DNA from: an uncultured Candidatus Saccharibacteria bacterium | Lineage (GTDB): Bacteria > Patescibacteriota > Minisyncoccia > Phycocordibacterales > UBA918 | DNA: 64,000 bases | NCBI GenBank assembly: GCA_964611205.1 | Contig: CAZSZB010000004.1 | Location: forward strand, 12,121-76,120 | Reading direction: 5' to 3' | Shown: positions 1 to 64,000 of the stretch, in pieces | Layout of the letters: the number at the start of each line of letters is the position of its first letter | Numbering within the stretch: position 1 is the first letter of the stretch | Position numbers and translations under genes: made by a program | The notes under the pieces: generated by a model | What the model saw: only the letters and a program-made list of their open reading frames with translations | The model's database searches: none | What the model was told of the DNA's origin: nothing

Positions 1-31
1 AGGCGCCGGGCTTTCCTCATTGTGATCCTCT

Positions 32-1447
32 CTATTCTTTTTTGCTTTCCTCGGCTTCGGTTTCTGCTTCGGCAACTAATTCCTCAGCTTCTTCGGGAGT
101 ATCAATCTCATTGATTTCTTCAGTCTGGTCTTCATCTACTAAATCACGATCATCGGTATCCTGGTAAGCTTCTAATTCTAGTTCAGGTTTGGTAGTGGTA
201 GCATCTTCATTCTCTAGAACATCGATATCCTCACCGACTTCTGTGTCAGTTGCTACTTCTACCTCGTCACCATCGCTTTTTGCCACTTCCTCACCACCAA
301 CTGATACGATATCTATTTTCCAGCCGGTAAGTTTGGCAGCCAAACGAACATTCTGTCCACCTCGTCCAATAGCTAGTGATTGTTGGTCCGGAGAAACTTC
401 TACTATTGCGTGACCTCGAGTGTCATCAGGGCTATCTGGGTTTGGTACTGATTCTATTTTGACGGACAATACTTGAGCCGGTGATAGAGCATCTTCGATG
501 AAAGTTACTGGATCTTCACTCCATTCTATAATGTCGATTTTTTCTCCGCCGAGTTCACTCATAACAGTAGATACTCGCACACCACGTTGACCAACTAGAG
601 ATCCAACTGGATCAATATGTTCATCATGAGCGTAGACGGCTATTTTACTACGGGCTCCAGCTTCGCGAGCGATAGCTTTAACTTCTACCGCACCATTTTG
701 TAGCTCGGGAGCTTCAATAGTGAATAAACTTTCTAAGAAATTAGCGTGAGCGCGTGATAGTTTTAAGAAAATTCCTCGCGCAGTTTCATCGACGGTTAAT
801 AATAGACAACGAATCCTTTCTCCTGGTCGGTAACGTTCGCCGGGAATTTGTTCATCATAAGGCATAACACCGGTGACTCGGCCAAGATCTACATATAGGT
901 TTCCTCGTTCAAAGCGTTGTACATGTCCCATTAATATATCGCCTTCTTTTTGTCCAAACTCAGCTAGCGCTGATTCTTTTTCCGCTTCACGAATTTTTTG
1001 GATTATTACTTGTTTGGCAGTCTGGGCGGCAATACGGCCAAAATCATCTTTATTTTCAAGCGGGAATAACATTTCCTCGCCTAATTCCACATCCTTTTTA
1101 ATAAGTCGAGCAGAATCAATCAGAATGTGTTTCTCAGGATCGAAACGTATCAAACCATCTTCAGATTCAGTTTCTTCTGGTCGAGTTTCTCTCTCCTGTT
1201 CTTCTTCGTCCTCTTCAGTTTCTGGTCTCAACATTGACTCATCAACAACAATCTTGATTTGTTCAAAGTTGGTGCTTCCGGTTTCCATATCAAAAACTGA
1301 CCGGATAATTTGTCCACGTTTTCCGTATTCTTTCTTATAGGCAGTAGCTAGAGCTTGTTCAATAGCATCAAGCATGCGCGCACGAGGGATTCCCCGTTCG
1401 TTTTCCATTTCTTCTAGCACTGAGTTTATTACTTTTAGATCAAACAT
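32..1447 (-). CDS. nusA: Transcription termination/antitermination factor NusA with an acidic C-terminal tail
   Basis: The 471-aa ORF has an S1-like domain, KH domains (GRGGQNVRLA motif) and a C-terminal run of Asp/Glu. Confidence 0.9.
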   Translation of the reverse strand: MFDLKVINSVLEEMENERGIPRARMLDAIEQALATAYKKEYGKRGQIIRSVFDMETGSTNFEQIKIVVDESMLRPETEEDEEEQERETRPEETESEDGLIRFDPEKHILIDSARLIKKDVELGEEMLFPLENKDDFGRIAAQTAKQVIIQKIREAEKESALAEFGQKEGDILMGHVQRFERGNLYVDLGRVTGVMPYDEQIPGERYRPGERIRCLLLTVDETARGIFLKLSRAHANFLESLFTIEAPELQNGAVEVKAIAREAGARSKIAVYAHDEHIDPVGSLVGQRGVRVSTVMSELGGEKIDIIEWSEDPVTFIEDALSPAQVLSVKIESVPNPDSPDDTRGHAIVEVSPDQQSLAIGRGGQNVRLAAKLTGWKIDIVSVGGEEVAKSDGDEVEVATDTEVGEDIDVLENEDATTTKPELELEAYQDTDDRDLVDEDQTEEINEIDTPEEAEELVAEAETEAEESKKE

Positions 1448-1649
1448 ATGAATTTTGTTTACTTTAATATGTAGAGGTATGCCTCTTGGTTGTAATGTTC
1501 AGAATTGAATGGAGCGCACCCAAGGGGTGCGCTCCAAAACTGAATAAAGCTACTCTACCGTAGTCAATTTTAATTGTCAAAGTGTGCATTGAGATACCCT
1601 ATAATTTCTGTAGGGTACGGTATAATTATCTTTATAATAACTGGGAAGT

Positions 1650-3407
1650 TTGATCTTTTTTATGCGTATACAAGATGAACAATTAAAGCGCTTTATCACC
1701 GATGCAGGTCTGGTGTCTAAGGCTGATATAAAAAAAGCTGAACAAGTTGCTAAAGAAGAGAAACGTACCTTAGCTGAAGCTTTGATGGCTGCTGGAATGA
1801 TGAGCGAAGATGATTTACGTCGCGTGGAGTCGTATGTTCTGGGTATTCCTTTTGTTTCCCTTAAAGACACAAAGATTGATTTTTCTATACTATCCCTAAT
1901 TCCCGAACCAGTTGCTCGAAACCACAACATTATCGCTTATAAACAAAATGAAAACTCCCTTGAGGTAGCGATGCTTGATACAGCCGATTTGCCAGCCATA
2001 GATTTTATTAAGAAAAAAGTTGGTTTAAAGATTTTGCCACGCTTAACAGATGAGGGATCTATGCGCGATGCTCTGCGGCAGTACCAAAAAACTCTTAAAG
2101 CTGAATTTGGTGATATTATCGCTAAAGAATCTTCTGCTCTAAAGATTATTTCCGAAGATAGTGAAGGAGCTAGTGAAGCTGATTTAAAAAAACTGGCTGA
2201 AGATTTACCAGTTGTGAGAATCGTCGATACTTTACTCAGACACGCTATTATCCAAGGAGCCTCTGATATTCATATTGAACCGATGGAGACAGAACTACTG
2301 ATTCGTTACCGGATTGATGGAGTGTTGCGTGACGCTATGACTCTGCCTAAACATGCTGCTGCAACTATTGCTGCTCGAATTAAAGTTTTAGCTAATCTAA
2401 AATTAGACGAAAAACGTTTACCACAAGATGGTCGTTTTAAAATGGAAATGGATGGGCAGAAAGTATCTTTTCGAGTTTCGGCACTACCAATTTTCTTTGG
2501 TGAAAAAATTGTAATGCGTTTATTGCGAGAGAATCGGTCGGGCTTTAGTTTAGAGGGAGTCGGTTTCCACGGTTCGACTTTGGAAAGGGTGCAAGATGCC
2601 ACACGTCAGACTACTGGGATTATTTTAGTGACTGGTCCAACTGGCTCAGGAAAATCAACTACTCTTTATTCTGTCCTTGATTTACTCAATACACCAGAGG
2701 TAAATATCTCTACCATTGAAGATCCGGTCGAGTATCAGATGCCTCGGGTCAATCAGACGCAAGTAAAACCAGATATCGGATTTACTTTTGCGAAAGGTTT
2801 ACGTTCTCTAATGCGTCAAGATCCTGACATAATTATGGTAGGAGAAATTCGTGATCAAGAAACAGCCAGCCTAGCTATCAATGCTGCTTTGACTGGTCAC
2901 TTAGTATTGGCTACGGTACATACCAACTCTTCGTCAGCCACAGTGGCTCGTTTGCTTGATATGGGGGTAGAGAAGTTTTTGTTAGTTTCAACCCTGCGGG
3001 TAGCGGTAGGACAGCGTCTAGTTAGACGATTAAGTGACAATAGTAATTCTTATATTTTATCTGTTAAAGAGCGTGAGGCTTTAGCTAAACACGCCGATCT
3101 TGATTTAGTATTAGATACTTTGAAAGAAGAGGGGGTGGTTAAAAGTTCGGCTACTTGGAACAGTATTCCTTTTTATTACCCGTCTGAAAAAGAGGGTGGT
3201 GATGGTTATAGTGGTCGAGTAGGAATTCATGAGGTATTAGCTATGTCGCCTACCATAAAGGATTTGGTTATGGCTGATGCTACAGCTGACGATATTGAAA
3301 AACAGGCCCGTAAAGAAGGAATGCTAACTATGCTTGAAGATGGAATTTATAAAGCTGCCCGCGGCGTCACTTCAATTGAAGAGGTATTGCGTGTAATAAG
3401 CGAATAG
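1650..3407 (+). CDS. pilB: Type IV pilus / type II secretion assembly ATPase (GspE/PilB family)
   Basis: The 585-aa protein has a Walker A motif (GPTGSGKSTT) and the N-terminal domain typical of GspE ATPases. Confidence 0.85.
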   Translation: MIFFMRIQDEQLKRFITDAGLVSKADIKKAEQVAKEEKRTLAEALMAAGMMSEDDLRRVESYVLGIPFVSLKDTKIDFSILSLIPEPVARNHNIIAYKQNENSLEVAMLDTADLPAIDFIKKKVGLKILPRLTDEGSMRDALRQYQKTLKAEFGDIIAKESSALKIISEDSEGASEADLKKLAEDLPVVRIVDTLLRHAIIQGASDIHIEPMETELLIRYRIDGVLRDAMTLPKHAAATIAARIKVLANLKLDEKRLPQDGRFKMEMDGQKVSFRVSALPIFFGEKIVMRLLRENRSGFSLEGVGFHGSTLERVQDATRQTTGIILVTGPTGSGKSTTLYSVLDLLNTPEVNISTIEDPVEYQMPRVNQTQVKPDIGFTFAKGLRSLMRQDPDIIMVGEIRDQETASLAINAALTGHLVLATVHTNSSSATVARLLDMGVEKFLLVSTLRVAVGQRLVRRLSDNSNSYILSVKEREALAKHADLDLVLDTLKEEGVVKSSATWNSIPFYYPSEKEGGDGYSGRVGIHEVLAMSPTIKDLVMADATADDIEKQARKEGMLTMLEDGIYKAARGVTSIEEVLRVISE

Positions 3408-3419
3408 CTTTAATATTTT

Positions 3420-4643
3420 ATGAAATTTACATACAAGGGAAAAGATTCTAGTGGACAATCAGTTACTGAAACTGTTGAAGCCAAAGATCGTTTTGCCGTT
3501 TATGAGATAGCCAGAGAAAATGGTCATACAGTTGAAAGTGTTCATGGGGAGCGTAAATTTTCATTGTTTGGATTTCTAAATATAGAAGCTATCAATTACC
3601 ACCTGAGTCGAGTTAAAGATGACGAGTTGGTTATGATGACCAGAAACCTAGGTTCTATGTTGGTGGCTGGACTAGCTCTTTCAAGAGCTCTGTCGGTAAT
3701 CGAAAGACAGTCCAAAAACCCTAAATTAAAAGGAGTCATTAAAGATATTGAAAGTCAGATTAATAAAGGAGAAACTTTCAATACTGCTTTGGCTAAGTAT
3801 CCAAAAATATTTAGCGATCTGTATATTGCTATGGTCAGAGCAGGTGAAGAAGGAGGAAAATTATCCGAAGCCCTACACACATTAAGTGTGCAGATGGAAC
3901 AGTCTTCCGCTTTGAAGAAGAAAATTAAAGGCGCAATGATTTATCCCATTATTGTTATTGTAATTTTGGTTATCATTGGCGCCTTAATGATGATTTATGT
4001 GATGCCTTCTATCACTGGCACCTTCAAATCTTTGAATACTGAATTACCAGGCACTACTAAATTACTTATTGGGGCTAGTGATTTTATGGTTGCTCATACT
4101 GTGTCAGTGGTTATAGGAATGTTCGGATTGGTTTTTGGGTTTGTATACTTCCTTAGAACTAAGTGGGGAAAGATTACTAGTTCTTGGATAATTCCGAAAT
4201 TGCCAGTGATTGGTTATATGGCTAAAGAGGTAAATTCGGCTCGAACAGCTCGCACCTTATCGTCCTTACTTAGTTCTGGAGTAGATGTGATCCAGGCTCT
4301 TAATATTACAAAAGATGTTTTACAAAATGTTTTCTATAAAGAAATTGTGGCTGAGGCCGCTTTGCGAGTTGAGAAAGGTTTACCTTTATCTGAGGTTTTT
4401 ACAGAGCGAGATGATTTATATCCAATATTAGTAGGAGAGATGATTATGGTTGGAGAGGAGACTGGTAATATTTCTCAAATGCTAGAGCAGATGGCTATCT
4501 TTTATGAAACTGAGGTCGAGCAAAAAACAAAAGATCTCTCCACCATCATTGAACCTCTCCTAATGGTTTTTATCGGTGCCTCAGTCGGATTTTTTGCTCT
4601 AGCGATGATCGCTCCAATTTATTCTCTGTCGGATAGTATTTAA
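3420..4643 (+). CDS. pilC: Type IV pilus platform protein (GspF/PilC family)
   Basis: The 407-aa protein has duplicated T2SS-F domains and three membrane segments, and lies directly after pilB. Confidence 0.85.
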   Translation: MKFTYKGKDSSGQSVTETVEAKDRFAVYEIARENGHTVESVHGERKFSLFGFLNIEAINYHLSRVKDDELVMMTRNLGSMLVAGLALSRALSVIERQSKNPKLKGVIKDIESQINKGETFNTALAKYPKIFSDLYIAMVRAGEEGGKLSEALHTLSVQMEQSSALKKKIKGAMIYPIIVIVILVIIGALMMIYVMPSITGTFKSLNTELPGTTKLLIGASDFMVAHTVSVVIGMFGLVFGFVYFLRTKWGKITSSWIIPKLPVIGYMAKEVNSARTARTLSSLLSSGVDVIQALNITKDVLQNVFYKEIVAEAALRVEKGLPLSEVFTERDDLYPILVGEMIMVGEETGNISQMLEQMAIFYETEVEQKTKDLSTIIEPLLMVFIGASVGFFALAMIAPIYSLSDSI

Positions 4644-4647
4644 AAAT

Positions 4648-6405
4648 ATGCATTTTAAAATACCAACTTTATCTAAAACACAAAGGGGTTTTAGTTTGGT
4701 TGAGGTTATAGTAGCCGCCTCCTTACTGGTGATTATTTTTGGAGGTCTGTTTTTAGGGTTTAAATATATGATTGAGTTGGTTAGTACAACTAAAGTTCAG
4801 TCTGGAGCTTTAGCGGTGGCAACTGACGAGATGGAATATTTACGATCTTTGTCTTATAACGAACTGGGTACTGTTGGCGGTGTACCAGCTGGAAATATTC
4901 CGCAAAATAGTACTACTACCTTAAATGGCATTGTCTATACACAGGAAATTCTTATTCAGTATGTAGATGATCCGGCTGATGGTTTAGAAGGGGCTGATGA
5001 AAATTCCATTACTACAGACTATAAGCAAGTAAAAGTGAAGGCGTCTTGGGATATTAAGGGTGTACCAGGATTTATTTCGTTGGTTTCCAATATTATTCCG
5101 GCTGGCATGGAAACAACCGTCGGCGGAGGAACAATTAAAGTAAATGTATTTGATTCTAAAGTCAGTCCTTTATCTGGTATACCAGTACGTTTCGTAAATA
5201 ATACTTCGTCAACTACTATCGATACCGTTCGCTATACTAATTCAAGCGGTGTAGCTTATCTTTCGGGTGCACCAGCGGCTGCTGATTACCAAATTTTTGT
5301 AAGTGACACAGGTTATTCTACTGACAGTACATACTTAGCGACGACAGCAAACCCAAATCCTAACACTCCACCAGTTGCGGTTTTAGAAAATCAGGTCTCG
5401 ACGATGAATTTTCAGATAGATAAGTTAAGTGATTTAACAATAACCACCGTAGCTCCTAGTACCGACGAAACTTTCTCTGATAATTTTGCAGACGTATCAA
5501 AATTATCTTCACTGTCTAACACGGTGGTTAGTAGCGGTAGCTTGATGCTCGCTGGTGGTCCTGGAGCTTACGCTGTTAATGGGTTGGCTGTCAGTAATCC
5601 GGTTGCCCCCGGCACGATAAAGGAATGGCAGGCAGTTGAATTTTCTGCCACTACCAGCTCTGCAACTGGGATAAAAATTTACATAATGTCTGACCATGGA
5701 GCTGGCTTAACTCTAGTATCAGACACTGATTTGCCTGGCAATAGTTCTGGCTTTTCTAATTCACCGATTGATTTGTCTAGTTTATCAGTAACTTCTTATC
5801 CCAATTTATCTTTACAAGCTGAACTTTCTTCAAGTGATGTTAATGATACCCCTTCTATAAATGATTGGTCTTTATCATATATTAAATCCCAGTCACCAAT
5901 AGCTGGAGTTGCGGTCTCTGTTTTAGGTAATAAGACTATCGGTACAAATGAAGGGGTTCCAGTTTTAAAACATGAATACTCTGGCTCTACTAATGCCTCA
6001 GGACAAATTAATTTGTCAGATATTGAGTATGACAGATATGCCATTGTGATTAATGGGAGTAGCTATGATGTAAGTGAGGCCTGTCCGCTCGTACCATATT
6101 CTCTTAGTCCAGACACTACCGGATCTATAAAGATGACGTTGGTACCGAAGCAGAACAATAGTTTGCGAGTGAGTGTTGTCGATTCTGCCGGTCAACCTAT
6201 ACCAAATGCAGATGTTCATCTTAAGAACACGGGCATCGATGAGTTAGAATCGTCCTCCTTGTGTGGTCAAGTTTATTTTGGTAATAGCTTGTATGAATCT
6301 AGTGATTACACACTGTCGGTGGGGGCTAATGGCTATTTGTCAGAAAATTTGATCGGCCTATCAATCAGCAGCTCTTCTAATATAAGTGTTATTCTAAGTC
6401 AGTAA
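4648..6405 (+). CDS. Large protein with a prepilin-type N-terminal cleavage/methylation leader (giant pilin or pseudopilin)
   Basis: The N-terminus KTQRG|FSLVEVIVAASLL fits the prepilin peptidase motif (Gly at -1, Glu at +5) followed by a hydrophobic helix. The 585-aa protein is Ser/Thr-rich. Confidence 0.7.
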   Translation: MHFKIPTLSKTQRGFSLVEVIVAASLLVIIFGGLFLGFKYMIELVSTTKVQSGALAVATDEMEYLRSLSYNELGTVGGVPAGNIPQNSTTTLNGIVYTQEILIQYVDDPADGLEGADENSITTDYKQVKVKASWDIKGVPGFISLVSNIIPAGMETTVGGGTIKVNVFDSKVSPLSGIPVRFVNNTSSTTIDTVRYTNSSGVAYLSGAPAAADYQIFVSDTGYSTDSTYLATTANPNPNTPPVAVLENQVSTMNFQIDKLSDLTITTVAPSTDETFSDNFADVSKLSSLSNTVVSSGSLMLAGGPGAYAVNGLAVSNPVAPGTIKEWQAVEFSATTSSATGIKIYIMSDHGAGLTLVSDTDLPGNSSGFSNSPIDLSSLSVTSYPNLSLQAELSSSDVNDTPSINDWSLSYIKSQSPIAGVAVSVLGNKTIGTNEGVPVLKHEYSGSTNASGQINLSDIEYDRYAIVINGSSYDVSEACPLVPYSLSPDTTGSIKMTLVPKQNNSLRVSVVDSAGQPIPNADVHLKNTGIDELESSSLCGQVYFGNSLYESSDYTLSVGANGYLSENLIGLSISSSSNISVILSQ

Positions 6406-6406
6406 A

Positions 6407-7039
6407 GTGATTATGACTGGTTTATTTAAAATGAAAAGAGTAAGGAAGCGGGGAATGACTTTGGTTGAAGTCATGGTTTCAGTCTCATTATTCACAATAA
6501 TAATGCTAGCGGTTACCAGTAGCATTGCCGCCTTGTATAAATACAATTCTTATACTATTTCACAAACGTACCAGGTTTATCACGCTAGAAGGGGAGTAGA
6601 ATCTTTGGTGCGTGATGTGCGAGAAATGACTTTTGCTGACGACGGTTCTTTTCCTTTAGCACGGATGGAGAATAATATTATAGGTTTTTATAGTGATATA
6701 GATCGCGATGATAGTGTTGAGTATGTAGAGTATGAGTTAGCGACTACAACTATTTTGTATAAAAGAGTTTACAACGCTACCGGAACGCCAGTCACTTACA
6801 ATTTAACAGAGCCAGATGAAATTCATGTTTTATCAGAGTATGTCCAAAATATGCTTCAGGGGACATCCACTTTCTTTTATTATGATAGGTCTGGTAATCT
6901 GGCAAATAGTTCTACTCGAGTAACTGATATTGGTTTTATCAGAGTACAGGCAATAGTGAACATTGATGCCGTTAAAAACCCTGGTCAATTTATGCTTCGT
7001 GGTAGTGCTGCTTTACGTAATATAATTAATAACTCATGA
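6407..7039 (+). CDS. Minor pilin-like protein with a prepilin-type leader
   Basis: The N-terminus KRG|MTLVEVMVSVSLFTI has Glu at +5 relative to the cleavage site. Confidence 0.65.
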   Translation: MIMTGLFKMKRVRKRGMTLVEVMVSVSLFTIIMLAVTSSIAALYKYNSYTISQTYQVYHARRGVESLVRDVREMTFADDGSFPLARMENNIIGFYSDIDRDDSVEYVEYELATTTILYKRVYNATGTPVTYNLTEPDEIHVLSEYVQNMLQGTSTFFYYDRSGNLANSSTRVTDIGFIRVQAIVNIDAVKNPGQFMLRGSAALRNIINNS

Positions 7040-8451
7040 GAATTAGTCATCACAACAAGGGCGCTCTTTTGATACTAGTCCTTATATTTGGAGCTATTTT
7101 TCTTACTCTGATAGTTGGTTTTATGAGAGTTGTATTAATTCAAGTAACAGTACAGAAGGAAATGACTCACTCTGCTCAAGCTAGAGAAATAGCTGAAGCT
7201 GGTCTTGATTATTACAAGTGGCGTTTAGCTCATTATCCAGACGATTTACAAAATGGAACGAATGCACCCGGTCCTTATGTGATGGTTTATGAAGATCCTG
7301 AATTAGGTCCGGTCGGTGAATTCTCCTTGGAATTTGCTAGCACTACTTATTGTGGAGATGTGAGTTCTATTGAAATTACCTCCACCGGACATACTTATGG
7401 TAATCCGGATGTGAAGCGTACAGTCTACGGTCGCTACGCCCGACCGACGGTGGCAGAGTACGCTTATATTATAAATTCCAACGTTTGGGCTGGAGATGAC
7501 CGAACGATTATTGGACCATATCACTCAAATGGTGGAATAAGAATGGACGGAGTTAATAATTCTATAGTGACATCTGGCCAGGAGACTTGGAAGTGTGATA
7601 GCAATTATGGCTGTAGCCCGACAAAACATAACGCTAATGGAGTGATTGGGGACGGACCGAATCATGATCTATGGTCTTTTCCTAGCACCCCAATTAACTT
7701 TACTGGTTTGACAGTTGATCTGGCAAATATGCAAGATAAAGCCAAGAATGGCGGCGGCGTTTATATTCCTCCGTCAGGTAAGCAGGGTTATAAAATAGTT
7801 TTGAAATCTAACGGCACTTTTGATTTATACGTAGTAAATAAAAAAGATAATGAACCACAAGGTAACGCTTGGGGGTATCGGCTAAATAAGATTAAAAATG
7901 CAAAATATGAAGGAAACTACAACATTTCAGCTTCTTGCCCATTAGTTTTCGTTGAAGATATGGTTTGGTTGGAAGGGGAAGTCTCTGGCTTGGTTACCAT
8001 CGCTGCCGCTGACGTTGATACAGTAGGATCTGACCCCTCCATGATATTAAATAACAACATAACTTATAGTTCTGATGAAGCTGGTCTATTAGCAATAGCG
8101 GAATACGATATGTTGGTGGGATTTGATGTTCCTAATAATATGGAACTCGAAGGTATCTTTGTCGCTCAAAATGGTCACTTTGGTCGTAATTTTTATAATG
8201 CCAATGATTTACCATCTGCATGGGATCAATATGTTAAACGTAATTCCTTAACCATTAATGGCACCATAGTCTCTAATGGCAGCGTTGGAACAAAATGGAT
8301 TTGCTACGCTTGGTGGCTCGGTGAACACTATTGTTCTGGTTTTGAAACTAGATTCAATTCGTACGATCGTAATCTAGTAGATAATCCACCGCCACTGGCA
8401 CCTCGTACTTCAGATGATTTTAAATTTGTTGAATGGCTAGAGGTGGAGTAG
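7036..8451 (+). CDS. Membrane-anchored protein, possibly a pilus tip or assembly component (PilX-like); function not established
   Basis: It has an N-terminal membrane helix after NKG|ALLIL, overlaps the preceding pilin gene, and is the last gene of the pilus block. Confidence 0.4.
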   Translation: MRISHHNKGALLILVLIFGAIFLTLIVGFMRVVLIQVTVQKEMTHSAQAREIAEAGLDYYKWRLAHYPDDLQNGTNAPGPYVMVYEDPELGPVGEFSLEFASTTYCGDVSSIEITSTGHTYGNPDVKRTVYGRYARPTVAEYAYIINSNVWAGDDRTIIGPYHSNGGIRMDGVNNSIVTSGQETWKCDSNYGCSPTKHNANGVIGDGPNHDLWSFPSTPINFTGLTVDLANMQDKAKNGGGVYIPPSGKQGYKIVLKSNGTFDLYVVNKKDNEPQGNAWGYRLNKIKNAKYEGNYNISASCPLVFVEDMVWLEGEVSGLVTIAAADVDTVGSDPSMILNNNITYSSDEAGLLAIAEYDMLVGFDVPNNMELEGIFVAQNGHFGRNFYNANDLPSAWDQYVKRNSLTINGTIVSNGSVGTKWICYAWWLGEHYCSGFETRFNSYDRNLVDNPPPLAPRTSDDFKFVEWLEVE

Positions 8452-8475
8452 GTCACGATTATGCTTTAGTGGTAA

Positions 8476-8512
8476 GAAAAGAAGGGTGGCCTTTGGCCGC
8501 CCTTCTTTTCTG
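8476..8512 (+). terminator. Rho-independent terminator ending the pilus gene block
   Basis: Stem GAAGGGTGGCC, loop ttt, stem GGCCGCCCTTC, followed by TTTTC. Confidence 0.6.
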
Positions 8513-8546
8513 CATGTTACAATTATTACATTAAGAATACTGAACT

Positions 8547-9335
8547 ATGAATAAAAAACGACACACACCACTGATAATCGGTAATTGGAAATTAAATCCA
8601 ACTACTGTAGGAGAAGCCAAGCAGTTGTTTTTAAGTATAAGAAGGCAGTTAGGGAGAAGAAAAAGTGATACTCATGTATCGATAGCCCCCCCGTTTCCAT
8701 TCCTGTCTGAACTTGAGAAATTGTCCCCTTCACAGAATATTAAATTGTCAGCCCAGGATGTTTTTTTTGAAAATGCGGGAGCCCACACTGGTTTAGTGTC
8801 TTTACCTATGCTCCAAAGCGTGGGTGTCAGTTCAGTGATTGTTGGACATTCAGAATTAAGGACCAAAGGAGAGTCCGATGAAGACATTCATGAGAAGGTA
8901 AAGATTGTTTGCAAGGGTGGAAGTACCGCTATTCTTTGTGTCGGGGAAAAAGTCCGAGATCAACAGGGTGATTATTTTGGTGTTATTGAAAAACAAGTAC
9001 ACTCTGCTATCAAAGATTTACCAAAATCTAAATTAAATCAACTAGTTATTGCTTACGAACCTGTCTGGGCAATAGGAACTGGTAAGAATGCCACCCCAGA
9101 AGATGTACACGAAATGAAGTTATTTATCCAAAAAGTTTTAGTCAACATATTTGGCCGAACTGTAGTTAATAAAGTACGAATTATTTATGGTGGCTCAGTT
9201 AATGAAAGTAATGCGACTGCTTTATTAGAACAAGGCGAAGTAGATGGGTTTTTAATAGGTGGTGTTAGTTTAAAACCGACGGAATTCACTAATATAGTAC
9301 GTTTAGCAGAAAGTTATGAAAAAACTGCCGTTTAA
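8547..9335 (+). CDS. tpiA: Triosephosphate isomerase
   Basis: Motifs LIIGNWKLN and AYEPVWAIGTG are present. Confidence 0.9.
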   Translation: MNKKRHTPLIIGNWKLNPTTVGEAKQLFLSIRRQLGRRKSDTHVSIAPPFPFLSELEKLSPSQNIKLSAQDVFFENAGAHTGLVSLPMLQSVGVSSVIVGHSELRTKGESDEDIHEKVKIVCKGGSTAILCVGEKVRDQQGDYFGVIEKQVHSAIKDLPKSKLNQLVIAYEPVWAIGTGKNATPEDVHEMKLFIQKVLVNIFGRTVVNKVRIIYGGSVNESNATALLEQGEVDGFLIGGVSLKPTEFTNIVRLAESYEKTAV

Positions 9336-10458
9336 AAGTATTACAGAGTGTCAGCAACTAAAAGGAAAATACGTATTACTACGGGCTTCTACAAATGTAC
9401 CTATAAAAAATGGAGAGGTGAGTAACCAGTTTAGATTAGTTCGAGGTTTAGCAACCGTACGTTATTTAGTTTCAGAAGGGGCTAAAGTAATTATTGTTGG
9501 TCATGTCGGTAGTGACGGATCAATAAGTATTAAACCAGTTGCTGATATTTTTGCTCAACATATCAAGTCTTCATTTGTTCCGGCCATAACTGGAGCGGTA
9601 GTAAAAAATACTAGAGACAAAATGCAAGATGGTGATGTTATTTTTTTAGAAAATATTCGACGTGATCCTAGAGAAAAGGAGAATGATTCTGATTTCGCTC
9701 GCGAATTAGCTGACCTGGCAGACATTTATGTTAATGATGCTTTTGCTGCTTCACATCGAGTTCATACATCTTTGGTTGGTGTACCACTTTTGCTTCCCTC
9801 CTATGTGGGTTTGAATTTTGTTCACGAATACGAAGAGCTGACAAAGGCTAGACACCCCAAATCACCATCCCTATTTATGCTCGGTGGTGCCAAGTTTGGT
9901 ACCAAATTACCTTTAGTCGAAAAGTTCCTCGACATTTATGATTGCGTTTTTATTGGAGGAGCTTTAGCAAATGATTTTTTCAAAGCTAAGGGTTATGAAG
10001 TTGGTAGATCGATGGTATCAGAAGTAGATTTGTCTGATAGTCCATTACTTAATAATGATCGTGTTTTAGTACCAGTAGATGTGACTGTTCAAAATGGCGT
10101 CGGTGAAACCAGAGTGTGTGCACCAAATGAATTGAAAGTCGATGAAATTATTTATGATATGGGGCCAGCAACGGTTACTCTATTAAAACTAATGATTGAG
10201 AAGGCAGCCACGGTTTTGTGGAATGGTCCATTTGGTGATTATGAAAAAGGCTTTGATCAATACACAAAAGAAGTTGCTAGTTTGGTAGCGCTAGCAAAAT
10301 GCTACTCAGTGGTTGGGGGAGGAGATACAGTAGCTTCTATAGAAACCTTAGGCTTACAAGATAAATTTAATTTCATGTCGACGGCTGGCGGAGCCATGCT
10401 TACCTTTTTAGAAACAGGCACCTTACCTGCTATAGAAGCTTTGAAAAATAAAGATTGA
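9316..10458 (+). CDS. pgk: Phosphoglycerate kinase
   Basis: The 380-aa protein matches PGK over its length and overlaps the end of tpiA by 20 nt. Confidence 0.9.
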   Translation: MKKLPFKSITECQQLKGKYVLLRASTNVPIKNGEVSNQFRLVRGLATVRYLVSEGAKVIIVGHVGSDGSISIKPVADIFAQHIKSSFVPAITGAVVKNTRDKMQDGDVIFLENIRRDPREKENDSDFARELADLADIYVNDAFAASHRVHTSLVGVPLLLPSYVGLNFVHEYEELTKARHPKSPSLFMLGGAKFGTKLPLVEKFLDIYDCVFIGGALANDFFKAKGYEVGRSMVSEVDLSDSPLLNNDRVLVPVDVTVQNGVGETRVCAPNELKVDEIIYDMGPATVTLLKLMIEKAATVLWNGPFGDYEKGFDQYTKEVASLVALAKCYSVVGGGDTVASIETLGLQDKFNFMSTAGGAMLTFLETGTLPAIEALKNKD

Positions 10459-10480
10459 CGATAAAAACGGAGCTTTTTAA

Positions 10481-10888
10481 TTAGTCCTCCATAGCTGCTT
10501 GAATTTGGGTAGCTATGATAGCAAGATCGGCATCGCTTGCTTCTTTACCCTCGCTCATTACAAGGCCGAGGGCTTTATCTTTGTTGGGTAGTGGATAGAT
10601 TTTAATATGAACATGGGGTATGTCAAAACCTTCTACTACTAGACAGGTGCGAAACGGGTTGAGCGCTTTGTCGGTAGCCTGACCAACTTTCTTAGCAATA
10701 GAGAATAAATGTAAATAAGTCTCATTATCTAAATCAAAAGCATAGTCAATTTCCTTTTTTGGAATAACCAGGGACTGTCCTTTAACGGCTGGAAATTTAT
10801 CAAGAATAACAATACAAATTTCGTCTTCGTATAGGAAGTGAGCAGGGATTTCACGGTTTATGATTTTTGTAAAAATAGATTCTGACAT
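10481..10888 (-). CDS. HIT-family (histidine triad) protein
   Basis: The HVHIKIY histidine-triad motif is present in a 135-aa protein. Confidence 0.8.
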   Translation of the reverse strand: MSESIFTKIINREIPAHFLYEDEICIVILDKFPAVKGQSLVIPKKEIDYAFDLDNETYLHLFSIAKKVGQATDKALNPFRTCLVVEGFDIPHVHIKIYPLPNKDKALGLVMSEGKEASDADLAIIATQIQAAMED

Positions 10889-10945
10889 AACTGAATAGAT
10901 ATAAAAATAATGTCTGTTACGGAGGTAATGGTATCATAGACCAGT

Positions 10946-12643
10946 ATGACTAACTACCGTCTTCTAAAAACACTTAGCGATAAAGAAAAAATTGAACTGT
11001 CTGATTATTCCTCACTTCAACAACAGCTTTTAATAAACCGTGACATAAAAACTGCGACGGAGGCGGAAAGGTTCCTAAATCCTTCCTTTGCGGAGGAATT
11101 AAACGATCCTTGGCTCATGCCTGATATGAAAAAGGCAGTTAAAAGAATACTTAAAGCTATAAAAGACGACGAGAAAGTCACTATTTTTAGTGATTATGAC
11201 TGTGATGGTATACCGGGAGCAGTTATTCTTCATGATTTCTTTAAGGCAGTTGGGTTTCATAATTTTGTAAATTATATTCCCCATCGGCATTATGAAGGAT
11301 TTGGTTTTAGCCAAGAAGCTGCGGAGAAGATTTCTACTGATCAGTCAACTTTGGTTATAACTATTGATTGCGGTACTACCAGTGTGGAAGCAGTAGAGAA
11401 AGCTAATGAGTTAGGTCTTGATGTAATCATTACTGATCATCATGAAGCCGGGTCACAATTACCACCAGCAGTCGCAATTGTTAATCCTAAAATAGGAGAT
11501 TCATATCCTTTCCCTTATCTGTGTGGCGCCGGTGTAGTGTACAAACTTGTGCAAGCTTTACTTGAAGAGGGTGATTTCGAACTCAAAACCGGATGGGAGA
11601 AATGGTGGTTAGATATGGTCGGTCTGGCAACAGTGGCAGATATGGTTCCACTGACTGGTGAGAATCGAGTTTTGGCTAAATATGGTTTGGATGTTTTGCG
11701 TAAATCTAGACGACCCGGTCTACAGCAGTTGCTACGGAAGCAAAGGGTAGACCAAAGGACTTTGACCGAAGAAGATATTGGTTTCACTATTGGTCCTCGT
11801 ATAAACGCTGCTTCTCGTATGGATACGCCCGAAGATGCGTTTCATATGCTAGCTACTACAGATGAGGGTGAAGCTGGAGCTAGAGTGGATCATCTAGAAT
11901 CTTTAAATACTAAGCGTAAGACCACGGTTGCTTTGATGACTAAAGAAATACATAAGCGGATGAAAGAGTTGATAGAAGTGCCAGCAGTCATAGTGTTAGG
12001 AAACCCGAACTGGCGTCCGTCCTTGGTTGGTCTGTCGGCTGGTAAATTAGCCGATGAGTTTGGTAAACCAGCCTTTATCTGGGGGCGTGACGGTAATGGC
12101 ATAATAAAAGGCTCATGTCGTTCTGGTGGTCAAATTAGCGTCGTTAAGCTGATGGAGGAGGTGAGTGGTTCTTTAATCGAACATGGTGGCCATCATTTTT
12201 CTGGTGGTTTTAGTGTTTTAGAAAGTGAGATACATACTTTGCCAATGATATTGAACAAGGCTTACGAAAAATTGGGAGAGGAATCTTTAGTTTCAGAAGA
12301 GTTAGCCGTGGATACGGTAGTGAGATTAGAGGATATAGACAACCAGTTTATAAATGACCAAAAATCACTAGCTCCTTTTGGAGTGGATAATCCCAAACCA
12401 GTTTATTTGATTGAAAATATCACGGCCGTTAGCGTAGATCTTTTTGGTAAAACTAAAGAACATACCAAATTAGTTTTTAATACTACAGGCTTGGTCAGAG
12501 AAGCCATTGCCTTTTTTCGCTCATTTGATACTTTTACAAAAACTCCAGAAATAGGAAAGAGTGTTTCACTGCTGTGCCATTTAGAACAATCCTATTTTAT
12601 GGGTCGCTTACAAACCCGTCTTCGCATAATAGATATAATCTAA
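10946..12643 (+). CDS. recJ: Single-stranded-DNA-specific exonuclease RecJ
   Basis: The DHH motif (ITDHHEAG) and DHHA1 region are present in a 565-aa protein. Confidence 0.85.
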   Translation: MTNYRLLKTLSDKEKIELSDYSSLQQQLLINRDIKTATEAERFLNPSFAEELNDPWLMPDMKKAVKRILKAIKDDEKVTIFSDYDCDGIPGAVILHDFFKAVGFHNFVNYIPHRHYEGFGFSQEAAEKISTDQSTLVITIDCGTTSVEAVEKANELGLDVIITDHHEAGSQLPPAVAIVNPKIGDSYPFPYLCGAGVVYKLVQALLEEGDFELKTGWEKWWLDMVGLATVADMVPLTGENRVLAKYGLDVLRKSRRPGLQQLLRKQRVDQRTLTEEDIGFTIGPRINAASRMDTPEDAFHMLATTDEGEAGARVDHLESLNTKRKTTVALMTKEIHKRMKELIEVPAVIVLGNPNWRPSLVGLSAGKLADEFGKPAFIWGRDGNGIIKGSCRSGGQISVVKLMEEVSGSLIEHGGHHFSGGFSVLESEIHTLPMILNKAYEKLGEESLVSEELAVDTVVRLEDIDNQFINDQKSLAPFGVDNPKPVYLIENITAVSVDLFGKTKEHTKLVFNTTGLVREAIAFFRSFDTFTKTPEIGKSVSLLCHLEQSYFMGRLQTRLRIIDII

Positions 12644-12731
12644 ATCATAAAAGAGGTGGTTATGAATATGTTATCAATGACTATATAAGTGTTTGTTTGG
12701 AAGACAAAAATAGTGTTATAGTTAGCGGAAT

Positions 12732-13151
12732 ATGGAAAAAATAATTGTCTACACGGATGGTGGAGCGCGTGGTAATCCAGGGCCAGCAGCAATTGGGGTT
12801 CATATTGTTGATGATTCTGGTCAGGTTGTGAAAGAAGCAAAAGAAACAATTGGAAATAGTACAAATAATTTTGCCGAGTATTATGGTGTGTTGCGTGGCT
12901 TACAATTGCTAAAAGAGTTATACGGAAAAAAGACCAAAGACATGGAAATTGAATTGAGAATGGATTCGGAATTGGTAAAAAAACAACTAAATGGAGAGTA
13001 CCAAATAAAAGAACCTGGCCTGGTACCGATGTTTATGGAAATTCATAACCTGCGAGTAGCGAACTTTTCGAATCTTACCCTAACTCACATAAAAAGATCG
13101 TTAAATAAAGAAGCAGATCGCTTGGTCAATGAAGCGCTTGATGGTAAGTAG
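12732..13151 (+). CDS. rnhA: Ribonuclease HI
   Basis: The N-terminus YTDGGARGNPGPAAIGV and the acidic catalytic residues (AEY, DSELV, NKEAD) are present. Confidence 0.8.
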   Translation: MEKIIVYTDGGARGNPGPAAIGVHIVDDSGQVVKEAKETIGNSTNNFAEYYGVLRGLQLLKELYGKKTKDMEIELRMDSELVKKQLNGEYQIKEPGLVPMFMEIHNLRVANFSNLTLTHIKRSLNKEADRLVNEALDGK

Positions 13152-13159
13152 AGAAATTT

Positions 13160-13549
13160 GAATATTTATTTAGTCACCATAAGCGAGGGTTTCTTGATAA
13201 GCTGCATAACTGCATTTGACAGAGTGATAGCTAGTTTGTATCTTGGGTGCAGAGGTTATCATCAACTGGGGGATGATAATCGGCTTGTATGTTTAGACCC
13301 CAGGGAAAGGCTTCGACATGTCTAGATATCATGTTGTCACCGACACCCGTCTTCACCATGATGACAATGGAGGAGGTCACCTGGATCTACCGCACTGCTT
13401 CGAGCGCTGGAAAAGCTAGCCCCTAGCGGCTGTCCGTACGGCCATCGCAGGTCAGGATAAGAGCCAACTGGGGCCGCTTTCTAAAAGCACCAACCAGATT
13501 AAACTGGCCCTCTCCTACATTCTGCAGGAGAGGGCCTCAATTTTTTTTG
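13160..13549 (+). ncRNA. Candidate structured non-coding RNA of unknown class (~390 nt) ending at a strong terminator
   Basis: It is a GC-enriched, ORF-free stretch in an AT-rich genome. It contains several local hairpins (for example GTTATCATC/GATGATAAT and GACATG/CATGTtGTC) and ends with a terminator carrying eight Ts. Confidence 0.3.
13506..13548 (+). terminator. Rho-independent terminator
   Basis: Perfect 11-bp stem GGCCCTCTCCT/AGGAGAGGGCC with a 9-nt loop, followed by TCAA and eight Ts. Confidence 0.75.
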
Positions 13550-13572
13550 ATACACTCTATTTATATTTAAGT

Positions 13573-15183
13573 ATGAGTGGTTTTTCTTTTTATGCAGGAA
13601 TATTTGGTTTTTGTTTAGGAATTCTCGGTCATGAATTTTTAGGTTTTGATTTACTGATAAGTGTTTGGACACTACTTCTGGCACTAGCGGTGGCTTTAGT
13701 GTGGCGTAAAAATCGTTTATCGATTTTTACGCCATTTATTTTGGCTCTCTGTATTTTGTTCCTATTTTTGTCTTTTGGTATTGTGCGTACTGAGTTTGCC
13801 GATTGGTATGGAGTGAGTAATTTTCCAGACAGTGAGGTCAATCAGGAGGTTTCCTTAACAGGAGTTATCGTGCGGGAGGTAGATAGGCGGGAAAAAACAC
13901 AGCACTTATATATTAGTGATGGAGCAGAAAAGTTTTTAGTGATAACAGATAGATTTTCTGATTTTTCTTATGGTGATGAGGTCGTTGTCAAAGGTATTTT
14001 AAAACAACCAGAAGCATTTGCGACCGATTTGGGTAGGACTTTTAATTATCCTGGTTATTTGAAAACTCAAGGCGTAAATTTGATGTTTATTTATCCTGAA
14101 GTTGATAAATTATCGACTGGTAATGGAAATTATGTTTTAGCTACACTACTCAGTTTCAAACAAGCTTTTATGTCCAAGATAGAAAGTCTGATTGCTGAAC
14201 CAGCGGTTGGTTTGGGCGAGGGTTTGTTGTTGGGGGTGAAGCGAGCTTTGGGTGACGAACTGGAGTTAATATTTAGGCGAACTGGCATTATTCATATTGT
14301 AGTACTTTCTGGCTATAACGTTTCTTTGGTCATTCTTTTTGTGATGTATATCTTAGCTTACATACTACCGTATAGAGCTAGATTACTAGTAGGGATGCTC
14401 GCCATTGTAGCCTTTTGTCTTTTAGTAGGACTCTCGGCGACCGTTTTACGGGCTGGTTTAATGGCCTCGCTGATATTGTTGGCCAGATTCACTGGCCGCA
14501 CAAACTCTGTGATGAGAGGATTAATGTTAGCCGGATTTTTAATGTTACTTATTAACCCTTATTCGTTAGCTTATGACGTTGGTTTCCAATTGTCTTTTTT
14601 GGCCACTATGGCTCTAATTTTGTTAGCTAAAAAAATTGAGTCAATTTGTGGTTTTATGCCTGAAACTCTTAAGTTGCGAGAATTCTTTGTTGCTACTTTA
14701 ACTACTCAACTTTTTGTATTGCCATTACTTTTATACCAAATCGGGGAATTCTCACTGGTTTCGTTAATAGTTAATGTTTTGGTTTTGCCGATGGTGGCAC
14801 CAGCTATGCTACTAACTTTTTTAACCGGAATGATTGGTTTTGTTTCGCTATCTTTAGCCTGGCCTTTTGCTTGGTTAGCTCAATTATCCCTTGAATATAT
14901 CTTGGCGGTGGCTCGTTTCTTTGGCGGTCTGTCTTTTGCTGCTTATACAGTACCAACTTTTCCATTTTGGTTGGTAATGTTGTTTTATTCTTTATTAGCT
15001 TACGTTGTTTGGCAGCTGCTTCGAGAAAGTGCAGAACTAGACTCTGTGAAAAAGGGTGAGCCACCAATCAGACCTGATGTTAATCATTGGGAAATAGAAG
15101 ATGAGATAAGTTTGTTAAAAAAACTTAAGGAAAAAGAAATGTCACCAAATGATAATAAAGAACTACCAATATTCTTTCGCTAA
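13573..15183 (+). CDS. comEC: ComEC/Rec2 DNA-uptake channel, membrane competence domain only (no beta-lactamase domain)
   Basis: The 536-aa polytopic membrane protein has ComEC-type architecture but lacks the C-terminal metallo-beta-lactamase domain. Confidence 0.7.
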   Translation: MSGFSFYAGIFGFCLGILGHEFLGFDLLISVWTLLLALAVALVWRKNRLSIFTPFILALCILFLFLSFGIVRTEFADWYGVSNFPDSEVNQEVSLTGVIVREVDRREKTQHLYISDGAEKFLVITDRFSDFSYGDEVVVKGILKQPEAFATDLGRTFNYPGYLKTQGVNLMFIYPEVDKLSTGNGNYVLATLLSFKQAFMSKIESLIAEPAVGLGEGLLLGVKRALGDELELIFRRTGIIHIVVLSGYNVSLVILFVMYILAYILPYRARLLVGMLAIVAFCLLVGLSATVLRAGLMASLILLARFTGRTNSVMRGLMLAGFLMLLINPYSLAYDVGFQLSFLATMALILLAKKIESICGFMPETLKLREFFVATLTTQLFVLPLLLYQIGEFSLVSLIVNVLVLPMVAPAMLLTFLTGMIGFVSLSLAWPFAWLAQLSLEYILAVARFFGGLSFAAYTVPTFPFWLVMLFYSLLAYVVWQLLRESAELDSVKKGEPPIRPDVNHWEIEDEISLLKKLKEKEMSPNDNKELPIFFR

Positions 15184-15206
15184 GTAGTTTTTTGTGGTTA
15201 TAATAT

Positions 15207-15821
15207 GTGTATATGGAAAAAATTAGTATATTTAGGTCTTTAAAAGCTGGTTGGTCACATTTTGTGTTGCGACCATGGTACCTCTTCGGACTTACTATGG
15301 CAGTCATTATCATTATGATGTTTGTTACTGGTAACGCTATGATGACAGCTCTGACCAGTATCATTTATGGAGGTTATTTAATTTTATTATTTAAACATTC
15401 AGCTGGAGAGAAAGTAGAATTCGATGATCTTTTTACTATCGACAGACGTTGGATATCTCTGGCAGCAGTTTTGATTCTTAAAACACTACTTGTAGGACTA
15501 GGCTTCCTCCTCTTTATTTTGCCAGGTATCTACTTAGCTATCAGATGGATGTTTGCTGAGTATTTAGTTATTGATCAAAATATGACTCCTGTACAAGCCT
15601 TGCGCGCTAGTAGTGAACTAACTAAAGGTTACTGGTGGAAGTTGTTTGGATTTTCTTTAGTATCCGTATTGTTAGTTTTCTTAGGAACTCTAGTGTTCCT
15701 CGTTGGTTTATTTGTGGTTATTTTGGTAGTGACATTAGCCACCATTCATCTTTACCACCAATTACGAGCAATCAAAGAGACACGGACTGAATCTCTAGAA
15801 TTGTCGAATGAATCGGAATAG
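15207..15821 (+). CDS. Integral membrane protein of unknown function
   Basis: The 204-aa protein has four predicted transmembrane helices. Confidence 0.5.
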   Translation: MYMEKISIFRSLKAGWSHFVLRPWYLFGLTMAVIIIMMFVTGNAMMTALTSIIYGGYLILLFKHSAGEKVEFDDLFTIDRRWISLAAVLILKTLLVGLGFLLFILPGIYLAIRWMFAEYLVIDQNMTPVQALRASSELTKGYWWKLFGFSLVSVLLVFLGTLVFLVGLFVVILVVTLATIHLYHQLRAIKETRTESLELSNESE

Positions 15822-15829
15822 TCGATGAT

Positions 15830-15878
15830 AAAAATAAAACCGCTCTTCTTGAAGAGCGGTTTTATTTTTATTTTTTGT
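15830..15878. terminator. Bidirectional intrinsic terminator between convergent genes
   Basis: Stem AAACCGCTCTTC, loop ttga, stem AGAGCGGTTT, with an A-run before and a T-run after. Confidence 0.65.
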
Positions 15879-16435
15879 TAAACCCTTTCTGCTACTACTG
15901 CCCAGTTTAGGTTTCGGAAAAAAGCGTCGATATATTTGGCTTTCTCACTGGGTGGATAATCAAGCATATAAGAATGTTCCCACATATCTAAAGCCAGTAC
16001 GATATCGGCGTCAGGTAGTTGTCCTAATTGTTGTTCATCTACCCAAGTGGTTATTAGGTGATCTGTGGATCGGTCTACATAACACATCGCCCAACCGACT
16101 CCACGAGTGGAAGCAATGCCCTTGAACATTGTGACAAAATTATCTAAAGAACCATATTCTTTGTCGATCAAATTTTTGAAATCACCTTCTGGACATTCAG
16201 TGGCACCGCCTTCAAATTGTGAAAAATAGTATTCATGATTTTTCATACCACCAAATTCAAAGCCTAGTCGTCTCTGCATTTCTGATCGAGCATAGGGGTC
16301 GTTGATGCTGTCTAAGGTTTCTCGAATATGGTTAACATTTTTTACATAACCTTGGTATAGTCCCAAATGTTCATCGATGGTTTGTTTGGAAATGCCATCT
16401 AGTTCTCCAATGGCAAAAGTTTTAGGTATATACAT
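15878..16435 (-). CDS. Fe/Mn-family superoxide dismutase
   Basis: The C-terminal motif DMWEHSYMLDY matches DVWEHAYY of Fe/Mn SODs. The metal-ligand His residues are conserved and the family HH dipeptide is replaced by QG/Y. Confidence 0.75.
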   Translation of the reverse strand: MYIPKTFAIGELDGISKQTIDEHLGLYQGYVKNVNHIRETLDSINDPYARSEMQRRLGFEFGGMKNHEYYFSQFEGGATECPEGDFKNLIDKEYGSLDNFVTMFKGIASTRGVGWAMCYVDRSTDHLITTWVDEQQLGQLPDADIVLALDMWEHSYMLDYPPSEKAKYIDAFFRNLNWAVVAERV

Positions 16436-16479
16436 GGATAAGTTAATTTATTGTTATAGACCGATTGTATCATAAGTAG

Positions 16480-17343
16480 ATGTTTACTCAGTGGGAGAAA
16501 AAACGTTTTTTGAGTTTAATTTTATTAGGATTGTCTGCAATCTTAATTTGGTATTTACCCACTTCTGGTATTCAAAATGATTCGCCATATCTACAAGTTC
16601 ATTTTTTAGATGTGGGACAGGGCGATGCAATCTTTATAGAAACTCCAGATAATGTTCAAGTATTAGTGGATGGTGGACCAAATCAAAGGGTGCTCCAAGA
16701 GTTATCTGGAAAAATGAACTTTTCAGATTTTGGTTTAGATATGGTGATAGGAACCCACCCAGACAGTGATCATATCGGTGGATTAGTAGGCGTACTGGAG
16801 AGATACCAGGTCGATACTTTATTGGTGACAGACAATAAGGGAGATAGTCAGACTGCTGCTCTTTATAACAAATTAATTGCCGCTGAAGGAGCTGCAATAA
16901 TCTACGCGCGTCGAGGTCAAGTTTTTAGTTTAGGTGCTTCTACCACCTTGGAAGTACTGTGGCCAGAAACTGATACTACTGATATGGAGAGTAATGCTTC
17001 CTCCATCGTTTTGCGTATTATTTACGGCAAGACCAGCTTTCTTTTAACTGGTGATGCTCCTAAAAGAATAGAAGAATATCTGGTGTTAGCTGAGGGTGAG
17101 AGTTTGCAAAGTGATGTGTTAAAAATAGGACATCATGGTTCGCGTACCTCGACTGCACAAATGTTTCTAGAAGAAGTGCAACCAGAATACGCGGTCATTT
17201 CAGCTGGAGAGAATAATCGCTATGGTCACCCCCATGTAGAAGTTACTGATATGCTTTTTAATTCTAGAGTGAAAACTCTCAACACGGCCGAAGAGGGAAC
17301 TATTACATTTTTAAGTGACGGAGAAAAGGTGTGGGTAGAGTAA
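16480..17343 (+). CDS. ComEC-type metallo-beta-lactamase domain protein (the detached C-terminal domain of ComEC)
   Basis: Motifs HFLDVGQGDA and HPDSDHIGG match an MBL fold with an N-terminal membrane anchor, as in the ComEC C-terminus. Confidence 0.7.
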   Translation: MFTQWEKKRFLSLILLGLSAILIWYLPTSGIQNDSPYLQVHFLDVGQGDAIFIETPDNVQVLVDGGPNQRVLQELSGKMNFSDFGLDMVIGTHPDSDHIGGLVGVLERYQVDTLLVTDNKGDSQTAALYNKLIAAEGAAIIYARRGQVFSLGASTTLEVLWPETDTTDMESNASSIVLRIIYGKTSFLLTGDAPKRIEEYLVLAEGESLQSDVLKIGHHGSRTSTAQMFLEEVQPEYAVISAGENNRYGHPHVEVTDMLFNSRVKTLNTAEEGTITFLSDGEKVWVE

Positions 17344-17385
17344 GAAAAAAAAGCACACTAATCAGTGTGCTTTTTCTCTACTTAT
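17343..17385. terminator. Bidirectional intrinsic terminator
   Basis: Stem AGCACACT, loop aatc, stem AGTGTGCT, flanked by an A-run and a T-run. Confidence 0.6.
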
Positions 17386-17391
17386 TTTAGT

Positions 17392-17634
17392 TTATATAAG
17401 TCGAGCAGCTTTCAAAGTTTTGTAAGCTCCGTTCTTAGCTATGGTACGTAGACCTTTGGTCGAAACATTAACTGTAACTTTTTGGTCAATCTCTGGTACA
17501 TAGATTCGTTTTTTTTGCAGGTTTGGTTGACGTGAAACTTTTCCGCAAGGGTTAAACTGCGTTGCCCGAGTTCGGTTACTGTAACGCCCTCCAATTTGAG
17601 TTTTTTTACCTGTGATTTCGCATTGCTTTGCCAT
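17392..17634 (-). CDS. rpmB: Ribosomal protein L28
   Basis: The 80-aa protein starts MAKQCEITGKK and matches L28. Confidence 0.9.
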   Translation of the reverse strand: MAKQCEITGKKTQIGGRYSNRTRATQFNPCGKVSRQPNLQKKRIYVPEIDQKVTVNVSTKGLRTIAKNGAYKTLKAARLI

Positions 17635-17748
17635 ATTTGCTGTATTTAGTGGGGGTATCGTACCATAACGTAATAAAATCGCAAGGGTAATTGAATCAAT
17701 GAATATACAGATGTTGGTTGAGAATTATCATGTTATGCTAATGCCCAT

Positions 17749-18378
17749 ATGGAACAAATAGTTATTCTTGTGGCGCTAATATTATCAATCGTTATTCACG
17801 AAGTGGCTCATGGCCATGCTGCTAATTGGTTGGGCGATCCTACCGCTCGCTTACAGGGTCGTTTGTCAGCTAACCCTTTAGTACACATCGATCCTCTTGG
17901 TTCGATTATCATTCCAGCCCTACTGTTTTTTGGAAACGCTGGTATTTTGTTTGGTTGGGCTAAACCAGTACCATATAATCCGTATAATCTGCGTAATCAA
18001 AAATGGGGTGAAGCGATTGTAGCCGCCGCCGGTCCAGCGGTGAACATACTTTTGGCTGTTATATTTTCTATTTTAATTCGTTTGACCCCAGTCTTGGGTC
18101 TAGATCAGGTGATGATAAGTCTTTTTTATTACATTGTTTTCATCAATGTAGTTTTAGCATTATTTAATATGATTCCGATTCCACCACTGGATGGTTCAAA
18201 AATATTGCTAGCCATATTACCGCCTTCAGCACAGATTGGTTATCGAAATTTTATTTCTCTTATGGAAAGATGGGGTCTATTTGGTATGTTCGCCTTCATC
18301 TTCTTATTTATGACGATTTTTGCAGATTCTTTCTTCAGGTATATAGAATCTCTAGTATTGTTATTGACCGGACTCTAG
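17749..18378 (+). CDS. M50-family (site-2 protease-like) membrane zinc metalloprotease
   Basis: An HEVAHG zinc-binding motif sits within a transmembrane helix of a polytopic protein. Confidence 0.7.
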   Translation: MEQIVILVALILSIVIHEVAHGHAANWLGDPTARLQGRLSANPLVHIDPLGSIIIPALLFFGNAGILFGWAKPVPYNPYNLRNQKWGEAIVAAAGPAVNILLAVIFSILIRLTPVLGLDQVMISLFYYIVFINVVLALFNMIPIPPLDGSKILLAILPPSAQIGYRNFISLMERWGLFGMFAFIFLFMTIFADSFFRYIESLVLLLTGL

Positions 18379-18404
18379 TTATTCTGTAAAATAATTCCAG
18401 TAGT

Positions 18405-18493
18405 TGTCCTGGAGATGATGTCCACCCCTCTGCGAGGAGAGATGATTCTCCAGGATGTGGACCCGCACATCTCTCCTCGCAACAACCCTTTCG
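18405..18493 (+). promoter_or_regulatory. GC-rich structured element with interleaved (pseudoknot-like) complementarity in the rpsL 5' leader
   Basis: GCGAGGAGAGATG pairs with CATCTCTCCTCGC (13 bp). Interleaved with it, TCCTGGAGA pairs with TCTCCAGGA and GTCCAC pairs with GTGGAC. Confidence 0.3.
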
Positions 18494-18594
18494 CGAACTT
18501 TTAGTTCGCGTTTTTAATTTTCTTAATTTATTTGTTTGAGAATAAATATCTGCTTGCACAAATACTGAAATATAGTATTGTAGGCGAGCTAATT

Positions 18595-19008
18595 ATGGCA
18601 ACAATCAATCAATTAACACGCAAAGCTCGTAAAGATAAGCCTTTCAAATCGAAGGTGGCTGCTTTGCAGTCTGGCTTTAACTCTATTAAGAATAAGTCAA
18701 ATACATACAACTCACCATTTAAACGAGGAGTATGTACTCGTGTGACTACCAAGACTCCGCGTAAGCCGAACTCTGCGATTCGAAAAATCGCTCGTGTTCG
18801 TCTAAGTAACGGTCAAGAAATTACCGCTTACATCCCGGGTATTGGTCACACACTGCAAGAGCACTCAGTTGTTCTAGTACGAGGTGGACGCGTCAAAGAC
18901 ATCGGTGTGAACTACACTGTAGTACGAGGTAAATACGATGCTACCGGCGTCGATGCTCGTCGACAGGGCCGTTCACGATATGGTGCAAAAATGCCGAAAG
19001 GCGAGTAG
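18595..19008 (+). CDS. rpsL: Ribosomal protein S12
   Basis: The protein starts [15 protein letters not shown]. The in-frame upstream ATG at 18532 is rejected as the start. Confidence 0.95.
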
Positions 19009-19161
19009 AGTTAAGCGGAACTCTAAAACAAATTAATAGTTTATATTCGCTACAGATTATAGGAAGCGATTCAACCTCTCGGGGTAAGGAATCAAATTAT
19101 GCGAAGAATGAAAGAATGATTTTGTCATACTCTCATTTCTCGCTCATAACTAAAAAAAGTC

Positions 19162-19635
19162 ATGAGACGACCAATTAAAAAAAGACCAGTAGTTAAACCA
19201 GACGTTAGATACGAATCTGTGGAAGTTGAACGTTTAATCAACTACATTATGTTGCGTGGACAAAAAGAAACTGCTCGTAAGATAGTGTATGCGGCGTTTG
19301 AAGAAATAAAAAATGCTAAAGAAGGCGGTGGAGATCCAGTAGAGATTTTTAATGCAGCTGTTAGAAATGCTGGGCCACAAATGGAAGTTCGTTCACGTCG
19401 AGTAGGTGGTGCAAACTACCAAGTACCACGTGAGGTACGTCCTGAGCGCCGGCTATCATTAGCTCTTCGTTGGTTAATAGCTTCTGCTCGTAAGCAGAAA
19501 GGTCAACCAATGTTTAAAGCTTTAGCTAACGAATTGATGCTAGCAGCCCGTGAAGAAGGGGATGCTGTAAAGAAGAAGGAAGATACTCATAAGATGGCTG
19601 AGGCTAACAGGGCGTTTGCGCACTTTGCCTGGTAG
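19162..19635 (+). CDS. rpsG: Ribosomal protein S7
   Basis: The 157-aa protein matches S7. Confidence 0.95.
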   Translation: MRRPIKKRPVVKPDVRYESVEVERLINYIMLRGQKETARKIVYAAFEEIKNAKEGGGDPVEIFNAAVRNAGPQMEVRSRRVGGANYQVPREVRPERRLSLALRWLIASARKQKGQPMFKALANELMLAAREEGDAVKKKEDTHKMAEANRAFAHFAW

Positions 19636-19672
19636 AAACAGGAAAATTCAGCGACTAACTTTGTCACACTAC

Positions 19673-19720
19673 GAAAAAAGACCCTCCCTGGACTCTTGTC
19701 CCAGTCGGGTCTTTTTTCTT
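19673..19720. terminator. Intrinsic terminator after rpsG, bidirectional
   Basis: A-run, stem GACCC...GGGTC, then six Ts. Confidence 0.55.
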
Positions 19721-19817
19721 GTGCTCCGCGTTAATCATCTGAATTATCCAGTTTCTTGAGGGGTACTTGATCTCTTTTGAATAAATACTTTATATTTTGT
19801 CTTGCTTTCAAATTTAG

Positions 19818-19854
19818 AACAACAAGTTCGAGACCAGGTCTCGAACTTGTTGTT
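19818..19854 (-). terminator. Perfect 18-bp palindrome just 3' of the minus-strand gene; terminator or protein-binding site
   Basis: AACAACAAGTTCGAGACC, a single a, then GGTCTCGAACTTGTTGTT. Confidence 0.4.
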
Positions 19855-20828
19855 TAATAGGGGCGAGAGCCGAGTCGCTTGGCAATCCTGTAAAGTATGA
19901 AGAGTATTCCCAACAGAAAGACAATTTCTGTTATCACAGGAAAACCTAGAATAAAAGATAGGGCGGCCAACACCACAGTAAATAGAATAGAGAAAACATT
20001 ACCAAAAAAGGTTAAAAAATCGCCGAAAAACCCAGGGGGTTTTTCGGCACTTAATGACCGGTCTTTTTTGCTTATTCTTTCAACGTAACCAAAGCCGTCT
20101 TCATTTACCTCAATTATTCCATTCTCTCTATCTAACCTAGCTTGCCTTTGTTCCCGATAATCATCTAAATTTTCTTTTAGGTCATTTATATTATTAGTCA
20201 TTACTCCTAGTACCTGCCCAATCGGTTTATAGTTAGTAAATTGTTCTAGTCCAGGTTCGGTCTTGTTATTATCGTCGGTAGTATTCGTATCACTTATTAT
20301 TGGTGAGTCGTAGATTAGTGGGTTAGTACCAGCTTCTATTTCTTCTTTGTCACTTATACCGTCTCCGTCATCATCAGTGTCAGTCTGGTCACCGATCCCG
20401 TCTTGGTCAGTGTCTTTGTCTACAAATATTGTATCTTCAGCTAAGTTTAAGTTGGTAATAATATCGGTCCCCCTAGAGTTCGAAGTCGCCTTGAAGTGAG
20501 ATAATACAACTTTAATTGTTGAAGTTCCATAACTAGGCTGCCAATCTATCCAGCTATCAATAACTTGATCCGCCGCGGCTGTTATTGGATTTTTGCCAAT
20601 AGAATTATCATTAACAAAAAATTCTACAGTGCCGGTGAAGTCTGTTTTGGTATTGTTACGGACAGCAACATAAATTCTTGTTGGTACATCAGCCAGAATA
20701 TTTTCGGTATCGTACCAAAGACCATTAACTATTCCGACGTTAGAAGCTAATGCCAGGTTTGGAAATAGAAACACCAGAATACCTAGTGTATTTATTAACC
20801 ATCTCATTTTTTCATTATAACCTATCAA
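19854..20828 (-). CDS. Secreted and membrane-anchored protein with thrombospondin type-3-like calcium-binding repeats
   Basis: It has a signal peptide, a mid-region DKDTDQDGIGDQTDTDDDGDGISD (DxDxDG repeats), and two C-terminal transmembrane helices. Confidence 0.6.
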   Translation of the reverse strand: MIGYNEKMRWLINTLGILVFLFPNLALASNVGIVNGLWYDTENILADVPTRIYVAVRNNTKTDFTGTVEFFVNDNSIGKNPITAAADQVIDSWIDWQPSYGTSTIKVVLSHFKATSNSRGTDIITNLNLAEDTIFVDKDTDQDGIGDQTDTDDDGDGISDKEEIEAGTNPLIYDSPIISDTNTTDDNNKTEPGLEQFTNYKPIGQVLGVMTNNINDLKENLDDYREQRQARLDRENGIIEVNEDGFGYVERISKKDRSLSAEKPPGFFGDFLTFFGNVFSILFTVVLAALSFILGFPVITEIVFLLGILFILYRIAKRLGSRPY

Positions 20829-20872
20829 TATAAAAGGTCAGCTTGAAAGTCAGAAATATTTCAAGTTTTACT

Positions 20873-20901
20873 ATTGCGACAATTTGATAAATACCGTATA
20901 G
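20873..20901 (+). promoter_or_regulatory. Candidate sigma70-type promoter for fusA
   Basis: -35 TTGCGA, a 17-bp spacer, -10 TATAGT, about 150 nt upstream of fusA. Confidence 0.35.
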
Positions 20902-21053
20902 TATGCGCGTTTAGCCCACAATTAGGGCAATTTTCTATTTTGCATTTTATTTTTTGTGCACAGTAGGGAGGTTTAAAAGAACATTATTGATTTATACGTA
21001 TATTATTAAGTAAGTATAGGTGAATATAATTAAATAATTAATTAACAATTACT

Positions 21054-23228
21054 ATGGCACGAGCATTTCCACTGGATAGACTACGTAACTTCGGTATCGT
21101 TGCACACGTTGATGCCGGGAAAACAACAACATCAGAACGCATTCTTTTTTATACAGGAATGAGTCACAAAATGGGTGAGACCCACGACGGTACATCAATT
21201 ACTGACTGGATGGACCAAGAACGTGAGCGCGGTATTACTATTACTGCCGCTGCTATTTCTTGTAACTGGGCGAAAACTTTAGAGACTGATCGCACTAATA
21301 AAGACAAGATGTACAGTTTCAACATCATCGACACTCCTGGACACATCGACTTTACTGCCGAGGTAAAACGATCGATGCGCGTGCTCGACGGAGCAGTGGT
21401 TGTATTCGATGGGGCAGCAGGAGTAGAGCCACAGACTGAAACTAACTGGGGTTATGCCGACGAAGCTAGTGTGCCACGAATTTGTTTCGTCAATAAAATG
21501 GATAAATTAGGAGCTGATTTTGATGCTTCTGTAAAATCTATTGAAAATCGTCTTTCTAAAAAAGCTTGTCGTATTCAAATCCCAATGGGCTCAGAAAACA
21601 ATATGCGAGGTGTGATAGATCTGATCACTATGAAGGCCTATACTTTTGGCGGGGAAATGGGAATGGAAGTTAGCGAACAAGAAATTCCTGAAGAATTCAA
21701 AGCTGAGGCAGAAAAACGTCGCGCTGAACTTATCGAACGTGTAGTTGAACATGATGATGCTCTGATGGAAGCCTTTCTAGAAGGGAAGGAACCTTCTTTA
21801 GAGGATTTAAAGAAGACTCTTCGTAAAGCTGTTTTAGCTAACGAGATTTTCCCAGTGATGACTGGTACTGCTCTACAAAATGTTGGAGTGCAACTAATTC
21901 TTGATGCCGTGGTTGACTACCTCCCGTCGCCACTAGACCTGCCTGATACTGTAGGACATGATCCAAAAGACGAAGAAATTACATTAACTCGCAAGGCTTC
22001 TGACGAAGAACCAATGTCTGCTCTAGTTTTCAAACTCCAAGATGACAAGTTTGTTGGTCAATTAGCTTTCTTCCGAGTTTATTCTGGTGTTATTAAAAGT
22101 GGTACATATATCCTTAACGCTTCAACAGGTAACAAAGAGCGAGTAGGACGAATTGTCCGCTTGATGGCTGATAAACGGGAAGAGGTAGAAGAAGTGTATG
22201 CTGGAGAAATTGCTGCTGCCGTAGGTATTAAAGAAGTAAAAACATCACATACACTATGTGATGTCGATAAACCAATTCTACTAGAAACCATCACTTTCCC
22301 AGCTCCGGTGGTAGCAGTTCGGGTAGAACCAAAGACAAAGAACGACCAAGAAAAAATGGGTGTGGCTTTGAAGCGATTGGCTGATGAAGATCCGACATTT
22401 GTGGTCTCGACTGATGATGAAACATTAGAGACTATTATTGCTGGTATGGGTGAGTTACACCTAGACATTCTGATCGACCGTATGAAACGAGAATTTGGTG
22501 TTGAAGCAAATATTGGTCAACCACAGGTTGCTTACCGAGAAACTATTCAACGAGAAGCTGAAGCTGAACACAAATATATCAAACAATCTGGTGGTCGTGG
22601 ACAATATGGTCATGTTAAGATCCGTATTAAACCACTCGAACCCCTAGCTGAAGGGGAGACCGTAGCTAAGAATGTGACTCGCGAAGATCATTTCGAGTTT
22701 GTCAACAGTATTAAAGGCGGTACTATTCCACAAGAATATATTCCAGCAGTGATGAAGGGTTGTAGAGAGGCCATGGCTCGTGGTCAGGTAGCTGGTTATA
22801 AGATGGAAGATGTTTCCGTTGAATTGTTTGACGGTTCTTACCATGATGTGGACTCAAGCGAAATTGCCTTTAAATTGGCTGGTATTAACGCTTTCAAGGA
22901 AGCAGCTAAGAGAGCTAATGCGGTTATTCTTGAGCCGATAATGAAGGTTGAAGTGCGAACTCCAGAAGAATATATGGGAGATATTAACGGAAATATTTCT
23001 TCTAAGCGCGGACAAGTAGAGGCTTCAGAAGAATTGGGTGGAAAAACTATTGTTCACGCCAAGGTGCCTTTGTCTGAAATGTTTGGTTACACAAATACTT
23101 TGCGTTCTATGACACAGGGCCGAGCTTCAATGACAATGGAATTTGATCATTATGAAGTAGTGCCTCCAAACGTAGCCGAGGAGATTAAAAAAGCTCGAGG
23201 AGTTAAATCAGATGTTGAGACAGCTTAA
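21054..23228 (+). CDS. fusA: Elongation factor G
   Basis: The G-domain motif AHVDAGKTTTSE is present in a 724-aa protein. Confidence 0.95.
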   Translation: MARAFPLDRLRNFGIVAHVDAGKTTTSERILFYTGMSHKMGETHDGTSITDWMDQERERGITITAAAISCNWAKTLETDRTNKDKMYSFNIIDTPGHIDFTAEVKRSMRVLDGAVVVFDGAAGVEPQTETNWGYADEASVPRICFVNKMDKLGADFDASVKSIENRLSKKACRIQIPMGSENNMRGVIDLITMKAYTFGGEMGMEVSEQEIPEEFKAEAEKRRAELIERVVEHDDALMEAFLEGKEPSLEDLKKTLRKAVLANEIFPVMTGTALQNVGVQLILDAVVDYLPSPLDLPDTVGHDPKDEEITLTRKASDEEPMSALVFKLQDDKFVGQLAFFRVYSGVIKSGTYILNASTGNKERVGRIVRLMADKREEVEEVYAGEIAAAVGIKEVKTSHTLCDVDKPILLETITFPAPVVAVRVEPKTKNDQEKMGVALKRLADEDPTFVVSTDDETLETIIAGMGELHLDILIDRMKREFGVEANIGQPQVAYRETIQREAEAEHKYIKQSGGRGQYGHVKIRIKPLEPLAEGETVAKNVTREDHFEFVNSIKGGTIPQEYIPAVMKGCREAMARGQVAGYKMEDVSVELFDGSYHDVDSSEIAFKLAGINAFKEAAKRANAVILEPIMKVEVRTPEEYMGDINGNISSKRGQVEASEELGGKTIVHAKVPLSEMFGYTNTLRSMTQGRASMTMEFDHYEVVPPNVAEEIKKARGVKSDVETA

Positions 23229-23257
23229 CTACACAAGATACGATTAAGTCTGCATAA

Positions 23258-23296
23258 ACAAAAGACCAGTCGCTATTGCGACTGGTCTTTTGTTTA
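23258..23296 (+). terminator. Intrinsic terminator after fusA
   Basis: Stem AGACCAGTCGC, loop tatt, stem GCGACTGGTCT, followed by TTTGTTT. Confidence 0.7.
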
Positions 23297-23365
23297 TATT
23301 CAGTAATACACAGTCTAGGTTCTGCCTAAGTATATTTAGATCAAACACAGGTTACAATATAAGTA

Positions 23366-24367
23366 ATGTCTTCATCAACTCGGGTGTTCCTGTTTACTGT
23401 CGTAGCTTTGTTTATCTCAGCCATTGCACTTTTGTCTGTTGCTATAGCGAGTGCAGATGTTGGTCCCTTTGATCAGCCTGTGGAAATGTCTGGCTATGCT
23501 TGGAGTAGTAATGTCGGCTGGATATCCCTAAACTGCTCTAATGATAGTTCTTGTGCTACATCAGACTACAAAGTAAGAATAAACACCGATTATACAGTCA
23601 CCGGCTATGCTTGGAGCAGTAACGTTGGTTGGATTAAATTTGGTGGTCTTTCTGGTATGCCGGCTAGTGGCGGACAAGCCCAGATAAACAATGACCGAGA
23701 TCAAATGACTGGTTGGATAAGAGCTTGCTCAGCTACCGACGCTGGTGATTGTACTGGAGGATTAGACCCTGATGGTGGTGGTTGGGATGGTTGGATTTCT
23801 TTAAATTGTTCTAATAACAGCGGTTGTGCCACTTCCAATTACGCTACTACTGTAGGAGTAGGTAGTTTTGGTAATTACGCCTGGGGCGGTGATGTTATTG
23901 GTTGGGTAAGCTTTGCTACAGCTGATTTCACTCAACCATGTACCCCCGCTCTGGCTTGTAATGCTGAAAATAATGGCTATGCTATTAACAATCAATGGTG
24001 TGAATCAGAGGCGCCAGTTAGCTGTGCGGGTAATGAATATTGTTATGACACTGTAGGTTGTAAGTTAGTAGATATTAACTATCAATTTTCTGTCAATCAA
24101 TTATTAGTTAAAAAAGAAGGGAAAGTTACTTTAGATTGGTCAGTTGATGGAGCTGATGTATCACAATGTAAGGTGACTGGTAACAACAATGATTCCTGGA
24201 TTGGTCTAACTGATGAGAGCGTATCTGGTGGAGTAGCAATTGTGTCTAGTCCTTTAACTAGACAGGTAACAGCCTTTACTCTTAGTTGTGTTCCAGCCGG
24301 TGGTGGTAGTTTCTATGATTTGAAAACTATTGAAGTTAACCTAGTACCAACGATAATCGAAAGCTAA
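23366..24367 (+). CDS. Secreted Trp-rich repeat protein
   Basis: It has a signal peptide and three repeats of the type GYAWSSNVGWI(S/K)(L/F)..C.. Confidence 0.55.
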   Translation: MSSSTRVFLFTVVALFISAIALLSVAIASADVGPFDQPVEMSGYAWSSNVGWISLNCSNDSSCATSDYKVRINTDYTVTGYAWSSNVGWIKFGGLSGMPASGGQAQINNDRDQMTGWIRACSATDAGDCTGGLDPDGGGWDGWISLNCSNNSGCATSNYATTVGVGSFGNYAWGGDVIGWVSFATADFTQPCTPALACNAENNGYAINNQWCESEAPVSCAGNEYCYDTVGCKLVDINYQFSVNQLLVKKEGKVTLDWSVDGADVSQCKVTGNNNDSWIGLTDESVSGGVAIVSSPLTRQVTAFTLSCVPAGGGSFYDLKTIEVNLVPTIIES

Positions 24368-24368
24368 C

Positions 24369-24677
24369 ATGCAAATAATTCGTAATTTTTTCACAAAGTA
24401 CCAAATATCTATCCTTATTTTATCTAATATATTGATATTGATTACTATTTGTTTGGTTTTATATGGTTGGTATTATCTCTATACTTCAAACCTGACGAGC
24501 CATAAGTTTTTTGGAATAGATGACGATTCAGAATCAAGTGAGATTGAAGAAAAGACATCTCAAAAAATAACTCTTGAAGATAAAAAAGCTTTATTGGAAA
24601 AACTAGAAGGCAATCCCGATAATGTGTCAATTGAAGATAAACGAAAATTATTATCGACTCTCCAGTCGTCTGAGTAA
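24369..24677 (+). CDS. Small membrane protein with an acidic, Ser-rich tail
   Basis: 102 aa with a single transmembrane helix. Confidence 0.4.
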   Translation: MQIIRNFFTKYQISILILSNILILITICLVLYGWYYLYTSNLTSHKFFGIDDDSESSEIEEKTSQKITLEDKKALLEKLEGNPDNVSIEDKRKLLSTLQSSE

Positions 24678-24699
24678 GTTCTATTTTAAATAAAATATA

Positions 24700-24900
24700 A
24701 CCATGAAAACCCTCACCACCAGCCTCATAAAAATCTCCATCATCCTCACCATCGTCACGGTCGCTTTCGCCGTCAACTACATCCAAGCTGCTTGGTCCGC
24801 TCCACAGAACAACCCACCAGATGGCAACACCCCAGCTCCCATTAACACCGGCAGCGAAGCCCAGGTGAAAGAAGGAGCTTTATCAGTTGATGGATTAGTA
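24700..24900 (+). repeat. Copy 1 of the ~195-bp 5' module (signal peptide plus conserved stalk start)
   Basis: About 90% DNA identity to copies at 25471, 26148, 28146 and 28900. Confidence 0.8.
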
Positions 24901-25398
24901 TCCCACTCTAACAACAACATCTTTGTGGGTGCCGGGGAACAAGAATTTTATGTCAAACCCGGGTTTAAGGGTGAGGTACAGACTAGTGGATATACTACGA
25001 TAGGTACTTCTTCAGGTACTGTGTATACACCTAATGACTTTGAGGTAGGAGGTCAAGTACGAGCTAGTCAGTATTGTGATGAGAATGGGGCTAATTGTTT
25101 AAGTGGTGGGGGGTCATCAGGCGAAAATGGAGTGTTGGGAGGCGGTTGGCCAGTTTTTTTTGTGTGTGAAACACGGAGCGATTTTAAAAGTTTATTCATT
25201 TTATTAAAAATGAACCCATCGACCGTAGTATACGGGACTTTCAATGTGTCCCAAGCAGACAGAACTTCTACTTGGCATTCGTACGTTTATTTTAACAAAT
25301 TAGACAGAAACCCTACAGGATCTGGAGATTATGCCCCGCCGTCATGTGCAAAAAACATGGATACCTTGATCAGTGAAGGAAAGGCCATTTTCAATTAA
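24703..25398 (+). CDS. Paralog A of the island family: shared N-terminal module with a unique C-terminal domain
   Basis: N-terminus MKTL..IKISIIL.IVTVAFAVNYIQAAWSAPQNNPPDGNTPAPIN.G.EAQVKEGALSVDGL. Confidence 0.7.
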   Translation: MKTLTTSLIKISIILTIVTVAFAVNYIQAAWSAPQNNPPDGNTPAPINTGSEAQVKEGALSVDGLVSHSNNNIFVGAGEQEFYVKPGFKGEVQTSGYTTIGTSSGTVYTPNDFEVGGQVRASQYCDENGANCLSGGGSSGENGVLGGGWPVFFVCETRSDFKSLFILLKMNPSTVVYGTFNVSQADRTSTWHSYVYFNKLDRNPTGSGDYAPPSCAKNMDTLISEGKAIFN

Positions 25399-25461
25399 TA
25401 TTTTATTTTTAGCTAAACAGAAATCTTAAGCAAAAATCACAATATAACAGTTCATTTTAAT

Positions 25462-26142
25462 TTGATAACAACCATGAAAACCCTCCCCCACACCATCATA
25501 AAAATCTCCATCATCCTCACCATTGTCACGGTTGCTTTCGCCGTCAACTATCTCTACGCTGCTTGGTCCGCCCCACAGAACAACCCACCAGATGGCAACA
25601 CCCCAGCTCCCATCAACGCTGGTACTGAAGCCCAAGTGAAAGAAGGAGCTTTGTCGGTGGATGGGTTAACTTCGTATGCCAATAACAACATTTTTGTTGG
25701 TGCAGGAGGTCAACAATTCTCTATCAAGCCAGGGTTTAAGGGCAATACACAAACTAGTGACTATACAACAATTGGTGACGCCTCTAGTACAGTCTATATT
25801 TTAGGCAGTTTAGAAGTAGAAAATAGCAACGGTACAGGCAGTGATTATTTGTGGCGCTATGAGAATTTTGATGAAGATATTTACCCTTCTTTTTTTCCAG
25901 GTATTTGTGCTTATGGGTTGAATTGGAAATGTCCCGGCTGGGACAAAGTAATGTGGAAACAACCTCCAGCTAGTAGAGATACTTGTAATCAAAATATTAA
26001 CGGACCATACACATGCGCTGTAAATGAGAGTAAGACATGTAACGATGTAATTAAGGCGTGTGATCATTCGGGCGAACCTTGTGGTTATTCTGAAAGTATA
26101 GTGACTTGTAAAAAGTTAAAAACTCCCTACGTGATAGAATAA
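25462..26142 (+). CDS. Paralog B of the island family, with a Cys-rich C-terminal domain
   Basis: It carries the same N-terminal module; the probable start is MKTLPH at 25474. Confidence 0.7.
   Translation: MITTMKTLPHTIIKISIILTIVTVAFAVNYLYAAWSAPQNNPPDGNTPAPINAGTEAQVKEGALSVDGLTSYANNNIFVGAGGQQFSIKPGFKGNTQTSDYTTIGDASSTVYILGSLEVENSNGTGSDYLWRYENFDEDIYPSFFPGICAYGLNWKCPGWDKVMWKQPPASRDTCNQNINGPYTCAVNESKTCNDVIKACDHSGEPCGYSESIVTCKKLKTPYVIE
25471..25670 (+). repeat. Copy 2 of the 5' module
   Basis: Near-identical DNA. Confidence 0.8.
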
Positions 26143-26147
26143 TAAAT

Positions 26148-26345
26148 ATAATGATAAAAACCCTCCCCCACACCATCATAAAAATTTCCATCATTCTCGG
26201 CATCGTCACGGTAGCTTTCGCCGTCAACTACATCCAAGCTGCTTGGTCCGCCCCACAGAACAACCCACCAGATGGCAACACCCCAGCTCCCATCAACGCT
26301 GGTACTGAAGCTCAAGTGAAAGAGGGAGCTTTGTCGGTGGATGGG
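26148..26345 (+). repeat. Copy 3 of the 5' module
   Basis: Near-identical DNA. Confidence 0.8.
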
Positions 26346-26747
26346 TTGGCTGTTTTCGGAAATATGATTATTTCTGGAAGTACAATTATTGGCAGCACTA
26401 CCTTGCCGTCAAGCGACATTACCTTGGGTGTGGATGGTTCAATAGGAGCCACGTCGTATTTATATACTTCAGATAAGAACTTAAAAACAAACATTAAAAC
26501 AGTAGCTGGTCTTGATACAGTTAAACAGCTGCGCGGAGTATCCTTTAACTGGAAAAAAAATGGTAAGAAATCTGTAGGTCTTATTGCTCAGGAAGTAGAA
26601 GAAGTGTTTCCAGAATTGGTCACCACTACAGACAGTGGACTCAAATATGTTGAGTACGGAAATTTAATTGCGCCACTTATTGAAGCTATTAAGGAACAAC
26701 AAATTCAAATTAATCAGTTACAGGCAGAACTGGATACTTTGAAATAG
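26151..26747 (+). CDS. Paralog C of the island family, with a C-terminal intramolecular-chaperone domain of the phage tail-fibre/endosialidase (peptidase S74) type
   Basis: The C-terminus SDKNLKTNIKT..LRGVSFNWKK..GLIAQEVEEVFPELV..KYVEYGNLIAPLIEAIKEQQ matches the S74 auto-chaperone consensus. Confidence 0.7.
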   Translation: MIKTLPHTIIKISIILGIVTVAFAVNYIQAAWSAPQNNPPDGNTPAPINAGTEAQVKEGALSVDGLAVFGNMIISGSTIIGSTTLPSSDITLGVDGSIGATSYLYTSDKNLKTNIKTVAGLDTVKQLRGVSFNWKKNGKKSVGLIAQEVEEVFPELVTTTDSGLKYVEYGNLIAPLIEAIKEQQIQINQLQAELDTLK

Positions 26748-26750
26748 AAT

Positions 26751-28109
26751 ATGGTGAATAAAATTTTTATAAAAAAATTTATAGTTCCTATCGCTATCTT
26801 TGTTTTAATTTTACCCATTGGCGTATGGGCTTTGGGAATAGTAGAAGAGGGTTTCTTAGTCAATAATTCAGAAGTAGCAATAGATGCCCACGGTACGTGT
26901 AAAAAAGTAAAAGCTAATGATGGCCGAGAATACTTTGTTCCGACCAAAGGTATAGATGAATGGAGTTCCTTCTTAGAAAATACACCAGTTGGGATGACTC
27001 TTTCAGAATGTATTGATTTTTCTGATCAAGTTGAGTTCATTACTAGTTTTAGCTGTCCCAATCCCTATCATTATATGAGATGTGGTTTGGTGGGTGTTAC
27101 TGATTCTATTACTAGTGATGGTGGATATATATATGCTTTTGAAGATGGGTATAACGGATCATATTCTTCACAAAAATTGCACATATACAAATATAATAAA
27201 GATACAAAATCTGTTTCACTTGTGGAGACAATAAAAAATCTTGGTAATTATCCTAAATGGATAGAGAGTTTTGCTATAAACTCCGATGGTAGTCGAATTT
27301 TACTTACTAGAAGACAAGATGTCGCCGGAGGAACATCTTCATTTTATATTTATGCATTTGATGGTGTGAATGCTAATTTACTTTACACAGGTTCTTATAA
27401 GGGAGGATTTAGCCACAACGTTTCTGCTATAAATGAGGATGGTACCGTGGTGGCTTTTCAAGGAAGAATTTATGAAAAAAACGGATCTACCTATGATGAG
27501 GTGTTTGATAATGGATTTCATGGAGCATTAGCATCCAATGACCCACAACAAAGTCACATAGGTGCAAATCTATATCTTGGTGATGATAGTTTTTATCTCT
27601 TTAAAAGAGAGGGGAGGGGAGACATTGTACAAAAACAGTCTGATGGGTCATGGCAAGTTATACAGTCAATTTTACCAAGTGTAAATAACAAATGGCAGGC
27701 TAGTTTTGCTGCTGTTTCTAACGATTATTCACTTATGGCTATTAACTCAAAAAAGGATTCTTCTTCTAATTATAAATCTGATATTTATAAAAAGAATGAG
27801 TCTGGCCCTGGCTACACCAAGTTGGGCACTATCGACTTGGGAGACCTGCAAAGACATACGGTTGAATTTTCAGCTGCCGGAAGATATTTTATTTCAGCTG
27901 GAAAGACCTGGAACATAGACCCTATGTTAGAAGGTGGTTCGCCGATTGTAGTTAAATCAACGGCAAACTGGATGGATTCTTATAGTACTTCTCAGTTTGG
28001 TTATGCTCATGAGAATAGTCTAGGAGATATTGTGGTAGCAAGGCCAGATATAAATGGTGGAGCTAAATTTTCTGGAAAATTTTATATATACAAGCGACTT
28101 CCCAATTAG
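26751..28109 (+). CDS. Secreted protein with beta-propeller-like repeats
   Basis: It has a signal peptide and repeated SDGS/EDGT..V beta-strand motifs. Confidence 0.5.
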   Translation: MVNKIFIKKFIVPIAIFVLILPIGVWALGIVEEGFLVNNSEVAIDAHGTCKKVKANDGREYFVPTKGIDEWSSFLENTPVGMTLSECIDFSDQVEFITSFSCPNPYHYMRCGLVGVTDSITSDGGYIYAFEDGYNGSYSSQKLHIYKYNKDTKSVSLVETIKNLGNYPKWIESFAINSDGSRILLTRRQDVAGGTSSFYIYAFDGVNANLLYTGSYKGGFSHNVSAINEDGTVVAFQGRIYEKNGSTYDEVFDNGFHGALASNDPQQSHIGANLYLGDDSFYLFKREGRGDIVQKQSDGSWQVIQSILPSVNNKWQASFAAVSNDYSLMAINSKKDSSSNYKSDIYKKNESGPGYTKLGTIDLGDLQRHTVEFSAAGRYFISAGKTWNIDPMLEGGSPIVVKSTANWMDSYSTSQFGYAHENSLGDIVVARPDINGGAKFSGKFYIYKRLPN

Positions 28110-28145
28110 GGTATTAGTAATGTTATTATAGAACATATAAATAAA

Positions 28146-28345
28146 ATAATGAAAACCCTCCCCCACACCATCATAAAAATCTCCATCATCCTCGGCATCG
28201 TCACGGTCGCTTTCGCCGTCAACTACATCCAAGCTGCCTGGTCTGCCCCACAGAACAACCCACCAGATGGCAACACCCCAGCTCCCATCAACGCTGGTAC
28301 TGAAGCCTAAGTGAAAGAAGGAGCTTTGTCGGTGGATGGGTTAAC
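28146..28345 (+). repeat. Copy 4 of the 5' module
   Basis: Near-identical DNA apart from the C-to-T change that creates the stop. Confidence 0.8.
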
Positions 28346-28841
28346 TTCGTATGCCAACACTAATATATTCATTGGTGCTAATAATCAAAGTCTCGAAATT
28401 AAACCTGGCTCAAAAGGCTCTGTTAGTGCCGCCGGCTACACTACTCTTGATGTGGTTGGTGCCAACGGCACTCTCTACACTCCTAAAGACTTAGAAGTAG
28501 GAGGTCAGGTACGAGCTGGTCAGTATTGTGATGAGAATGGGGAGAATTGTTTGACTGGCGGGGGGCCATCAGGCGGAACTCCAATCACTTATTCTGTAAC
28601 TGTGAGGTATCCACAGGATAAGAGTGGTAGCAGTGCAACAAAGTTGATCACTTCAAATGCTGGTTTTTTCATGTGTGCCTTGACCACACACCAAACTATA
28701 TATTATGAGACTTTTGGTTCAGATAACTTGGATGAGTATTGCAAAATCACCTATAATGGAAGTTCTGATGATTGGACATTGACTGGTAGAATCGTTGATA
28801 CAGTGCAGGCTCGGATAACATGCACTATGACCTGTCGTTAA
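28149..28841 (+). pseudogene. Paralog D of the island family, interrupted by an in-frame TAA at codon 54
   Basis: At 28308-28310 the codon GAA GCC TAA replaces GAA GCC CAA (EAQ) found in the other copies. The downstream frame continues with VKEGALSVDGL. Confidence 0.6.
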
Positions 28842-28896
28842 TAAATTAATTATGTACCACTGTACATGATAAAATAAAATTACAGTCTAATCTAAA

Positions 28897-29566
28897 GTGA
28901 TAATGAAAACCCTCCCCCACACCATCATAAAAATCTCCATCATCCTCGGCATCGTCACGGTCGCTTTCGCCGTCAACTACATCCAAGCTGCCTGGTCTGC
29001 CCCACAGAACAACCCACCAGATGGCAACACCCCAGCTCCCATCAACGCTGGTACTGAAGCCCAAGTGAAAGAAGGAGCTTTGTCGGTGGATGGGTTAACT
29101 TCGTATGCCAATAACAACATTTTTGTTGGTGCAGGAGGTCAACAATTCTCTATCAAGCCAGGGTTTAAGGGTGGGGTGGAGACTGGAGGGTATGTGACTT
29201 TAGACCCGTCAGGGACAAGTAGTTCTCTTTATGTTCCTGATAATTTGGGGGTGGGAGGGCAGGTGAGAGCCGGTCAGTATTGTAATGAAGATGGTATCGT
29301 GTATTGATGGAGGGAGTGTTATAGGTACACTGTCGACTCATAATTTTACCATAAGGGGTTACGATGGTGAAAGTCAGTCTATGAATGTGGGGGAATATAG
29401 CTTCTGTGCTTTAACACGTGTTGAAATTTTTGATGATGGTGGGGCACGAGGGTGGCCAACGGAAGGATGTTATTTAAGTCGCTCCGGAAATAACTGGACA
29501 ATGACGGCAACTAATAATTACGGAGGATCGCCGGATATTACGAGATGTGAAGCCACTTGTTTTTAA
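28897..29566 (+). pseudogene. Paralog E of the island family, split by a frameshift near 29293-29295
   Basis: The N-terminal module plus ..GGQVRAGQYCNEDG then shifts frame; the next frame reads ..VSCIDGGS.., homologous to NCLTGGG of paralog D. Confidence 0.55.
28900..29100 (+). repeat. Copy 5 of the 5' module
   Basis: Near-identical DNA. Confidence 0.8.
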
Positions 29567-29646
29567 AGCAACTAATTTTTCAAATACACAAAAATTAGAA
29601 AATATACATATATTTAGGATTTTGTTCTATGAGATAAATTGATAGC

Positions 29647-29675
29647 TTGCAAAATGTGTGCATATTCTGTAATAT
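29647..29675 (+). promoter_or_regulatory. Candidate sigma70 promoter for tuf
   Basis: -35 TTGCAA, a 17-bp spacer, -10 TAATAT, about 180 nt upstream of the tuf ATG. Confidence 0.45.
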
Positions 29676-29858
29676 TGCGGACACTGCATACGGCCTTCGG
29701 TCGTGGTAGGGCAATCATAATCGCTCTTTCACACTTTTGAGTGTGCTTTGGTAACGTACTGTTCTCGTGCCGTTTCCATAACACATTCAGCCGAGGTTTT
29801 TATATTTAAAACCCAGCCGTGTGCGGTTGCATTTATAAAAATTAATCTAACTAATTTT

Positions 29859-31049
29859 ATGTCAGATTTTGATCGTTCAAAGCCGCACGTAAACGTTGGA
29901 ACTATTGGTCACGTTGACCATGGTAAAACAACTCTTACGGCTGCGATTCTAACTACCCTAAAAGCTCACGAGAGCGAGGGTTACAGTGCTAACGTTAAAG
30001 ACGTTGGTGATATTGATAAAGCCCCAGAAGAAAAGGCTCGTGGTATTACTATTTCTCTTTCTCACTCTGAGTACGAGACTCCTAATCGTCACTACGCGCA
30101 CATTGATGCTCCTGGTCACGCCGACTACATTAAGAACATGATTACTGGTGCCGCCCAGATGGATGGTGCTGTACTTGTAGTAGCTGCTACTGATGGTGCT
30201 ATGCCACAAACTCGTGAGCACGTACTATTGGCCAAGCAAGTTGGTGTACCTAGTATCATTGTTTTCCTAAACAAATGTGATCTAGTTGATGATGAAGAGA
30301 TGCTCATGCTAGTAGAAGAAGAGCTTCGTGAACTTCTAACTGCTAACAAATTTGACGGAGAAAATGCTCCGATCATACATGGTTCTGCTCTAAAGGCTTT
30401 AGAGGGAGATGCCGAATACCAAGCTAAAATTATTGAATTGGCTAATGCGATGGATTCATTCTTCCCAGAACCAGTTCGTGAGCTTGATAAACCTTTCCTA
30501 ATGCCAGTAGAAGACATCTTCTCTATTGAAGGACGCGGTACAGTAGTAACTGGTCGTGTAGAGCGAGGTAAGGTTAAGGTAGGAGAAGAAATCGAAATTG
30601 TTGGAATCAAGAATACTGTTGTCACAACTGTGACTGGTGTTGAGATGTTTAATAAACAACTTGATGCAGCTCAAGCTGGAGACAATGCTGGTATTTTGCT
30701 ACGAGGTACTAAAAAAGAAGATGTACACCGTGGTCAGGTTCTAGCTGCTAAAGGTTCTGTTACTCCACATACTGAATTTGAAGCCGAAGTGTACATACTT
30801 TCAAAAGATGAAGGTGGTCGTCACACTCCTTTCTTCTCAGGTTATAAGCCTCAGTTCTATATTCGTACAACTGACGTAACAGGAGACGTTACGCTAGCTG
30901 AAGGAACAGAAATGGTTATGCCAGGAGACACTGCAACTTTCAAAGTAAAGCTAGTATCTCCAGTAGCTCTAGAGGAACAACAAAGTTTTGCTATTCGTGA
31001 AGGAGGTAAGACAGTGGGAGCTGGTGTTGTAACCAAAATAGTCGCTTAA
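29859..31049 (+). CDS. tuf: Elongation factor Tu
   Basis: The protein starts [25 protein letters not shown]. The ORF-track start at 29748 is an in-frame upstream extension. Confidence 0.95.
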
Positions 31050-31118
31050 GCGATTTAAACCACCTTGTCTCCCTCAAATTAACAGAGAGGAAAGATGAGG
31101 TAGTAAATTGAAAATATT

Positions 31119-31475
31119 ATGGCAACACAATCTACATCAAAAAAAGATAGCAAAGAGGCAGCTGGAGAAATCCAGAAACTACGTATCCGTGTTCGTGCTT
31201 ACGAACATAAGATATTGGACGCTTCAGTGAAACAAATCATTGATACGGCTATGCGTTTCGACGCTAAAGTGGTTGGTCCGATTCCATTACCGACAGAAAT
31301 AAAAAAATATACAGTTAACCGCTCATCATTCGTGTACAAGGATGCGCGAGAACAGTTCGAGATGCGTATGCATAAACGCGTTATCGACATCCATAGTCCA
31401 AGTGCAAAGGTGATTGAGGCATTAACTAATTTATCTCTGCCGTCTGGAGTGAACATCGATGTAAAAATGATCTAG
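31119..31475 (+). CDS. rpsJ: Ribosomal protein S10
   Basis: 118-aa S10 with an N-terminal extension. Confidence 0.9.
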   Translation: MATQSTSKKDSKEAAGEIQKLRIRVRAYEHKILDASVKQIIDTAMRFDAKVVGPIPLPTEIKKYTVNRSSFVYKDAREQFEMRMHKRVIDIHSPSAKVIEALTNLSLPSGVNIDVKMI

Positions 31476-31591
31476 AGAAGTTAACTGATATAAATTATAT
31501 TTGTTAAATAGATTATATTCTTTATTCTAATTTGGATATTAAGATAGATAATCTAGCTTTGAAAATCATTTCTTTTCTCATTGCCATATAA

Positions 31592-31627
31592 CAAAAGACC
31601 GGCGCCTTTGGCGCCGGTCTTTTGTTA
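31592..31627. terminator. Strong intrinsic terminator directly after rpsJ
   Basis: Stem GACCGGCGCC, loop ttt, stem GGCGCCGGTC, followed by TTTTGTT. Confidence 0.75.
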
Positions 31628-31697
31628 TAAACATAACCCTATAAAACCTTTCTTATTTCAAGTTATGCTAAATAAATAGACTAAAATAAAGCAAATC

Positions 31698-31910
31698 ATG
31701 AATTTTGAAAATCAACACAATCTCACCCCTGAAGATGAAGCCTTAATTAAAAAGGTTATAGAAGAAGCAGTAGAAGAAATTCCTGAAATTACTCCAGTAA
31801 AAAGATCACGACCGGCTGAATTAGGAGAAGATGACAACCAACATCCATTAAAATCAGAAGATGAGATAGAAAGGTCTTTAAATCCTCATGGTTTCGAGGA
31901 ATTAAAATAA
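31698..31910 (+). CDS. Small acidic hypothetical protein
   Basis: 70-aa ORF with no recognizable domain. Confidence 0.35.
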   Translation: MNFENQHNLTPEDEALIKKVIEEAVEEIPEITPVKRSRPAELGEDDNQHPLKSEDEIERSLNPHGFEELK

Positions 31911-31956
31911 ACTACAAAAATATTTTCAACACACAATACTCCAGTTAACTGGAGTA

Positions 31957-32274
31957 TTATTGTTCAGGTTTACGCTCGCGGCTCTTAAACACAAAGTCTT
32001 TTAAGGACTTTGTGTTTTTAAGTAATTGATAAATAGCTTCTGGTTGTTCAGTGTGGACCGATATTTTTTGGATACTTTGACCAGATATAAGGAGTTCAAA
32101 ACCGGCGTTTGTATAAACACAGGTCAAAAATCTCTTTCCAGATCCTTTTTTGCTGTTTACTTTAATTTCACCAGGAGCAATCATTTTTATGCCTGGTATT
32201 TTTTTTAATTCACGAACGACGGTCTGAGCAGTTTCAGTTAGAGTAGTATGTTCACGTCCTCGAGCTTTAGTCAT
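31957..32274 (-). CDS. Hypothetical protein
   Basis: 105 aa starting at MTKARG. The first 11 codons of the ORF-track version overlap the terminator T-run and are rejected. Confidence 0.45.
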   Translation of the reverse strand: MTKARGREHTTLTETAQTVVRELKKIPGIKMIAPGEIKVNSKKGSGKRFLTCVYTNAGFELLISGQSIQKISVHTEQPEAIYQLLKNTKSLKDFVFKSRERKPEQ

Positions 32275-32289
32275 TATGAGGAGAATAGC

Positions 32290-32320
32290 ATAAAAAGAAA
32301 AAGGCACCTAAGTGGTGCCG
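32290..32320 (-). terminator. Intrinsic terminator on the minus strand
   Basis: Stem GGCACC, loop acttag, stem GTGCC, then TTTTTCTTTTT when read on the minus strand. Confidence 0.5.
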
Positions 32321-32331
32321 AGTCCCCCTCC

Positions 32332-32535
32332 TTAGAAGCTGTCATAATCCCCCGGAGGGTATTTTCCCGTCCAGCCTTGAGTAGCCAAGGGAGGGCGGTT
32401 CGATCCGAACTGTTCCGTCTTGGCTAACCATTGAGCGAATTCGTGCCCATCAGTTTGCAGCCGTGATTCGGAGTGTTCGTTTGGACCAGGTGAAGTTCCG
32501 TCACCTTGTGGTCCATCATTGTGCATAATCAACAT
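32332..32535 (-). CDS. Small hypothetical protein in a GC-rich segment
   Basis: 67 aa starting MLIMHNDGPQGDG, with an AGGAGG ribosome-binding site 8 nt upstream. Local GC is about 55%. Confidence 0.45.
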   Translation of the reverse strand: MLIMHNDGPQGDGTSPGPNEHSESRLQTDGHEFAQWLAKTEQFGSNRPPLATQGWTGKYPPGDYDSF

Positions 32536-32593
32536 ATTTTTCACCTCCTCATTATTTGTACCACACAATAATTAACTATTTTATATTTTTGAA

Positions 32594-32640
32594 CACAAAA
32601 ACCGGTACCCCCTCATTTGGGAGTACCGGTTAGTTTTTTC
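32594..32640. terminator. Bidirectional intrinsic terminator
   Basis: AAACCGGTAC, loop cccctcatttgggA, stem GTACCGGTT, then AGTTTTTT. Confidence 0.6.
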
Positions 32641-32670
32641 TGCACGCTTCACTACCTCGTGTGACTGGCC

Positions 32671-32883
32671 TTAACCTTTGGTCAGTGCATCCAGGGTTTC
32701 TTTAGCGAGGTTGTCAAGAGATCCCTTGACCAACTTCTGAGTCAGCCGGATTTTGCACTGCTCAGTGGCACAGTACAGTTTGTAGCCCTTGGCAGAAACA
32801 TACAGAGCGCTGCCCAGGCCGTCAACTACGACTTCTCGACCGCACCCGCAAGCACACGGCACCGTGACATTTGAATGTTCCAT
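32671..32883 (-). CDS. Small zinc-ribbon protein (CxC...CxxC), GC-rich
   Basis: 70 aa starting MEHSNVTVPCACGCG, with a second Cys pair YCATEQC, and an AAGGAGA ribosome-binding site 7 nt upstream. Confidence 0.5.
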   Translation of the reverse strand: MEHSNVTVPCACGCGREVVVDGLGSALYVSAKGYKLYCATEQCKIRLTQKLVKGSLDNLAKETLDALTKG

Positions 32884-33107
32884 GATCGTCTCCTTGTTGA
32901 GTATCGTCAGTACTCTGACAAAAAAATGTAATTTTGGCAAGTTTTTGTTGACTTTGACTTTTATTTCCCGTATTATAGCCGCGTTCTAACCTCGTTATAT
33001 ATGTCCCCTGGTAGGGAGATATAAAACAACAAACCGTTACAGAAGAAGTCACAGCATTCAGCCGAATGTTGTCTTATTATTTATTCAATTAAGTTTCACT
33101 GATCTAT

Positions 33108-33440
33108 ATGTCACGATCTCTATATAAGGGACCGTACGTGGAGGAAAGAATTCTTAAGAAAATCGAAGGTAAAAAACCCGAGCAAGTAAAAGCTCCAATC
33201 AATATTTGGGCTCGCGCTTCGGTTATCTCGCCAGAGATGGTGGGGTTCACCTTCGGGGTTCATAATGGTAAAGAGCATATTGCGGTTCTCGTAACTGAAG
33301 ATATGGTCGGTCACCGTTTTGGTGAGTTTTCGCCAACTAAGAAATTCTACCGCCATGGAGGTAAGATGCAGAAAGAACTTGATCAGAAGAAGAAGGAAGC
33401 AGAAATTGCAGCTGCTAAAGCTGCTAAAGCTGCCTCTTAA
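33108..33440 (+). CDS. rpsS: Ribosomal protein S19 with a Lys/Ala-rich C-terminal extension
   Basis: The protein starts MSRSLYKGPYVE. Confidence 0.9.
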   Translation: MSRSLYKGPYVEERILKKIEGKKPEQVKAPINIWARASVISPEMVGFTFGVHNGKEHIAVLVTEDMVGHRFGEFSPTKKFYRHGGKMQKELDQKKKEAEIAAAKAAKAAS

Positions 33441-33455
33441 ACTTAACGCTTAGAT

Positions 33456-33773
33456 ATGAAAGCAGTTTTAAAAAACTACCGACAATCACCGCGTAAAGTT
33501 CGTCTTATCGCTGGTCTTGTTCGAGGGAAGAAAGTTAAAGACGCGTTAGCAACACTACAATTTGTTGAGAAGCGTGCAGCGGAACCATTTGCAAAAGTGA
33601 TCCGCTCAGCAGTTGCCAACGCAACTCAAGCTGGTGCAAATCCAGACAATCTAATTATTAAGAAAGTGGCCGTTGACAAGGGTACTGTGATTAAAAGACA
33701 CATGCCTCGAGCGCGAGGTTCTGCCTCACCGATCAACAAACGCAACAGTCACATTACCGTTGAACTCGGTTAA
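33456..33773 (+). CDS. rplV: Ribosomal protein L22
   Basis: 105-aa L22. Confidence 0.9.
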   Translation: MKAVLKNYRQSPRKVRLIAGLVRGKKVKDALATLQFVEKRAAEPFAKVIRSAVANATQAGANPDNLIIKKVAVDKGTVIKRHMPRARGSASPINKRNSHITVELG

Positions 33774-33790
33774 ATTAAGTAAGGAATTCT

Positions 33791-34504
33791 ATGACACACG
33801 TAGCACATCCATACATACAGCGACTGGGTATCAATCGTGATTGGCGCAGCCGCTGGTTTGCCGTATCGCCTAAGCAGTACCGAGAGTTTATTCGGACTGA
33901 TCATGCGATTCGTAAACTACTAGAAAAAAAGCTCAAAGGCATGTCAATTGATGCTATTGAGATTGAGCGTGATGAAAAAGCACTTCGTATCCTTATAAAA
34001 ACTGCCCGTCCTGGTCTAGTGATTGGACGTAGTGGTGAAGGAGCAACTCAACTTCGCAAAGATGTTGATCTACTTTTACGAAAATTAAAATTATCTGAAA
34101 AACCTGAAATCAAGATTGATGTTGAGGAGATTCGTTCTGTAGAAAGTAGTGCCGCAATCGTAGCTCAAATGATAGTTGAAGGACTTGAAAAAAGAATGCA
34201 ATTTCGTCGAGTTTTAAAACAGACAGTCGAAAAAGCAATGGCTAACCGTGACGTAAAAGGTGTTCGTATCATCGTGTCAGGACGACTCGGTGGCGCTGAC
34301 ATGGCTCGTCGCGAGGAGCTAAAAAAAGGTCGAATCCCACTCCAGACTCTCCGTGCAGATATTGATTTTGCTCGTGAGCGAGCCAATCTACCTTACGGTG
34401 TGATTGGTATTAAAGTTTGGATTTATCGAGGTGATGTTTTTGGTGATCGTAATACAGAAAAAAGCGATAACAAGCCAGCTCGTCACAACAGTCGTAATGC
34501 ATAA
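33791..34504 (+). CDS. rpsC: Ribosomal protein S3
   Basis: 237-aa S3 with a KH domain. Confidence 0.95.
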   Translation: MTHVAHPYIQRLGINRDWRSRWFAVSPKQYREFIRTDHAIRKLLEKKLKGMSIDAIEIERDEKALRILIKTARPGLVIGRSGEGATQLRKDVDLLLRKLKLSEKPEIKIDVEEIRSVESSAAIVAQMIVEGLEKRMQFRRVLKQTVEKAMANRDVKGVRIIVSGRLGGADMARREELKKGRIPLQTLRADIDFARERANLPYGVIGIKVWIYRGDVFGDRNTEKSDNKPARHNSRNA

Positions 34505-34514
34505 CTAGAGACTT

Positions 34515-34949
34515 ATGTTATTTCCTAAAAAGGTAAAACACCGCAAGTGGCAGGTGATGCGCAGACATCCTGATAAATTCAAACGACCAGATACACGAGG
34601 GGTAACAGTAGATTTTGGTTCTTACGGATTAAAGGCTACGACCCAATCTCGCGTCAAGTCTAATCAGATTGAAGCAGCACGACGAGTCATTAGTCGTACT
34701 ATGGGAAAATCTGGAAAAATGTGGATTCGTATTTTCCCAGACCGTCCGGCAACTAAGAAAGCTGCCGAAGTACCGATGGGTAAGGGTAAGGGTGATCCAG
34801 AGTACTTTATGTTTGAAGTTTATCCCGGTCGAATATTATTCGAAATTGAAGGTGTTCCTGAAGAGGTGGCTCGTGAAGCGCTTCGCAAGGCGACAGCTAA
34901 GCTGCCTGTAAAGGCCAAGTTTGTTCGTCGTGAGGATACCCGCGTGTAG
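34515..34949 (+). CDS. rplP: Ribosomal protein L16
   Basis: 144 aa. Confidence 0.95.
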   Translation: MLFPKKVKHRKWQVMRRHPDKFKRPDTRGVTVDFGSYGLKATTQSRVKSNQIEAARRVISRTMGKSGKMWIRIFPDRPATKKAAEVPMGKGKGDPEYFMFEVYPGRILFEIEGVPEEVAREALRKATAKLPVKAKFVRREDTRV

Positions 34950-34961
34950 TTAAGTAATTAT

Positions 34962-35174
34962 ATGAGTACATATAAAGACATTCAGAAGAAAGACGATAAA
35001 TCACTAGTAGAACTAGTTAAGGAGAAGCGAGAAGCCATTCGGTCTTTTCGGTTTAGCAATACTGGTAGCGCTACTCGTAATGTACGTCAGGTAAGAGCAG
35101 ATAAGAAAGCTATTGCCCAGGCTTTGACTGAACTTAACGCCCGTCAGAAAGACCTAGCTAACGAAACTAAATAG
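34962..35174 (+). CDS. rpmC: Ribosomal protein L29
   Basis: 70 aa. Confidence 0.85.
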   Translation: MSTYKDIQKKDDKSLVELVKEKREAIRSFRFSNTGSATRNVRQVRADKKAIAQALTELNARQKDLANETK

Positions 35175-35443
35175 TGAATATGGAAGAAAAAAACACTAAA
35201 GACGTTGCAACTACTGGTGGTCGAGTGCTGAAAGGTACTGTGGTAGCTAGTAAAATGCAGGATACTATTACTGTAGCAGTGGAACGTTACACTAAGCATC
35301 CAAAGTACAAAAAGTATATGCGTCGCACCAAAAAATTCTTAGTTCATGATGCTGGTAACACAGCACAAGTAGGGCAAAAGGTCGAGATTAAGGAAACACG
35401 CCCGATGAGTAAACGAAAACGTTTTACTCTCGTTAAAGCATAA
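35174..35443 (+). CDS. rpsQ: Ribosomal protein S17
   Basis: 89 aa. Confidence 0.9.
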   Translation: MNMEEKNTKDVATTGGRVLKGTVVASKMQDTITVAVERYTKHPKYKKYMRRTKKFLVHDAGNTAQVGQKVEIKETRPMSKRKRFTLVKA

Positions 35444-35450
35444 TAATCTT

Positions 35451-35822
35451 ATGATTCAACCACAAACAATCGTGAAGATTACAGACAACTCCGGAGGAAA
35501 AGTAGGTCGTGTTTTCAAGGTCCTTGGTGGATCTAAAAAGCGCTACGCGGAACTCGGAGAGTTGGTAATACTATCAGTACAAATTGCTGAACCACGGAAG
35601 AACGTAAAGAAAAAAGATGTTGTGTGTGGAGTCGTTGTGCGACAGCGTAAACCATACCGACGAAAAGATGGTTCTTATGTAAGTTTTGACGACAACGCTG
35701 TTGTCCTAATTGATAAAGAGAAAAAAGAACCAAAAGCCAACCGTGTGTTTGGTCCTATCCCACGCGAATTATCAGAAGCTGGTTTCCAGAAAATTGTATC
35801 ACTTGCTCCAGAAGTAGTTTAG
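35451..35822 (+). CDS. rplN: Ribosomal protein L14
   Basis: 123 aa. Confidence 0.95.
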   Translation: MIQPQTIVKITDNSGGKVGRVFKVLGGSKKRYAELGELVILSVQIAEPRKNVKKKDVVCGVVVRQRKPYRRKDGSYVSFDDNAVVLIDKEKKEPKANRVFGPIPRELSEAGFQKIVSLAPEVV

Positions 35823-35962
35823 TAAGTCTTATGAGTAAAACGAATTAGAACTACTTAACCCAGCCCTACTTTTGTTGCCAATATTCTGTTGATACAAAAA
35901 GTAACAAAAGTAGAGCTGGATAGGATTGTTTCTAAGCTCGTAAACTCGCTAAAAAAAATCAT

Positions 35963-36262
35963 ATGAAAATCAAAAAAGGAGACACTGTGAAAATAATTGC
36001 TGGAAAGGATAAGGGTAAGACTGGTAAAGTAGAAGAAACTTTCGCTAAAATAGAAAAAGTTGTAGTAGAAGGAATCAATATTGCTACTAGACACCAGAAG
36101 AACCGCCAAACTGGATCACAGGGTCAAATAGTTGAAAAATCAATGCCGATACATGTTTCTAATGTGTCTATTATGGAAGGAAAGAAACCAGTTCGGGTTG
36201 GTTATAAGGTCGAAGATGGAAAGAAAGTAAGGGTGGCTAGGCCATCAGGTAAAAATATTTAG
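35963..36262 (+). CDS. rplX: Ribosomal protein L24
   Basis: 99 aa with a KOW motif. Confidence 0.9.
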   Translation: MKIKKGDTVKIIAGKDKGKTGKVEETFAKIEKVVVEGINIATRHQKNRQTGSQGQIVEKSMPIHVSNVSIMEGKKPVRVGYKVEDGKKVRVARPSGKNI

Positions 36263-36303
36263 GAAATTAATAAGTAATAAATTACGATTAAGATTTCTAA
36301 GTA

Positions 36304-36882
36304 TTGTCTACTCAAAAAATTATGACTACAACAATGAAAGAAAAAGTTGCCGGTTCATTTGAAGCCCTAAAAGGCGCCTTCAATTACAAAAATGTAAACC
36401 AGGCACCAAAGATTGAGAAAGTTATTGTTTCTACTGGTACTGGCAAGATTGAAGATAAGAATAGGCTCGAGCTTATTCAAGATCGTCTAGCTAGAATTAC
36501 TGGTCAGAAATGTTCACCACGGCCAGCTCGTCTTTCCATTGCTTCATTTAAATTGCGAGAAGGAGATATCGTTGGTTACCAAGTAACTTTACGAGGATCT
36601 CAGATGTATAACTTTTTAGATAAGTTAATTCACATCGCTTTACCGCAGACTCGAGATTTTCGAGGTTTGAAAGTTTCTGCAATTGATGAGATGGGTAATA
36701 TAACTCTTGGTATTAAAGAAAGTTCTATTTTTCCAGAAACTCATGATGAAGATCTAAAGGACGTATTTGGCTTAGCTGTTACTATCGTAACTACAGCCAG
36801 AAGTAGAGAAGAGGCTGAAGCTCTACTCCGATTCATTGGCTTGCCGTTGCAGAAGCCAGAAGTAGTTGAAGCTAAAGAATAA
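36304..36882 (+). CDS. rplE: Ribosomal protein L5
   Basis: 192 aa. Confidence 0.9.
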   Translation: MSTQKIMTTTMKEKVAGSFEALKGAFNYKNVNQAPKIEKVIVSTGTGKIEDKNRLELIQDRLARITGQKCSPRPARLSIASFKLREGDIVGYQVTLRGSQMYNFLDKLIHIALPQTRDFRGLKVSAIDEMGNITLGIKESSIFPETHDEDLKDVFGLAVTIVTTARSREEAEALLRFIGLPLQKPEVVEAKE

Positions 36883-36939
36883 ATAACCAAAACGTAACGG
36901 TTGAGGTAATCTATATATCGTAAATCTGCGATAAAATAC

Positions 36940-36973
36940 CAAAAGGGCGGCACCCAAGTGCCGCCCTTTTGGT
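36940..36973. terminator. Intrinsic terminator after rplE
   Basis: AAAA, stem GGGCGGCAC, loop ccaa, stem GTGCCGCCC, then TTTT. Confidence 0.65.
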
Positions 36974-37259
36974 TGTCTAGCTAATAATTCTTAGTCTTCG
37001 TATTTAGATAAATTTATTTCATAGGATTCTGGTTTTACCCTTGTATTTTCCATATTTTCACGTATAGTAGTGACCAATATAAACTCAATAGTTAGGTGTT
37101 TGGGTTTGTAGAAGACAGGCGCTACCTGGTGCTTAGTCGGATTTATAAGGTAGAAAGGTCGTGGCATCTACACGAAACCGCTACAAAATTTAATATATGA
37201 TACCGAAACGAGTGTCGTTTTAGTCACTCTGCTCGTTGTTTCATTTAATTTTTAAAAAA

Positions 37260-37445
37260 ATGGCACGAAAGTCAATTATCGCTCGGTCCCTACGAGTACC
37301 AAAATTCAAATCTCGTGTTGTACGTCGTTGTAATCGGTGTGGTCGCGCGCATGGCTACTTACGAGACTTCGATCTATGTCGTATCTGTTTCCGTGAAGCG
37401 GCGCATGAAGGACATATTCCAGGTGTAAAAAAATCATCATGGTAG
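37260..37445 (+). CDS. rpsZ: Ribosomal protein S14, short zinc-binding (type Z) form
   Basis: 61 aa starting [10 protein letters not shown], with CNRCGR...CRIC cysteines. Confidence 0.85.
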
Positions 37446-37834
37446 GAGATACAGTAGGAGATTTCATCATCCAGCTAAAAAATGCTGGTATGGTAGGGAA
37501 GAAAGAAGTACGTTTACCGTACTCAAAACTAAAGCATTCAATAGCGGATGTTTTAAAGAAGGAAGGTTATATTGCCGAAGTGGCAACTGAAGGTGAATCT
37601 GCTAAGAAACAATTAGCTGTTAGCCTTAAATACAGTGAAGCTGGCACTCATAAAATTGTAGATGTGAAGCGAGTCAGTAAACCAGGTCGAAGAACGTATA
37701 CCAAAGCGTCAGAAATTTATCCAGTAAAGTTTGGTAAAGGTCGTGTAATTTTCTCTACCCCTGCCGGTATATTAACTGGCGAGGAAGCTCGTAAACAAAA
37801 CGTAGGTGGAGAACAGTTATTCATGATTTGGTAA
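37439..37834 (+). CDS. rpsH: Ribosomal protein S8
   Basis: 131 aa. Confidence 0.95.
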
Positions 37835-37838
37835 TAAT

Positions 37839-38372
37839 ATGAGTCGATTAGGAAAACAACCAATTGAGTTACAGTCTGGGGTAGAGATGTCCCTTTCTGG
37901 TGACGTAGTTACTGTTAAGGGTCCCAAAGGCTCATTATCTTTAACTGTTAAAGATAATATCAAGATAAATATTGATGGTTCTACCGTCACTCTTGAGCCA
38001 GTTAATGATGCTAAGGAAACCTTAGCTATGTGGGGTACTTACGCTTCTATTTTACGAAACTTTATCATTGGAGTAACTGAAGGTTACGAGAAAAAGTTAG
38101 AGATTGAAGGAGTTGGTTACCGAGCTGAAGCAGCTGGTCAGAAACTGACTATTAACGTTGGATATTCACACCCAGTCATTATGGAAGTACCAGAGGGTAT
38201 CACCTGCATAGTTGAAAAAAACGTTGTTACAATCTCCGGGATTGATAAACACGCTGTTGGACAATTTGCAGCCAATGTTCGTAAGGTGAAAGAACCAGAA
38301 CCATACAAAGGTAAAGGTATACGTTACCAAGGTGAGTATATTATTCGTAAGCAAGGTAAGAAAGCAGTATAG
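37839..38372 (+). CDS. rplF: Ribosomal protein L6
   Basis: 177 aa. Confidence 0.95.
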   Translation: MSRLGKQPIELQSGVEMSLSGDVVTVKGPKGSLSLTVKDNIKINIDGSTVTLEPVNDAKETLAMWGTYASILRNFIIGVTEGYEKKLEIEGVGYRAEAAGQKLTINVGYSHPVIMEVPEGITCIVEKNVVTISGIDKHAVGQFAANVRKVKEPEPYKGKGIRYQGEYIIRKQGKKAV

Positions 38373-38405
38373 AGTTAATATTGCTTTATCTTAAGTAGAA
38401 ATACT

Positions 38406-38756
38406 ATGAAAAAAACACAAGCTAAAACAGATACTCGCATACGAAGACACAATCGTATCCGGGCAAAGATATTTGGCACCGCTACTAAGCCTCGCCTTGC
38501 TGTCTTTAAGAGTAATACAGCTTTGTATGCGCAGCTGATAAATGATGATACAAATCAAACTATCGCTGCTGCAGATACCCGAAAGGCTGTCGGCGCTAAC
38601 CTAACAGAAAAGTCTGCAGCCGTAGGTAAAACTATCGCTGAAGCCGGAAAGAAAGCAGGGATAGAAACCATTGTTTTCGACCGTGGAGGATTTAAGTATC
38701 AGGGTATAATTGCTGCTTTAGCAGACGGAGCCCGTGAAGCTGGACTTAAATTCTAG
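38406..38756 (+). CDS. rplR: Ribosomal protein L18
   Basis: 116 aa. Confidence 0.9.
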   Translation: MKKTQAKTDTRIRRHNRIRAKIFGTATKPRLAVFKSNTALYAQLINDDTNQTIAAADTRKAVGANLTEKSAAVGKTIAEAGKKAGIETIVFDRGGFKYQGIIAALADGAREAGLKF

Positions 38757-38782
38757 TGTAATTAAAAATAAATCTAATTAAA

Positions 38783-39445
38783 ATGTCAGAACAAAAAAAG
38801 CAGGAAGCTACAATGGAAGTCGAGACTGCGAACAACGCAGTTCCTACTCCAGACACTGATACAAAGACTGTATCGACTGATGCACCCGCTGCTGACGAGT
38901 CTAAGCAGAGTGCGAGACCACAGCGAGGACGCGGCGGTAATCGAAGTGGGGGTGATAATCAACGCAATCCACGTCGTCCTCGACGAGGTGGTCGCGGAGG
39001 AGAGCGAGTTCGCCAAGAATTTGATCAAAAAATCGTTAGTATCCGTCGCGTAACTCGTGTTATGGCAGGAGGACGACGTTTCTCCTTCTCAGTTTCGATG
39101 GTTATTGGTGATAAGAAGGGAAGAGTGGGAGTTGGTATTGGAAAAGCTGGAGATACTCAATTAGCTATTGAAAAATCAGTTCGTAATGCTAAGAAAAATA
39201 TGATCACTGTTCCTCTTAACAAAGATGGACACATACCACACGATGTACACACAAAAATTTCTTCTAGTGAAGTTATGATAATACCGGCTCCAGGCCGCGG
39301 TTTGGTTGCTGGTTCTTCTGTCCGTACAGTTTTGGAATTGGCGGGAGTAAAAGATGTTACAGCAAAGATATTTTCTCGCAGTAAGAATAAACTTAATAAC
39401 GCTCGTGCTACTGTCGAAGCACTTAAGCAATTAAAGAACGAATAA
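38783..39445 (+). CDS. rpsE: Ribosomal protein S5 with a ~75-aa Arg/Gly-rich N-terminal extension
   Basis: The S5 core begins near IVSIRRVTRVMAGGRRFSF. The preceding tail is low-complexity RGG/RRPRR. Confidence 0.9.
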   Translation: MSEQKKQEATMEVETANNAVPTPDTDTKTVSTDAPAADESKQSARPQRGRGGNRSGGDNQRNPRRPRRGGRGGERVRQEFDQKIVSIRRVTRVMAGGRRFSFSVSMVIGDKKGRVGVGIGKAGDTQLAIEKSVRNAKKNMITVPLNKDGHIPHDVHTKISSSEVMIIPAPGRGLVAGSSVRTVLELAGVKDVTAKIFSRSKNKLNNARATVEALKQLKNE

Positions 39446-39447
39446 GT

Positions 39448-39897
39448 ATGCAGTTACACGAATTAAAACCAACCAAAGTTCGCAAAGTGGCCAAGCGTGT
39501 TGGTCGTGGTGGTAAACGCGGAAAAACTTCTGGCCGTGGTCATAAAGGTCAGAAAGCTCGTGCTGGTAACAGTACTCGTCCTGAAATGCGAGACTTCATT
39601 AAGAAATTACCTAAGTTGCGAGGACATGGTATCAACCGAGCTAAAACTGTAAACGCAGATAAGTTATCTATAACGGTAGTTAATCTAAGTCGTTTAGAAG
39701 CCATGTTAGAAAACAATTCACCCGTAAATCCTAAGTCTTTAGTGACTGCAGGCGTAGTTGCTTCAGTTAGAAAAAAAGCTCCTGTAGTTAAGATTTTGGG
39801 AAATGGTGAAGTTACCAAAAAATTCATAGTTACTAATTGTCAGGTCTCTGCGACAGCTAAAGAAAAGATTGAAAAGGCTGGAGGAAGCGTTGCTTAG
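39448..39897 (+). CDS. rplO: Ribosomal protein L15
   Basis: The protein starts MQLHELKP and starts 3 nt after the rpsE stop. Confidence 0.9.
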   Translation: MQLHELKPTKVRKVAKRVGRGGKRGKTSGRGHKGQKARAGNSTRPEMRDFIKKLPKLRGHGINRAKTVNADKLSITVVNLSRLEAMLENNSPVNPKSLVTAGVVASVRKKAPVVKILGNGEVTKKFIVTNCQVSATAKEKIEKAGGSVA

Positions 39898-39915
39898 TGT
39901 TAAAATAAAATAACT

Positions 39916-41190
39916 ATGCAAAAATTAATCCACAAACTGAAGATAATGGTAACCGACAAAGCGATTCGTAATCGGATTCTCTTTGTCTTGGGAGCGCTTG
40001 TAATTTTCCGAGCTTTAGCTACGATTCCAATTCCTGGTGTTGACCAAATAGTCCTCAATCAGTTTTTTGCTAACAACCAATTTTTAGGCTTGTTAAACAT
40101 TTTCTCTGGTGGTGGCCTATCAAACCTGTCCATTATGATGCTTGGAGTGGGTCCTTACATTACTAGCTCCATTATTATGCAGCTATTGACTGTAATGTCA
40201 CCGAAAATTAAAAGTCTCTACTCCGAAGAAGGAGAGGCTGGACGGGCTAAATTTCAGCAATATAGTCGCTTACTAACTCTTCCGTTAGCTATTCTACAAG
40301 CTTTCGGTTTCTTGACTCTATTACAAAGTCAGGGAGTGTTGGCTGGATTATCTACTTTTGATTTCGCAATCAACATTGTTTTGGTAGTAGCAGGATCATT
40401 ACTACTGATGTGGATTGGTGAATTAGTAACCGAGTTTGGTATTGGAAACGGTGTTTCCATCATCATCTTTGCTGGTATCGTAGCCGGTATTCCACAAACA
40501 GTTAGCCAATTATCTTACGCTTTTGCAGACCCTTCACAATTACCACTTTATATTGGATTCGTGTTGGTGGCTCTAGCAGTGACTTACGCGGTAGTCTTTA
40601 TGACTGAAGCTGAGAGGCCTGTACCGATTACTCACGCTAAACAAAGTCGAGGTACTAGTACTTATGGTGGTAGTCAATCTTACCTACCTTTGCGACTCAA
40701 TCAAGCTGGAGTGATTCCTATCATCTTCGCACTATCAATCCTACTGTTCCCTCAGATGATACTGAATATTCTCTCCGCCTTTGATTTTTCATGGGTAGCA
40801 GGAGCAACAGCTATAGTGACTGGTTTCTTAAATAATCAGTTTTATTATGGTATTGCGTACTTTATCTTGGTATTCCTTTTCACTTACTTCTATACGGCTG
40901 TAACATTCGATCCAGAGCAAGTGGCCAAGAATCTACAACGCAATGGTGCCTTTATTCCGGGTATACGTCCTGGTGGTCACACGTCTGAATATTTAGGCAA
41001 TATCATCACTAGACTGACACTAGTTGGTGCGACATTCCTCGGTATAGTAGCGGTCTTCCCAGTGGCTATGCAGATGGTAACCGGAATTGCTTCACTGGCG
41101 ATTGGTGGTACAGCATTACTGATTGTTGTGAGTGTGGTTTTGGACTTGATTCGTCGTGTTGATGCTCAGGTCAGTTTGCGAGAATACTAA
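39916..41190 (+). CDS. secY: Preprotein translocase SecY
   Basis: 424 aa with 10 transmembrane helices. Confidence 0.95.
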   Translation: MQKLIHKLKIMVTDKAIRNRILFVLGALVIFRALATIPIPGVDQIVLNQFFANNQFLGLLNIFSGGGLSNLSIMMLGVGPYITSSIIMQLLTVMSPKIKSLYSEEGEAGRAKFQQYSRLLTLPLAILQAFGFLTLLQSQGVLAGLSTFDFAINIVLVVAGSLLLMWIGELVTEFGIGNGVSIIIFAGIVAGIPQTVSQLSYAFADPSQLPLYIGFVLVALAVTYAVVFMTEAERPVPITHAKQSRGTSTYGGSQSYLPLRLNQAGVIPIIFALSILLFPQMILNILSAFDFSWVAGATAIVTGFLNNQFYYGIAYFILVFLFTYFYTAVTFDPEQVAKNLQRNGAFIPGIRPGGHTSEYLGNIITRLTLVGATFLGIVAVFPVAMQMVTGIASLAIGGTALLIVVSVVLDLIRRVDAQVSLREY

Positions 41191-41211
41191 TTTAGTCTTT
41201 CTAGACTATTA

Positions 41212-41250
41212 GAAAAAGACCACTAGCCTTTGGCTAGTGGTCTTTTTCTG
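41212..41250 (+). terminator. Strong intrinsic terminator after secY
   Basis: Stem AGACCACTAGCC, loop ttt, stem GGCTAGTGGTCT, followed by five Ts. Confidence 0.75.
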
Positions 41251-41333
41251 TTTAGTTAAAAGTGAAAATCAAAACCCGAAGGTTTTGATTACAAAAGGGG
41301 CGACTGGGCCAGAATATTTGCGGCCCAGTCATC

Positions 41334-41474
41334 TTAGCGTTCGGATTCAACCATTGTTTCGGATTGGCTAGCGTCGGCCGTGACAGTCTCAAAAATAAGA
41401 CTGAAGGTAGCAATGGTTAATCCGATGATGGCAATCATCTGCCAGACTTGGAGTTTTCTTGCGTAAAAAAACAT
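41334..41474 (-). CDS. Candidate 46-aa single-helix membrane peptide, below the 60-aa ORF-track cutoff
   Basis: The peptide MFFYARKLQVWQMIAIIGLTIATFSLIFETVTADASQSETMVESER is followed on the minus strand by a hairpin (GACTGGGCC/GGCCCAGTC) and a T-run. Confidence 0.3.
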   Translation of the reverse strand: MFFYARKLQVWQMIAIIGLTIATFSLIFETVTADASQSETMVESER

Positions 41475-41546
41475 TTGTCCCTCTTGGTTTATTGGTCTCT
41501 GTAGGTAATAGAAACATTTAGGGCGCTGGAAGTCAAATAGTAGATT

Positions 41547-42125
41547 CTATGATTTTAGCCAGTTATGATAACCAGTGATTATTTTTTCAACTACGCTGGG
41601 AATATCATTCTCTGAAGTATTTATTACTAAATCATAATTTTCTTTATTGTACGGATCGATGTTGTAAAGACAAGAGTAACGCTTCGTCTCGCTGGCTAAT
41701 CGCTTCTCTAACTCTTTAACATATTCACTAACGGTCTCTGGTATGTGCTCAGCTTCCATTCTGCTTTTATCAATATTTGAGATAATACGCTCAGCAGCAG
41801 TTTCCAAGTCCAAATCTAAATAAACTTTAAAGGATTGTGGTATCCAGTGCCAGGCTGTCCGAGAGTCGATTACTATTTCATTTTCGTTTTCTCCTAATTC
41901 TTCAAGTTTGCTATCTACCCGATGATCAATGGTGTTTTCATTTTCAGCGGTTTTATTGGCTTTAAGTAAATCGATACCCATTTCTTTACCAATTGCTCTA
42001 AAAAGGTCTCCGGAAGAAAAATGCTTGTAGTTTAGTTCAGAAGCTACTTTTTTAGAAGTAGTGGATTTGCCGCTACCAGGCTTGCCTGCAATTGTGATTA
42101 TATTTTTCTTTAGCATAGTCATCAT
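41547..42125 (-). CDS. cmk: Cytidylate kinase-like P-loop nucleotide kinase
   Basis: A Walker A motif (GKPGSGKST) and colinear similarity to short-form Cmk. Confidence 0.55.
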   Translation of the reverse strand: MMTMLKKNIITIAGKPGSGKSTTSKKVASELNYKHFSSGDLFRAIGKEMGIDLLKANKTAENENTIDHRVDSKLEELGENENEIVIDSRTAWHWIPQSFKVYLDLDLETAAERIISNIDKSRMEAEHIPETVSEYVKELEKRLASETKRYSCLYNIDPYNKENYDLVINTSENDIPSVVEKIITGYHNWLKS

Positions 42126-42176
42126 ACGATACCATCATCTTGTAATTTTGTGTAACTAAAGTAAACTGCTCATATT

Positions 42177-42773
42177 ATGCGACCAAAAACAGTTATTTTC
42201 ATTGGACCTCAGGGTAGTGGTAAGGGAACACAAATTGTTGAATTAGATTCAATTTTGAAGAAAATTGATCCAACAAGAAGAGTGGTAGATATCCAGACTG
42301 GAAGGAGATTTAGAGCCATGGCTGCTTCAGGCGAGGGTTATACAGAAAGACACATTAGCAAGACACTGGATGAAGGTGTGTTGCAGCCGTTATTTCTCTC
42401 TACTGTCCTCTGGGGGGACGCTATGAAGGTTCATGTAGATGAAGATTGTCATTTACTAGTTGATGGTTTCCCGCGCATTGTAGATGAAGCAAGGGTTCTG
42501 GAATCCGCTTTGGATTTTTATAAGAGGGAGTATCTTGATATCATCAATTTAGATACACCGGAGGCTGTTGTTCGTGCCCGGATGGAAGAACGAGCGCGAC
42601 CAGACGATACTAAAGAATCTATCGAGGAACGATTGCGTTGGTACCGAGAAGAGACTTTACCAGTAGTTGAATATTATAGAAAAAGAGCTAACACAACTGT
42701 TCATGATATAGATGGAACAGACACTATTAGTGGAGTTCATACTGCTATATTGCAAGCGTTAAATATTAACTGA
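42177..42773 (+). CDS. adk: Adenylate kinase family protein
   Basis: GPQGSGKGTQ P-loop and DGFPR motif. Confidence 0.75.
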   Translation: MRPKTVIFIGPQGSGKGTQIVELDSILKKIDPTRRVVDIQTGRRFRAMAASGEGYTERHISKTLDEGVLQPLFLSTVLWGDAMKVHVDEDCHLLVDGFPRIVDEARVLESALDFYKREYLDIINLDTPEAVVRARMEERARPDDTKESIEERLRWYREETLPVVEYYRKRANTTVHDIDGTDTISGVHTAILQALNIN

Positions 42774-43543
42774 TGAGTATTACAATAAAAACTGCTGAAG
42801 ATATTAAAAAGTTGCGCAAAGGAGGAAAGATACTCGCGTCTATTCTCGACGATTTAGAGAAATTAGTGGTGCCTGGTAATACGACCCTGGATATAGAAGA
42901 CGAAGCGATGGCTCTAATTGAAAAGCATGGAGTTGAGCCAATGATCCTTGGTTACCAACCAGGTTTTGCACCACGTCCTTATCCGGCTGCTACTTGTGTG
43001 TCTATCAATGATGTTTTGGTACATGGAATTCCAAATGAGCATCCAGAGGAATTTATAGCTGGAGACGTTGTTTCCATTGATACAGTGATCGCTTATGAAG
43101 GGTTAGTGGTTGATGCAGCTCGCACGGTAGCGGTAGGAGAAGCTAGTGAAGAAGTAAAACGCCTACTTGAGGTAACAAAGGAAGCTTTAAAAGCCGGAAT
43201 TAAAGCAGCTAAGGCGGGCAATTATACCCAGGACATCGGCCGAGCAGTTACTGAATCAGTACCAGCTGGTTTTGGTATTGTGGAAAGTTTTTGTGGTCAC
43301 GGTTTGGGCTATGATTTGCATGAGGAACCAAATGTGCCTAACTTCATAACTAAAGATAAAGGAGCCAAATTAAAACCAGGTATGGTTATAGCAATTGAGC
43401 CAATGATTACTTTGGGTAGTAAAGAAGTAGAAGTATTACCCGATGGTTACACCGCGGTTACAGTAGACGGTTCTCTATCCGCTCATATGGAGCACACAAT
43501 TTTAATCACAGAAGATGGTCCAGAAATATTGACTATTAACTAA
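42773..43543 (+). CDS. map: Methionine aminopeptidase type I
   Basis: 256-aa pita-bread-fold protein with a start/stop overlap with adk. Confidence 0.9.
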   Translation: MSITIKTAEDIKKLRKGGKILASILDDLEKLVVPGNTTLDIEDEAMALIEKHGVEPMILGYQPGFAPRPYPAATCVSINDVLVHGIPNEHPEEFIAGDVVSIDTVIAYEGLVVDAARTVAVGEASEEVKRLLEVTKEALKAGIKAAKAGNYTQDIGRAVTESVPAGFGIVESFCGHGLGYDLHEEPNVPNFITKDKGAKLKPGMVIAIEPMITLGSKEVEVLPDGYTAVTVDGSLSAHMEHTILITEDGPEILTIN

Positions 43544-43554
43544 TTTTATTTAGA

Positions 43555-43592
43555 CAAAAATCATAAAATGCGTTGCATTTTATGATTTTTGT
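43555..43592 (+). terminator. Intrinsic terminator after map
   Basis: 15-bp stem AAAATCATAAAATGC, loop gtt, stem GCATTTTATGATTTT. Confidence 0.7.
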
Positions 43593-43633
43593 CGCTATAC
43601 TTCGGCGGTTAGATAACTAAAAATTTATTAAAT

Positions 43634-44239
43634 ATGGGACAACAATTACATCAAGAACGTTCACTCGTGATACTTAAACCAGACTCAGTTCAACGAAGTT
43701 TGGTTGGGGATATTATTCAGCGTTTTGAACGAACTGGTTTAAAAATTTCAGCTATGAAAATGATAGTAGCTACTGAGCAACAGCTGCTAGAACATTACAA
43801 TAAAGATGATGAATGGTTTCAGAAAAAGGGTGAAGGCATTATCAGAGATATGGAAGCTCAAAATCTGCCAGTTGAAAAAGAGGCAATTGAGTATGGTAAA
43901 GATATCGTCCGCAACCTTGTAACTTATATGACAGCTGCTCCAGTGGTAGCTATGGTGATGGAAGGAAATCAGGCTGTCGCCGTTGTGTCTAAGATTGTAG
44001 GAACTACCGAACCTTGTACTTCTGATGTCGGTACAATAAGAGGAGATTATACAGTAGATTCATATTCTCACTCTACACTCGAGAATCGTGGAGTTCGAAA
44101 CTTGGTCCATCAATCAGAATCACCAGAAGAAGCAGCTCGAGAGATACCACTATGGTTTAAGCCAGAAGAAATCATGAATTATGTTACAGCTCAAGAGCGC
44201 ATAATGTATGATGTTAACTTTGATGGAGTAAAAGACTAA
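43634..44239 (+). CDS. ndk: Nucleoside diphosphate kinase, long form with an insertion
   Basis: Motifs ILKPDSVQRSLVGDIIQRFE and NLVHQSES; the active-site His is retained. Confidence 0.75.
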   Translation: MGQQLHQERSLVILKPDSVQRSLVGDIIQRFERTGLKISAMKMIVATEQQLLEHYNKDDEWFQKKGEGIIRDMEAQNLPVEKEAIEYGKDIVRNLVTYMTAAPVVAMVMEGNQAVAVVSKIVGTTEPCTSDVGTIRGDYTVDSYSHSTLENRGVRNLVHQSESPEEAAREIPLWFKPEEIMNYVTAQERIMYDVNFDGVKD

Positions 44240-44275
44240 ACAGCTCAACACAAAGTATATTTTTTAAAAAATTAC

Positions 44276-44312
44276 AAAAGACCTAGCAATTATCCGCTAG
44301 GTTTTTTGTTTT
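44276..44312 (+). terminator. Intrinsic terminator after ndk
   Basis: Stem ACCTAGC, loop, stem GCTAGGT, then TTTTTTGTTTTT. Confidence 0.65.
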
Positions 44313-44364
44313 TAAAGTTACAAAATAGAAAATTTGAAGGAGAGAGTAACATTTTTTAAGTTTG

Positions 44365-44373
44365 TGATATAAT
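44365..44373 (+). promoter_or_regulatory. Extended -10 promoter element (TGaTATAAT) for the downstream small RNA
   Basis: TG at -15/-14 with a perfect TATAAT. No good -35 is present. Confidence 0.4.
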
Positions 44374-44380
44374 CGATATT

Positions 44381-44566
44381 GGAACCACTTATTTCGTATG
44401 TTCCGCTTAAGTCATTGTTCAGGGCTGCCTATAGCTGCAGGGAGTAATGAGAACTCGCAAGAGATTTCAGACACGACCTGAGAAGGGTGCCCACCTGGAA
44501 ACCCCGGGAGCATACGACTTGTTGTGGTTCCGTGAAAGAATACCTCACTTAGAGGTATTTTTTCTT
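44381..44566 (+). ncRNA. Candidate ~186-nt small RNA with its own promoter and terminator (6S-like size and architecture; class unassigned)
   Basis: The 5' GGAACCAC pairs with the 3' GTGGTTCC, then CGTATG/CATACG and TTCC/GGAG extend a long imperfect closing helix. The body is GC-rich and it ends with a terminator hairpin (AATACCTC/GAGGTATT) plus six Ts. Confidence 0.4.
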
Positions 44567-44585
44567 ATCTACCGGTAAAGTTGAC

Positions 44586-44981
44586 GTGCTATTATATATA
44601 CATATGTTACAACTGACGACAGTATTATTTCTAATTGCAGGCTCTATATTGGCGGTAGTTCACGCTATTGCTATGAAATTATATTTATATTGGAATCTTT
44701 GGTGGTTTGATTTACCAATGCACTTTTTAGGGGGAATAGTAGTGGCCTTGTTGGTTTTTACTCTGAAAGATTTACGGTTGGTTTCAAGACAGTTACTCAA
44801 GCCTTTTAAAGTAATAATTATCGTTTTCTTGGTAGCTGTAACTTGGGAATTATATGAGCTTTGGGCAGGAACCTTAATGGAAAGTAATTATATTTTTGAT
44901 ACAGCTCTCGATCTTATAATGGGCTTGTTGGGAGGAATTGTAGGTTATTTAGTCGCTAATAGTATTCGTCGATTAACTTAA
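44586..44981 (+). CDS. Small polytopic membrane protein
   Basis: 131 aa with four transmembrane helices. Confidence 0.5.
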   Translation: MLLYIHMLQLTTVLFLIAGSILAVVHAIAMKLYLYWNLWWFDLPMHFLGGIVVALLVFTLKDLRLVSRQLLKPFKVIIIVFLVAVTWELYELWAGTLMESNYIFDTALDLIMGLLGGIVGYLVANSIRRLT

Positions 44982-44990
44982 TCTCTGTTT

Positions 44991-46352
44991 ATGTCTTCCA
45001 TTTTAAATTTTTACGGTGGCGTTGGTAGTGTAACAGGAGCAAATTTTGTACTTAATACCGGAGAATTAAATATCGCAGTCGATTGTGGTTTGATACAAGG
45101 TGATCGTTTTGCTCAAGCTGCTAACGCAGAGCCTTTTGCTTACAATCCGGCAGATATAGATGTGCTGTTTGTTACTCACGCTCACGCTGATCATATTGGA
45201 CGTATCCCCAAATTAGTACGTGAAGGATTTTCTGGTGTTATCTATTCGACGACCCCGACCAAAGAGCTGGCAGACATTATGATGCGGGATGCTCTTAAAG
45301 TAATGCAATATGAGAAAGAACGTTACGGAATAGAAATACTTTATGAGACGAAAGACATAGATGCGGCCATGGCTTTATGGCGGACGTTAGCTTATGAAGA
45401 AACAGTTAAGCTACAAGATAATGTGGAAGCTTATATAACAGACGCTGGTCATATACTAGGTTCAGGTATGATTCATCTTAAAAGGGGAGACAAAAAAATC
45501 GTCTTCACAGGAGATATCGGCAACATCCCGCAACCCTTACTAAATCCGCCAGTTGTGCCCACTGACTACGACTATATAGTAATGGAGAGTGTTTATGGCG
45601 ACCGGTTACACGAAGAGGTGGAGGAAAGAACAGAATTACTCCAACACTATATAGAGGATATACAAAGAAAAAATGGGACTCTAATAATTCCAGCTTTCTC
45701 TCTTGAGCGTACCCAAGGGATGCTCTATGAAATAAATAACATGGTCGAATCAGGAGCTATCAAACCTCTGCCCGTCTTCCTAGACTCACCACTAGCTATT
45801 TCAGTTACAGAGATTTATCGTCGACATATCGGTTATCTAAAAAACGATGTGCAGAAGCAGATTAAAGCAGGTGATGATATTTTTGATTTCACCGGCCTTT
45901 CCTTTACCCGAACAGTCCATGACTCTGCAGAGATTGCGAAAGAAAAAGGTGCCAAGATAATCATCGCCGGTTCAGGTATGAGTCACGGAGGACGCATTAG
46001 GGGACATGAGCAACGGTATTTAGATGAAAAAAATACGACGTTACTATTAGTTGGTTACCAGACAGTAGGAAGTCTTGGTCGGTTGCTCGCTGATGGAGCA
46101 AAAAAAGTACGGATAGATAAAATGGATGTAAAGGTTAAGGCAAAAATAGCCAGGATACGAGGTTACTCCGGACATGCTGATAGAGATCAATTAGTTGATT
46201 TAATCGCCCAAGGCGGAGATAAGGTAAAACAAGTGTTTGTCACGATGGGAGAGGAAAAATCATCTTTATTCCTAGTACAACGATTACGAGATTATTTGGA
46301 CATAAATGCCACCGCGCCAGCTCTAGACCAAAAAGCAGAAATAGATTTTTAG
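44991..46352 (+). CDS. Metallo-beta-lactamase / beta-CASP family ribonuclease (RNase J-like)
   Basis: HAHADH motif in a 453-aa MBL plus beta-CASP architecture. Confidence 0.7.
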   Translation: MSSILNFYGGVGSVTGANFVLNTGELNIAVDCGLIQGDRFAQAANAEPFAYNPADIDVLFVTHAHADHIGRIPKLVREGFSGVIYSTTPTKELADIMMRDALKVMQYEKERYGIEILYETKDIDAAMALWRTLAYEETVKLQDNVEAYITDAGHILGSGMIHLKRGDKKIVFTGDIGNIPQPLLNPPVVPTDYDYIVMESVYGDRLHEEVEERTELLQHYIEDIQRKNGTLIIPAFSLERTQGMLYEINNMVESGAIKPLPVFLDSPLAISVTEIYRRHIGYLKNDVQKQIKAGDDIFDFTGLSFTRTVHDSAEIAKEKGAKIIIAGSGMSHGGRIRGHEQRYLDEKNTTLLLVGYQTVGSLGRLLADGAKKVRIDKMDVKVKAKIARIRGYSGHADRDQLVDLIAQGGDKVKQVFVTMGEEKSSLFLVQRLRDYLDINATAPALDQKAEIDF

Positions 46353-46384
46353 AAAATAGGTAGTCCAATTGTGATTACAGAACA

Positions 46385-46422
46385 AAAAAGACGGGCCCCT
46401 TACCGGGGCCCGTCTTTTTTTG
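46385..46422. terminator. Strong bidirectional intrinsic terminator
   Basis: Stem GACGGGCCCC, loop ttacc, stem GGGGCCCGTC, with a six-A run before and a seven-T run after. Confidence 0.75.
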
Positions 46423-46438
46423 TGACAAAACTTTATAT

Positions 46439-46786
46439 TTATTTACTCACTGTCTCTACTACTGTTTTGAAAGCCTCCGGTCGGTCCTTAGCTAGAGTAG
46501 CTAGCACTTTGCGGTTTAGCTTGATGTTTTTATCAGACAAAGCTTTGATGAAACGACTGTACTTCATTTCAAAAGGTCGTAGACCAGCGTTGATACGAGT
46601 AATCCATAATTTACGGAAGTCACCTTTTTTATCACGACGGTGGTCGAAAGCGTGCAGTTGAGCATGAAAAATCGCTTCACGAGCTTCTCGCTTTTTCTTT
46701 GAGCGACCAAAACGGTAGCCTTTTACTTGTTCGAGGATATATTTGCGGCGTTTGTTAGCCGTCACTCCTCCTTTTACACGTGCCAT
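46439..46786 (-). CDS. rplT: Ribosomal protein L20
   Basis: 115 aa. Confidence 0.95.
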   Translation of the reverse strand: MARVKGGVTANKRRKYILEQVKGYRFGRSKKKREAREAIFHAQLHAFDHRRDKKGDFRKLWITRINAGLRPFEMKYSRFIKALSDKNIKLNRKVLATLAKDRPEAFKTVVETVSK

Positions 46787-46874
46787 AAATTATTTCAGTT
46801 AATTATAATCTAAATATCAGGTATTATATTTCTTTCGAGTTATAAAATTGCAGCAGCTGCGACAATTTTATAAG

Positions 46875-47066
46875 CTAGGCGCCTGATTTAGGGAGAAAAC
46901 GTCGAGTAACTCTTTTTGACAAATTCAAAAGCTGAGTACGTTTACGACGCAATCTTTGTTGTCCTGTTTGACGAGCGTTAAAGTGGTTCTGACCAATTCG
47001 GCGAGCTACCAGTTTTCCGTTCTTAGTCACTTTAATTCTTTTCGTATATGATTTGTTTGTTTTCAT
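46875..47066 (-). CDS. rpmI: Ribosomal protein L35
   Basis: 63 aa. Confidence 0.9.
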   Translation of the reverse strand: MKTNKSYTKRIKVTKNGKLVARRIGQNHFNARQTGQQRLRRKRTQLLNLSKRVTRRFLPKSGA

Positions 47067-47167
47067 ATTGTTTTTTTGATCGGGCCTTGCCCAAAGGGAC
47101 AGGCAAAGTGGGCAAAATATACCTTATTTGGACGCAAATGTCCAATGGATTTTATGGTTTATAATAT

Positions 47168-47860
47168 TTAAATCAAGCCACCTTCTATATCCAAGAGTTC
47201 ATCTAGATCTTTCTTTTTCTTCTTAGCTATTTCTTGTTCTGCTTTAGGCGCCTTTTTCTTAGTCACTGGCTTTTCTTCTTCTATAAGTTTAGGTCCTTTT
47301 ACGCTCTTCCCAACTCGTTCGATGGTTGTCGTGAAGCCTTTTGGACTTTTCTTTATATCTTCAGCCAACTTATAGTCAGCGGGAATAATTTTTAGGAACC
47401 TTTCCAGTCTTTCTTTTAGGAAAGCTGGTTCCATGTACTTATAGCGACCCCAAAGGAACAAATCCACTTTTACTCGATGTCCTTCGTTAAGCCATTCCGC
47501 AGCTCGTTTGGCTTTGAGATTTTGGTCATGTTCTCCAGTTCCAATTTTAACTTGGACGCTTTTAGTTTCAGTAACATGTGATTTAGCTTTTACTTCACTA
47601 GCTTTACGTTTTGTTTCGTAACGATACTGACCGTAGTCCATTATTTTGGCTACTGGTGGTTTTGCGTTAGGGGAGATTTCAATCAAGTCTAGCTTAGCTT
47701 CTTCGGCAGCTTTTTTAGCTTCGGACACGGTCAGAACTCCCAGGTTTTCACCCTCGGCTCCGATAACTCGTAACTCTTTGGCTCGTATCGCGTCGTTGAT
47801 ACGAGTTTTTGCTTTATAGCTGTATGGTTTAAATGTTTTATTCAGATTTATTGGTCTTAT
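47168..47860 (-). CDS. infC: Translation initiation factor IF-3 with a non-AUG start
   Basis: The ORF-track GTG start at 47728 cuts off the N-domain. The in-frame upstream sequence reads ..KTRINDAIRAKELRVIGAEGENLGVLTVSEA.., which matches the IF3 N-domain, and the frame opens directly after a TAG with ATA/ATC/CTG codons and no ATG. Confidence 0.8.
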   Translation of the reverse strand: MRPINLNKTFKPYSYKAKTRINDAIRAKELRVIGAEGENLGVLTVSEAKKAAEEAKLDLIEISPNAKPPVAKIMDYGQYRYETKRKASEVKAKSHVTETKSVQVKIGTGEHDQNLKAKRAAEWLNEGHRVKVDLFLWGRYKYMEPAFLKERLERFLKIIPADYKLAEDIKKSPKGFTTTIERVGKSVKGPKLIEEEKPVTKKKAPKAEQEIAKKKKKDLDELLDIEGGLI

Positions 47861-47951
47861 CTAATAATCAGTGTGTTGCACTAGAGCTGATTATTTGTGC
47901 GAACTATACCACGAAGGTCAGAAAAAGTGAATTAAATCAACCCGAATTGTG

Positions 47952-48380
47952 CTAATTATTTTTAGCCAGACAGACGGCACACTTGCAGCCACCAGCCTGA
48001 ATGAAGTCAGATGAAGTGTAGTCATTACCATAATCAATAGTGATTTCTTCACCAGCTTTTATATTTTTGCTGGCTCGCATATAAATTCGATTTTCTGTTA
48101 TCTCATGTTCAGCTTCAGCGTTAGGTCCACAACTGTGATTAATATAGCGAGCAATGTTACTCCGGTCTTTTCCATCGATAACCAAGTCCTCATTAACAGT
48201 GAAAAGATAGCGACCTCCTCTCTGGTCGGCTTCCTCTGCGTTTATACGATCACCAGTGTACTCAATTATTAGTTGATCTCTTTTAATATCTTCTCCTGCA
48301 AATAGACCTAACCCAGCACTAGATTTTTTAACTGTGACTGAGGGACGATAGCTAGGGTATTCGACTTCTTCTATTACCAT
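47952..48380 (-). CDS. SET-domain protein (putative lysine methyltransferase)
   Basis: NHSCGPN motif, ELTFDYG-like region, and a post-SET Cys cluster (GGCKCAVC). Confidence 0.75.
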   Translation of the reverse strand: MVIEEVEYPSYRPSVTVKKSSAGLGLFAGEDIKRDQLIIEYTGDRINAEEADQRGGRYLFTVNEDLVIDGKDRSNIARYINHSCGPNAEAEHEITENRIYMRASKNIKAGEEITIDYGNDYTSSDFIQAGGCKCAVCLAKNN

Positions 48381-48520
48381 AATTGATTGCTAGTATAACT
48401 GTAATTAGCTACTTAACAAAACTTTTGGAAAAATAGTTATTTATTAATCGCGACTCATAAGTGATTATTATTTTAGGAGGAGTATAATATTAGATATTAG
48501 TAGTTTAAAACCTCCCATAT

Positions 48521-48721
48521 ATGAAAATCTTTAGAGATTATGTCATGACTTGGTGGCAAGTCGGACTGCTCAAAGCCTACGTGTTTATTGTTGGTTTAAT
48601 CATCGGTTCATACTTTGCAGATTTATTTGTTCAGTATATAAAACTGATGTTGGTGGTAGCAATTATTCTAGCCATTTATTTCTTATATAAGATGTTTTCA
48701 GATGGTTTTAAGCCGGGGTAA
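48521..48721 (+). CDS. Small membrane protein
   Basis: 66 aa with two transmembrane helices. Confidence 0.4.
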   Translation: MKIFRDYVMTWWQVGLLKAYVFIVGLIIGSYFADLFVQYIKLMLVVAIILAIYFLYKMFSDGFKPG

Positions 48722-48742
48722 GCTAGAGGCCAATTCTCTGAA

Positions 48743-48774
48743 CAAAAAACACTCGTCACGAGTGTTTTTTGTTG
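48743..48774 (+). terminator. Intrinsic terminator
   Basis: Stem AACACTCG, loop tca, stem CGAGTGTT, followed by six Ts. Confidence 0.65.
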
Positions 48775-48964
48775 ATTGGTGAAATTCAACAAATGTGCTG
48801 GTTAATATTTGATGACCAAAGGTTCTGTAGAAGGGGAGATTTTCGGTCAAAAATATGTTTTTAAACTAATTTATACACCACATTTCATTGTATTAGTCAA
48901 TTGATTTAAACAAGACATTTCATTAATGTAAAGCCCCATTTGGATTGGATAGGAGGATAATCCA

Positions 48965-49336
48965 ATGAAGAAGTTCTTTTCGGCGGCAGCTGTCTGTCTG
49001 CTTACCCTTACGGGAGCTGCCTATGCTGATCATCTTCATGAAGGTGACAGCTTCGTAGGGGGCTGGCAATTCTACAACAGCAACCCCGGCAACATCAAGA
49101 TCGGAGACGGCAACGGCTGGGCTCTGGACTTGCGGGGTACTGATCGGTACTGCGTCTCGCCTGGTGCCGGCTACAGCACCATGACCAGCTACATCAGCAG
49201 CAACTACCCCAGCCACGTCTCGTGGTTCGTGGATGAGATCTGCACTGATGGGTATGTGCGGATCTGCGTCTACTCCGGGAGCGGCAACCTGGCCTGTTCC
49301 ACTTACTGGGACAATGGCTGGGTGAGACTCGATTAG
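48965..49336 (+). CDS. Secreted Cys-containing small protein with atypical composition (about 58% GC against a ~40% background)
   Basis: It has a signal peptide (MKKFFSAAAVCLLTLTGAAYA), a GGAGG ribosome-binding site, and strongly GC-rich codon usage. Confidence 0.6.
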   Translation: MKKFFSAAAVCLLTLTGAAYADHLHEGDSFVGGWQFYNSNPGNIKIGDGNGWALDLRGTDRYCVSPGAGYSTMTSYISSNYPSHVSWFVDEICTDGYVRICVYSGSGNLACSTYWDNGWVRLD

Positions 49337-49361
49337 GAGTCGCGAACTCTCTTCGCACACT

Positions 49362-49400
49362 CAAAACGGCGGCTTCAAAAGAGCCGCCGTTTTCTATTTG
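49362..49400 (+). terminator. Intrinsic terminator
   Basis: Stem AACGGCGGCT, loop, stem AGCCGCCGTT, then TTTCTATTT. Confidence 0.65.
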
Positions 49401-49426
49401 GGGTATGGAGGAATTGGCATTTAACT

Positions 49427-49484
49427 CTTCACGAATAAAAATGGCCCAACCAAAATGGTTGGGCGATTTTTATACTCGTGGAAG
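49427..49484. repeat. Copy 1 of a ~58-bp palindromic repeat element
   Basis: cttCACGAATAAAAATgGCCCAACCA aaa TGGTTGGGCgATTTTTATaCTCGTGgaag. Confidence 0.7.
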
Positions 49485-49614
49485 ACTTTGCACCAAGTTG
49501 ACCTAGTTTTTAATGACTGGAAGGAATATAAAAACGGAAATACTCTGGTGGTGAAAACCTCTTTGATTGAAATGGAGTGTGCTAATTTTCTTAAAATAGT
49601 AGACTTGTGGTGAT

Positions 49615-50187
49615 TTAAAAGCCAACCTCAGATTTTACTTTCTCAAACATTTTTTGATATCCAGCCGCGTTGGGATGTAAACCATCGGCTAAGTCAGTAA
49701 TTGGGTCCACTACATCAATGACGGAGATGAAATGATAGTTATGCTCATCGGCTACTTTCTTGATTATAGAATCGTATTTTTCTATTTCCTCGTTTAAAAA
49801 TCTACTTCCACGAACTGACCTCCATTCATCGTCTACTCTGGTAAGTCCCACAAGTGTGATTTGGTCTGTGTAATTTTTGGCTTGTTGGAGTAGTTTATTT
49901 AGGTTTTGTTCAAATTCTGCGGGAGGAATTTTGTTTATATATGATTCACTAGGGAATTTGGAGTCATTTATACCGATGGCAAAAACAACCTTATCTGGTC
50001 CAATTGCCTTGGCTTCAATATTAAAACGTTCTAGCAAGTCTTCTGACGTCTCACCACAGATGCCAAAATTATATAGCTGGTTGTAGTCGTCAGCCGGTAG
50101 TGTTTTCCTAAGTCTACCAGCCCAACCAAGTGCTTCTGAATCACATGAGCCAAAAGTAATACTATCTCCCCAAATTCCTATTTCCAT
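49615..50187 (-). CDS. SGNH/GDSL-family hydrolase (lipase or esterase)
   Basis: GDSIT block near the N-terminus; 190 aa. Confidence 0.7.
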   Translation of the reverse strand: MEIGIWGDSITFGSCDSEALGWAGRLRKTLPADDYNQLYNFGICGETSEDLLERFNIEAKAIGPDKVVFAIGINDSKFPSESYINKIPPAEFEQNLNKLLQQAKNYTDQITLVGLTRVDDEWRSVRGSRFLNEEIEKYDSIIKKVADEHNYHFISVIDVVDPITDLADGLHPNAAGYQKMFEKVKSEVGF

Positions 50188-50197
50188 GCAGGTATTC

Positions 50198-50234
50198 TAC
50201 CAAAAAAACAAAAAGCTTACTCAGTCTGAGTAAA
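50198..50234 (-). terminator. Intrinsic terminator on the minus strand (upstream of the hydrolase gene)
   Basis: On the minus strand: stem TTACTCAG/CTGAGTAA followed by GCTTTTTGTTTTTTT. Confidence 0.5.
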
Positions 50235-50267
50235 CTTCCATATTCTTCCACATATTTCTATGTTCTA

Positions 50268-50419
50268 GTGGAGATAGGGGAACCCGCTTTTTCTAATTCG
50301 TTACACTCATAAGAACGCTGGTCGCAGCTCGCTTGTTTTCTTTTTAGGGGGAAAAGAAAACATAGCTCCGCTGGTTCAACTCCCCACGAAAGCAAAGCAG
50401 TTTGCTTTCTCCATCTCCA
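50268..50419. repeat. Cluster of partial copies of the tmRNA 3' terminus (att-like scars), closed by an 8-bp GTGGAGAT/ATCTCCAC pairing
   Basis: At 50268-50287 gtggagatAggggaacccgc is a degenerate direct copy. At 50373-50419 ggttcaactcccc..ccatctccac is an inverted copy with an inserted hairpin. Confidence 0.55.
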
Positions 50420-50474
50420 CGAATAAAAATCGCCCAACCAAAATGGTTGGGTGATTTTTATACTCGTGGAGATG
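50410..50474. repeat. Copy 2 of the palindromic element, extended by ccatctcc/ggagatgg
   Basis: ccatctccacgaataaaaatcgcccaaccaaaatggttgggtgatttttatactcgtggagatgg. Confidence 0.7.
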
Positions 50475-50483
50475 GGGGGAGTT
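50465..50483 (-). repeat. 19-bp direct repeat of the tmRNA 3' end (att-like)
   Basis: gtggagatggggggagttg is identical to 50664-50682. Confidence 0.7.
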
Positions 50484-50664
50484 GGTCACGTATTACTAAG
50501 TATATTATTTCGCTTTGCTCATAATTTACTAAGTGTTCTCGACCCGGCCTCGCCGACAAGCACTCCCTTCGGTCGTCTTGTGTACCGGCTCCGGCTTTCA
50601 ACTCCCCTCATACTCTCACAAACGCAAAGACTCCAAAAGCTTACACTTTTGGAGTCTGCGTATT

Positions 50665-51060
50665 GTGGAGATGGGGGGAGTTGAACCCCCGTCCGAATTG
50701 ATGTGTTAAGGTGCGTCTACAGTGTATAGTCAACTCTTTGGTTTAAAGTAGGTAGCTAAAGATATGACGAGACATTACCTACTCGAGTCCGCAGAATTTC
50801 ACTTCTCTTTGCAGACAAAAAGGGAAGTATATTCTCATGATATTACACCAACATTCTCTTATGAGAACTCAGAAAAGTTGATGTCGTCATCGGCGAGCGA
50901 GTAAAACTACGCTGTCGCGAATGCGAAGTCCTTTGCAGTGAAGAAAGGACTTTTTACGCTATTCTTTGCACGTAAAAGTGACCAAATTTTAACGCAGGTC
51001 TTGGTCAACTGCGACACTGCACACAATAACAGAGCATCAACCGTCGATGCCTGGCATCCC
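50665..51060 (-). ncRNA. ssrA: tmRNA (SsrA), standard one-piece form
   Basis: The 5' GGGGAUGCCAGGCAUCGACGG matches the conserved GGGGnnG..GGAUUCGACGGG. The 3' GGACGGGGGUUCAACUCCCCCCAUCUCCA(A) is a tRNA-like T-arm plus acceptor. The acceptor GGGGAUG/CAUCUCC has a G3-U wobble (the Ala identity element), and CCA is not encoded. A putative tag reading frame GCA AAG GAC UUC GCA UUC GCG ACA GCG UAG follows a CGUAAAAAG..-like leader. Confidence 0.8.
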
Positions 51061-51269
51061 CCAGCCGTGCTTTTTGTAAATATATAGCTAGTTTTAAAAA
51101 TAGCTAAGTCATCTGTTAAGTGCATAAAAAATGTGATTCGAATTACAAAAAGTACGGCTGGGGAAGTATGTGCTGATTTGGATACAGAGAGATGGTGCGC
51201 AACCTGACGAGGATTGTCTGGTTGCGCAAAGGTGTGCGAAGAGCGTCTAGCTAGGACCGCTCCTGATGG

Positions 51270-51593
51270 TTATAGGCCGTAGGCTTCACGGACGATATCT
51301 TCGTTATCCGCCTTATGCTCTCCCAGCCACTGCTTCATGACGCCGATCATGGCGTCAAGCAGTTCTTCTCGGATATCATTTCCGAGATTGTTATGGGAAG
51401 CCCGACAAGCAGCTTCACCAGCGGTTTCGAACACCGCCTCGAGCAGGTCGAAAAATTGTTCAGTAGAGGCTTCCGCAAAAGCCTCATCGAACTCCTCCTG
51501 GTTGTTGTTGAAGACTTCGACCAGAACCTTTTCCCGGTAGGAATCGAATTCGGTCTCGACTTTCTTCTCAAAACTAATAATACTCGACATCAC
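51270..51593 (-). CDS. Acidic hypothetical protein in a GC-rich (~52%) segment
   Basis: 107-aa ORF with composition atypical for this genome. Confidence 0.45.
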   Translation of the reverse strand: MMSSIISFEKKVETEFDSYREKVLVEVFNNNQEEFDEAFAEASTEQFFDLLEAVFETAGEAACRASHNNLGNDIREELLDAMIGVMKQWLGEHKADNEDIVREAYGL

Positions 51594-51681
51594 AGCCCCT
51601 TTTTAATTGCCACACAAGCACCACGCAAGTGTGGGATGGTTTCCCACCTTTCTGTATCCAAATTATTAAATTGTTAATGTA

Positions 51682-52128
51682 CTAACTTCGCTTGAGAAGG
51701 CGATCTATCATTCGTTTATTATCGCGCTCTTTAATAGTCTCTCGTTTATCTGCCTTCTTTTTACCACGAACAAGAGCTATTTCAAGTTTGATTTTACTCT
51801 TTTTATTATACCACGAAATAGGGACTATTGTCAATCCAGCAGTGTTTAGTTCTTTTCTAAGTTTATTAAGTTCTTTTTGTGATAAAAGTAATTGACGTTC
51901 TCGTTCTGGATTGTAATTGTCAGGAGCATTAGCTTCTTGATATGGTGGAATAGTAGCTCCTTTTAGATAAGCTCCATCATCTTTCAATATTATGTATGAA
52001 CCAACTAAACTAGCCTTACCCTTGCGGATTGATTTTACTTCAGTGCCACTAAGAACGGCTCCCGCTTCAAACGTTTCTAGGATTTCGTAATTAAAGGTGG
52101 CTTTTTTGTTACGGGTGTAAGTTGTCAT
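51682..52128 (-). CDS. smpB: SsrA-binding protein SmpB
   Basis: Motifs ..NKKATFNYEILETFEAG.. and ..GTEVKSIR.. with a KR-rich C-terminal tail. Confidence 0.9.
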   Translation of the reverse strand: MTTYTRNKKATFNYEILETFEAGAVLSGTEVKSIRKGKASLVGSYIILKDDGAYLKGATIPPYQEANAPDNYNPERERQLLLSQKELNKLRKELNTAGLTIVPISWYNKKSKIKLEIALVRGKKKADKRETIKERDNKRMIDRLLKRS

Positions 52129-52253
52129 ATTTACTTAACTGATACTATAACCCGCAGAGGTTGTTTTATCTAGATTTATTGTTTTGAAAAGATTCAAAAA
52201 TAAGTCATTATTTTATAGCTTTCAACGACTTTTTCTGTATAATAGCCAGCAAT

Positions 52254-54326
52254 ATGTCTGAACAAGAAAAAAACCAAAATTCTTTTAAAAGAGAGAAAAA
52301 GAATGATAATAAAGGGGTAGAAAATGGTAAAAATAATAAAAAGGGAATGAAGATTCCTAAATTTAAAGAAGTTCGAGTAGCCGGAAGGAAAATGCCTGTT
52401 GGACCGGGTAATTTCTGGAACAACCTACTCTCAACCATTTTGCTGTTGATTTTTATGACAGCCACGTATTCGTATTTGGTTAACAACAATACTAAACCTG
52501 ACGAGATATCAATTTCGCAAATTGTTAGAGAAGTACAAAATGGGGAAGTTAAAGAAATTATTGTTCGTGGTAGTGAGCTTGAAGTTAATTATGTCGACGA
52601 ATCACGCAATAGTGGAAAAGCTAAGAAAGAGACTGATGCAGCTATTTCTGAAACGTTAACTAATTTAGGTGTATCAATTGAACAATTATCGGCGGTCAAA
52701 CTTGATGTCCGTAACCCAACTGGTTTTAATTACTGGCTGTCTAATCTAGCACCATTCTTGTTCCCGTTACTTTTCTTAGGATTAGTGATTTGGTTTTTCA
52801 CTCGTTCTGTTAAAGGAGCTGGTATGCAAGCAATGAGTTTTGGAAGTAGTAAGGCCCGGATGATTGATCCTAACGATCTAAATCAAAAAGTCACATTTAA
52901 AGATGTGGCCGGCGCTAAAGAAGCTAAACAAGAACTTGAAGAAATTGTAGACTTCTTAAAAAATCCAAAAAAGTTTCTTGATATCGGTGCCGAAATCCCA
53001 AAGGGCGTCATGATGATGGGAGCTCCAGGAACTGGTAAGACTTTATTGGCGCGAGCGGTAGCTGGAGAGGCAGGGGTACCATTCTTTTCAATTTCAGGTT
53101 CTGAATTCGTAGAGATGTTTGTTGGTGTTGGAGCGAGTCGAGTACGTGATCTTTTCCAGATGGCAAAAAAGAGTGCCCCGTCAATCATCTTTGTAGATGA
53201 GATTGATGCAGTAGGAAGAGTGCGCGGAACTGGTATAGGTGGTGGTAACGATGAGCGAGAGCAAACACTCAATCAGATCTTAGTGGAGATGGATGGTTTT
53301 GAACCAAACGCAAAAGTGATTGTGATCGCCGCCACTAACCGGCCAGATGTATTGGACCCAGCACTGTTACGCCCTGGTCGTTTTGATAGACGAGTAACTA
53401 TCGATCTTCCAGACCGTGAAGACCGAAAGGCTATACTTGAAGTACATGCACGCAAGAAGCCCTTGCAAGAAGATGTGAATCTAGAAATAATTGCTCAACG
53501 TACTCCTGGTTTTTCTGGGGCAGATCTTTATTCACTTATGAATGAAGCAGCCATCTTGGCCGCTCGAGAAAGTCGTAAAAAAGTTGGCCAGTTCGATTTA
53601 ATTCGTTCAATTGAAAAAGTCATGCTTGGTCCAGAACGAAAAAGTCATGTCTTATCTAAGAAAGAAAGATTGGTAACGGCTTACCATGAAGTAGGGCATG
53701 CCTTGGTTGCTTCAGTACTACCATACGCTGATCCGGTGCAGAAGATTTCTATTATTTCTCGCGGTCGAGCAGCTGGGTACACTCTGAAATTACCTGATGA
53801 AGATCGTAAGATGCAAACTCGAAAAGAGTTTATGGATGACATCGCCATGACTTTAGGAGGTTATGTGACAGAAGAAATAGTGTTCGGAGATTTAACTACT
53901 GGACCAAGTAATGATCTTCAGGTGGTAGCAAACCTAGCTCGTGATATGGTTACCAAATATGGCATGAGTGACATTGGGCCGATTGCTTTAGAAGGAACGG
54001 GAGGTCGCATGATTGGTGGCGGTATGAGCGAAGATCGCGGTTACTCACCACAAGTCGCTAAACAAATTGATGATGAGGTAGCTAAGATTATCGAAGAAGG
54101 AAAAGAAAAAGCTCGTGACATTATCAACTCTCACCGCAAGGCTCTAGATGCGATTTCAGCTAAGTTAGTAGAGCTAGAAACCTTAGAAAGAGAAGAGTAT
54201 GAAGCGTTACTTAAGCAAGAAGGAGTAGTGATAAAAGATGCTTATAGAGAAGAGCGAGAGCTGGAAGAAAAGTTGGGAGATCCTACAAAAGCTTTAGAAA
54301 GTAAAGTAAACAAAGAAAATCTCTAA
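52254..54326 (+). CDS. ftsH: ATP-dependent zinc metalloprotease FtsH
   Basis: AAA motif [30 protein letters not shown] zinc site, and an N-terminal membrane anchor. Confidence 0.95.
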
Positions 54327-54337
54327 AGAGGATGAAC

Positions 54338-54376
54338 AAAACCGAGCGACCAGATAAGGTCGCTCGGTTTAGTTTA
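54338..54376 (+). terminator. Intrinsic terminator after ftsH
   Basis: Stem ACCGAGCGACC, loop agataa, stem GGTCGCTCGGT, then TTAGTTT. Confidence 0.6.
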
Positions 54377-54427
54377 TCCACAATGATAGATTGTTTAAAT
54401 TCAAGCGACAGGTATATTAAGACGTAA

Positions 54428-54466
54428 AGGAGGCCGGCACCCAATGGGTGCCGGCCATTTCCGTAT
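54428..54466. terminator. Second GC hairpin (terminator-like)
   Basis: Stem GGCCGGCACC, loop aatg, stem GGTGCCGGCC, then ATTTCC. Confidence 0.45.
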
Positions 54467-54496
54467 TTATTAAACCAATTATTAACACAAGCGAAT

Positions 54497-55792
54497 ATGA
54501 GTAAGGTATCAAATTTATTAAGTATTCAAAAAAACATCACTAGTCTAATGATCTTGTCGGTGATGTTTTTTGGAATGATGGCTTTTGCCAATACTGCTGA
54601 AGCTAATGATGATTCAGCAACTATTGATGAGCTTAAAACCAAAATTGAAGAACTAACTAAACAAATCACTTCATTAAAATCTCAAATCGGAAATAAAAAT
54701 TATGATGTTGTTGACGTAGTTCCCTCTGGTAACTCTTGGAGTGAGATAACTAGATCGGTTAGTAGGGGAGAAAAAGATAACACTAGAGATAGAAATGTTT
54801 ATAAATTACAAAGTTGTCTCACTATCACTGGTGATTATGATGAAGAGGTGACCGGGTTCTTTGGCCCTGCTACCGAGGCAGCTGTTAAGCAATTTCAAGC
54901 TCGAGAAGGAATTGTTTCTACAGGTAACGCGCTAGCCACAGGCTTTGGTCATGTCGGTCCGCGTACCCGTTCTCTTATGAATAACATATGTAAGGACATA
55001 ACAAAATCATCAATTCAAACTGAATCTACTGAAGCAGTTAGTCAATCAAATAGGTGGGAAAAATCAGACCCGAATCATAAGAGGTCTGATAAAGAAGTAC
55101 AAAGAGAGTTGGGGGAAAATAAACCGTTAGAAAAACGTTCAGACTATTCAAGAGTAATCGATTCATTTTTAGGTAGTCCTTCTAAAGCAATTCAATCAGA
55201 ATCTGTTAAAAAATATGCTGCTCCAGCAAAAAAGAAAACTGACGTACCAGTAGAATCAAATGACTCCGCTGAGCAATCATCAACTAGTTCAGATCAGGAT
55301 CATAGCTCGAGACCAGCTGTTAAGAGTGACAATACTCTTTGTTCATCTGTTCAATACACATCAAGCGGAAAGTACAGGATAGTTTGTGAAGATAATTCAT
55401 CTACTTTTACACAGCGAAAGTCTATAAGTGATATTGAAACTTCTAGTCAAGGTATCCCTGCTAAAGGTGGTGCTGATGCAAAAACAACGGCTGAATTGAA
55501 ATCTGACATCGAATTGATGTTTGAAAAAGTTGGTGCCTTAGAGCGTCGTGCTAAAAGTCTAAATATCAACAGGTCTTGGTTTTCTGATACCAGAACAGAA
55601 GTTACTAACTCTGGTTCAAGTAGCACAAGTCCTGCTCAATATAAAGGACAAGGACGATGGAATTCAGGGACACCAAGTTCTAAAGGAGGTCAGGTCAGAG
55701 GAGTATCTACTTCTAATCCAATGGCCGAACTAGCAGAAAAATTTACTGAACTCGGAATAGCCTTGTCTGAATTAGAAGAAACATTGAAATAA
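54497..55792 (+). CDS. Secreted coiled-coil protein with a peptidoglycan-binding domain (PG_binding_1-like)
   Basis: It has a signal/anchor sequence, a coiled coil, the VYKLQSCL..GDYDEEVTGFFGPATEAAVKQFQAREGI motif, and a Ser-rich tail. Confidence 0.6.
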   Translation: MSKVSNLLSIQKNITSLMILSVMFFGMMAFANTAEANDDSATIDELKTKIEELTKQITSLKSQIGNKNYDVVDVVPSGNSWSEITRSVSRGEKDNTRDRNVYKLQSCLTITGDYDEEVTGFFGPATEAAVKQFQAREGIVSTGNALATGFGHVGPRTRSLMNNICKDITKSSIQTESTEAVSQSNRWEKSDPNHKRSDKEVQRELGENKPLEKRSDYSRVIDSFLGSPSKAIQSESVKKYAAPAKKKTDVPVESNDSAEQSSTSSDQDHSSRPAVKSDNTLCSSVQYTSSGKYRIVCEDNSSTFTQRKSISDIETSSQGIPAKGGADAKTTAELKSDIELMFEKVGALERRAKSLNINRSWFSDTRTEVTNSGSSSTSPAQYKGQGRWNSGTPSSKGGQVRGVSTSNPMAELAEKFTELGIALSELEETLK

Positions 55793-55809
55793 AACTTTAA
55801 TAGATAAAA

Positions 55810-55848
55810 ATAAAAACGACCTAGTGAACTAGGTCGTTTTTATTTTAT
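55810..55848 (+). terminator. Intrinsic terminator
   Basis: Stem AACGACCTAGT, loop gaa, stem CTAGGTCGTT, then TTTTATTTT. Confidence 0.7.
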
Positions 55849-55925
55849 GATTTATTACCAACAGTGGTATTAGTTTGTTTATTACAACTAAAGACTACAG
55901 AGGTAGCTAAGTTAAACAATACTTT

Positions 55926-55998
55926 GTCCGCCGGCTTGGACTCGAACCAAGGACCACGGAGGTATAAGCTCCGCGCTCTACCAACTGAGCTACCGGCG
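55926..55998 (-). tRNA. tRNA with anticodon UAU (reads AUA; tRNA-Ile(UAU) type)
   Basis: Read on the minus strand: CCGCCGG-UA-GCUC-AGUUGGUA-GAGC-G-CGGAG-CUUAUAC-CUCCG-UGGUC-CUUGG-UUCGAGU-CCAAG-CCGGCGG-A. All stems are perfect, U33 and A37 are present, and CCA is not encoded. Confidence 0.75.
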
Positions 55999-56173
55999 GA
56001 CAAAATATTTTTTAAATTTATACAATTCTTGATTTTGTCTCATCTAAAAGCTCAAATAGAGCTATTCGAATCGAACAATAAGCATTGATTCCCAACTGTG
56101 CTACTGGAGCATCAGTTGGTGCACAAAACTATACCTTGTGGCAAAATTTTTTGCAAAAATTTTGCCACCTACA

Positions 56174-56902
56174 CTAATAACCCTTAAAGGGATCACTAAC
56201 TATTTTTTTGATTTCTATTTGCTTACATTTCTTACGTAAAGCCTTGATCATATTTGGTGATCCAGATATATAATAGTCAGCTTCATTGCCATAAATATCC
56301 CGTTGCGCTTCGAGTGCTTGGTTGACCTCCTCCGGAGTATTGGTGTAGATGATTCTTAGTCGCTCAGTTAAGCTGGTCCAATTATCTAGGTCAGACTTAT
56401 AAGGATGATTTTCTTGAGCAGAAAAGATAAGTGTTAAATCTGTTTCTGGTAGGTGTCCATGACTTATTTCATAAGCTAGAGACCGGAAAGGGGTAATCCC
56501 GATACCGCCGGCAATACCAACTATTTTTTGTGTTTCTCCACTGGCATGGAATTCACCAAAAGGCCCACGTATTTTTATTTGTTCACCAGGATTTAGATCC
56601 ATTAATTTCTTCTTAAAATCACTAGGTTCTTTTGGAAAAGATGTCCCGATTCTAATCACACCTTCGTGAGGAGAAGAGGCAATAGAAAAAGCCCGCCACG
56701 TTTTACCCTGAACATCTTTGTCTGGTAGAGTAAAAATCGCGTGTTGACCAGCCTGCCAAGAAAAAGGTTTTGGCATAGAAAAAATAAAAGAAAAGACTCC
56801 TGGAGTCTCTTCTATTTTTTCTTCAAATATAAGTTCACGTACTTTTAATACTCCACTATATGAAACGGGGTGGATTATCGCCCGAAAAAATAAATTGTAC
56901 AT
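56174..56902 (-). CDS. Ferredoxin-NADP reductase-like FAD/NAD(P)-binding oxidoreductase
   Basis: RAFSIAS (FAD-binding RxYS-type) and GGIGITP (NAD-binding) motifs. Confidence 0.65.
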   Translation of the reverse strand: MYNLFFRAIIHPVSYSGVLKVRELIFEEKIEETPGVFSFIFSMPKPFSWQAGQHAIFTLPDKDVQGKTWRAFSIASSPHEGVIRIGTSFPKEPSDFKKKLMDLNPGEQIKIRGPFGEFHASGETQKIVGIAGGIGITPFRSLAYEISHGHLPETDLTLIFSAQENHPYKSDLDNWTSLTERLRIIYTNTPEEVNQALEAQRDIYGNEADYYISGSPNMIKALRKKCKQIEIKKIVSDPFKGY

Positions 56903-56920
56903 AACAAGTATGATAACAGA

Positions 56921-59101
56921 CTACTCCATATGTAGCTCAGCTTTAATACCGGCTACCCTGTGGGCAATTAGAGGGTATGTTTGTGTAAAGTTTGAAGATT
57001 TTTCTACTAGTTTATGAGCTTCGTTACGAGCCGCTTCTACTAGTTTAAGATTTTTGATGGCTTCCATTCCAAGATCGGTCAAGCCAGATTGTTTGGCTCC
57101 GTAGAGCTCTCCAGAACCTCTGAACTGGAGGTCGTGTTCAGCTAATTCAAAGCCGTTCTTGGCTGTCACTAGAGCCTTAAGACGATCTCTTGTTTTCTCA
57201 CTCTTACTCTCAGTCACGGCAAAACAGTAAGGTTGGTGTGTACCACGAATGACACGACCACGTAGTTGGTGCAACTGTGATAGTCCAAATCGCTCAGCTC
57301 CTTCAATAATTATGTTGGTAGCGTTTGGTATATTGACACCCACCTCTACCACTGAAGTTGCTACGAGGATGTCTATTTTATGATCAGAGAACTCTTTCAT
57401 GACTTTATCTTTTTCACTGGGTGTCATCTTGCCGTGTAGTAAGCCAATCTTATATTCGGGGAAGACATCTTTTTCTAACCTCTCTGCTTCAGCCTTAACA
57501 CTTTTAAGGCGCAGAGCTGTGGCTTTATCAGGATCAGGTTCATCGATACGAGGGCATATGACGTAGGCTTGCCGGCCGGTACTTAACTCCTCTCGCACAT
57601 GGTCATACATTTCTTTCTGTTGGCTAGGTCCAATGATTTTAGTGATGATAGTTTTTCGTCCGCTAGGCATTTCATCTAGTAGTGTTATATCTAGGTCTCC
57701 ATATATGGTTAAGGCTAGAGTCCGTGGAATAGGAGTGGCTGTCATAGAAAGTAGGTGTGGCATTCGGGAGTCTTTTTTAGCGAGTTGTTTGCGCTGATTG
57801 GTACCAAAGCGGTGTTGTTCGTCGATAATTACATAAGCCAAGTGTTTAAATTCTACACTTTTATAGATGAGAGAATGAGTACCAATCAGAATCGGAATTT
57901 CACCATTTTTTACCCATTTTAGTAATTGTGCTTTGGATATTTTAGTTGGTTTAGTAGGATCGACTTTGCTCGGAAATTTCATACAACCACTGCCGGTAAT
58001 CAAACCAATTTGGATAGGTAAGTGATGAAAATATTCAATGAAACTTTCGAAGTGTTGTTTGGCAAGAATCTCGGTCGGTGCCATGTAGCCAACTTGAAGG
58101 TTCCCGTATTCGAGCTTTTTGCCGGCCGCCTCCGGCGGCCGGCTCGTGGCTACCGCATAAGCAGTTGTCGCAGCGACCGCTGTTTTGCCGCTACCAACAT
58201 CGCCTTCAAGCAGTCTACTCATGGCGTGACTTCCAGAGAAGTCTTGAAGAATTTCAGTAATAGATTTGTCTTGGCTTTTGGTTAGCTGAAAGGGGAAACG
58301 CTCGGTAAACTCTCTTAAGTGTTTGTCGTCGGTTTTAAACTGATAGGTAGTGGCAGCATTAGCGGCGGCACGATTTAAAGCATTTTGGATTTGGATATAA
58401 AAAACTTCCTCGAAGGCAAACCGCTTCCTCGCACTTTTGGCGTGGTCAGCTTTTTTGGGAGAGTGTATCCACACTAGAGCAGTCTTTAGTTCTGGTAGAT
58501 TATATTTCTCTAGCATGTCTAAGGGTAGAGGGTCATTTAAGGTTTCTAAGATTCCTTTTTCAAAACATTTCAAAACTGTATGGTAGAGCCATTTGCTAGT
58601 GATGCCTTTGGTTTCCCGATAAACAGGATATAGGGTGTCATCGGCTTCGGCGTCAGTCCCAACAAAGAGTGAATCGTGACGATCGATTGGTAGGGAGTCC
58701 AGCTTCTCGACTTCAGGGTTAGCAATATATAACTTGTCACCACTGCCGGTGACTTTTCCCGCTATCTTAACGTACATTCCATCACTATACATTTTTGCTA
58801 GATAGGGCTGGTTAAACCACATTATCTTTATCTTGGCCGAACCGTCCTCAATATAGCCTTCAGCAATCGGTTTCCGACTCTTCCAGGCTTTACGGCTCCT
58901 GAGGCCTGATAACTGACCATAGACAACGGCTTCCTGACCTTTCTCTAGTCCGGCAACGGATTGAACATCACTAATATCTTCATAACGAGCAGGTAGATAA
59001 TAGAGTAGGTTCTCTACCGTCTTAATACCTAAACGTTTGAGAGCTTTTTGGTGGGGTAAATCTATTTTAAAGTGACTGGTCAGTAAATCGGTGGGTTTCA
59101 T
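56921..59101 (-). CDS. recG: ATP-dependent DNA helicase RecG
   Basis: 726 aa with GDVGSGKTAVA and DEQHRFG helicase motifs and an N-terminal wedge domain. Confidence 0.9.
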   Translation of the reverse strand: MKPTDLLTSHFKIDLPHQKALKRLGIKTVENLLYYLPARYEDISDVQSVAGLEKGQEAVVYGQLSGLRSRKAWKSRKPIAEGYIEDGSAKIKIMWFNQPYLAKMYSDGMYVKIAGKVTGSGDKLYIANPEVEKLDSLPIDRHDSLFVGTDAEADDTLYPVYRETKGITSKWLYHTVLKCFEKGILETLNDPLPLDMLEKYNLPELKTALVWIHSPKKADHAKSARKRFAFEEVFYIQIQNALNRAAANAATTYQFKTDDKHLREFTERFPFQLTKSQDKSITEILQDFSGSHAMSRLLEGDVGSGKTAVAATTAYAVATSRPPEAAGKKLEYGNLQVGYMAPTEILAKQHFESFIEYFHHLPIQIGLITGSGCMKFPSKVDPTKPTKISKAQLLKWVKNGEIPILIGTHSLIYKSVEFKHLAYVIIDEQHRFGTNQRKQLAKKDSRMPHLLSMTATPIPRTLALTIYGDLDITLLDEMPSGRKTIITKIIGPSQQKEMYDHVREELSTGRQAYVICPRIDEPDPDKATALRLKSVKAEAERLEKDVFPEYKIGLLHGKMTPSEKDKVMKEFSDHKIDILVATSVVEVGVNIPNATNIIIEGAERFGLSQLHQLRGRVIRGTHQPYCFAVTESKSEKTRDRLKALVTAKNGFELAEHDLQFRGSGELYGAKQSGLTDLGMEAIKNLKLVEAARNEAHKLVEKSSNFTQTYPLIAHRVAGIKAELHME

Positions 59102-59216
59102 ACTGTATATAGTAGCAGACTAGACATTGTATACGATAAAGTCCCAATATTGACATTTAATTATTTTAGTACATAATCTTGGCCAGAACTGAATTATGTA
59201 GAAGAGGGGATACAGG

Positions 59217-59741
59217 ATGGATAATCCTACAGACTATCTGAAGAAATACATGAAGAAACATCATCCGAAGCTGGAGATGAGTCTCGTGTACTCCCAGAGT
59301 CGGGACAAGGCAGTGTATGGCTGGGGCCATACGAAACTGAGAAGTGGTTTTTGGGATTTCCGGATGATGATACCCCGAAGTGCCCCAGAAAACGGCCGTC
59401 CGCTTTGCAACGTGGTGAAGTATAATATGGAAATTGTCTGGCAGTTCGAAGAGGACAGCCAGCAGTATCAGGGCCTTTGGAGGAAAGAACGGGTTCATCT
59501 TTACGAAAAAGATGTCGATGGCCAAGCCTATTTCTTTTTGGTGAATGTTCTGGAAGGAACTCCAGATTTCATTCATCGTGTCTTCCGGCCTAACGGCGAT
59601 GAGCTTTCTCTAGAGGTGGAGGTCTTGCTTAAGGAAGAGCTGCGAAAGTGGGGGATGGAGGTGACACTCTCCCCTGAAGAAAAACTGACCTGGGATAGGT
59701 TGATGAATCCCAAGACCAAGGCCAAAAGCCGGGCAGGGTAA
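59217..59741 (+). CDS. Hypothetical protein in a GC-rich (~50%) segment
   Basis: 174-aa ORF with atypical composition and its own strong terminator. Confidence 0.45.
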   Translation: MDNPTDYLKKYMKKHHPKLEMSLVYSQSRDKAVYGWGHTKLRSGFWDFRMMIPRSAPENGRPLCNVVKYNMEIVWQFEEDSQQYQGLWRKERVHLYEKDVDGQAYFFLVNVLEGTPDFIHRVFRPNGDELSLEVEVLLKEELRKWGMEVTLSPEEKLTWDRLMNPKTKAKSRAG

Positions 59742-59767
59742 TCCGACCTGCTTTCCGTCGCACTTGC

Positions 59768-59810
59768 AACACCCGCCGTTTCGAAGGAAACGGCGGGTGA
59801 ATTTTTATTA
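59768..59810 (+). terminator. Strong intrinsic terminator
   Basis: 13-bp stem CACCCGCCGTTTC, loop gaag, stem GAAACGGCGGGTG, then AATTTTTATT. Confidence 0.75.
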
Positions 59811-59878
59811 TATTTTTAAAAGCAGTAATGGCAGGTTATACTATGGTCTGTTTATTTCGTTAGATTTTATTTGCACCC

Positions 59879-61027
59879 ATGGCACAAAAAAAAGATTACA
59901 ATAAAATGGCTTTAGCTTTGCATAAGAAAATGCGCGGAAAGCTTGGTGTGGTTAGTAAGGGAAAGTTAAAAACCAAAGATGATTGGAGTACGATGTATAC
60001 TCCAGGAGTAGCTGCAGTTTCTTCACATTTGGCTCAAAACCCCGCCGATACCCCTAAATACTCTATGAAAGGCAATACTGTAGCGGTAGTGTCGGATGGT
60101 TCAGCTGTCTTGGGGTTGGGAAATATCGGACCTTTAGGCGCGCTACCGGTAATGGAAGGTAAGTGCGTTATTTTCAAAGAGATGGCTGGAGTTGATGCTT
60201 GGCCACTGGTGCTTGATACACAAGATACTGAGGAGATAATAAAGGTAGTAAAAGCGATTGCTCCGGGTTTTGGCGGCATAAATCTCGAAGACATTAGTGC
60301 TCCTCGTTGTTTTGAAATAGAGGAAAGGTTAAAAAAGGAATTAGATATTCCAGTTTTTCACGACGATCAACACGGCACAGCGATTGTTGTCACGGCTGGT
60401 CTGATAAATGCTGCTAAGGTAATAGGGAAGAAGTTTGAGACTTTAAAAGTAGTAATTGTAGGAGCGGGAGCGGCTGGTAGAGCTATTGCTTTGCTTTTGA
60501 GTAAAGCAGGAGTAGAAAATTTAATGGTAACAGATAGCAACGGCATAATTTATGAAGGGAGGACTGGCCTTAATAATTTCAAAAAAGAGTTAGCCAAAAA
60601 AATAAATCACGATAAGATAAAAGGCGATGTTCTAACCGCCGTCACTGGAGCTGATGTAATAATCGGAGTCTCTGGTCCAGGTACAATTAGTAAACATCAT
60701 ATCGAAATGATGGCTGAGAAACCGATTGTGTTTGCTTTAGCCAACCCTATTCCAGAAATTAAGCCAGAGGATGCTAAACAAGCTGGAGCGGTGGTAGTAG
60801 CCACTGGTCGTAGTGACTATCCAAACCAGGTTAATAATTCCTTGGTCTTTCCAGGTATTTTCCGTGGGGCTCTAGACAAAGGAGTTAATGATATAACTGA
60901 TGATATGAAATTAGCAGCTGCTAAAAATATCGCCGCCCTTGTGAAAAAACCAACCGCCAGTGAGATAATTCCTAGTGTCAATCATCCGGATTTGGTGAAG
61001 CGAGTAGCCAGTGCTGTGAAAAAGTAA
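59879..61027 (+). CDS. NAD(P)-dependent malic enzyme, short form
   Basis: 382 aa with malic-enzyme N-terminal and NAD-binding domains (VIVGAGAAG). Confidence 0.85.
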   Translation: MAQKKDYNKMALALHKKMRGKLGVVSKGKLKTKDDWSTMYTPGVAAVSSHLAQNPADTPKYSMKGNTVAVVSDGSAVLGLGNIGPLGALPVMEGKCVIFKEMAGVDAWPLVLDTQDTEEIIKVVKAIAPGFGGINLEDISAPRCFEIEERLKKELDIPVFHDDQHGTAIVVTAGLINAAKVIGKKFETLKVVIVGAGAAGRAIALLLSKAGVENLMVTDSNGIIYEGRTGLNNFKKELAKKINHDKIKGDVLTAVTGADVIIGVSGPGTISKHHIEMMAEKPIVFALANPIPEIKPEDAKQAGAVVVATGRSDYPNQVNNSLVFPGIFRGALDKGVNDITDDMKLAAAKNIAALVKKPTASEIIPSVNHPDLVKRVASAVKK

Positions 61028-61034
61028 CGACCTA

Positions 61035-61080
61035 AAATCAAGTACGTACCATAGTACGTACCATGGTACGTACTTGATTT
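61035..61080. repeat. Perfect 18-bp inverted repeat built from GTAC-containing 12-mers
   Basis: AAATCAAGTACGTACCAT, then agtacgtacc, then ATGGTACGTACTTGATTT. The 12-mer agtacgtaccat is tandemly duplicated. Confidence 0.6.
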
Positions 61081-61408
61081 GGAAGCTCTGGGATTAAGCT
61101 TTAACTTCGTCTTAATTTCATTCTTTTTTACTCTGTTAAATTATGGTATTGTACTGGCCAGACAAGTGAAAAATAGCCAGAACGTTTTTTTAAAAACACG
61201 TTGGTCAAAGTAATATTGTCTAGTGAATGTTTATACAAACAAAAATACACAAAGTTGGCTAAGTGAATGAAAAGCAAACTGCTTTGCTTTTCATCCGGTT
61301 TGCAAACCTGAGAGCAAAAAGGCCGTTGTGAGCGAATGCGAACAGGTCAAAGGAGGAAACGTAGCCGAACGCCCACTGAAGAACAAGCGTTCTTACAAAA
61401 CAAATAAC

Positions 61409-61495
61409 GGAGAGTTGGCTGAGTGGTCGAAAGCGCCTCACTGCTAACGAGGTAAGGTGTAAAAGCCTTCAAGGGTTCGAATCCCTTACTCTCCG
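61409..61495 (+). tRNA. tRNA-Ser (anticodon GCU), class II with a long variable arm
   Basis: GGAGAGU acceptor stem, anticodon loop CUGCUAA, a 19-nt variable arm, T-arm AAGGG-UUCGAAU-CCCUU, and discriminator G. Confidence 0.8.
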
Positions 61496-61499
61496 CGAG

Positions 61500-61535
61500 T
61501 ACCAAAACCCAAAGCATACCTTTGGGTTTTGCTGT
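61500..61535 (+). terminator. Intrinsic terminator after tRNA-Ser
   Basis: Stem CAAAACCCAAAG, loop catacc, stem TTTGGGTTTTG. Confidence 0.6.
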
Positions 61536-61560
61536 ACCTCGCGAGAGAGTAAGGGATTCG
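61533..61560. repeat. Inverted partial copy of the tRNA-Ser 3' end
   Basis: ctcgcgagagagtaagggattcgaa is the reverse complement of ttcgaatcccttactctc(c)gcgag. Confidence 0.6.
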
Positions 61561-61584
61561 AAAAGCTTTTGAGCTATTTTCAAG

Positions 61585-62064
61585 ATGGCGCAGAAAATAG
61601 CCAAAAGGTATACTGCTCGTGTAACGAGGGGATCCCTTACTCTCCACAAAATCGAGCTAGCGTGGGACAGCGGTAAATATAATTACAAAGATATGAATGA
61701 AATTGAAGCTAAAAAATTTTACGATTTGGAAACAGCACTACATAAAAAAGAAGTACGTAATTCAAGAGAGCAAGTATCTGCATTAATTGCAGATGACTTC
61801 TTAGAGTTCGGAAAGTCAGGTGGTAAGTTTGATAAACAAGATATTCTTACCGGGCTTGAGCAGGAAGCTATTGATTTACAGATTATTGTGTCGGACTTGA
61901 ATGCAAAGGAGCTATCAAAGGATATTGTGCTTGTGACTTATGTAGCCTCAATGCTTGATGAGGATAATTCGACTACTATTTTGACAAACAGAAGTTCTGT
62001 TTGGATGCTACGAGATGGAAATTGGCAGATGGTATTTCATCAGGGTACGAAGAAACAAGACTAA
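61585..62064 (+). CDS. NTF2-like / DUF4440-like small protein; start uncertain
   Basis: The C-terminal ..WMLRDGNWQMVFHQGT.. is typical of SnoaL/NTF2-like folds. The first ~36 codons overlap the tRNA-derived repeat, so the real start may be M37 at 61693. Confidence 0.45.
   Translation: MAQKIAKRYTARVTRGSLTLHKIELAWDSGKYNYKDMNEIEAKKFYDLETALHKKEVRNSREQVSALIADDFLEFGKSGGKFDKQDILTGLEQEAIDLQIIVSDLNAKELSKDIVLVTYVASMLDEDNSTTILTNRSSVWMLRDGNWQMVFHQGTKKQD
61634..61650 (+). repeat. Direct partial copy of the tRNA-Ser 3' end (att-like)
   Basis: gatcccttactctcc compared with the tRNA's aatcccttactctcc. Confidence 0.5.
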
Positions 62065-62118
62065 TTGCATGCGATACACCATTGTATGCTAAGTTTCGCT
62101 ATAATTTTGGATGTACCC

Positions 62119-63645
62119 CTAACGATGTCTATATACCTGTCCAGCGTTTAAAGGTTTTCTCAATAGGTCACCGACGGTAACGAAAGTAAATCCTTGTTTT
62201 CTAAGTTCCGTTATCACTTCGGGAATAGCGGCTACAGTCGGCCCATGAATATCGTGGGCTAAAATGATAGCTCCGCTTTGTGGGGAAGTCATACGTCTAA
62301 CTAACTCAGCATGAGGTGGCAGTTTCCAGTCTTCGGGGTCAACGCTCCAAAGAATAATTGGTCGGTCCACGTGTTTCAGTACTTCGTCATTGAAGGCTCC
62401 ATAAGGTGGACGGAGGTATCGTGGTTTAATCCCTACAATCGAATACAAGAGCTCATCGGTTTGGTGTAGTTGTGCGTCAATGGCGGAGCCTCCCAGTGTC
62501 CGTAAATCTTTGTGGTCCCAAGTGTGATTGCCTAGCTCGTGACCCTCAGCCACAATGCGACTGATAGTATCGGGCTGAATTTTGGCTGATCGACCTAATA
62601 CAAAAAAAGTAGCCGGTACATTATATTCTTTTAGTGTGTTAAGTAGAGTGCCTGTGTAGACGGACGGACCGTCGTCGAAGGTCAGGGCGACGCATTTAGT
62701 TTCGTCGCAGTTTACCTGGCCAGCTGAACTGACATCAGGTATTGTCTGTGGTCTTGGGGCTACCGGGGCCGGCTTCTTTTCTTTTGGTTTAGGTATAGAA
62801 AAAACTTCTTTTACCTCGGGTGCTAGCATATCGGCTACTTGCTCGAGCGGAATCTCCACACTAAGGATACCTTCAGAACCGGCAGCTACTTGATACTTAT
62901 CAAAATAAATAGTCAGTATGCCGTCGTCACTAATTACTAAACTATTGAAGTTTTCAGCTAATGGTTTAGTACCTTCGGTAATGGATTCTTTATTATTTTT
63001 AATATATTCGGCGATGGCTTGTTTTGAACCATCGAGGGTCTCGGCTTTCTCAAGCATGCGAGCAATCAGCACCTCTCGGGAGATTTTTGATAATCTTTCT
63101 AAATAAGATGAATCGGTAAATAAATCTTTAATAGGAATCTCAGCACCAGTTTGACGATTGAAGATCATGGCGAAAGTGTTATCCAGGCCAGTACCGCCGG
63201 TGCTTTGGTATTGATAAAATACAAACGACACATACTTTTCATTGGCGAAGGACACATCGAAGTGTTGTGTATAGTCGGTTACGATAGTATTTGATACTAG
63301 TCCTGTTTCTGTGAGGTATTCTTGGTAGGCCTGTTCTTGACTGAGAGCTGTTTCTGTAAATGATGCGATAAAGTCTAGTGAGAGTTCTTCAAGCGCTTGG
63401 TTGATTTTTGAATTCTCTGTAACGGGATAAGCGACGTTTAATAATGAACGATTATCATTTTCGCGTCGTTCAATCGTTTTTACATTGATGTTGTCGTATT
63501 TGGATGTTTCGGTAGTGGTTACGTCTATGTCTTTTAACGATGGATTATCGCCCACTAAGAAGTAGTTAAAAGCACCCCAACCCAATGCACTCGTAACAAG
63601 CAGTAAGGTTAAAATTAAAGCCAACAGCATCAAGATTTTTTTCAT
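62119..63645 (-). CDS. Polysaccharide deacetylase (NodB-homology, PgdA-like) with an N-terminal secreted domain
   Basis: Motifs ALTFDDGP, HELGNHTWDH and a later H motif, plus a signal peptide. Confidence 0.8.
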   Translation of the reverse strand: MKKILMLLALILTLLLVTSALGWGAFNYFLVGDNPSLKDIDVTTTETSKYDNINVKTIERRENDNRSLLNVAYPVTENSKINQALEELSLDFIASFTETALSQEQAYQEYLTETGLVSNTIVTDYTQHFDVSFANEKYVSFVFYQYQSTGGTGLDNTFAMIFNRQTGAEIPIKDLFTDSSYLERLSKISREVLIARMLEKAETLDGSKQAIAEYIKNNKESITEGTKPLAENFNSLVISDDGILTIYFDKYQVAAGSEGILSVEIPLEQVADMLAPEVKEVFSIPKPKEKKPAPVAPRPQTIPDVSSAGQVNCDETKCVALTFDDGPSVYTGTLLNTLKEYNVPATFFVLGRSAKIQPDTISRIVAEGHELGNHTWDHKDLRTLGGSAIDAQLHQTDELLYSIVGIKPRYLRPPYGAFNDEVLKHVDRPIILWSVDPEDWKLPPHAELVRRMTSPQSGAIILAHDIHGPTVAAIPEVITELRKQGFTFVTVGDLLRKPLNAGQVYRHR

Positions 63646-63689
63646 GTCACCAGGTTAGCATATAAACGCTATTCTGTACGGGGCTTCAG

Positions 63690-63929
63690 CTACTTTTTAG
63701 AACGGAGAAGATGCAAGTATAGAATTATCAGGAAGGCAAACAAGACCCCAGACAGAAATGGAAATGTGACAAAGCCAAATACTTCCATAACTTTCTTGGA
63801 GCAATCTGCGCTACCGTCAGCTAAGCATGGTACAACACCACTCTGGATTAGTTCCTGGGGTAATGCTTGATAAATATATTGGTAGATAGCGACGAGAAGA
63901 CCAAAGATAGATAACACGATACCGTACAC
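63690..63929 (-). CDS. Small membrane protein with paired Cys (CLADGSADC); function not assigned
   Basis: 79 aa with two transmembrane helices. Confidence 0.35.
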   Translation of the reverse strand: MYGIVLSIFGLLVAIYQYIYQALPQELIQSGVVPCLADGSADCSKKVMEVFGFVTFPFLSGVLFAFLIILYLHLLRSKK

Positions 63930-64000
63930 AGGGAAGTGTTGGGCATCCTTGAGTTTGAAAGCAGTTAGAGATAGAAAGACCTGTGAATAAAGCGCTACTC

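Follow-up and report, generated by a model that had tools for sequence, protein, structure and literature searches.

Probable relocation of the rplC-rplD-rplW-rplB block as a self-contained unit in a Paceibacteria lineage

In an uncultured Paceibacteria (Patescibacteria/CPR) genome, the genes for the ribosomal proteins L3, L4, L23 and L2 are absent from the interval between rpsJ (S10) and rpsS (S19). Our explanation, which we hold with good confidence, is that rplC-rplD-rplW-rplB moved as a self-contained unit, in a lineage whose str-S10-spc cluster had already split into small units with a promoter and leader of their own. How does such a cluster come apart? Few gene orders in Bacteria are as well conserved as that of S10-spc, and practice takes it for granted. 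Concatenated r-protein phylogenies of uncultured lineages often need their markers on one scaffold, and bin curation anchors on this cluster. A large Paceibacteria clade has opened it systematically at S10|L3, L2|S19 and L5|S14, and several members would have moved L3-L2 away. In such genomes L2, L3 and L4 can be expected on another contig than the remaining markers and may therefore be missed or mis-binned. The clade offers a natural series, from insertion through autonomous promoter, leader and terminator to relocation, in which a supposedly frozen operon can be seen dissolving.

Gene content of the window and of the rpsJ-rpsS spacer

The window, that is, the whole stretch of 64 kb that was analysed, carries the following features.

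18532..23228, plus strand: rpsL and rpsG, then a TSP3-repeat gene on the minus strand, then fusA (Pfam).
29647..29858, plus strand: conserved predicted tuf promoter (-35 TTGCAA at 29647-29652, 17-nt spacer, -10 TAATAT at 29670-29675) and 5' leader of about 180 nt.
29859..31049, plus strand: tuf (EF-Tu, 396 aa; Pfam GTP_EFTU, D2 and D3 domains; gene calls on identical contigs agree).
31119..31475, plus strand: rpsJ (S10; Pfam Ribosomal_S10, E=1e-32).
31587..31629, both strands: bidirectional hairpin of intrinsic-terminator type, predicted to end the tuf-rpsJ unit (A-tract, perfect 20-bp GC-rich stem, U-tract).
31698..31910, plus strand: orf70, acidic, 70 aa (ORF list).
31935..31958, no strand assigned: small hairpin between the convergent orf70 and DUF2103 genes (dG -13.3 kcal/mol, z=-5.7).
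31957..32274, minus strand: small basic protein of the DUF2103 family, 105 aa (Pfam PF09876).
32332..32535, minus strand: orf67, 67 aa (78 aa from an upstream start, the ORF then being 32332-32568; ORFs).
32600..32631, minus strand: predicted terminator hairpin after the Cys-rich small gene (13-bp stem, then UUUUUGU; dG -24.1 kcal/mol).
32671..32883, minus strand: Cys-rich protein (CxCxC...C..C), 70 aa (89 aa from an upstream start, the ORF then being 32671-32940; ORFs).
32948..33107, plus strand: predicted promoter of the rpsS unit (TTGACT at 32948-32953, 17-nt spacer, TATTAT at 32971-32976) and leader of about 125 nt.
33108..36882, plus strand: rpsS-rplE unit (Pfam labels on identical contigs, ORFs).
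36938..36973, both strands: bidirectional hairpin of terminator type after rplE (16-bp stem, dG -32.6 kcal/mol, z=-8.2).
37025..37259, plus strand: rpsN leader with its promoter-like site at about 37041-37068, both conserved (nhmmer, alignment A8).
37260..41190, plus strand: rpsN (Zn-type S14)-rpsH-rplF-rplR-rpsE-rplO-secY (Pfam S14; Pfam labels on identical contigs).

Between fusA and tuf lies about 6.5 kb of DNA with hypothetical genes of surface or pilin-like type (Pfam). The S19 gene itself occupies 33108-33440 (Pfam Ribosomal_S19, E=7e-31). A first-pass annotation of this DNA had reported rplC-rplD-rplW-rplB as missing between rpsJ and rpsS, which every search bears out. When L3, L4, L23 and L2 of a relative were compared with the whole window by tblastn, nothing was found (best E=0.095); with the same queries, about 60 related loci yielded the complete set of four genes. 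Nor did a Pfam scan of the other large window ORFs reveal any of the four.

What occupies the interval instead is a 1.6-kb spacer with the 70-aa acidic ORF and the three minus-strand genes already described there (ORF list, Pfam). The DUF2103 protein scores above the Pfam gathering threshold (28.9 vs 22.4 bits, E=1.1e-6, profile positions 7-83 of 98). Its 452 homologues share 60-77% identity with it and carry no functional names; most of those listed bear a precomputed PF09876 label. An identical DUF2103 protein is encoded on a 101,931-bp NCBI/JGI contig. A sequence search of the PDB returned nothing significant, and when the AF2 model of the protein (pLDDT 80) was compared with PDB folds, none matched at E<0.001 (best TM 0.40). 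Homologues sit just upstream of rpsS, on the minus strand, in many relatives, including ones that retain L3-L2. For orf70, Pfam, NCBIfam and PHROG searches gave no family match; the relative L032 has a weak homologue (E=0.001) at the equivalent place, flanked by L2 and DUF2103. The gene orf67 possesses its own Shine-Dalgarno sequence and its own terminator-like hairpin (32303-32319), has a GC content of about 55% vs 40% for the genome, and lacks Pfam, NCBIfam, PHROG or phage matches. The Cys-rich gene (GC 50-53%) encodes a near orphan with only 11 representative-level relatives among 1.84 billion proteins and no phage match; the corresponding spacer of the relative L098 contains a partial homologue. 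For the small spacer ORFs together, NCBIfam and phage tblastn searches yielded nothing, and PHROGs a single sub-threshold match. Judged by where their homologues lie, the small genes of the spacer, above all DUF2103, are best read as ancestral residents of the L2-S19 gap.

The putatively relocated block and its relation to the window

The L4 of the closest relative, used as query, located an L4 protein (P0139) that led to the missing block, present on 14 contigs. There the order is tatD, vanY (minus strand), a 240-nt predicted promoter and leader, and rplC-rplD-rplW-rplB; on no L4 contig of the 14 is the block preceded by S10 or followed by S19. Every one of them stops no more than about 360 nt beyond rplB, where the DNA is rich in hairpins and varies between strains. 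Two other candidates, P0020 and P0103, chosen by source and contig count, belong to other organisms with the order S10...L3-L2...S19. The L2 of L029, used as a probe for the organism's L2, produced 7879 matches, of which the best 120 were all 79-93% identical; L2 was uninformative because it is too conserved, and the more variable L4 succeeded.

Do these contigs come from the same population as the window? Eight of the ten listed block contigs share samples with the window S10 or S19 (SRR31940685, SRR31940688, SRR31940697, SRR30309628, SRR30309626, SRR29792794, SRR29792792 and ERZ926210). The GC content is the same (window 40.2%, block contigs 40.4%), and relatives ranked by block proteins (L098 > L023 > L020) are the three nearest for the window r-proteins too, at comparable identities. 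An inserted 140-nt repeat element in the rplN|rplX spacer (35823-35962) represents a lineage-specific intergenic element that recurs, about 71% identical, in the rplC|rplD spacer of the block. We infer that block contigs and window belong to one chromosome. The earlier statement that L3-L4-L23-L2 must lie elsewhere is thus upheld, and their absence from the genome, which would have contradicted it, is not what we find.

The nearest relatives (L098, L023, L020) retain L3-L2 between S10 and S19, as the synteny comparison proposed with that annotation brings out, and relative to them the window arrangement is secondary. Gaps around the block are nevertheless a feature of the clade. In the 25 Paceibacteria relatives that bear the leader, S10 and L3 are 351 to 5830 nt apart (median 1811), and at least 432 nt (median 1845) separate L2 from S19; in only 8 of 40 other Paceibacteria is the S10-L3 gap below 150 nt. 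The superoperon had been called unusually fragmented. Fragmented it is, but gaps across the clade and post-rpsJ hairpins of terminator type in relatives show that this is no peculiarity of the window genome, and comparative gene order presents its break as the end point of a loosening across the whole Paceibacteria clade. Two relatives, L029 and L063, have lost the block from the S10-S19 interval independently. In L029 it lies between fusA and tuf, and in L063 the interval holds a restriction-modification system in its place. Shared ancestry with L029 was considered and rejected: L029 is not the nearest relative, so its fusA-L3-L2-tuf order is an independent event.

Could the gap reflect contigs wrongly joined at the rpsJ terminator or in the spacer, the true order being the canonical S10-L3-L4-L23-L2-S19? 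Strong palindromic hairpins, such as those of this region, can confuse assemblers, and the organism's contigs do break at repeats elsewhere, the ENA contig ending within pilin-like paralogues upstream of tuf. However, five assemblies, made independently from different runs with two assemblers (ERZ27247346 from megahit-style ENA; SRR31940688, SRR31940697, SRR31940685 and SRR8449813 from Logan), cover the whole of S10 to S19, agreeing in content and 98-100% identical in amino-acid sequence. Seven further assemblies cover the interval in part; the identical S10 or S19 protein is encoded on contigs of no fewer than 12 separate assemblies. No L3 or L2 adjoins S10 (0 of 13 contigs) or S19 (0 of 17), and no S10 or S19 adjoins L4 (0 of 14). 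An artefact, the possibility that the first-pass annotation had raised against itself, is effectively refuted, and we give it almost no credence. A different, co-occurring close relative might instead have supplied the L3-L2 contigs, the window organism's own copies being unsampled or missing from the assemblies. The linkage of block to window is inferred rather than observed, many Paceibacteria co-occur in such samples, and L4 contigs were also found in SRR29792795 and SRR31940686, outside the samples listed for S10 and S19. Against this stand the common samples, where the relatives represented by P0020 and P0103 occupy entirely different ones, together with the matching GC, nearest relatives and intergenic element. 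Moreover, the block contigs are non-canonical, with vanY rather than S10 upstream, which is what the window organism needs and what a second organism would need independently. We consider such a second source unlikely.

Relocation also has to be weighed against the insertion of a mobile element or genomic island, made up of the four small genes, which would recently have replaced L3-L2 by illegitimate recombination and so caused the break. The GC-richness of orf67 and the Cys-rich gene, their near-orphan status and their individual predicted terminators would fit, as would the restriction-modification system in the same interval of L063. Yet homologues of DUF2103, orf70 and the Cys-rich gene occupy the spacer in relatives, in the case of DUF2103 many that still have L3-L2, which makes the spacer ancestral rather than a new island. 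Within 31476-33107 we detected no integrase, transposase, repeats or phage similarity. We therefore regard an island as improbable. Searches of the spacer for remnants of L3, L2 or the rplC leader, or for a deletion scar, found none. Hairpin repeats from downstream of rplB, sought in the S10-S19 spacer as possible recombination substrates, were likewise not found; they match only the rplN|rplX spacer and the neighbourhood of the tmRNA gene.

Transcription units, terminators and leader RNAs

It had been claimed that rpsJ stands alone. This does not hold, for tuf ends 69 nt upstream and the sequence between them contains no strong hairpin; rpsJ hence most likely closes a tuf-rpsJ unit. In a classical S10 operon rpsJ comes first, behind the operon promoter and leader; here tuf takes that place, preceded by the conserved predicted promoter and leader. 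The strong terminator placed after rpsJ at 31592-31627 was recovered as the perfect 20-bp stem at 31587-31629 (dG -34.7 kcal/mol, z=-9.5), a GC-rich hairpin followed by a U-run and thus a predicted intrinsic terminator. A simple terminator scanner misses it, because the U-run sits within the stem, the outer pairs being formed by A-tract and U-tract. Of 27 scanned relatives, nearly all have a hairpin of this A-tract/GC-stem/U-tract type no more than 250 nt beyond rpsJ (best dG -17 to -37), and the hairpins of L021 and L104 resemble homologues of the window hairpin. The terminator noted in the L5 to S14 gap (36940-36973) corresponds to the hairpin at 36938-36973, between rplE and rpsN.

Promoter and terminator use is deduced from consensus and conservation. 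The region upstream of tuf recurs in at least 20 relatives (nhmmer), with invariant -35 and -10 hexamers and leader blocks (alignment A6); its leader has no Rfam match. For rpsS, a promoter scan gave 10/12 matches, and the upstream region was found in 8 related loci (nhmmer) with conserved -35, -10 and leader hairpin (alignment A4). The rpsN leader region was matched upstream of S14 in L098 and L018 (nhmmer). A minus-strand 'orf58' (36991-37167) overlaps this conserved promoter and leader region and is probably no gene. An Rfam search of window positions 29400-37400 returned only sub-threshold matches, on hairpins.

On these predictions, each examined unit would have a conserved sigma-70-type promoter of its own (TTGaCa/TTGCAA, 17 nt, TAnTAT) with a conserved 5' leader behind it, and the tuf-rpsJ and rpsS-rplE units would each end at a strong A-tract/GC-stem/U-tract hairpin. 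The classical str-S10-spc supercluster of this lineage would no longer be one co-transcribed array. Its rplC-rplB unit, carrying its own promoter and its own structured leader, could for that reason be moved without losing expression. Its present place would be another part of the genome, beside tatD and a divergent vanY, the move having left the ancestral L2-S19 spacer (orf70, DUF2103 and the two small GC-rich genes) directly behind the rpsJ terminator.

The rplC leader was found directly upstream of rplC in about 30 loci (nhmmer E 1e-17 to 1e-5). A covariance model detects it in 29 loci, always immediately upstream of rplC and in one Paceibacteria clade only, with none in the window. In an alignment fitted to this model (A7), with which a MAFFT-only alignment (A2) agrees, 91.6% of cells pair, vs 29-49% with the partners slid. 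Changes on both sides occur in 14 pairs (76 cells), a level reached by 0 of 500 shuffles, which overstate significance because the aligned sequences come from related genomes. The fold z-score is -4.6, hairpins P2, P3 and P4 show covariation, and L110 and L098 contain a terminator-like site inside the leader. Covariation thus marks the rplC leader as a structured RNA with a predicted terminator-like hairpin. An upstream GGGCACAA segment may pair with the loop and 3' strand of that hairpin; this alternative pairing is 98% paired and includes a C-G to G-C swap in 4 sequences, at a single covarying position. No Rfam match at E<=0.1 was obtained for the leader on L110 and L114, and the L3-L2 contigs gave only sub-threshold matches, on hairpins.

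To our knowledge, no r-protein regulatory RNA is known in the Patescibacteria phylum. The literature searched on CPR/Patescibacteria likewise yielded no description of r-protein leaders, or of breaks inside the S10 cluster. By analogy, the rplC leader is a candidate autoregulatory element, putatively an attenuator that responds to an r-protein (L4, as in E. coli, or L3). The E. coli S10 leader, confined to Gammaproteobacteria, is an L4-responsive transcription attenuator and translational operator (PMC3616713). Like that leader, the rplC leader is structured and lies at the 5' end of an operon that encodes L4, with an intrinsic-terminator-like hairpin after conserved upstream hairpins. Unlike it, the rplC leader precedes rplC rather than rpsJ and has no sequence or Rfam similarity to it; L4 binding is suggested by analogy only. 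Might the 130-170-nt rplC leader be an undescribed autoregulatory attenuator that senses an r-protein of its own operon (L4/L3), one of four lineage-specific leaders (tuf, rplC, rpsS, rpsN) that jointly take over from the classical S10/spc feedback and let the sub-operons move as modules in this Paceibacteria clade? We entertain this tentatively and lean somewhat against it. All four conserved leaders can be tested as candidate new r-protein regulatory RNAs. The rplC leader also weakly resembles helix 96 of 23S rRNA (UGUUCGG...CCAAUGGCAC in E. coli), which bears on L3 as the candidate, a short, co-linear and post hoc resemblance that serves as a lead only; the comparison used E. coli 23S, and 23S rRNA is absent from all fetched loci.

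Comparison with known arrangements

In the str operon of cyanobacteria and plastids, rps10 lies downstream of tufA, and L3-L4-L23-L2 is contiguous with S19 and the rest. Like these genomes, the window has a putative tuf-rpsJ unit distinct from an operon that starts at rplC; unlike them, its locus lacks L3-L4-L23-L2 entirely. A formal likeness also exists to Archaea, including Asgard, where the str-type cluster has the order S12-S7-(EF-2)-EF-1alpha-S10 and uL3-uL4-uL23-uL2 form a separate small cluster (PMC10833476). In the window, too, S10 directly follows the EF-Tu homologue (tuf 29859-31049, rpsJ 31119-31475), apart from L3; L3-L4-L23-L2 are clustered apart from S19-L22-S3 onwards, on the same-population contigs L110-L119 that probably belong to this genome, and the block from S19 to L15 is kept together. 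In contrast to the archaeal case, the window is bacterial, with bacterial-type proteins, predicted sigma-70-type promoters and predicted intrinsic terminators. Because its nearest relatives keep L3-L2 between S10 and S19, the likeness reflects convergence, not shared ancestry.

In Gammaproteobacteria and Bacilli, the str and S10 operons have been disconnected by gene insertions (Brandis 2021, PMC8046335), and the two-step pattern of those cases is also seen in the Paceibacteria clade. There the breaks fall between classical operons, whereas in Paceibacteria they fall inside the S10 operon (S10|L3, L2|S19) and inside spc (L5|S14).

Gene order at the interrupted cluster

Which genes stand where L3, L4, L23 and L2 (rplC, rplD, rplW and rplB) normally lie, between S10 (rpsJ) and S19 (rpsS)?

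Gene order in the window
18532-19008: rpsL, upstream part of the window
19162-19635: rpsG, upstream part
between rpsG and fusA, minus strand: TSP3-repeat gene
21054-23228: fusA, upstream part
29859-31049, plus strand: tuf (ORF list, Pfam)
31119-31475, plus strand: rpsJ (Pfam), 69 nt 3' of tuf
31587-31629: perfect 20-bp hairpin flanked by A-tract and U-tract (dG -34.7 kcal/mol, z=-9.5)
31698-31910, plus strand: acidic 70-aa ORF, orf70 (ORF list)
31957-32274, minus strand: DUF2103 protein (Pfam, 28.9 bits against a cut-off of 22.4)
32332-32535, up to 32568, minus strand: orf67, 67-78 aa (ORF list)
32671-32883, up to 32940, minus strand: Cys-rich ORF, 70-89 aa (ORF list)
33108-33440, plus strand: rpsS, then rplV, rpsC, rplP, rpmC, rpsQ, rplN, rplX, rplE
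36938-36973: second strong hairpin, after rplE (dG -32.6)
thereafter: rpsN (Zn type), rpsH, rplF, rplR, rpsE, rplO, secY, adk, map

The first-pass annotation had described rpsJ as standing alone with its own terminator. A terminator-type hairpin does follow it, but the gene is not solitary, being the last of a tuf-rpsJ pair. The terminator placed in the gap between L5 and S14 is present as the second hairpin, between rplE and rpsN. Between fusA and tuf lie ~6.5 kb of hypothetical genes of surface or pilin-like type. Two tandem paralogues of this family (28149-28841 and 28897-29566) have the motifs AAWSAPQNNPP and YCDENGENC in common; copy 1 carries an in-frame TAA (28308-28310) where copy 2 has Gln, copy 2 has an apparent frameshift near 29285-29307, and a 60-kb ENA contig stops within the repeat. 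The family is also dispersed among the r-protein genes of L029, a related locus.

With L3, L4, L23 and L2 queries from L052, a relative with the compact canonical order, tblastn found none of the four in the 64-kb window (best E=0.095); the same queries recover all four in ~60 related loci. Pfam scans of the remaining large window ORFs gave none of the four either, which bears out their reported absence between S10 and S19. Could the junction be an assembly error, a possibility raised in the annotation? The exact S10 protein occurs on 13 contigs and the exact S19 on 17, from many separate ENA and Logan assemblies, and on none of these does L3 follow the window's S10 or L2 precede its S19. The whole stretch from rpsJ to rpsS is covered by five contigs, each of a different sample, and part of it by seven more; the four small genes recur on all of them with amino-acid identities of 98-100%. 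This identical content rules out misassembly of the interval.

Whereabouts of the rplC-rplB block

Searching with a relative's L2 was not specific enough to find the organism's block. The closest relative's L4, a more variable protein, led to an L4 protein of 78% identity, P0139, on at least 13 Logan and ENA contigs. The window's S10 or S19 is present in 8 of the 10 P0139-contig samples listed (SRR31940685, SRR31940688, SRR31940697, SRR30309628, SRR30309626, SRR29792794, SRR29792792 and ERZ926210); two other relatives checked come from samples wholly different from the window's. The contigs read ileS, recO, a CLIPPER-domain protein, glyS, cysS, tatD, vanY (minus strand), 242 nt of non-coding DNA, and rplC-rplD-rplW-rplB. 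Their GC content is 40.4%, against 40.2% in the window, and the four block proteins rank the relatives L098 > L023 > L020, the same nearest three as for the window's proteins.

Block and window also have an intergenic element in common, a hairpin (TTATGAG-YRAAR-CGAATTA) followed by a long-range inverted repeat, ACCCAGCCCYACTTT...AAAGTRGRGCTGG. It occupies the rplC-rplD spacer of the block (179 nt; L110:9822-10000) and the rplN-rplX spacer of the window (140 nt; 35823-35962), with ~71% identity between the copies; in relatives these spacers measure 10-50 nt. These small elements form a family inserted between r-protein genes and resemble MITEs or REP sequences. From the common samples, GC content, nearest relatives and this lineage-specific element, we infer that the block contigs are part of the window's genome, so that L3-L4-L23-L2 would lie elsewhere in it, as the annotation had proposed.

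All 14 block contigs stop 102 to ~360 nt past rplB, in hairpin-rich, strain-variable DNA (L110:11966-12317; L114:4475-4833) with many GC-rich hairpins whose loops differ by strain. Over 70 nt it is similar to window 50485-50553 (76%), and hairpins related to the intergenic element lie at 50506-50524 and 50294-50312, both minus strand. In the same region (50270-51061), the tmRNA gene (50663-51061, minus strand) has two extra copies of its own 3' end beyond the gene, ...CAACTCCCCCCATCTCCAC at ~50466-50484 and a degenerate one at ~50270-50290, the signature of earlier integrations at this gene.

Promoters and leaders

The 242 nt 5' of rplC in the block are conserved as DNA directly upstream of rplC in ~30 relatives (nhmmer E 1e-17 to 1e-5), and the regions upstream of tuf, rpsS and rpsN carry conserved -35/-10 hexamers and leaders.

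Predicted promoters and leaders (window positions unless a locus is named)
L110:8957-9197 and 28 other loci, e.g. L098:8004-8288 and L029:4468-4729: rplC promoter and structured leader
29647-29858: tuf promoter (TTGCAA, 17 nt, TAATAT) and ~180-nt leader, conserved in at least 13 aligned relatives
32948-33107: rpsS promoter (TTGACT, 17 nt, TATTAT) and leader, common to seven relatives
36991-37259: DNA upstream of rpsN, conserved with L098 and L018; promoter-like site ~37041-37068 and leader

In the alignment, a predicted rplC promoter (TTGC.., 17 nt, GTATACT) precedes a structured leader RNA of ~130-170 nt, which begins with AGCUUUUAAAGACCUAYGU and a variable hairpin, P2, and continues with an invariant ACCAAUGGGCACAAA and the long GC-rich hairpin P3 and P4, flanked by AAA and UUU(U). 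At the 3' side there is usually GGUC(U)...AAAGC, which can pair with the 5' end and close the domain (minimum-free-energy fold, z=-4.6). In the MAFFT alignment 90.7% of cells pair, against 32-51% with partners slid, and 9 pairs have changes on both sides; in a model-fitted alignment (n=29) 91.6% pair, with 14 pairs and 76 cells doubly changed, a level reached by 0 of 500 shuffles. Stems P2, P3 and P4 covary. In an alternative fold, GGGCACAA would pair with the loop and the 3' strand of P4 (UUGUGCUC). This pairing holds at 98% and includes a C-G to G-C swap in four sequences; it has the geometry of a possible antiterminator or pseudoknot. A simple scanner places a terminator-like site at the leader's 3' side in L110 and L098. 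A covariance model finds the leader in 29 loci, always directly upstream of rplC and only in the window's clade; it does not find it in the window itself, and the leader has no Rfam match. By analogy with the L4-responsive S10 leader of E. coli it may be an r-protein-responsive attenuator, to which we give somewhat less than an even chance. Helix 96 of E. coli 23S rRNA resembles it over a short co-linear stretch, a post-hoc and weak hint towards L3.

The tuf leader looks like another unannotated structured 5' UTR, and the rpsS leader contains a covarying hairpin of consensus ATATTCGCCCC-TGG-CAGGGCAATAT. A minus-strand 58-aa ORF (36991-37167) overlapping the rpsN upstream region is probably not a gene.

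Synteny in relatives and the modular cluster

The nearest GTDB genomes are uncultured Paceibacteria/Parcubacteria MAGs labelled Nomurabacteria, Kaiserbacteria or Paceibacteria, with S10 at 71-93% identity to the window's. Among relatives covering at least half of up to 18 translation proteins, the ENA contig L098, L020 and L027 are closest (82-83% identity); L023 reaches 86% over the 7 it covers. Gaps were measured in 80 GTDB loci. In the 25 genomes of the window's clade with both genes on the locus, S10 and L3 are 351-5830 nt apart (median 1811), and L2 and S19 no less than 432 nt (median 1845); the compact canonical order occurs in none of the 25. Among more distant Paceibacteria, only 8 of 40 have an S10-L3 gap below 150 nt. 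Nearly all of 27 relatives scanned carry a strong A-tract/GC-stem/U-tract hairpin within 250 nt past rpsJ (best dG -17 to -37 kcal/mol), those of L021 and L104 looking like homologues of the window's. The break is real, the first-pass interpretation is supported, and the window is the extreme end of a clade-wide trend of gaps on both sides of the block.

The spacer genes fit this picture. Many relatives carry the DUF2103 gene antisense just 5' of rpsS; L032 has a weak homologue of orf70 between its L2 and DUF2103 genes, and L098 has part of the Cys-rich gene in the equivalent spacer. Because these homologues occupy the relatives' L2-S19 spacer, the window's 1.6-kb spacer is that ancestral spacer, now abutting the rpsJ terminator. 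The DUF2103 protein has 452 homologues (60-77% identity), is conserved across the clade about as well as r-proteins, and its alpha/beta AF2 model (pLDDT 80) matches no PDB structure significantly; we can only guess at a link to translation. A Shine-Dalgarno sequence and a terminator-like hairpin accompany both orf67 and the Cys-rich gene; the two genes have 50-55% GC in a 40% GC genome. For the Cys-rich protein, 1.84 billion proteins yielded only 11 representative-level relatives, some of them long proteins with repeated copies of the Cys-rich module.

Full removal of L3-L2 from the S10-S19 interval happened more than once. L029 reads fusA-x-x-L3-L4-L23-L2-x-tuf-S10, an independent relocation since this locus is not the window's nearest relative. 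In an unrelated Parcubacteria locus (L063:1984-7362; PCWC01000078) a restriction-modification system takes the place of L3-L2 in the interval, with genes for a C5 DNA methylase and the restriction enzyme R.HinP1I, together with an HTH protein. L036, L039 and L051 have neither L3 nor S19 around S10 (10 kb downstream searched).

How could the block move? The cluster would be divided into autonomous promoter-leader-genes-terminator modules; such autonomy would relax selection on gene adjacency, and the rplC-rplB module could then move because it carries its own promoter and leader. Archaeal genomes, those of Asgard included, never keep uS10 with uL3; it belongs to an S12-S7-(fusA)-EF1a-S10 cluster, and in many of them uL3-uL4-uL23-uL2 form a small separate cluster (PMC10833476); the window reproduces this layout secondarily, since the block is still between S10 and S19 in its closest relatives. 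A study of Gammaproteobacteria and Bacilli describes small insertions that separate str from S10 and that in some lineages were followed by full disconnection, a pattern interpreted as a sign that selection for synteny had relaxed (PMC8046335). This two-step course fits the present case too, although the window's breaks fall within the classical S10 and spc operons. The E. coli L4 leader occurs only in Gammaproteobacteria (PMC3616713), and the rplC leader is unrelated to it in sequence and position. Our literature search found no description of breaks inside the S10 cluster, or of r-protein leaders, in CPR/Patescibacteria. The relocation is a known kind of event, an r-protein cluster rearrangement; the lineage habit of which it is an extreme case, together with conserved unannotated leaders, is of more interest than a single relocation, and affects marker-gene phylogenomics and binning of Patescibacteria.

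The alpha operon also appears detached, since the ORF scan downstream of map did not recover the usual infA-rpmJ-rpsM-rpsK-rpsD-rpoA-rplQ set. Past secY (41191-46400) lie a minus-strand cytidylate-kinase-like gene, adk, map, ndk, an unannotated ORF and an RNase J-like beta-CASP protein. At 55926-55999 (minus strand) the window encodes a tRNA-Ile with anticodon TAT (UAU), uncommon in Bacteria, where AUA is usually decoded by a lysidine-modified CAU tRNA.

What the first reader, a model, noticed from the sequence alone, without database searches (positions are those of the whole stretch)
50268..50700. Serial att-like scars: one direct and two rearranged partial copies of the tmRNA 3' end immediately downstream of ssrA
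The last 19 nt of the tmRNA gene (gtggagatggggggagttg, 50664-50682) are repeated exactly at 50465-50483 (a direct repeat about 180 bp away). A degenerate direct copy (gtggagatAggggaacccgc) is at 50268-50287, and an inverted copy (ggttcaactcccc..ccatctccac) carrying an inserted 9-bp-stem hairpin is at 50373-50419. Duplication of the ssrA 3' end is the signature of site-specific integration of islands or phages into tmRNA. The nested, partly inverted copies suggest repeated integration and excision or deletion events. The remaining 'island' (48900-50664) has no integrase: it is a decayed remnant carrying the GC-rich secreted gene and the hydrolase.
Basis: partly seen in the sequence, partly recalled or inferred. 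Interest (0 to 1): 0.6.

Follow-up and report, generated by a model that had tools for sequence, protein, structure and literature searches.

The report
Structured mini-insertions behind the tmRNA gene
The repeated tmRNA ends are real, but they are the working parts of two ~200-base gene-less, folded DNA/RNA modules of a family that sits behind many tRNA and tmRNA genes in tiny "CPR" bacteria and seems to be undescribed, at a site that also takes up a 7-kb mobile island in some strains.

Summary
All the repeats exist (coordinates off by one) and none is expected by chance. The tmRNA gene is on the minus strand (50663-51061), so "downstream" means lower coordinates. The copies are not independent scars. 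They belong to two tandem ~199-bp modules, A (50466-50664) and B (50268-50465). Each module has a regenerated 3' end from T-loop C56, a terminator, an antisense copy of that end split by a conserved CTGC-loop hairpin, a folded core, and then the displaced older 3' end. Homologous modules follow tmRNA and more than 12 kinds of tRNA genes in Paceibacteria-type CPR genomes. Their fold shows strong covariation (40 of 46 pairs), and no Rfam family matches. The degenerate copy at 50268-50286 is the ancestral 3' end, still joined to the native terminator as in a relative. The site is active. Contigs at 99.2-100% identity either lack unit A precisely or carry a 7-kb island with a large serine recombinase inserted at CCAC|A. 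The GDSL and GC-rich genes are lineage-specific cargo, but no outer repeat bounds them. How the modules spread is inferred, not shown. I favour trans-mobilised, target-complementary T-loop insertion. A host-retained RNA is the main rival.

The parts
50663..51061 (-). tmRNA (ssrA) gene; tag AKNSVKSPFFTAKDFAFATA; CCA not encoded (ends ...CCAUCUCCACAA)
   Evidence: ARAGORN; Rfam RF00023 at 116.9 bits
50665..50683 (-). X1: last 19 nt of the tmRNA gene, from T-loop C56 to the base after the discriminator (CAACTCCCCCCATCTCCAC); first copy of the direct repeat
   Evidence: register taken from the Rfam alignment
50664..50669 (-). Empty attB core (TCCACA) used by the 7-kb large-serine-recombinase island that is present in strain contig L002
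   Evidence: L002 junctions are ...catcTCCACA|tcctggg and ...gctatgTCCACA|atacgc. The same island left end occurs in L030 and L023.
50466..50664 (-). Module unit A (199 bp including its terminal repeat); present or absent among natural strains
   Evidence: nhmmer E=5e-35. L099 and L007 join the tmRNA end directly to 50465. Closest modules are in other species at 74% identity; identity to unit B is only 57%.
50628..50657 (-). Unit A terminator hairpin (12-bp perfect stem; 13 pairs by the terminator scan) plus T-rich tail; acts as the present tmRNA terminator
   Evidence: (I17)
50596..50619 (-). Unit A X': degenerate antisense copy of the tmRNA 3' end (GTGAGAGTATGAGGGGAGTTGAAA); it has no CTGC hairpin
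   Evidence: (I9, I16)
50485..50595 (-). Unit A structured core ('long' subtype: CGGAG ... GGGTCGAGAACACTTAGTA - hairpin - TATACTTAGTAATACGTGAC)
   Evidence: alignment A1; helices as in the consensus structure
50466..50484 (-). Second exact copy of the 19-nt 3' end. It is the displaced end (X2) of unit A and the X1 arm of unit B's palindrome.
50268..50465 (-). Module unit B (198 bp, 'short' subtype)
   Evidence: nhmmer E=3e-43; 84% identical to L121 and 79% to the L022 tmRNA-linked module; RNA fold z = -4.2
50423..50461 (.). Unit B bidirectional terminator hairpin T1, the centre of the long palindrome X1-T1-X'
   Evidence: (I5, I6)
50411..50420 (-). Unit B X' part 1: GTGGAGATGG, antisense of the acceptor 3' strand
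   Evidence: same element in L011, L017, L022 and L024
50386..50410 (-).
   Evidence: Identical 22-mer in the loci of three other species (L011, L017, L022) and of this species' own strains, and in more than 119 metagenome stretches, 1-60 nt after tRNA or tmRNA genes. Stem covaries in all 9 pairs.
50373..50385 (-). Unit B X' part 2: GGGGAGTTGAACC, antisense of T-stem and T-loop including G52-T55. It therefore spans the T55|C56 insertion junction.
   Evidence: (I12)
50287..50372 (-). Unit B structured core
50268..50286 (-). Degenerate third copy (CGGGTTCCCCTATCTCCAC): the ancestral tmRNA 3' end, displaced by about 400 bp
   Evidence: aligns, together with its flank, to the L015 tmRNA 3' end plus flank (A4)
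50190..50267 (-). Ancestral tmRNA 3' flank with native terminator T0 (hairpin 50211-50239)
49615..50187 (-). GDSL/SGNH hydrolase gene; lineage-specific cargo
   Evidence: Pfam PF13472, 9e-30; no homolog in relatives' loci
49426..49482 (-). Second copy (95%) of [TCCAC - terminator T1 - GTGGA]. Together with 50414-50470 it brackets the unit B core, the displaced end and the GDSL gene (988-bp period).
   Evidence: (D1)
48965..49336 (+). GC-rich (55-58%) 123-aa secreted-protein gene; foreign composition; lineage-specific

Best explanation
SHOWN. The tmRNA-end copies at 50268-50700 are the building blocks of two tandem copies (A and B) of a conserved ~200-nt gene-less module. Read in the tmRNA direction, each module contains:
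- X1, a replacement 3' end running from T-loop position C56 to the gene end;
- a terminator hairpin;
- X', a ~23-nt complement of the intact gene's T-arm and acceptor 3' region, split at the acceptor/T-stem boundary by a conserved CTGC-loop hairpin;
- a core of three helical arms ending in ...GTGAC;
- X2, the displaced older 3' end.
Two such insertions have pushed the ancestral 3' end and its native terminator about 400 bp away from ssrA. The same site is still in use: unit A is present or absent between strains, and a 7-kb island with a large serine recombinase inserts at CCAC|A in some strains.

INFERRED. The modules are non-autonomous insertion elements. They enter the T-loop between T55 and C56 by conservative site-specific recombination. 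The enzyme is encoded elsewhere, since no recombinase lies beside them. Because each module brings its own X1, it regenerates the gene, exactly as tRNA-gene islands do. X' is the element's target-recognition part. It acts either as a nucleic-acid guide that pairs with the sense strand across the insertion point, or as the second arm of a folded single-strand X1-terminator-X' hairpin that mimics the double-stranded target, as in CTXphi attP or integron attC. The core is the scaffold for the unknown protein partner. Unit A's polymorphism could also come from deletion between the 19-nt repeats or from allelic exchange by transformation.
For: Module family and architecture:
- Units A and B align with tmRNA-linked units of L011 (two units), L017, L022 and L024.
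- nhmmer finds 150 hits in 100 sources.
- The same module, with X1, X' and X2 matching the local gene, follows tRNA-Ile(TAT) in L017, L021 and L022. In metagenome contigs it follows tRNA-Lys, Met, Gly, Arg, Ser, Val, Thr, Phe, Leu, Glu and Trp.
- 56 of 227 tRNA/tmRNA genes in the fetched loci have a direct copy of their last 17 nt downstream, mostly 60-350 nt away.
- Among GTDB loci, 7 of 48 genes in the set that is mostly CPR have X', against 0 of 21 in the set that is mostly not.

Fold:
- RNAalifold on a structure-blind MAFFT alignment of 32 modules gives 46 pairs, 40 with compensatory changes.
- 91% of cells are paired against 70% in shuffles. Double-change cells number 306 against 90 +/- 8. 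The covariation score is 0.553 against 0.19 (0 of 500 shuffles reach it) and about 0.09 for slid controls.

X' behaves as a complement of the intact target:
- It matches the functional context X1, including G52-T55 left of the junction, better than X2 in 37 of 43 cases; the reverse holds in 4.
- It tracks each species' own T-arm sequence.

Serial displacement:
- The distal copy plus its flank is homologous to the L015 tmRNA end plus native terminator.
- A and B are 57% identical to each other but 74-84% identical to modules of other species.

Activity of the site:
- L099 and L007 lack exactly the 199-bp unit. Contigs break at 50665 and 50484, although the Logan assembler's word size (k=31, my recollection, not checked with a tool) exceeds the 19-nt repeat.
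- The L002 island encodes a 561-aa large serine recombinase (PF00239 + PF13408), with homologs beside tmRNA in L023 and L030.

No adjacent enzyme:
- 74 ORFs flanking modules: the most frequent families are housekeeping (only the 25 commonest of 65 matched families were displayed), and none is a recombinase, transposase or reverse transcriptase.
- No recombinase was found among the window ORFs tested.
Against: - No excised or circular form, no autonomous master element and no partner enzyme was found.
- Copies at different tRNA genes of one genome are only ~60% identical by eye (L178; sequences). That argues against recent transposition bursts. It is equally compatible with a vertically kept functional RNA whose fold is under selection in place.
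- In the window the gene-proximal, polymorphic unit A has a degenerate X' and no CTGC hairpin, while the distal unit B has a perfect X'. A simple 'newest unit is most intact' model predicts the opposite.
- X' pairs with one strand only over ~23 nt. This is unlike the known recombinase guide RNAs, in which bridge RNA and seekRNA use short guides to both strands (PMC11208160, PMC11187229).
- In some loci the duplicated stretch extends through the terminator (L111, L124), so the left boundary of the insertion is not fixed.
- Strand evidence is weak: G:U versus A:C is 28 to 14 in the core helices.
- Loss of unit A by slippage between 19-nt repeats needs no dedicated machinery.
Confidence: 0.55

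Rival explanations
1. Host-retained structured non-coding RNA. The module is co-transcribed with, or just after, the tRNA/tmRNA and has a cellular role such as 3'-end processing, read-through control or a tRNA-related regulatory function. X' and X2 form its closing helices. Tandem copies arise by duplication and homologous exchange, not by a dedicated insertion mechanism.
For: - Strong structural covariation is maintained although copies within a genome are only ~60% identical.
- The orientation is always that of the upstream gene, and a final terminator follows the last copy.
- Several modules are fused to the tRNA with no intervening terminator (L145, L156, L162, L175).
- The hairpin sequence is extremely conserved.
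- G:U exceeds A:C on the sense strand, 28 to 14.
- No recombinase lies nearby.
- tmRNA-linked modules occur across species down to ~54% SmpB identity.
Against: - It does not explain why the closing helices must be copies of the neighbouring gene's 3' end starting exactly at C56.
- It does not explain why X' matches the functional gene, including bases left of the junction, better than its supposed partner X2 (37 against 4).
- It does not explain why only a minority of tRNA genes have a module, why orthologous tRNA-Ile is occupied in some species and empty in the window, or why unit number varies between strains.
Confidence: 0.25
2. The copies are independent att scars left by repeated integration, excision, inversion and deletion of ordinary gene-carrying islands or prophages (tyrosine integrase type). 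The ~180-bp stretches are random leftovers.
For: - Duplication of the ssrA 3' end from the T-loop is the classical signature of tRNA/tmRNA-gene islands (Islander, PMC4383910).
- Tandem ssrA islands with 20-bp repeats and integrase-less members are known (PMC3146451).
- The region holds lineage-specific cargo genes and a strongly GC-rich foreign gene.
Against: - Random leftovers would not have the same length (198 and 199 bp), the same internal order, a conserved covarying fold and an invariant hairpin in dozens of species and at more than 12 different tRNA genes.
- The inverted copy is a constant component, not a rearrangement.
- No tyrosine integrase was seen at any of these loci.
- No outer scar bounds a larger island.
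Confidence: 0.08
3. The modules are mini cis-mobilisable elements of the large-serine-recombinase islands. The recombinase seen in L002, L023 and L030 (or a DsiB-like relative acting in the T-loop) integrates and excises them in trans.
For: - Large serine recombinase islands occupy the same tmRNA end in at least 3 species.
- In L023 the island sits behind a module-like unit.
- Dehalococcoides DsiB islands insert in the middle of the ssrA T-loop, make 20-bp repeats and form tandem arrays with integrase-less members (PMC3146451).
Against: - The recombinase crossover here is at TCCACA at the extreme 3' end and shares only 6 nt. It is not at C56 and does not use the 19-nt repeat.
- Such recombinases were found only beside tmRNA (L002, L023, L030; the L019, L043 and L217 matches were not examined in context), whereas modules follow many tRNA genes.
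- Double-strand large-serine-recombinase sites need neither X' nor a folded core.
Confidence: 0.07
4. The modules are orphan bridge-RNA or seekRNA genes, or miniature derivatives, of IS110/IS1111-family elements.
For: - In L109 an IS110-family transposase (PF01548 + PF02371) lies between tRNA-Asp and a 27-nt copy of its 3' end. Its left non-coding end appears, by eye, to have the same order of terminator, anti-acceptor-like stretch, hairpin and anti-T-like stretch. Five tandem modules follow it.
- The L116 module ends with that element's right-end motif TACTGAACATGTAATG.
- Orphan seekRNA copies exist in Pseudomonas (PMC12288879, abstract).
Against: - There is only one IS110-family gene in 218 loci.
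- No sequence similarity links the element's non-coding regions to the module profile.
- Bridge RNAs and seekRNAs use 4-9-nt guides to BOTH strands around a 2-nt core. The module's X' is a ~23-nt complement of one strand.
- The 19-27-nt repeats are not what IS110 insertion produces.
Confidence: 0.07

Closest known systems
tRNA/tmRNA-gene genomic islands that regenerate the split gene (Islander/TIGER definition; T-loop 'sublocation')
   Same: Insertion within the 3' part of the gene. The element supplies a new 3' end. The displaced fragment marks the far boundary. Tandem arrays form with older fragments further out (PMC4383910).
   Different: The modules are 130-250 nt with no genes and no integrase. 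They carry an extra antisense copy of the target and a conserved folded core. These features are not part of the island definition.
Dehalococcoides ssrA-specific genomic islands with the CcrB-like serine recombinase DsiB (PMC3146451)
   Same: ssrA is a multi-island hotspot. The large serine recombinase gene lies on the reverse strand next to attL, and its reading frame runs into the ssrA 3' end. Islands are tandem and some lack integrases. There is a 20-bp repeat starting in mid T-loop. The L002 island repeats the first two features.
   Different: The L002, L023 and L030 recombinases cross over at the very end (TCCACA, 6-nt identity), not in the T-loop. No DsiA, ParB or Mom module was seen. 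The host is a CPR bacterium.
Cis-mobilisable elements (CIMEs) and accretion at att sites of integrative elements
   Same: att-flanked elements with no recombination genes sit in tandem with an autonomous element at one site and are presumed to be mobilised in trans. The terms occur in PMC5704250, which was listed but not read; the concept is cited in PMC3146451.
   Different: CIMEs are decayed ICE or IME relatives several kb long. Here the unit is a discrete ~200-nt structured module found at many tRNA genes.
Folded single-strand recombination sites: CTXphi attP and integron attC (from general knowledge, not tested here)
   Same: Two inverted target-like arms fold into a hairpin that imitates the duplex target. 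Integration of such a hairpin element gives exactly the order target - loop - inverted arm - body - target copy. Extra-helical features mark the strand.
   Different: No Xer or IntI-type enzyme is linked here. The target is a tRNA T-arm/acceptor region. In the excised circle X' would pair with X1 only from C56 onward, yet X' also complements G52-T55.
IS110/IS1111 bridge RNA / seekRNA, and TIGR tandem-spacer RNAs
   Same: A guide - hairpin - guide layout with target-matched segments that covary with the insertion site. Size is ~150-250 nt. One IS110-family element uses the same tRNA T-loop site (L109). TIGR systems occur in CPR bacteria (PMC11208160, PMC11187229, PMC12045711).
   Different: Those RNAs pair 4-9 nt (9-12 nt in TIGR) with each of the two DNA strands and sit next to their protein gene. 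The module pairs ~23 nt with a single strand and has no adjacent protein gene.

Membership tests
tRNA/tmRNA-gene integrated island (Islander-type) | The target gene is split and regenerated by element sequence, and a displaced 3' fragment lies at the distal end | tested here: met
   19-nt exact and degenerate copies. The distal copy retains the native flank. The same holds at many tRNA genes.
tRNA/tmRNA-gene integrated island (Islander-type) | A tyrosine (or serine) integrase gene lies within the element, next to the regenerated gene | tested here: not met
   Units A and B have no ORF with a family match. The 74 module-flanking ORFs have housekeeping families as the most frequent ones (25 of 65 matched families displayed). 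This feature is met only by the separate 7-kb L002 island.
Large serine recombinase integrative element (the L002 island; its empty site is in the window) | N-terminal resolvase catalytic domain with the serine motif, plus a zinc-ribbon recombinase domain, ~450-700 aa | tested here: met
   PF00239 at 5e-20 and PF13408 at 2e-8; 561 aa; motif IYCRVSSDRQ
Large serine recombinase integrative element (the L002 island; its empty site is in the window) | attL and attR share only a short core with attB; insertion is conservative, without a long duplication | tested here: met
   The junctions share TCCACA. The window sequence equals the precise empty site.
Large serine recombinase integrative element (the L002 island; its empty site is in the window) | Recombination activity on these att sites | not testable with these tools
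   Needs an attB x attP assay.
IS110/IS1111 bridge RNA / seekRNA | Encoded in the non-coding end of an element that carries a DEDD transposase | tested here: not met
   1 of 218 loci has such a gene; the window has none.
IS110/IS1111 bridge RNA / seekRNA | Two short guide segments complementary to opposite strands of the target, overlapping a 2-nt core | tested here: not met
   Both halves of X' complement the same (sense) strand over ~10+13 nt (definitions).
Known RNA families (Rfam 15) | Match to a curated covariance model | tested here: not met
   Only tmRNA and tRNA reach threshold. Nothing plausible appears at E<=10 over 48700-51300, or at E<=1 over L109 3900-6400.
Conserved structured RNA / single-strand element (generic) | Secondary structure supported by compensatory substitutions beyond shuffled and slid controls | tested here: met
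   (0 of 500 shuffles reach the observed value on all five measures)
Folded single-strand att site (CTXphi attP / integron attC type) | An imperfect palindrome whose stem imitates the duplex target, recombined as single-stranded DNA by Xer or IntI | tested here: inconclusive
   The X1-terminator-X' palindrome is present and X' tracks X1 (I6, 20, 75). No enzyme or single-strand intermediate can be examined.
TIGR-Tas arrays | Arrays of ~36-nt units (edge repeat, 9-nt spacer A, loop repeat, spacer B) next to a Nop-domain Tas gene | tested here: not met
   Unit size is 130-250 nt. No Nop-domain family appeared among the 25 most frequent of the 65 matched families (the other 40 were not displayed). 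Definition.

The most novel reading that the evidence does not exclude
The modules are a previously undescribed class of gene-less, nucleic-acid-guided insertion elements. Alternatively they are tRNA-linked guide-like RNAs serving a trans-encoded enzyme. They are widespread in Paceibacteria-type CPR bacteria. Each copy carries a bipartite ~23-nt complement of its own tRNA/tmRNA target across the T55|C56 insertion point, split by an invariant hairpin, plus a ~100-nt scaffold. It regenerates the gene it splits. Such a system would be naturally 'reprogrammed' to more than 12 different tRNA targets.
Probability: 0.3. Interest if true: 0.9.

Novelty: new variant of a known kind. Interest (0 to 1): 0.68.

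Why it matters
If the modules are mobile, they are the smallest known elements that use the 'split and regenerate a tRNA gene' strategy. They do so without any gene of their own. They carry a target-complementary segment that has diversified to match many tRNA genes. That would point to an unknown trans-acting, possibly nucleic-acid-guided, insertion machinery in CPR bacteria, a group already known to hold unusual RNA-guided systems.

If instead they are host RNAs, they are an abundant structured RNA class, apparently undescribed, linked to tRNA and tmRNA 3' ends in reduced genomes.

Either way they will confound island finders that read any duplicated tRNA 3' end as an island boundary. The locus also documents a family of large serine recombinases that target the extreme tmRNA 3' end in Patescibacteria.

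Tried and rejected
- Rfam search at permissive thresholds over the region and over an array in L109. Only palindrome-driven microRNA-like noise and a spurious 'permuted tmRNA' hit, caused by the inverted copy, appeared.
- Viral-contig scans for the CTGC hairpin, for a conserved core 20-mer and for relatives of the L002 recombinase. All were empty, so there is no sign of a phage attP origin.
- The idea that the modules are IS110 bridge RNAs or TIGR units. I rejected both on guide logic and on the lack of the protein gene.
- Search for an outer tmRNA-end relic that would bound a larger island around the GC-rich gene. The best local alignment, at 48826-48842, scores at the median of shuffles.
- Search for recombinases or reverse transcriptases next to modules and in the window. 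None was found. One search showed only the top 25 of 92 families, so small or unusual recombinases elsewhere in the window are not fully excluded.
- Hammerhead-like and group I-like readings of the core were considered by eye only and dropped. The core motifs do not fit and Rfam is silent.
- Single-sequence folding of unit B gives z = -4.2, but its minimum-energy fold differs in detail from the consensus. I rely on the comparative structure.
- I did not build a covariance model, because the MAFFT-based counts were already decisive.
Full report
**What is at the coordinates**

- The tmRNA gene lies on the minus strand at 50663-51061 (ARAGORN; Rfam 116.9 bits).
- The last 19 nt (CAACTCCCCCCATCTCCAC in gene sense; T-loop C56 to one base past the discriminator) are at 50665-50683. 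They recur exactly at 50466-50484: 2 matches in 64 kb against 0.01 expected.
- The inverted copy is exact in two blocks, 13 nt at 50373-50385 and 10 nt at 50411-50420. A 25-nt hairpin separates them. The gapped pattern is unique, with 0.00 expected.
- The third direct copy (50268-50286) matches only 14 of 19 positions. Other evidence shows it is genuine (see "Serial displacement").

**Not an artefact, and polymorphic**

- Contigs carrying an identical SmpB or GDSL protein reproduce the window arrangement at 99.2-100% identity. They come from independent assemblies of five samples.
- Two contigs (L099, which spans the site, and L007) join the tmRNA end directly to 50465. They lack exactly the 199-bp unit A.
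- Other contigs stop at 50665 or start at 50484. That is what a real branch looks like in an assembly graph whose word size exceeds the 19-nt repeat. The Logan word size, k=31, is my recollection and was not checked with a tool.
- L002 (and partly L095) has 7.0 kb inserted between tmRNA and unit A. The junctions are ...CATCTCCACA|TCCTGGG... and ...GCTATGTCCACA|ATACGC..., and they share only TCCACA.
- The island encodes a 561-aa large serine recombinase (PF00239 + PF13408, motif IYCRVSSDRQ). Its frame runs across attL into the tmRNA end.
- Homologs at 42-44% identity sit in the same position, with a conserved island left end (CCAC|ATMCTSRGRATT), in L030 and L023.
- The window is therefore the precise empty site for that island.

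**The copies are parts of a conserved module**

- The organism is a Patescibacteria/CPR bacterium (Minisyncoccia/Paceibacteria-like). The closest SmpB in GTDB genomes is 80% identical.
- In relatives the tmRNA 3' end is followed by a terminator and then by an antisense copy of that species' own 3' end (L011, L017, L022, L024).
- Reading on shows complete ~200-nt units that align with window units A (50466-50664) and B (50268-50465). L011 has two units, L017 and L024 one each, and L022 one and a half.
- In gene sense each unit contains X1 (3' end from C56), a terminator, X' part 1 (anti-acceptor, ~10 nt) and a hairpin with loop CTGC. These are followed by X' part 2 (anti-T-stem/T-loop, ~12 nt), a core ending ...GTGAC, and X2 (the next copy of the 3' end).
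- The same module, with X1, X' and X2 matching tRNA-Ile instead, follows tRNA-Ile(TAT) in L017, L021 and L022.
- A metagenome scan for the 22-nt hairpin returned more than 119 stretches. In the 80 printed loci (L100-L179) that ARAGORN annotated, the hairpin lies 1-60 nt downstream, on the same strand, of tmRNA or of tRNA-Lys, Met, Gly, Arg, Ser, Val, Thr, Phe, Leu or Glu; tRNA-Trp has it 241 nt downstream. Arrays reach five units.
- Of 227 tRNA/tmRNA genes in the fetched loci, 56 have a direct copy of their 3' end downstream, mostly 60-350 nt away.
- In GTDB loci that are mostly non-CPR, none of 21 genes has X' or the hairpin.

**It is a folded element**

- A MAFFT alignment of 32 diverse modules was made without reference to structure. 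On it RNAalifold predicts the hairpin, a closing helix, a short arm and a long irregular arm. Of 46 pairs, 40 show compensatory changes.
- 91% of cells are paired against 70% in shuffles. There are 306 double changes against 90 +/- 8, and the covariation score is 0.553 against 0.19. No shuffle of 500 reaches the observed value, and slid registers score about 0.09.
- G:U exceeds A:C by 28 to 14 in the core helices. This weakly favours the tRNA-sense strand as the folded one.
- No Rfam family matches, and four targeted literature searches for the module found no description.

**What X' complements**

- In 37 of 43 informative cases the anti-T part matches the functional gene context better than the displaced copy X2; the reverse holds in 4. 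The functional context includes G52-T55, which lie left of the repeat boundary.
- The anti-acceptor part behaves the same way, 22 to 2.
- X' is therefore a complement of the uninterrupted target spanning T55|C56. With X1 and the terminator it forms one long palindrome (I6).
- The right junction, as far as the sequences were read by eye, is ...GTGAC|C56-R57-A58.

**Serial displacement in the window**

- The distal degenerate copy and the ~70 nt after it, including terminator T0 at 50211-50239, align with the tmRNA 3' end and native flank of L015. So 50268-50286 is the ancestral end.
- Units A and B are 57% identical to each other. They are 74% and 84% identical to modules of other species. They are two old lineages, not a recent duplication.
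- Synteny (smpB-ssrA ... SET-infC-rpmI-rplT) is conserved in L011, L022 and L033. The GDSL, 123-aa GC-rich and 107-aa ORFs are absent there.
- About 48722-50663 is therefore a variable stretch. No tmRNA-end relic marks its outer edge.
- The 57-nt repeat brackets the unit B core, the displaced end and the GDSL gene in a cassette-like way. I could not take this further.

**Mechanism**

Shown:
- insertion-type architecture that regenerates the gene;
- at least two successive displacements;
- present-day polymorphism of unit A;
- use of the same end by a serine-recombinase island.

Inferred:
- The modules are non-autonomous and are moved by an enzyme encoded elsewhere. Among 74 ORFs beside modules, the most frequent families are housekeeping, with 25 of 65 matched families displayed.
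- The window ORFs tested include no recombinase.
- X' could be a guide that pairs with the sense strand across the insertion point. It could also be the second arm of a single-strand hairpin that mimics the duplex target. Integration of such a hairpin would give exactly the observed order X1-loop-X'-body-X2.

Points against a simple mobile-element reading:
- copies within one genome are divergent, about 60% by eye;
- the proximal, polymorphic unit A has the more decayed X';
- the duplicated stretch sometimes extends through the terminator (L111, L124).

A host-retained RNA therefore remains a serious rival.

**Comparison with known systems**

- The closest precedent for the hotspot and for the L002 island is the Dehalococcoides ssrA-island family with the serine recombinase DsiB. 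Shared features are tandem islands, integrase-less members and a recombinase frame that overlaps the ssrA end (PMC3146451). Here, however, the crossover is at the extreme end.
- The modules meet the 'regenerated gene plus displaced fragment' criterion of tRNA-gene islands but fail the 'carries an integrase' criterion.
- They differ from bridge RNAs, seekRNAs and TIGR RNAs in guide logic and in lacking the protein gene.
- One IS110-family element does use the same T-loop site in L109, and it shares a right-end motif with the L116 module.

**Verdict**

It is wrong on the nature of the copies, which are constant parts of a conserved structured module family and not rearranged scars.
- The module family appears to be undescribed, and its mode of spread is unresolved.

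Noticed in passing
window 61409-61562 (+): tRNA-Ser(GCT) is followed by a terminator (about 61504-61531). At 61541-61562 comes GCGAGAGAGTAAGGGATTCGAA, a near-perfect antisense of its own last 21 nt. This is a gene-end/terminator/antisense palindrome with no CTGC hairpin, no core and no direct copy.
   Followed up: partly
window 55793-55999 (-); L017 1530-1800, L021 5170-5900, L022 6880-7320: tRNA-Ile(TAT) in the window has no module. The orthologous tRNA-Ile in three relatives carries one to three units. This is a gain/loss difference at an orthologous locus.
   Followed up: partly
L015 1411-1740: tRNA-Ile(TAT) has a 230-nt gene-less insertion bounded by a 38-nt direct repeat that starts in the anticodon stem/loop. 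This mini-insertion is of a different type from the module.
   Followed up: no
L109 3900-7035: An IS110-family transposase gene (5086-6168) lies between tRNA-Asp and a 27-nt copy of its 3' end (from T54). Five tandem 136-nt modules follow it. A LAGLIDADG ORF lies just upstream of the tRNA. The L116 module ends with the same motif, TACTGAACATGTAATG.
   Followed up: partly
window 51270-51593 (-) and 48965-49336 (+): Two GC-rich ORFs sit in a ~38% GC genome: one of 107 aa (~51% GC) between smpB and ssrA, and a secreted one of 123 aa (55-58% GC). Neither has a significant Pfam match (one sub-threshold KicB hit for the 107-aa ORF) or a homolog in relatives' loci. They are probably recent acquisitions.
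   Followed up: partly
window 51059-51163: A 21-nt inverted repeat (95%) with a 63-nt spacer. Its proximal arm overlaps the first bases of the tmRNA 5' end (CCCCAGCC...GGCTGGGG|GATGCC).
   Followed up: no
window 49426-49482 and 50414-50470: A 57-nt direct repeat (95%) of [TCCAC - terminator - GTGGA], 988 bp apart. It brackets the unit B core, the displaced tmRNA end and the GDSL gene, like a cassette between two palindromic sites.
   Followed up: partly
L023 10906-11075: The serine-recombinase island in this species is inserted behind a second, displaced tmRNA-end copy, 157 nt after the gene. The recombinase site can therefore be any copy that keeps ...CCATCTCCAC|A.
   Followed up: partly
window 1662-4640 and 13573-15180 (+): Competence and pilus genes are present: ComEC (13573-15180), a T2SSF-family gene (3420-4640) and a T2SSE-type ATPase somewhere in the window (it matched one ORF, probably the neighbouring 1662-3404; not pinned down). 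This bears on the idea that alleles of the ssrA flank spread by transformation.
   Followed up: no

Follow-up and report, generated by a model that had tools for sequence, protein, structure and literature searches.

The tmRNA of E. coli (SsrA) and the fate of the proteins that it tags serve here as the reference for comparison. Recognition by ClpX relies in E. coli on the terminal ..LAA of the tag, of which the penultimate alanine is a key determinant, and in several bacteria the essential function of tmRNA is ribosome release and not proteolysis. The frame in which the E. coli tag is read is set, together with SmpB, by conserved nucleotides around U85-A86 (PMC4236655). In mycoplasmas without active ClpXP, the tag is longer, ends in NYAFA and is recognised by Lon (PMC9382460), while the FtsH protease of E. 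coli also degrades ssrA-tagged proteins (Herman et al. 1998, as cited in PMC9382460). As for the candidate phyla radiation (CPR), one preprint has inferred from a phylum-level reconstruction that ClpX was lost on the stem of the group.

The tmRNA described here lies on the minus strand of a 64-kb window, by which we mean the whole stretch of 64,000 nucleotides of DNA that was analysed. Like E. coli SsrA and the RF00023 family, it displays a tRNA-like domain with a G3·U pair, a T-arm, a helix 5 around the stop codon and an SmpB encoded upstream, as well as a pseudoknot 1 (PK1) ten nucleotides ahead of a predicted GCA resume codon, which is preceded by U(-5)A(-4). The covariance model aligns three further putative pseudoknot regions and, as in RF00023 tmRNAs, the 3' end is an integration hotspot. 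The family is well known and this tmRNA is one of its standard members; routine annotation would call both the gene and its tag correctly. The elements of the RNA outside the tag are as follows:

50665..51061, minus strand: ssrA, a one-piece tmRNA of 397 nt (ARAGORN and Rfam RF00023)
51055..51061, minus strand: 5' strand of the acceptor stem, GGGGAUG, in which G3 (51059) pairs with U (50669)
50980..51013, minus strand: pseudoknot 1 (Rfam alignment, covariation)
50888..50923, minus strand: helix 5, CAUUCGCGA / UCGCCGAUG, with the stop codon inside the loop (Rfam, fold and covariation)
50667..50690, minus strand: T-arm (GGGGG-UUCAACU-CCCCC, 50690..50674) and 3' strand of the acceptor stem (CAUCUCC, 50673..50667)
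50628..50657, minus strand: intrinsic terminator, a 13-bp stem followed by the U-rich UUUGCGUUU

The sole tmRNA that ARAGORN calls in the window spans 50665..51061 on the minus strand, and the RF00023 match (50663..51061) reaches 116.9 bits for a gathering score of 47, with an E-value of 5.2e-45, untruncated and extending over positions 1-374 of the 374 of the model. Both tools thus bear out the minus-strand tmRNA of the original prediction, and the 5' (GGGGAUGCCAGGCAUCGACGG) and 3' (GGACGGGGGUUCAACUCCCCCCAUCUCCA) sequences that it had quoted are both present; the range that it gave, 50665-51060, holds on the 3' side and is one base short at the 5' end, G1 being located at 51061. A permuted or two-piece tmRNA was also considered and rejected, as the alignment to the one-piece model is complete from one end to the other, while the permuted model gives a weak and partial match. 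The same tmRNA sequence was recovered, unchanged, on at least six independent metagenome contigs, and the exact same set of smpB, intervening ORF and tmRNA occurs on contigs of several independent metagenomes.

Our covariation analysis was performed on the tmRNA and eight relatives and dealt with the pairs of the acceptor stem, T-arm, PK1 stems and helix 5. Across these nine aligned sequences, 91.8% of the cells are paired and both-side changes are seen at 19 pairs; none of 500 shuffles matched the real alignment on any of five measures, and pairing falls to 38-49% when partners are offset by 1-3 columns. The seven pairs of the acceptor stem are all invariant and pair 3 is G·U in 9/9 sequences, in line with the G·U that had been pointed out in GGGGAUG/CAUCUCC (G 51059, U 50669). 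The T-stem shows compensatory changes at its 5/5 pairs and is 100% paired. Compensatory changes back both stems of PK1: stem 1 (CGCAG/CUGCG, tmRNA nt 49-53 with 65-69) is 100% paired, and stem 2 (GACCAA/UUGGUC, nt 56-61 with 77-82) is 96% paired with compensatory changes at all six pairs. Helix 5 is 72% paired, with both-side changes at six pairs, and the PK2-4 regions were aligned by the covariance model at lower posterior probabilities and with several non-canonical pairs. On the strength of the covariation among relatives, the gene is predicted to encode a conserved, structured and functional RNA and not to be a pseudogene.

At its 3' end the tmRNA reads ..CAUCUCC-A-C, then AA, so that CCA is incompletely encoded; the absence of an encoded CCA had been noted correctly, the genome reading A-CAA past the stem. 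The same holds for 25 of 27 related tmRNAs, in which CCA is likewise not fully encoded. The CCA end must therefore be completed after transcription. In a consensus scan, the region immediately 5' of the tmRNA yielded no strong sigma-70 promoter.

Below the tmRNA, the 480-nt gap contains further traces of its 3' end:

50268..50484, minus strand: a second and a third copy of the tmRNA 3' terminus, at 50466..50484 (19/19 identical) and 50268..50286 (74%)

These copies are direct, spaced by 198-199 nt, and a hairpin stands after each 3'-end copy, the GGGGAGUUGAA motif being found also after two of them. A 26-nt pattern, with three mismatches allowed at most, returned no second tmRNA 3' end, the 19-nt copies being detected only by repeat search, and the Rfam scan of the 480-nt gap, run at the E-value threshold, gave chance-level microRNA matches only, all far under gathering scores. 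The copies are probably scars of repeated past integrations at ssrA. In a sister strain (contig Logan SRR29792794_8155), the sequence does not differ from the window as far as the 3' end of the tmRNA, where an insertion of 7.0 kb begins, with TCCACA at each of its two junctions. Two of its products are a large serine integrase of 554 aa (Resolvase and Zn_ribbon_recom; phrog_95, E 1e-62) and a protein of 1191 aa that has a DNA-binding domain of LexA type; relative to this insertion, the window represents the empty site. Further along the window, a tRNA-Ile(UAU) is located at 55926..55999, and many relatives have it at the equivalent position.

The elements that bear on the reading of the tag are the following:

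50970..50979, minus strand: single-stranded linker ACUUUUACGU, which carries U(-5) and A(-4)
50907..50969, minus strand: tag ORF of 20 codons, with the predicted resume GCA at 50969..50967 and the stop UAG at 50909..50907
50934..50936, minus strand: GCA taken as resume codon by the original prediction, which is codon 12 of the tag in the same frame
50926..50952, minus strand: hairpin inside the ORF, AAGUCCUUU / AAAGGACUU (RNAfold, compensatory change)

ARAGORN reads the tag as AKNSVKSPFFTAKDFAFATA, i.e., 20 encoded residues, and the Rfam alignment agrees. The Rfam consensus UGCaAACgA is aligned at high posterior probability to UGCAAAGAA, which points to GCA 50969..50967 as the resume codon, immediately after a linker that ends in ..UUUUACGU. 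The distance from the end of PK1 to this GCA is 10 nt, a spacing close to that of E. coli, versus 43 nt to the GCA of codon 12. The U(-5)A(-4) of the linker corresponds to the frame-setting nucleotides around U85-A86 (PMC4236655); T88 and A89 are invariant in the nine aligned sequences and, among the linkers of 27 CPR tmRNAs, U(-5) is kept in 25 while A(-4) and U(-1) are kept in all 27. The GCA of codon 12 is preceded by U(-5) C(-4) and not by UA. We then compared 23 distinct sequences of the tag clade, six taken from SmpB neighbourhoods and 17 from a scan of metagenomes in which the last seven codons were the sole key. Codon 1 specifies alanine in all 23 (GCA in 18, GCU in 5), whereas codon 12 (Ala 16, Val 5, Ser 2) is one of the two positions that vary most. 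Codons 2-11 are kept as K-N-[SN]-V-[KTI]-S-P-[YF]-F-[TS], their third positions varying synonymously (AAA/AAG, UUC/UUU, ACU/ACG/ACA), and codons 14-20 show almost purely synonymous changes among close relatives that were found via SmpB and not via the tag. The spacing from PK1, the U and A of the linker, the behaviour of codon 1 versus codon 12, the coding-like evolution of codons 2-11 and the tags of distant relatives lead us to predict that translation resumes at GCA 50969..50967, 33 nt 5' of the codon initially chosen.

The tag AKDFAFATA of the original prediction is accordingly right in its ..DFAFATA end and its UAG stop and wrong in its resume codon and its length, as it makes up only the C-terminal half of AKNSVKSPFFTAKDFAFATA. 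ARAGORN, which had been suggested as a check along with the tmRNA covariance model, confirms the boundaries bar one base, and both shift the resume codon to 50969..50967; the codon moved by the covariance model stays in the same frame and the tag ends in ATA, not in LAA. Since both GCA sites are in one frame, the ATA terminus is in frame with the predicted resume codon and is genuine. The misplacement arose from matching the E. coli PK1-loop motif CGUAAAAAGCC to a look-alike internal to the ORF, GCGUAAAAAGUCC; in the Rfam alignment, the counterpart of the E. coli motif is GCGUUAAAAU, inside the PK1 span 51013..50980. One could still argue for resumption at the second GCA-AAG (50936..50934) and a tag of nine residues, AKDFAFATA, from the GCA-AAG pair that both sites share in one frame and from the motif resembling CGUAAAAAGCC upstream of the second. 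Yet that motif sits within the ORF, the true PK1 counterpart lying further 5', and the second GCA has U(-5) C(-4) instead of UA and stands 43 nt from PK1 instead of 10; moreover, the codon at this site is Val or Ser in seven of the 23 distinct relatives, the 11 codons upstream of it display coding-like evolution and class-wide conservation, and ARAGORN and Rfam both pick the upstream site. Resumption at the second site is thus, in our opinion, very hard to believe, and the upstream GCA is the one retained hereafter.

The genes that surround the tmRNA are listed below:

51682..52128, minus strand: smpB, 148 aa (PF01668), upstream of the tmRNA and on the same strand, its end 620 nt from the tmRNA 5' end
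51270..51593, minus strand: acidic ORF of 106/107 aa between smpB and ssrA (composition)
52254..54326, plus strand: ftsH, AAA+ metalloprotease (Pfam AAA and Peptidase_M41), divergent from smpB

The SmpB protein is 80% identical to that of a Minisyncoccia MAG, and the MAGs that encode its closest relatives (66-80% identity) bear labels such as Minisyncoccia, Parcubacteria, Paceibacteria and Kaiserbacteria. The lineage is Patescibacteria/CPR, of Paceibacteria/Minisyncoccia type. The original prediction had placed smpB about 600 bp away, which agrees with the 620 nt observed, beyond a gene described as GC-rich and foreign-looking. As a description, the latter is supported: the intervening ORF has 49% GC and 57% GC3, against 36% GC and 25% GC3 for smpB and 31% GC3 for ftsH, contains 25 Asp+Glu versus 9 Lys+Arg, and has no relatives detectable by Pfam, by PHROG or by tblastn in 80 related loci. 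Nor did blastp reveal any similarity to the ORFs found at this place in relatives. The gap measures 480-810 nt in the six closest of these and holds a same-strand ORF of 88-113 aa, these ORFs being without detectable similarity to one another; farther away in the lineage, just 50-100 nt stand between smpB and ssrA. The slot between smpB and ssrA appears hypervariable.

With these elements, a course of events can be proposed. The primary transcript would end at the terminator (50657..50628), then be trimmed and have its CCA completed; AlaRS would charge the tmRNA through the G3·U pair, and Ala-tmRNA together with SmpB and EF-Tu would enter the stalled ribosome. SmpB would read the U(-5)A(-4) of the linker 10 nt past PK1, the frame would be set on GCA 50969..50967, and the ribosome would add AKNSVKSPFFTAKDFAFATA behind the tRNA-borne alanine before termination at UAG. 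The sequence features present, namely the G3·U pair for AlaRS, an encoded SmpB, PK1, the UA of the linker, a GCA on which to resume and a UAG on which to stop, suggest that the steps up to termination would be those of the established trans-translation pathway.

The ORF itself may carry a structural element. The arms of the internal hairpin (50952..50944 with 50934..50926, i.e., tmRNA nt 110-118 with 128-136) include the Ser-Pro codons, which make up its 5' arm. A compensatory change from U-A to A-U is found in three close relatives, and the corresponding pairs of other lineages read UCACCU/AGGUGA, UCACCG/CGGUGA, UCUCCG/CGGGGG and UCUCCA/UGGAGU. Perfect 6/6 pairing is observed in 9/21 sequences versus 3.8% of shuffles; as a single clade accounts for six of the nine, the evidence for a conserved ORF-internal hairpin is moderate. 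The possibility that this hairpin is the true helix 5 was discarded, since the stop codon has a helix 5 of its own that is also supported, and for this reason we treat the hairpin as an extra element.

To what extent the ATA terminus is peculiar to this genome can be appreciated from a census of 27 Paceibacteria-type tags, all from SmpB-linked tmRNAs, the ARAGORN calls being less secure for the most divergent relatives (L015, L025 and L027). The terminal residue is alanine in 27/27 tags and the antepenultimate residue in 23/27. The penultimate residue is T in 6, F in 5, L in 5, V in 4, I in 2, Y in 2, R in 2 and A in 1, hence other than alanine in 26 of the 27, and not one of the 27 tags ends in LAA or VAA. 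Tag length ranges from 13 to 26 residues in the more distant relatives. Within the stretch that AKDFAFATA leaves out, 21/27 tags contain an S-P-[Y/F] motif, and ..DFAFATA recurs in 25 further tmRNAs that the metagenome scan provided, among them sequences of groundwater, lake and soil samples. For the serine of S-P-[Y/F], 9 tags use AGY and 12 use UCN, and a switch between AGY and UCN requires more than one nucleotide change. These switches between serine codon families, along with the terminal alanine of 27/27 tags, argue that the peptide itself is under selection; part of the conservation near the S-P codons could be due to the RNA hairpin instead of the peptide. Judging from this census, A-x-A-COOH is a lineage-wide rule, of which ATA is one instance and not a single-genome oddity. 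The terminus, which had been considered unusual, is so when compared with model organisms, but not within its own lineage. As our literature search on tmRNA combined with CPR or Patescibacteria found no published description of CPR tmRNA tags, the tag class defined by A-x-A and S-P-[Y/F] and the ftsH-smpB-ssrA cluster can be regarded as modestly new comparative observations.

The question arises as to which protease would read such a tag. Among the window ORFs examined, neither ClpX, ClpP, Lon nor HslUV was seen and FtsH is the only AAA+ protease; the 64-kb window has 42 ORFs of 170 aa or more, of which 28 were covered by the Pfam scan and seven of the other 14 have Pfam assignments from the gene calls of the source contigs. 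Literature searches on CPR with ClpP, Lon or FtsH, and on Lon with Parcubacteria, yielded nothing specific. Among the loci retrieved, ftsH lies upstream of smpB on the opposite strand in 24 CPR loci and in 0 non-CPR loci, at less than 300 nt from smpB in 13 of the 24 and at less than 1 kb in 20. This adjacency may be an inherited gene order without functional meaning. The replacement of the penultimate alanine of LAA, the inferred loss of ClpX and the precedent of Lon in Mycoplasma make it plausible that some protease other than ClpXP would read the tag as a degron, which would imply a protease switch. The original prediction had suggested a different protease specificity on account of the ATA terminus, a reading that is reasonable and that the lineage-wide A-x-A endings support indirectly. 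FtsH, encoded next door in a conserved synteny, is a candidate for the tag-degrading protease, and Lon, as in Mycoplasma, is the other candidate; a FAFA-type core is found in the tags, and while relative L026 ends exactly in ..AFAFA, here FAFA is followed by T-A. It is tempting to hypothesize, although we hold it more as a guess than as a conclusion, that a distinct and so far undescribed two-part degron of Paceibacteria-type CPR bacteria, made of S-P-[Y/F] with its hairpin and of A-x-A-COOH, arose after the loss of ClpX and is read by an FtsH that was kept beside smpB-ssrA as a rescue-degradation module.

Two other explanations can be put forward. The tag might have no degron role at all, the tmRNA being kept solely for ribosome release and A-x-A reflecting relaxed drift after the loss of ClpX: ribosome release is indeed the essential function of tmRNA in several bacteria, and the penultimate position is widely variable (T, F, L, V, I, Y, R). 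Drift is difficult to reconcile, however, with a terminal alanine in 27/27 tags and an antepenultimate alanine in 23/27, with an S-P-[Y/F] motif retained across switches of serine codon family, or with codons 14-20 that undergo almost only synonymous change among the close relatives found via SmpB, and we consider it quite improbable. Alternatively, the tag could still be a ClpXP degron, provided that ClpX was retained, or that a ClpC/ClpA-type unfoldase acts with ClpP, and that the pore accepts A-x-A. The terminal alanine with its free carboxylate and the antepenultimate alanine, kept in most tags, speak for this possibility, which nevertheless seems unlikely to us: the penultimate alanine, a key determinant for ClpX, is replaced in 26/27 tags, even by Arg, Tyr or Thr, and no clp gene is seen among the window ORFs examined. 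The loss of ClpX on the CPR stem, as inferred in one preprint, runs in the same direction. Returning to the reading that we favor as a whole, it is very probable that the window carries a single functional one-piece tmRNA of a Patescibacteria/CPR bacterium, predicted to resume at GCA 50969..50967 and to produce a tag with a genuine ATA terminus; this tag would most likely be a degron for a non-ClpX AAA+ protease.

In comparison with E. coli SsrA, whose tag is ANDENYALAA, the tag described here is twice as long (20 codons versus 10) and ends in A-T-A, not L-A-A; the ORF bears an extra hairpin, and CCA is incompletely encoded. Other tags to compare are those of Mollicutes, such as that of Mesoplasma florum (mf-ssrA, NYAFA, degraded by Lon), with which it has in common a long tag, a penultimate residue other than alanine, an aromatic and alanine-rich C-terminus (..DFAFATA here; ..AFAFA, ..FAFALA and ..PAFA in relatives), and a reduced-genome host in which the ClpX route is reportedly missing. 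Mollicutes nonetheless belong to an unrelated phylum, so any resemblance would be convergent, and they differ from the present case by T-A after the FAFA core, by the internal S-P-[Y/F] motif and by FtsH rather than Lon being syntenic. The FtsH route of E. coli offers another parallel, in that a membrane AAA+ protease acts there on ssrA-tagged proteins; FtsH accepts non-polar C-terminal tails, and the end of the tag is non-polar here. In E. coli, though, this route is minor and ftsH is unlinked to smpB-ssrA, whereas ftsH is here the divergent neighbour of smpB in most of the relatives examined. The gene as such is routine, and the comparative value lies in a consistent A-x-A rule, an S-P-[Y/F] motif and an ftsH neighbour across a large, uncultured and genome-reduced radiation. 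Were FtsH or Lon to read the tag, it would represent a second natural and independent case, after the Lon of Mycoplasma, of a tmRNA degron retargeted following the loss of ClpX, and it could yield an orthogonal degron-protease pair, as the tag of Mesoplasma has been useful to synthetic biology.

The exact 3' end of the tmRNA gene (ssrA) is an insertion site for a mobile element in a sister strain, whose contig (Logan SRR29792794_8155, here L088) carries 7.0 kb of additional DNA at this point.

L088 5943..12948: inserted element; insertion point at window 50664/50663

The sequence TCCACA is present at both junctions, and the coding content of the element comprises a 554-aa large serine integrase (phrog_95), a 1191-aa protein that contains a LexA-type DNA-binding domain, and three small ORFs. 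The window has the unoccupied site. Between the tmRNA and a GDSL-lipase gene, within window 50188..50664, the tmRNA 3' terminus recurs as two additional direct copies.

50466..50484: tmRNA 3'-end copy, 19/19 identical
50268..50286: tmRNA 3'-end copy, 74% identity

The spacing of the copies is 198-199 nt; a hairpin comes after every one of them, and after two of them a GGGGAGTTGAA motif; the extra copies are probably the scars of serial integrations at ssrA.

On the other side of the tmRNA, the gap that separates it from smpB, the gene of its partner protein, is occupied by a small ORF.

51270..51593, minus strand: small ORF between smpB and ssrA

Every such gap of the close clade (the window and its six closest relatives) is filled by a small ORF on the same strand, 88-113 aa long and mostly acidic, and no relatedness could be detected among these ORFs across the clade. 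The slot therefore looks hypervariable. In the window, the GC3 of the ORF reaches 57%, versus 25-31% in its neighbours. Beyond smpB lies ftsH, in divergent orientation.

51682..52128, minus strand: smpB
52254..54326, plus strand: ftsH

This divergent neighbourhood of ftsH and smpB-ssrA was found in 24 CPR loci, at a distance of at most 1 kb in 20 of them, and in none of the non-CPR loci retrieved by the same query.

The tag ORF of the tmRNA itself contains a hairpin, distinct from helix 5 (the helix with the tag stop codon in its loop).

50926..50952, minus strand: ORF-internal hairpin of the tmRNA tag

Its 5' arm is formed by the Ser-Pro codons of the tag, and in several Paceibacteria lineages the two arms differ in sequence in ways that compensate each other.

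Two further places in the window stand out by composition or position.

48965..49336, plus strand: 123-aa ORF
21054..23228: fusA
23366..28109, plus strand: ORF group between fusA and tuf
29748..31049: tuf

The 123-aa ORF has a GC content of 57% and a GC3 of 73% (genome GC, 40%), and its N-terminus resembles a signal peptide; it has no match in Pfam or PHROG and no homologue in the related loci. The ORFs between the translation-factor genes fusA and tuf, which separate them by about 6.5 kb, are an unusual insertion: four are without a Pfam match, and in another a Peptidase_S74 (endosialidase chaperone) domain was recognised.

Finally, a tRNA gene lies a few kb away from smpB.

55926..55999, minus strand: tRNA-Ile, anticodon UAU

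This tRNA gene recurs at the equivalent position in many related loci; tRNA-Ile with the anticodon UAU is rare among bacteria.
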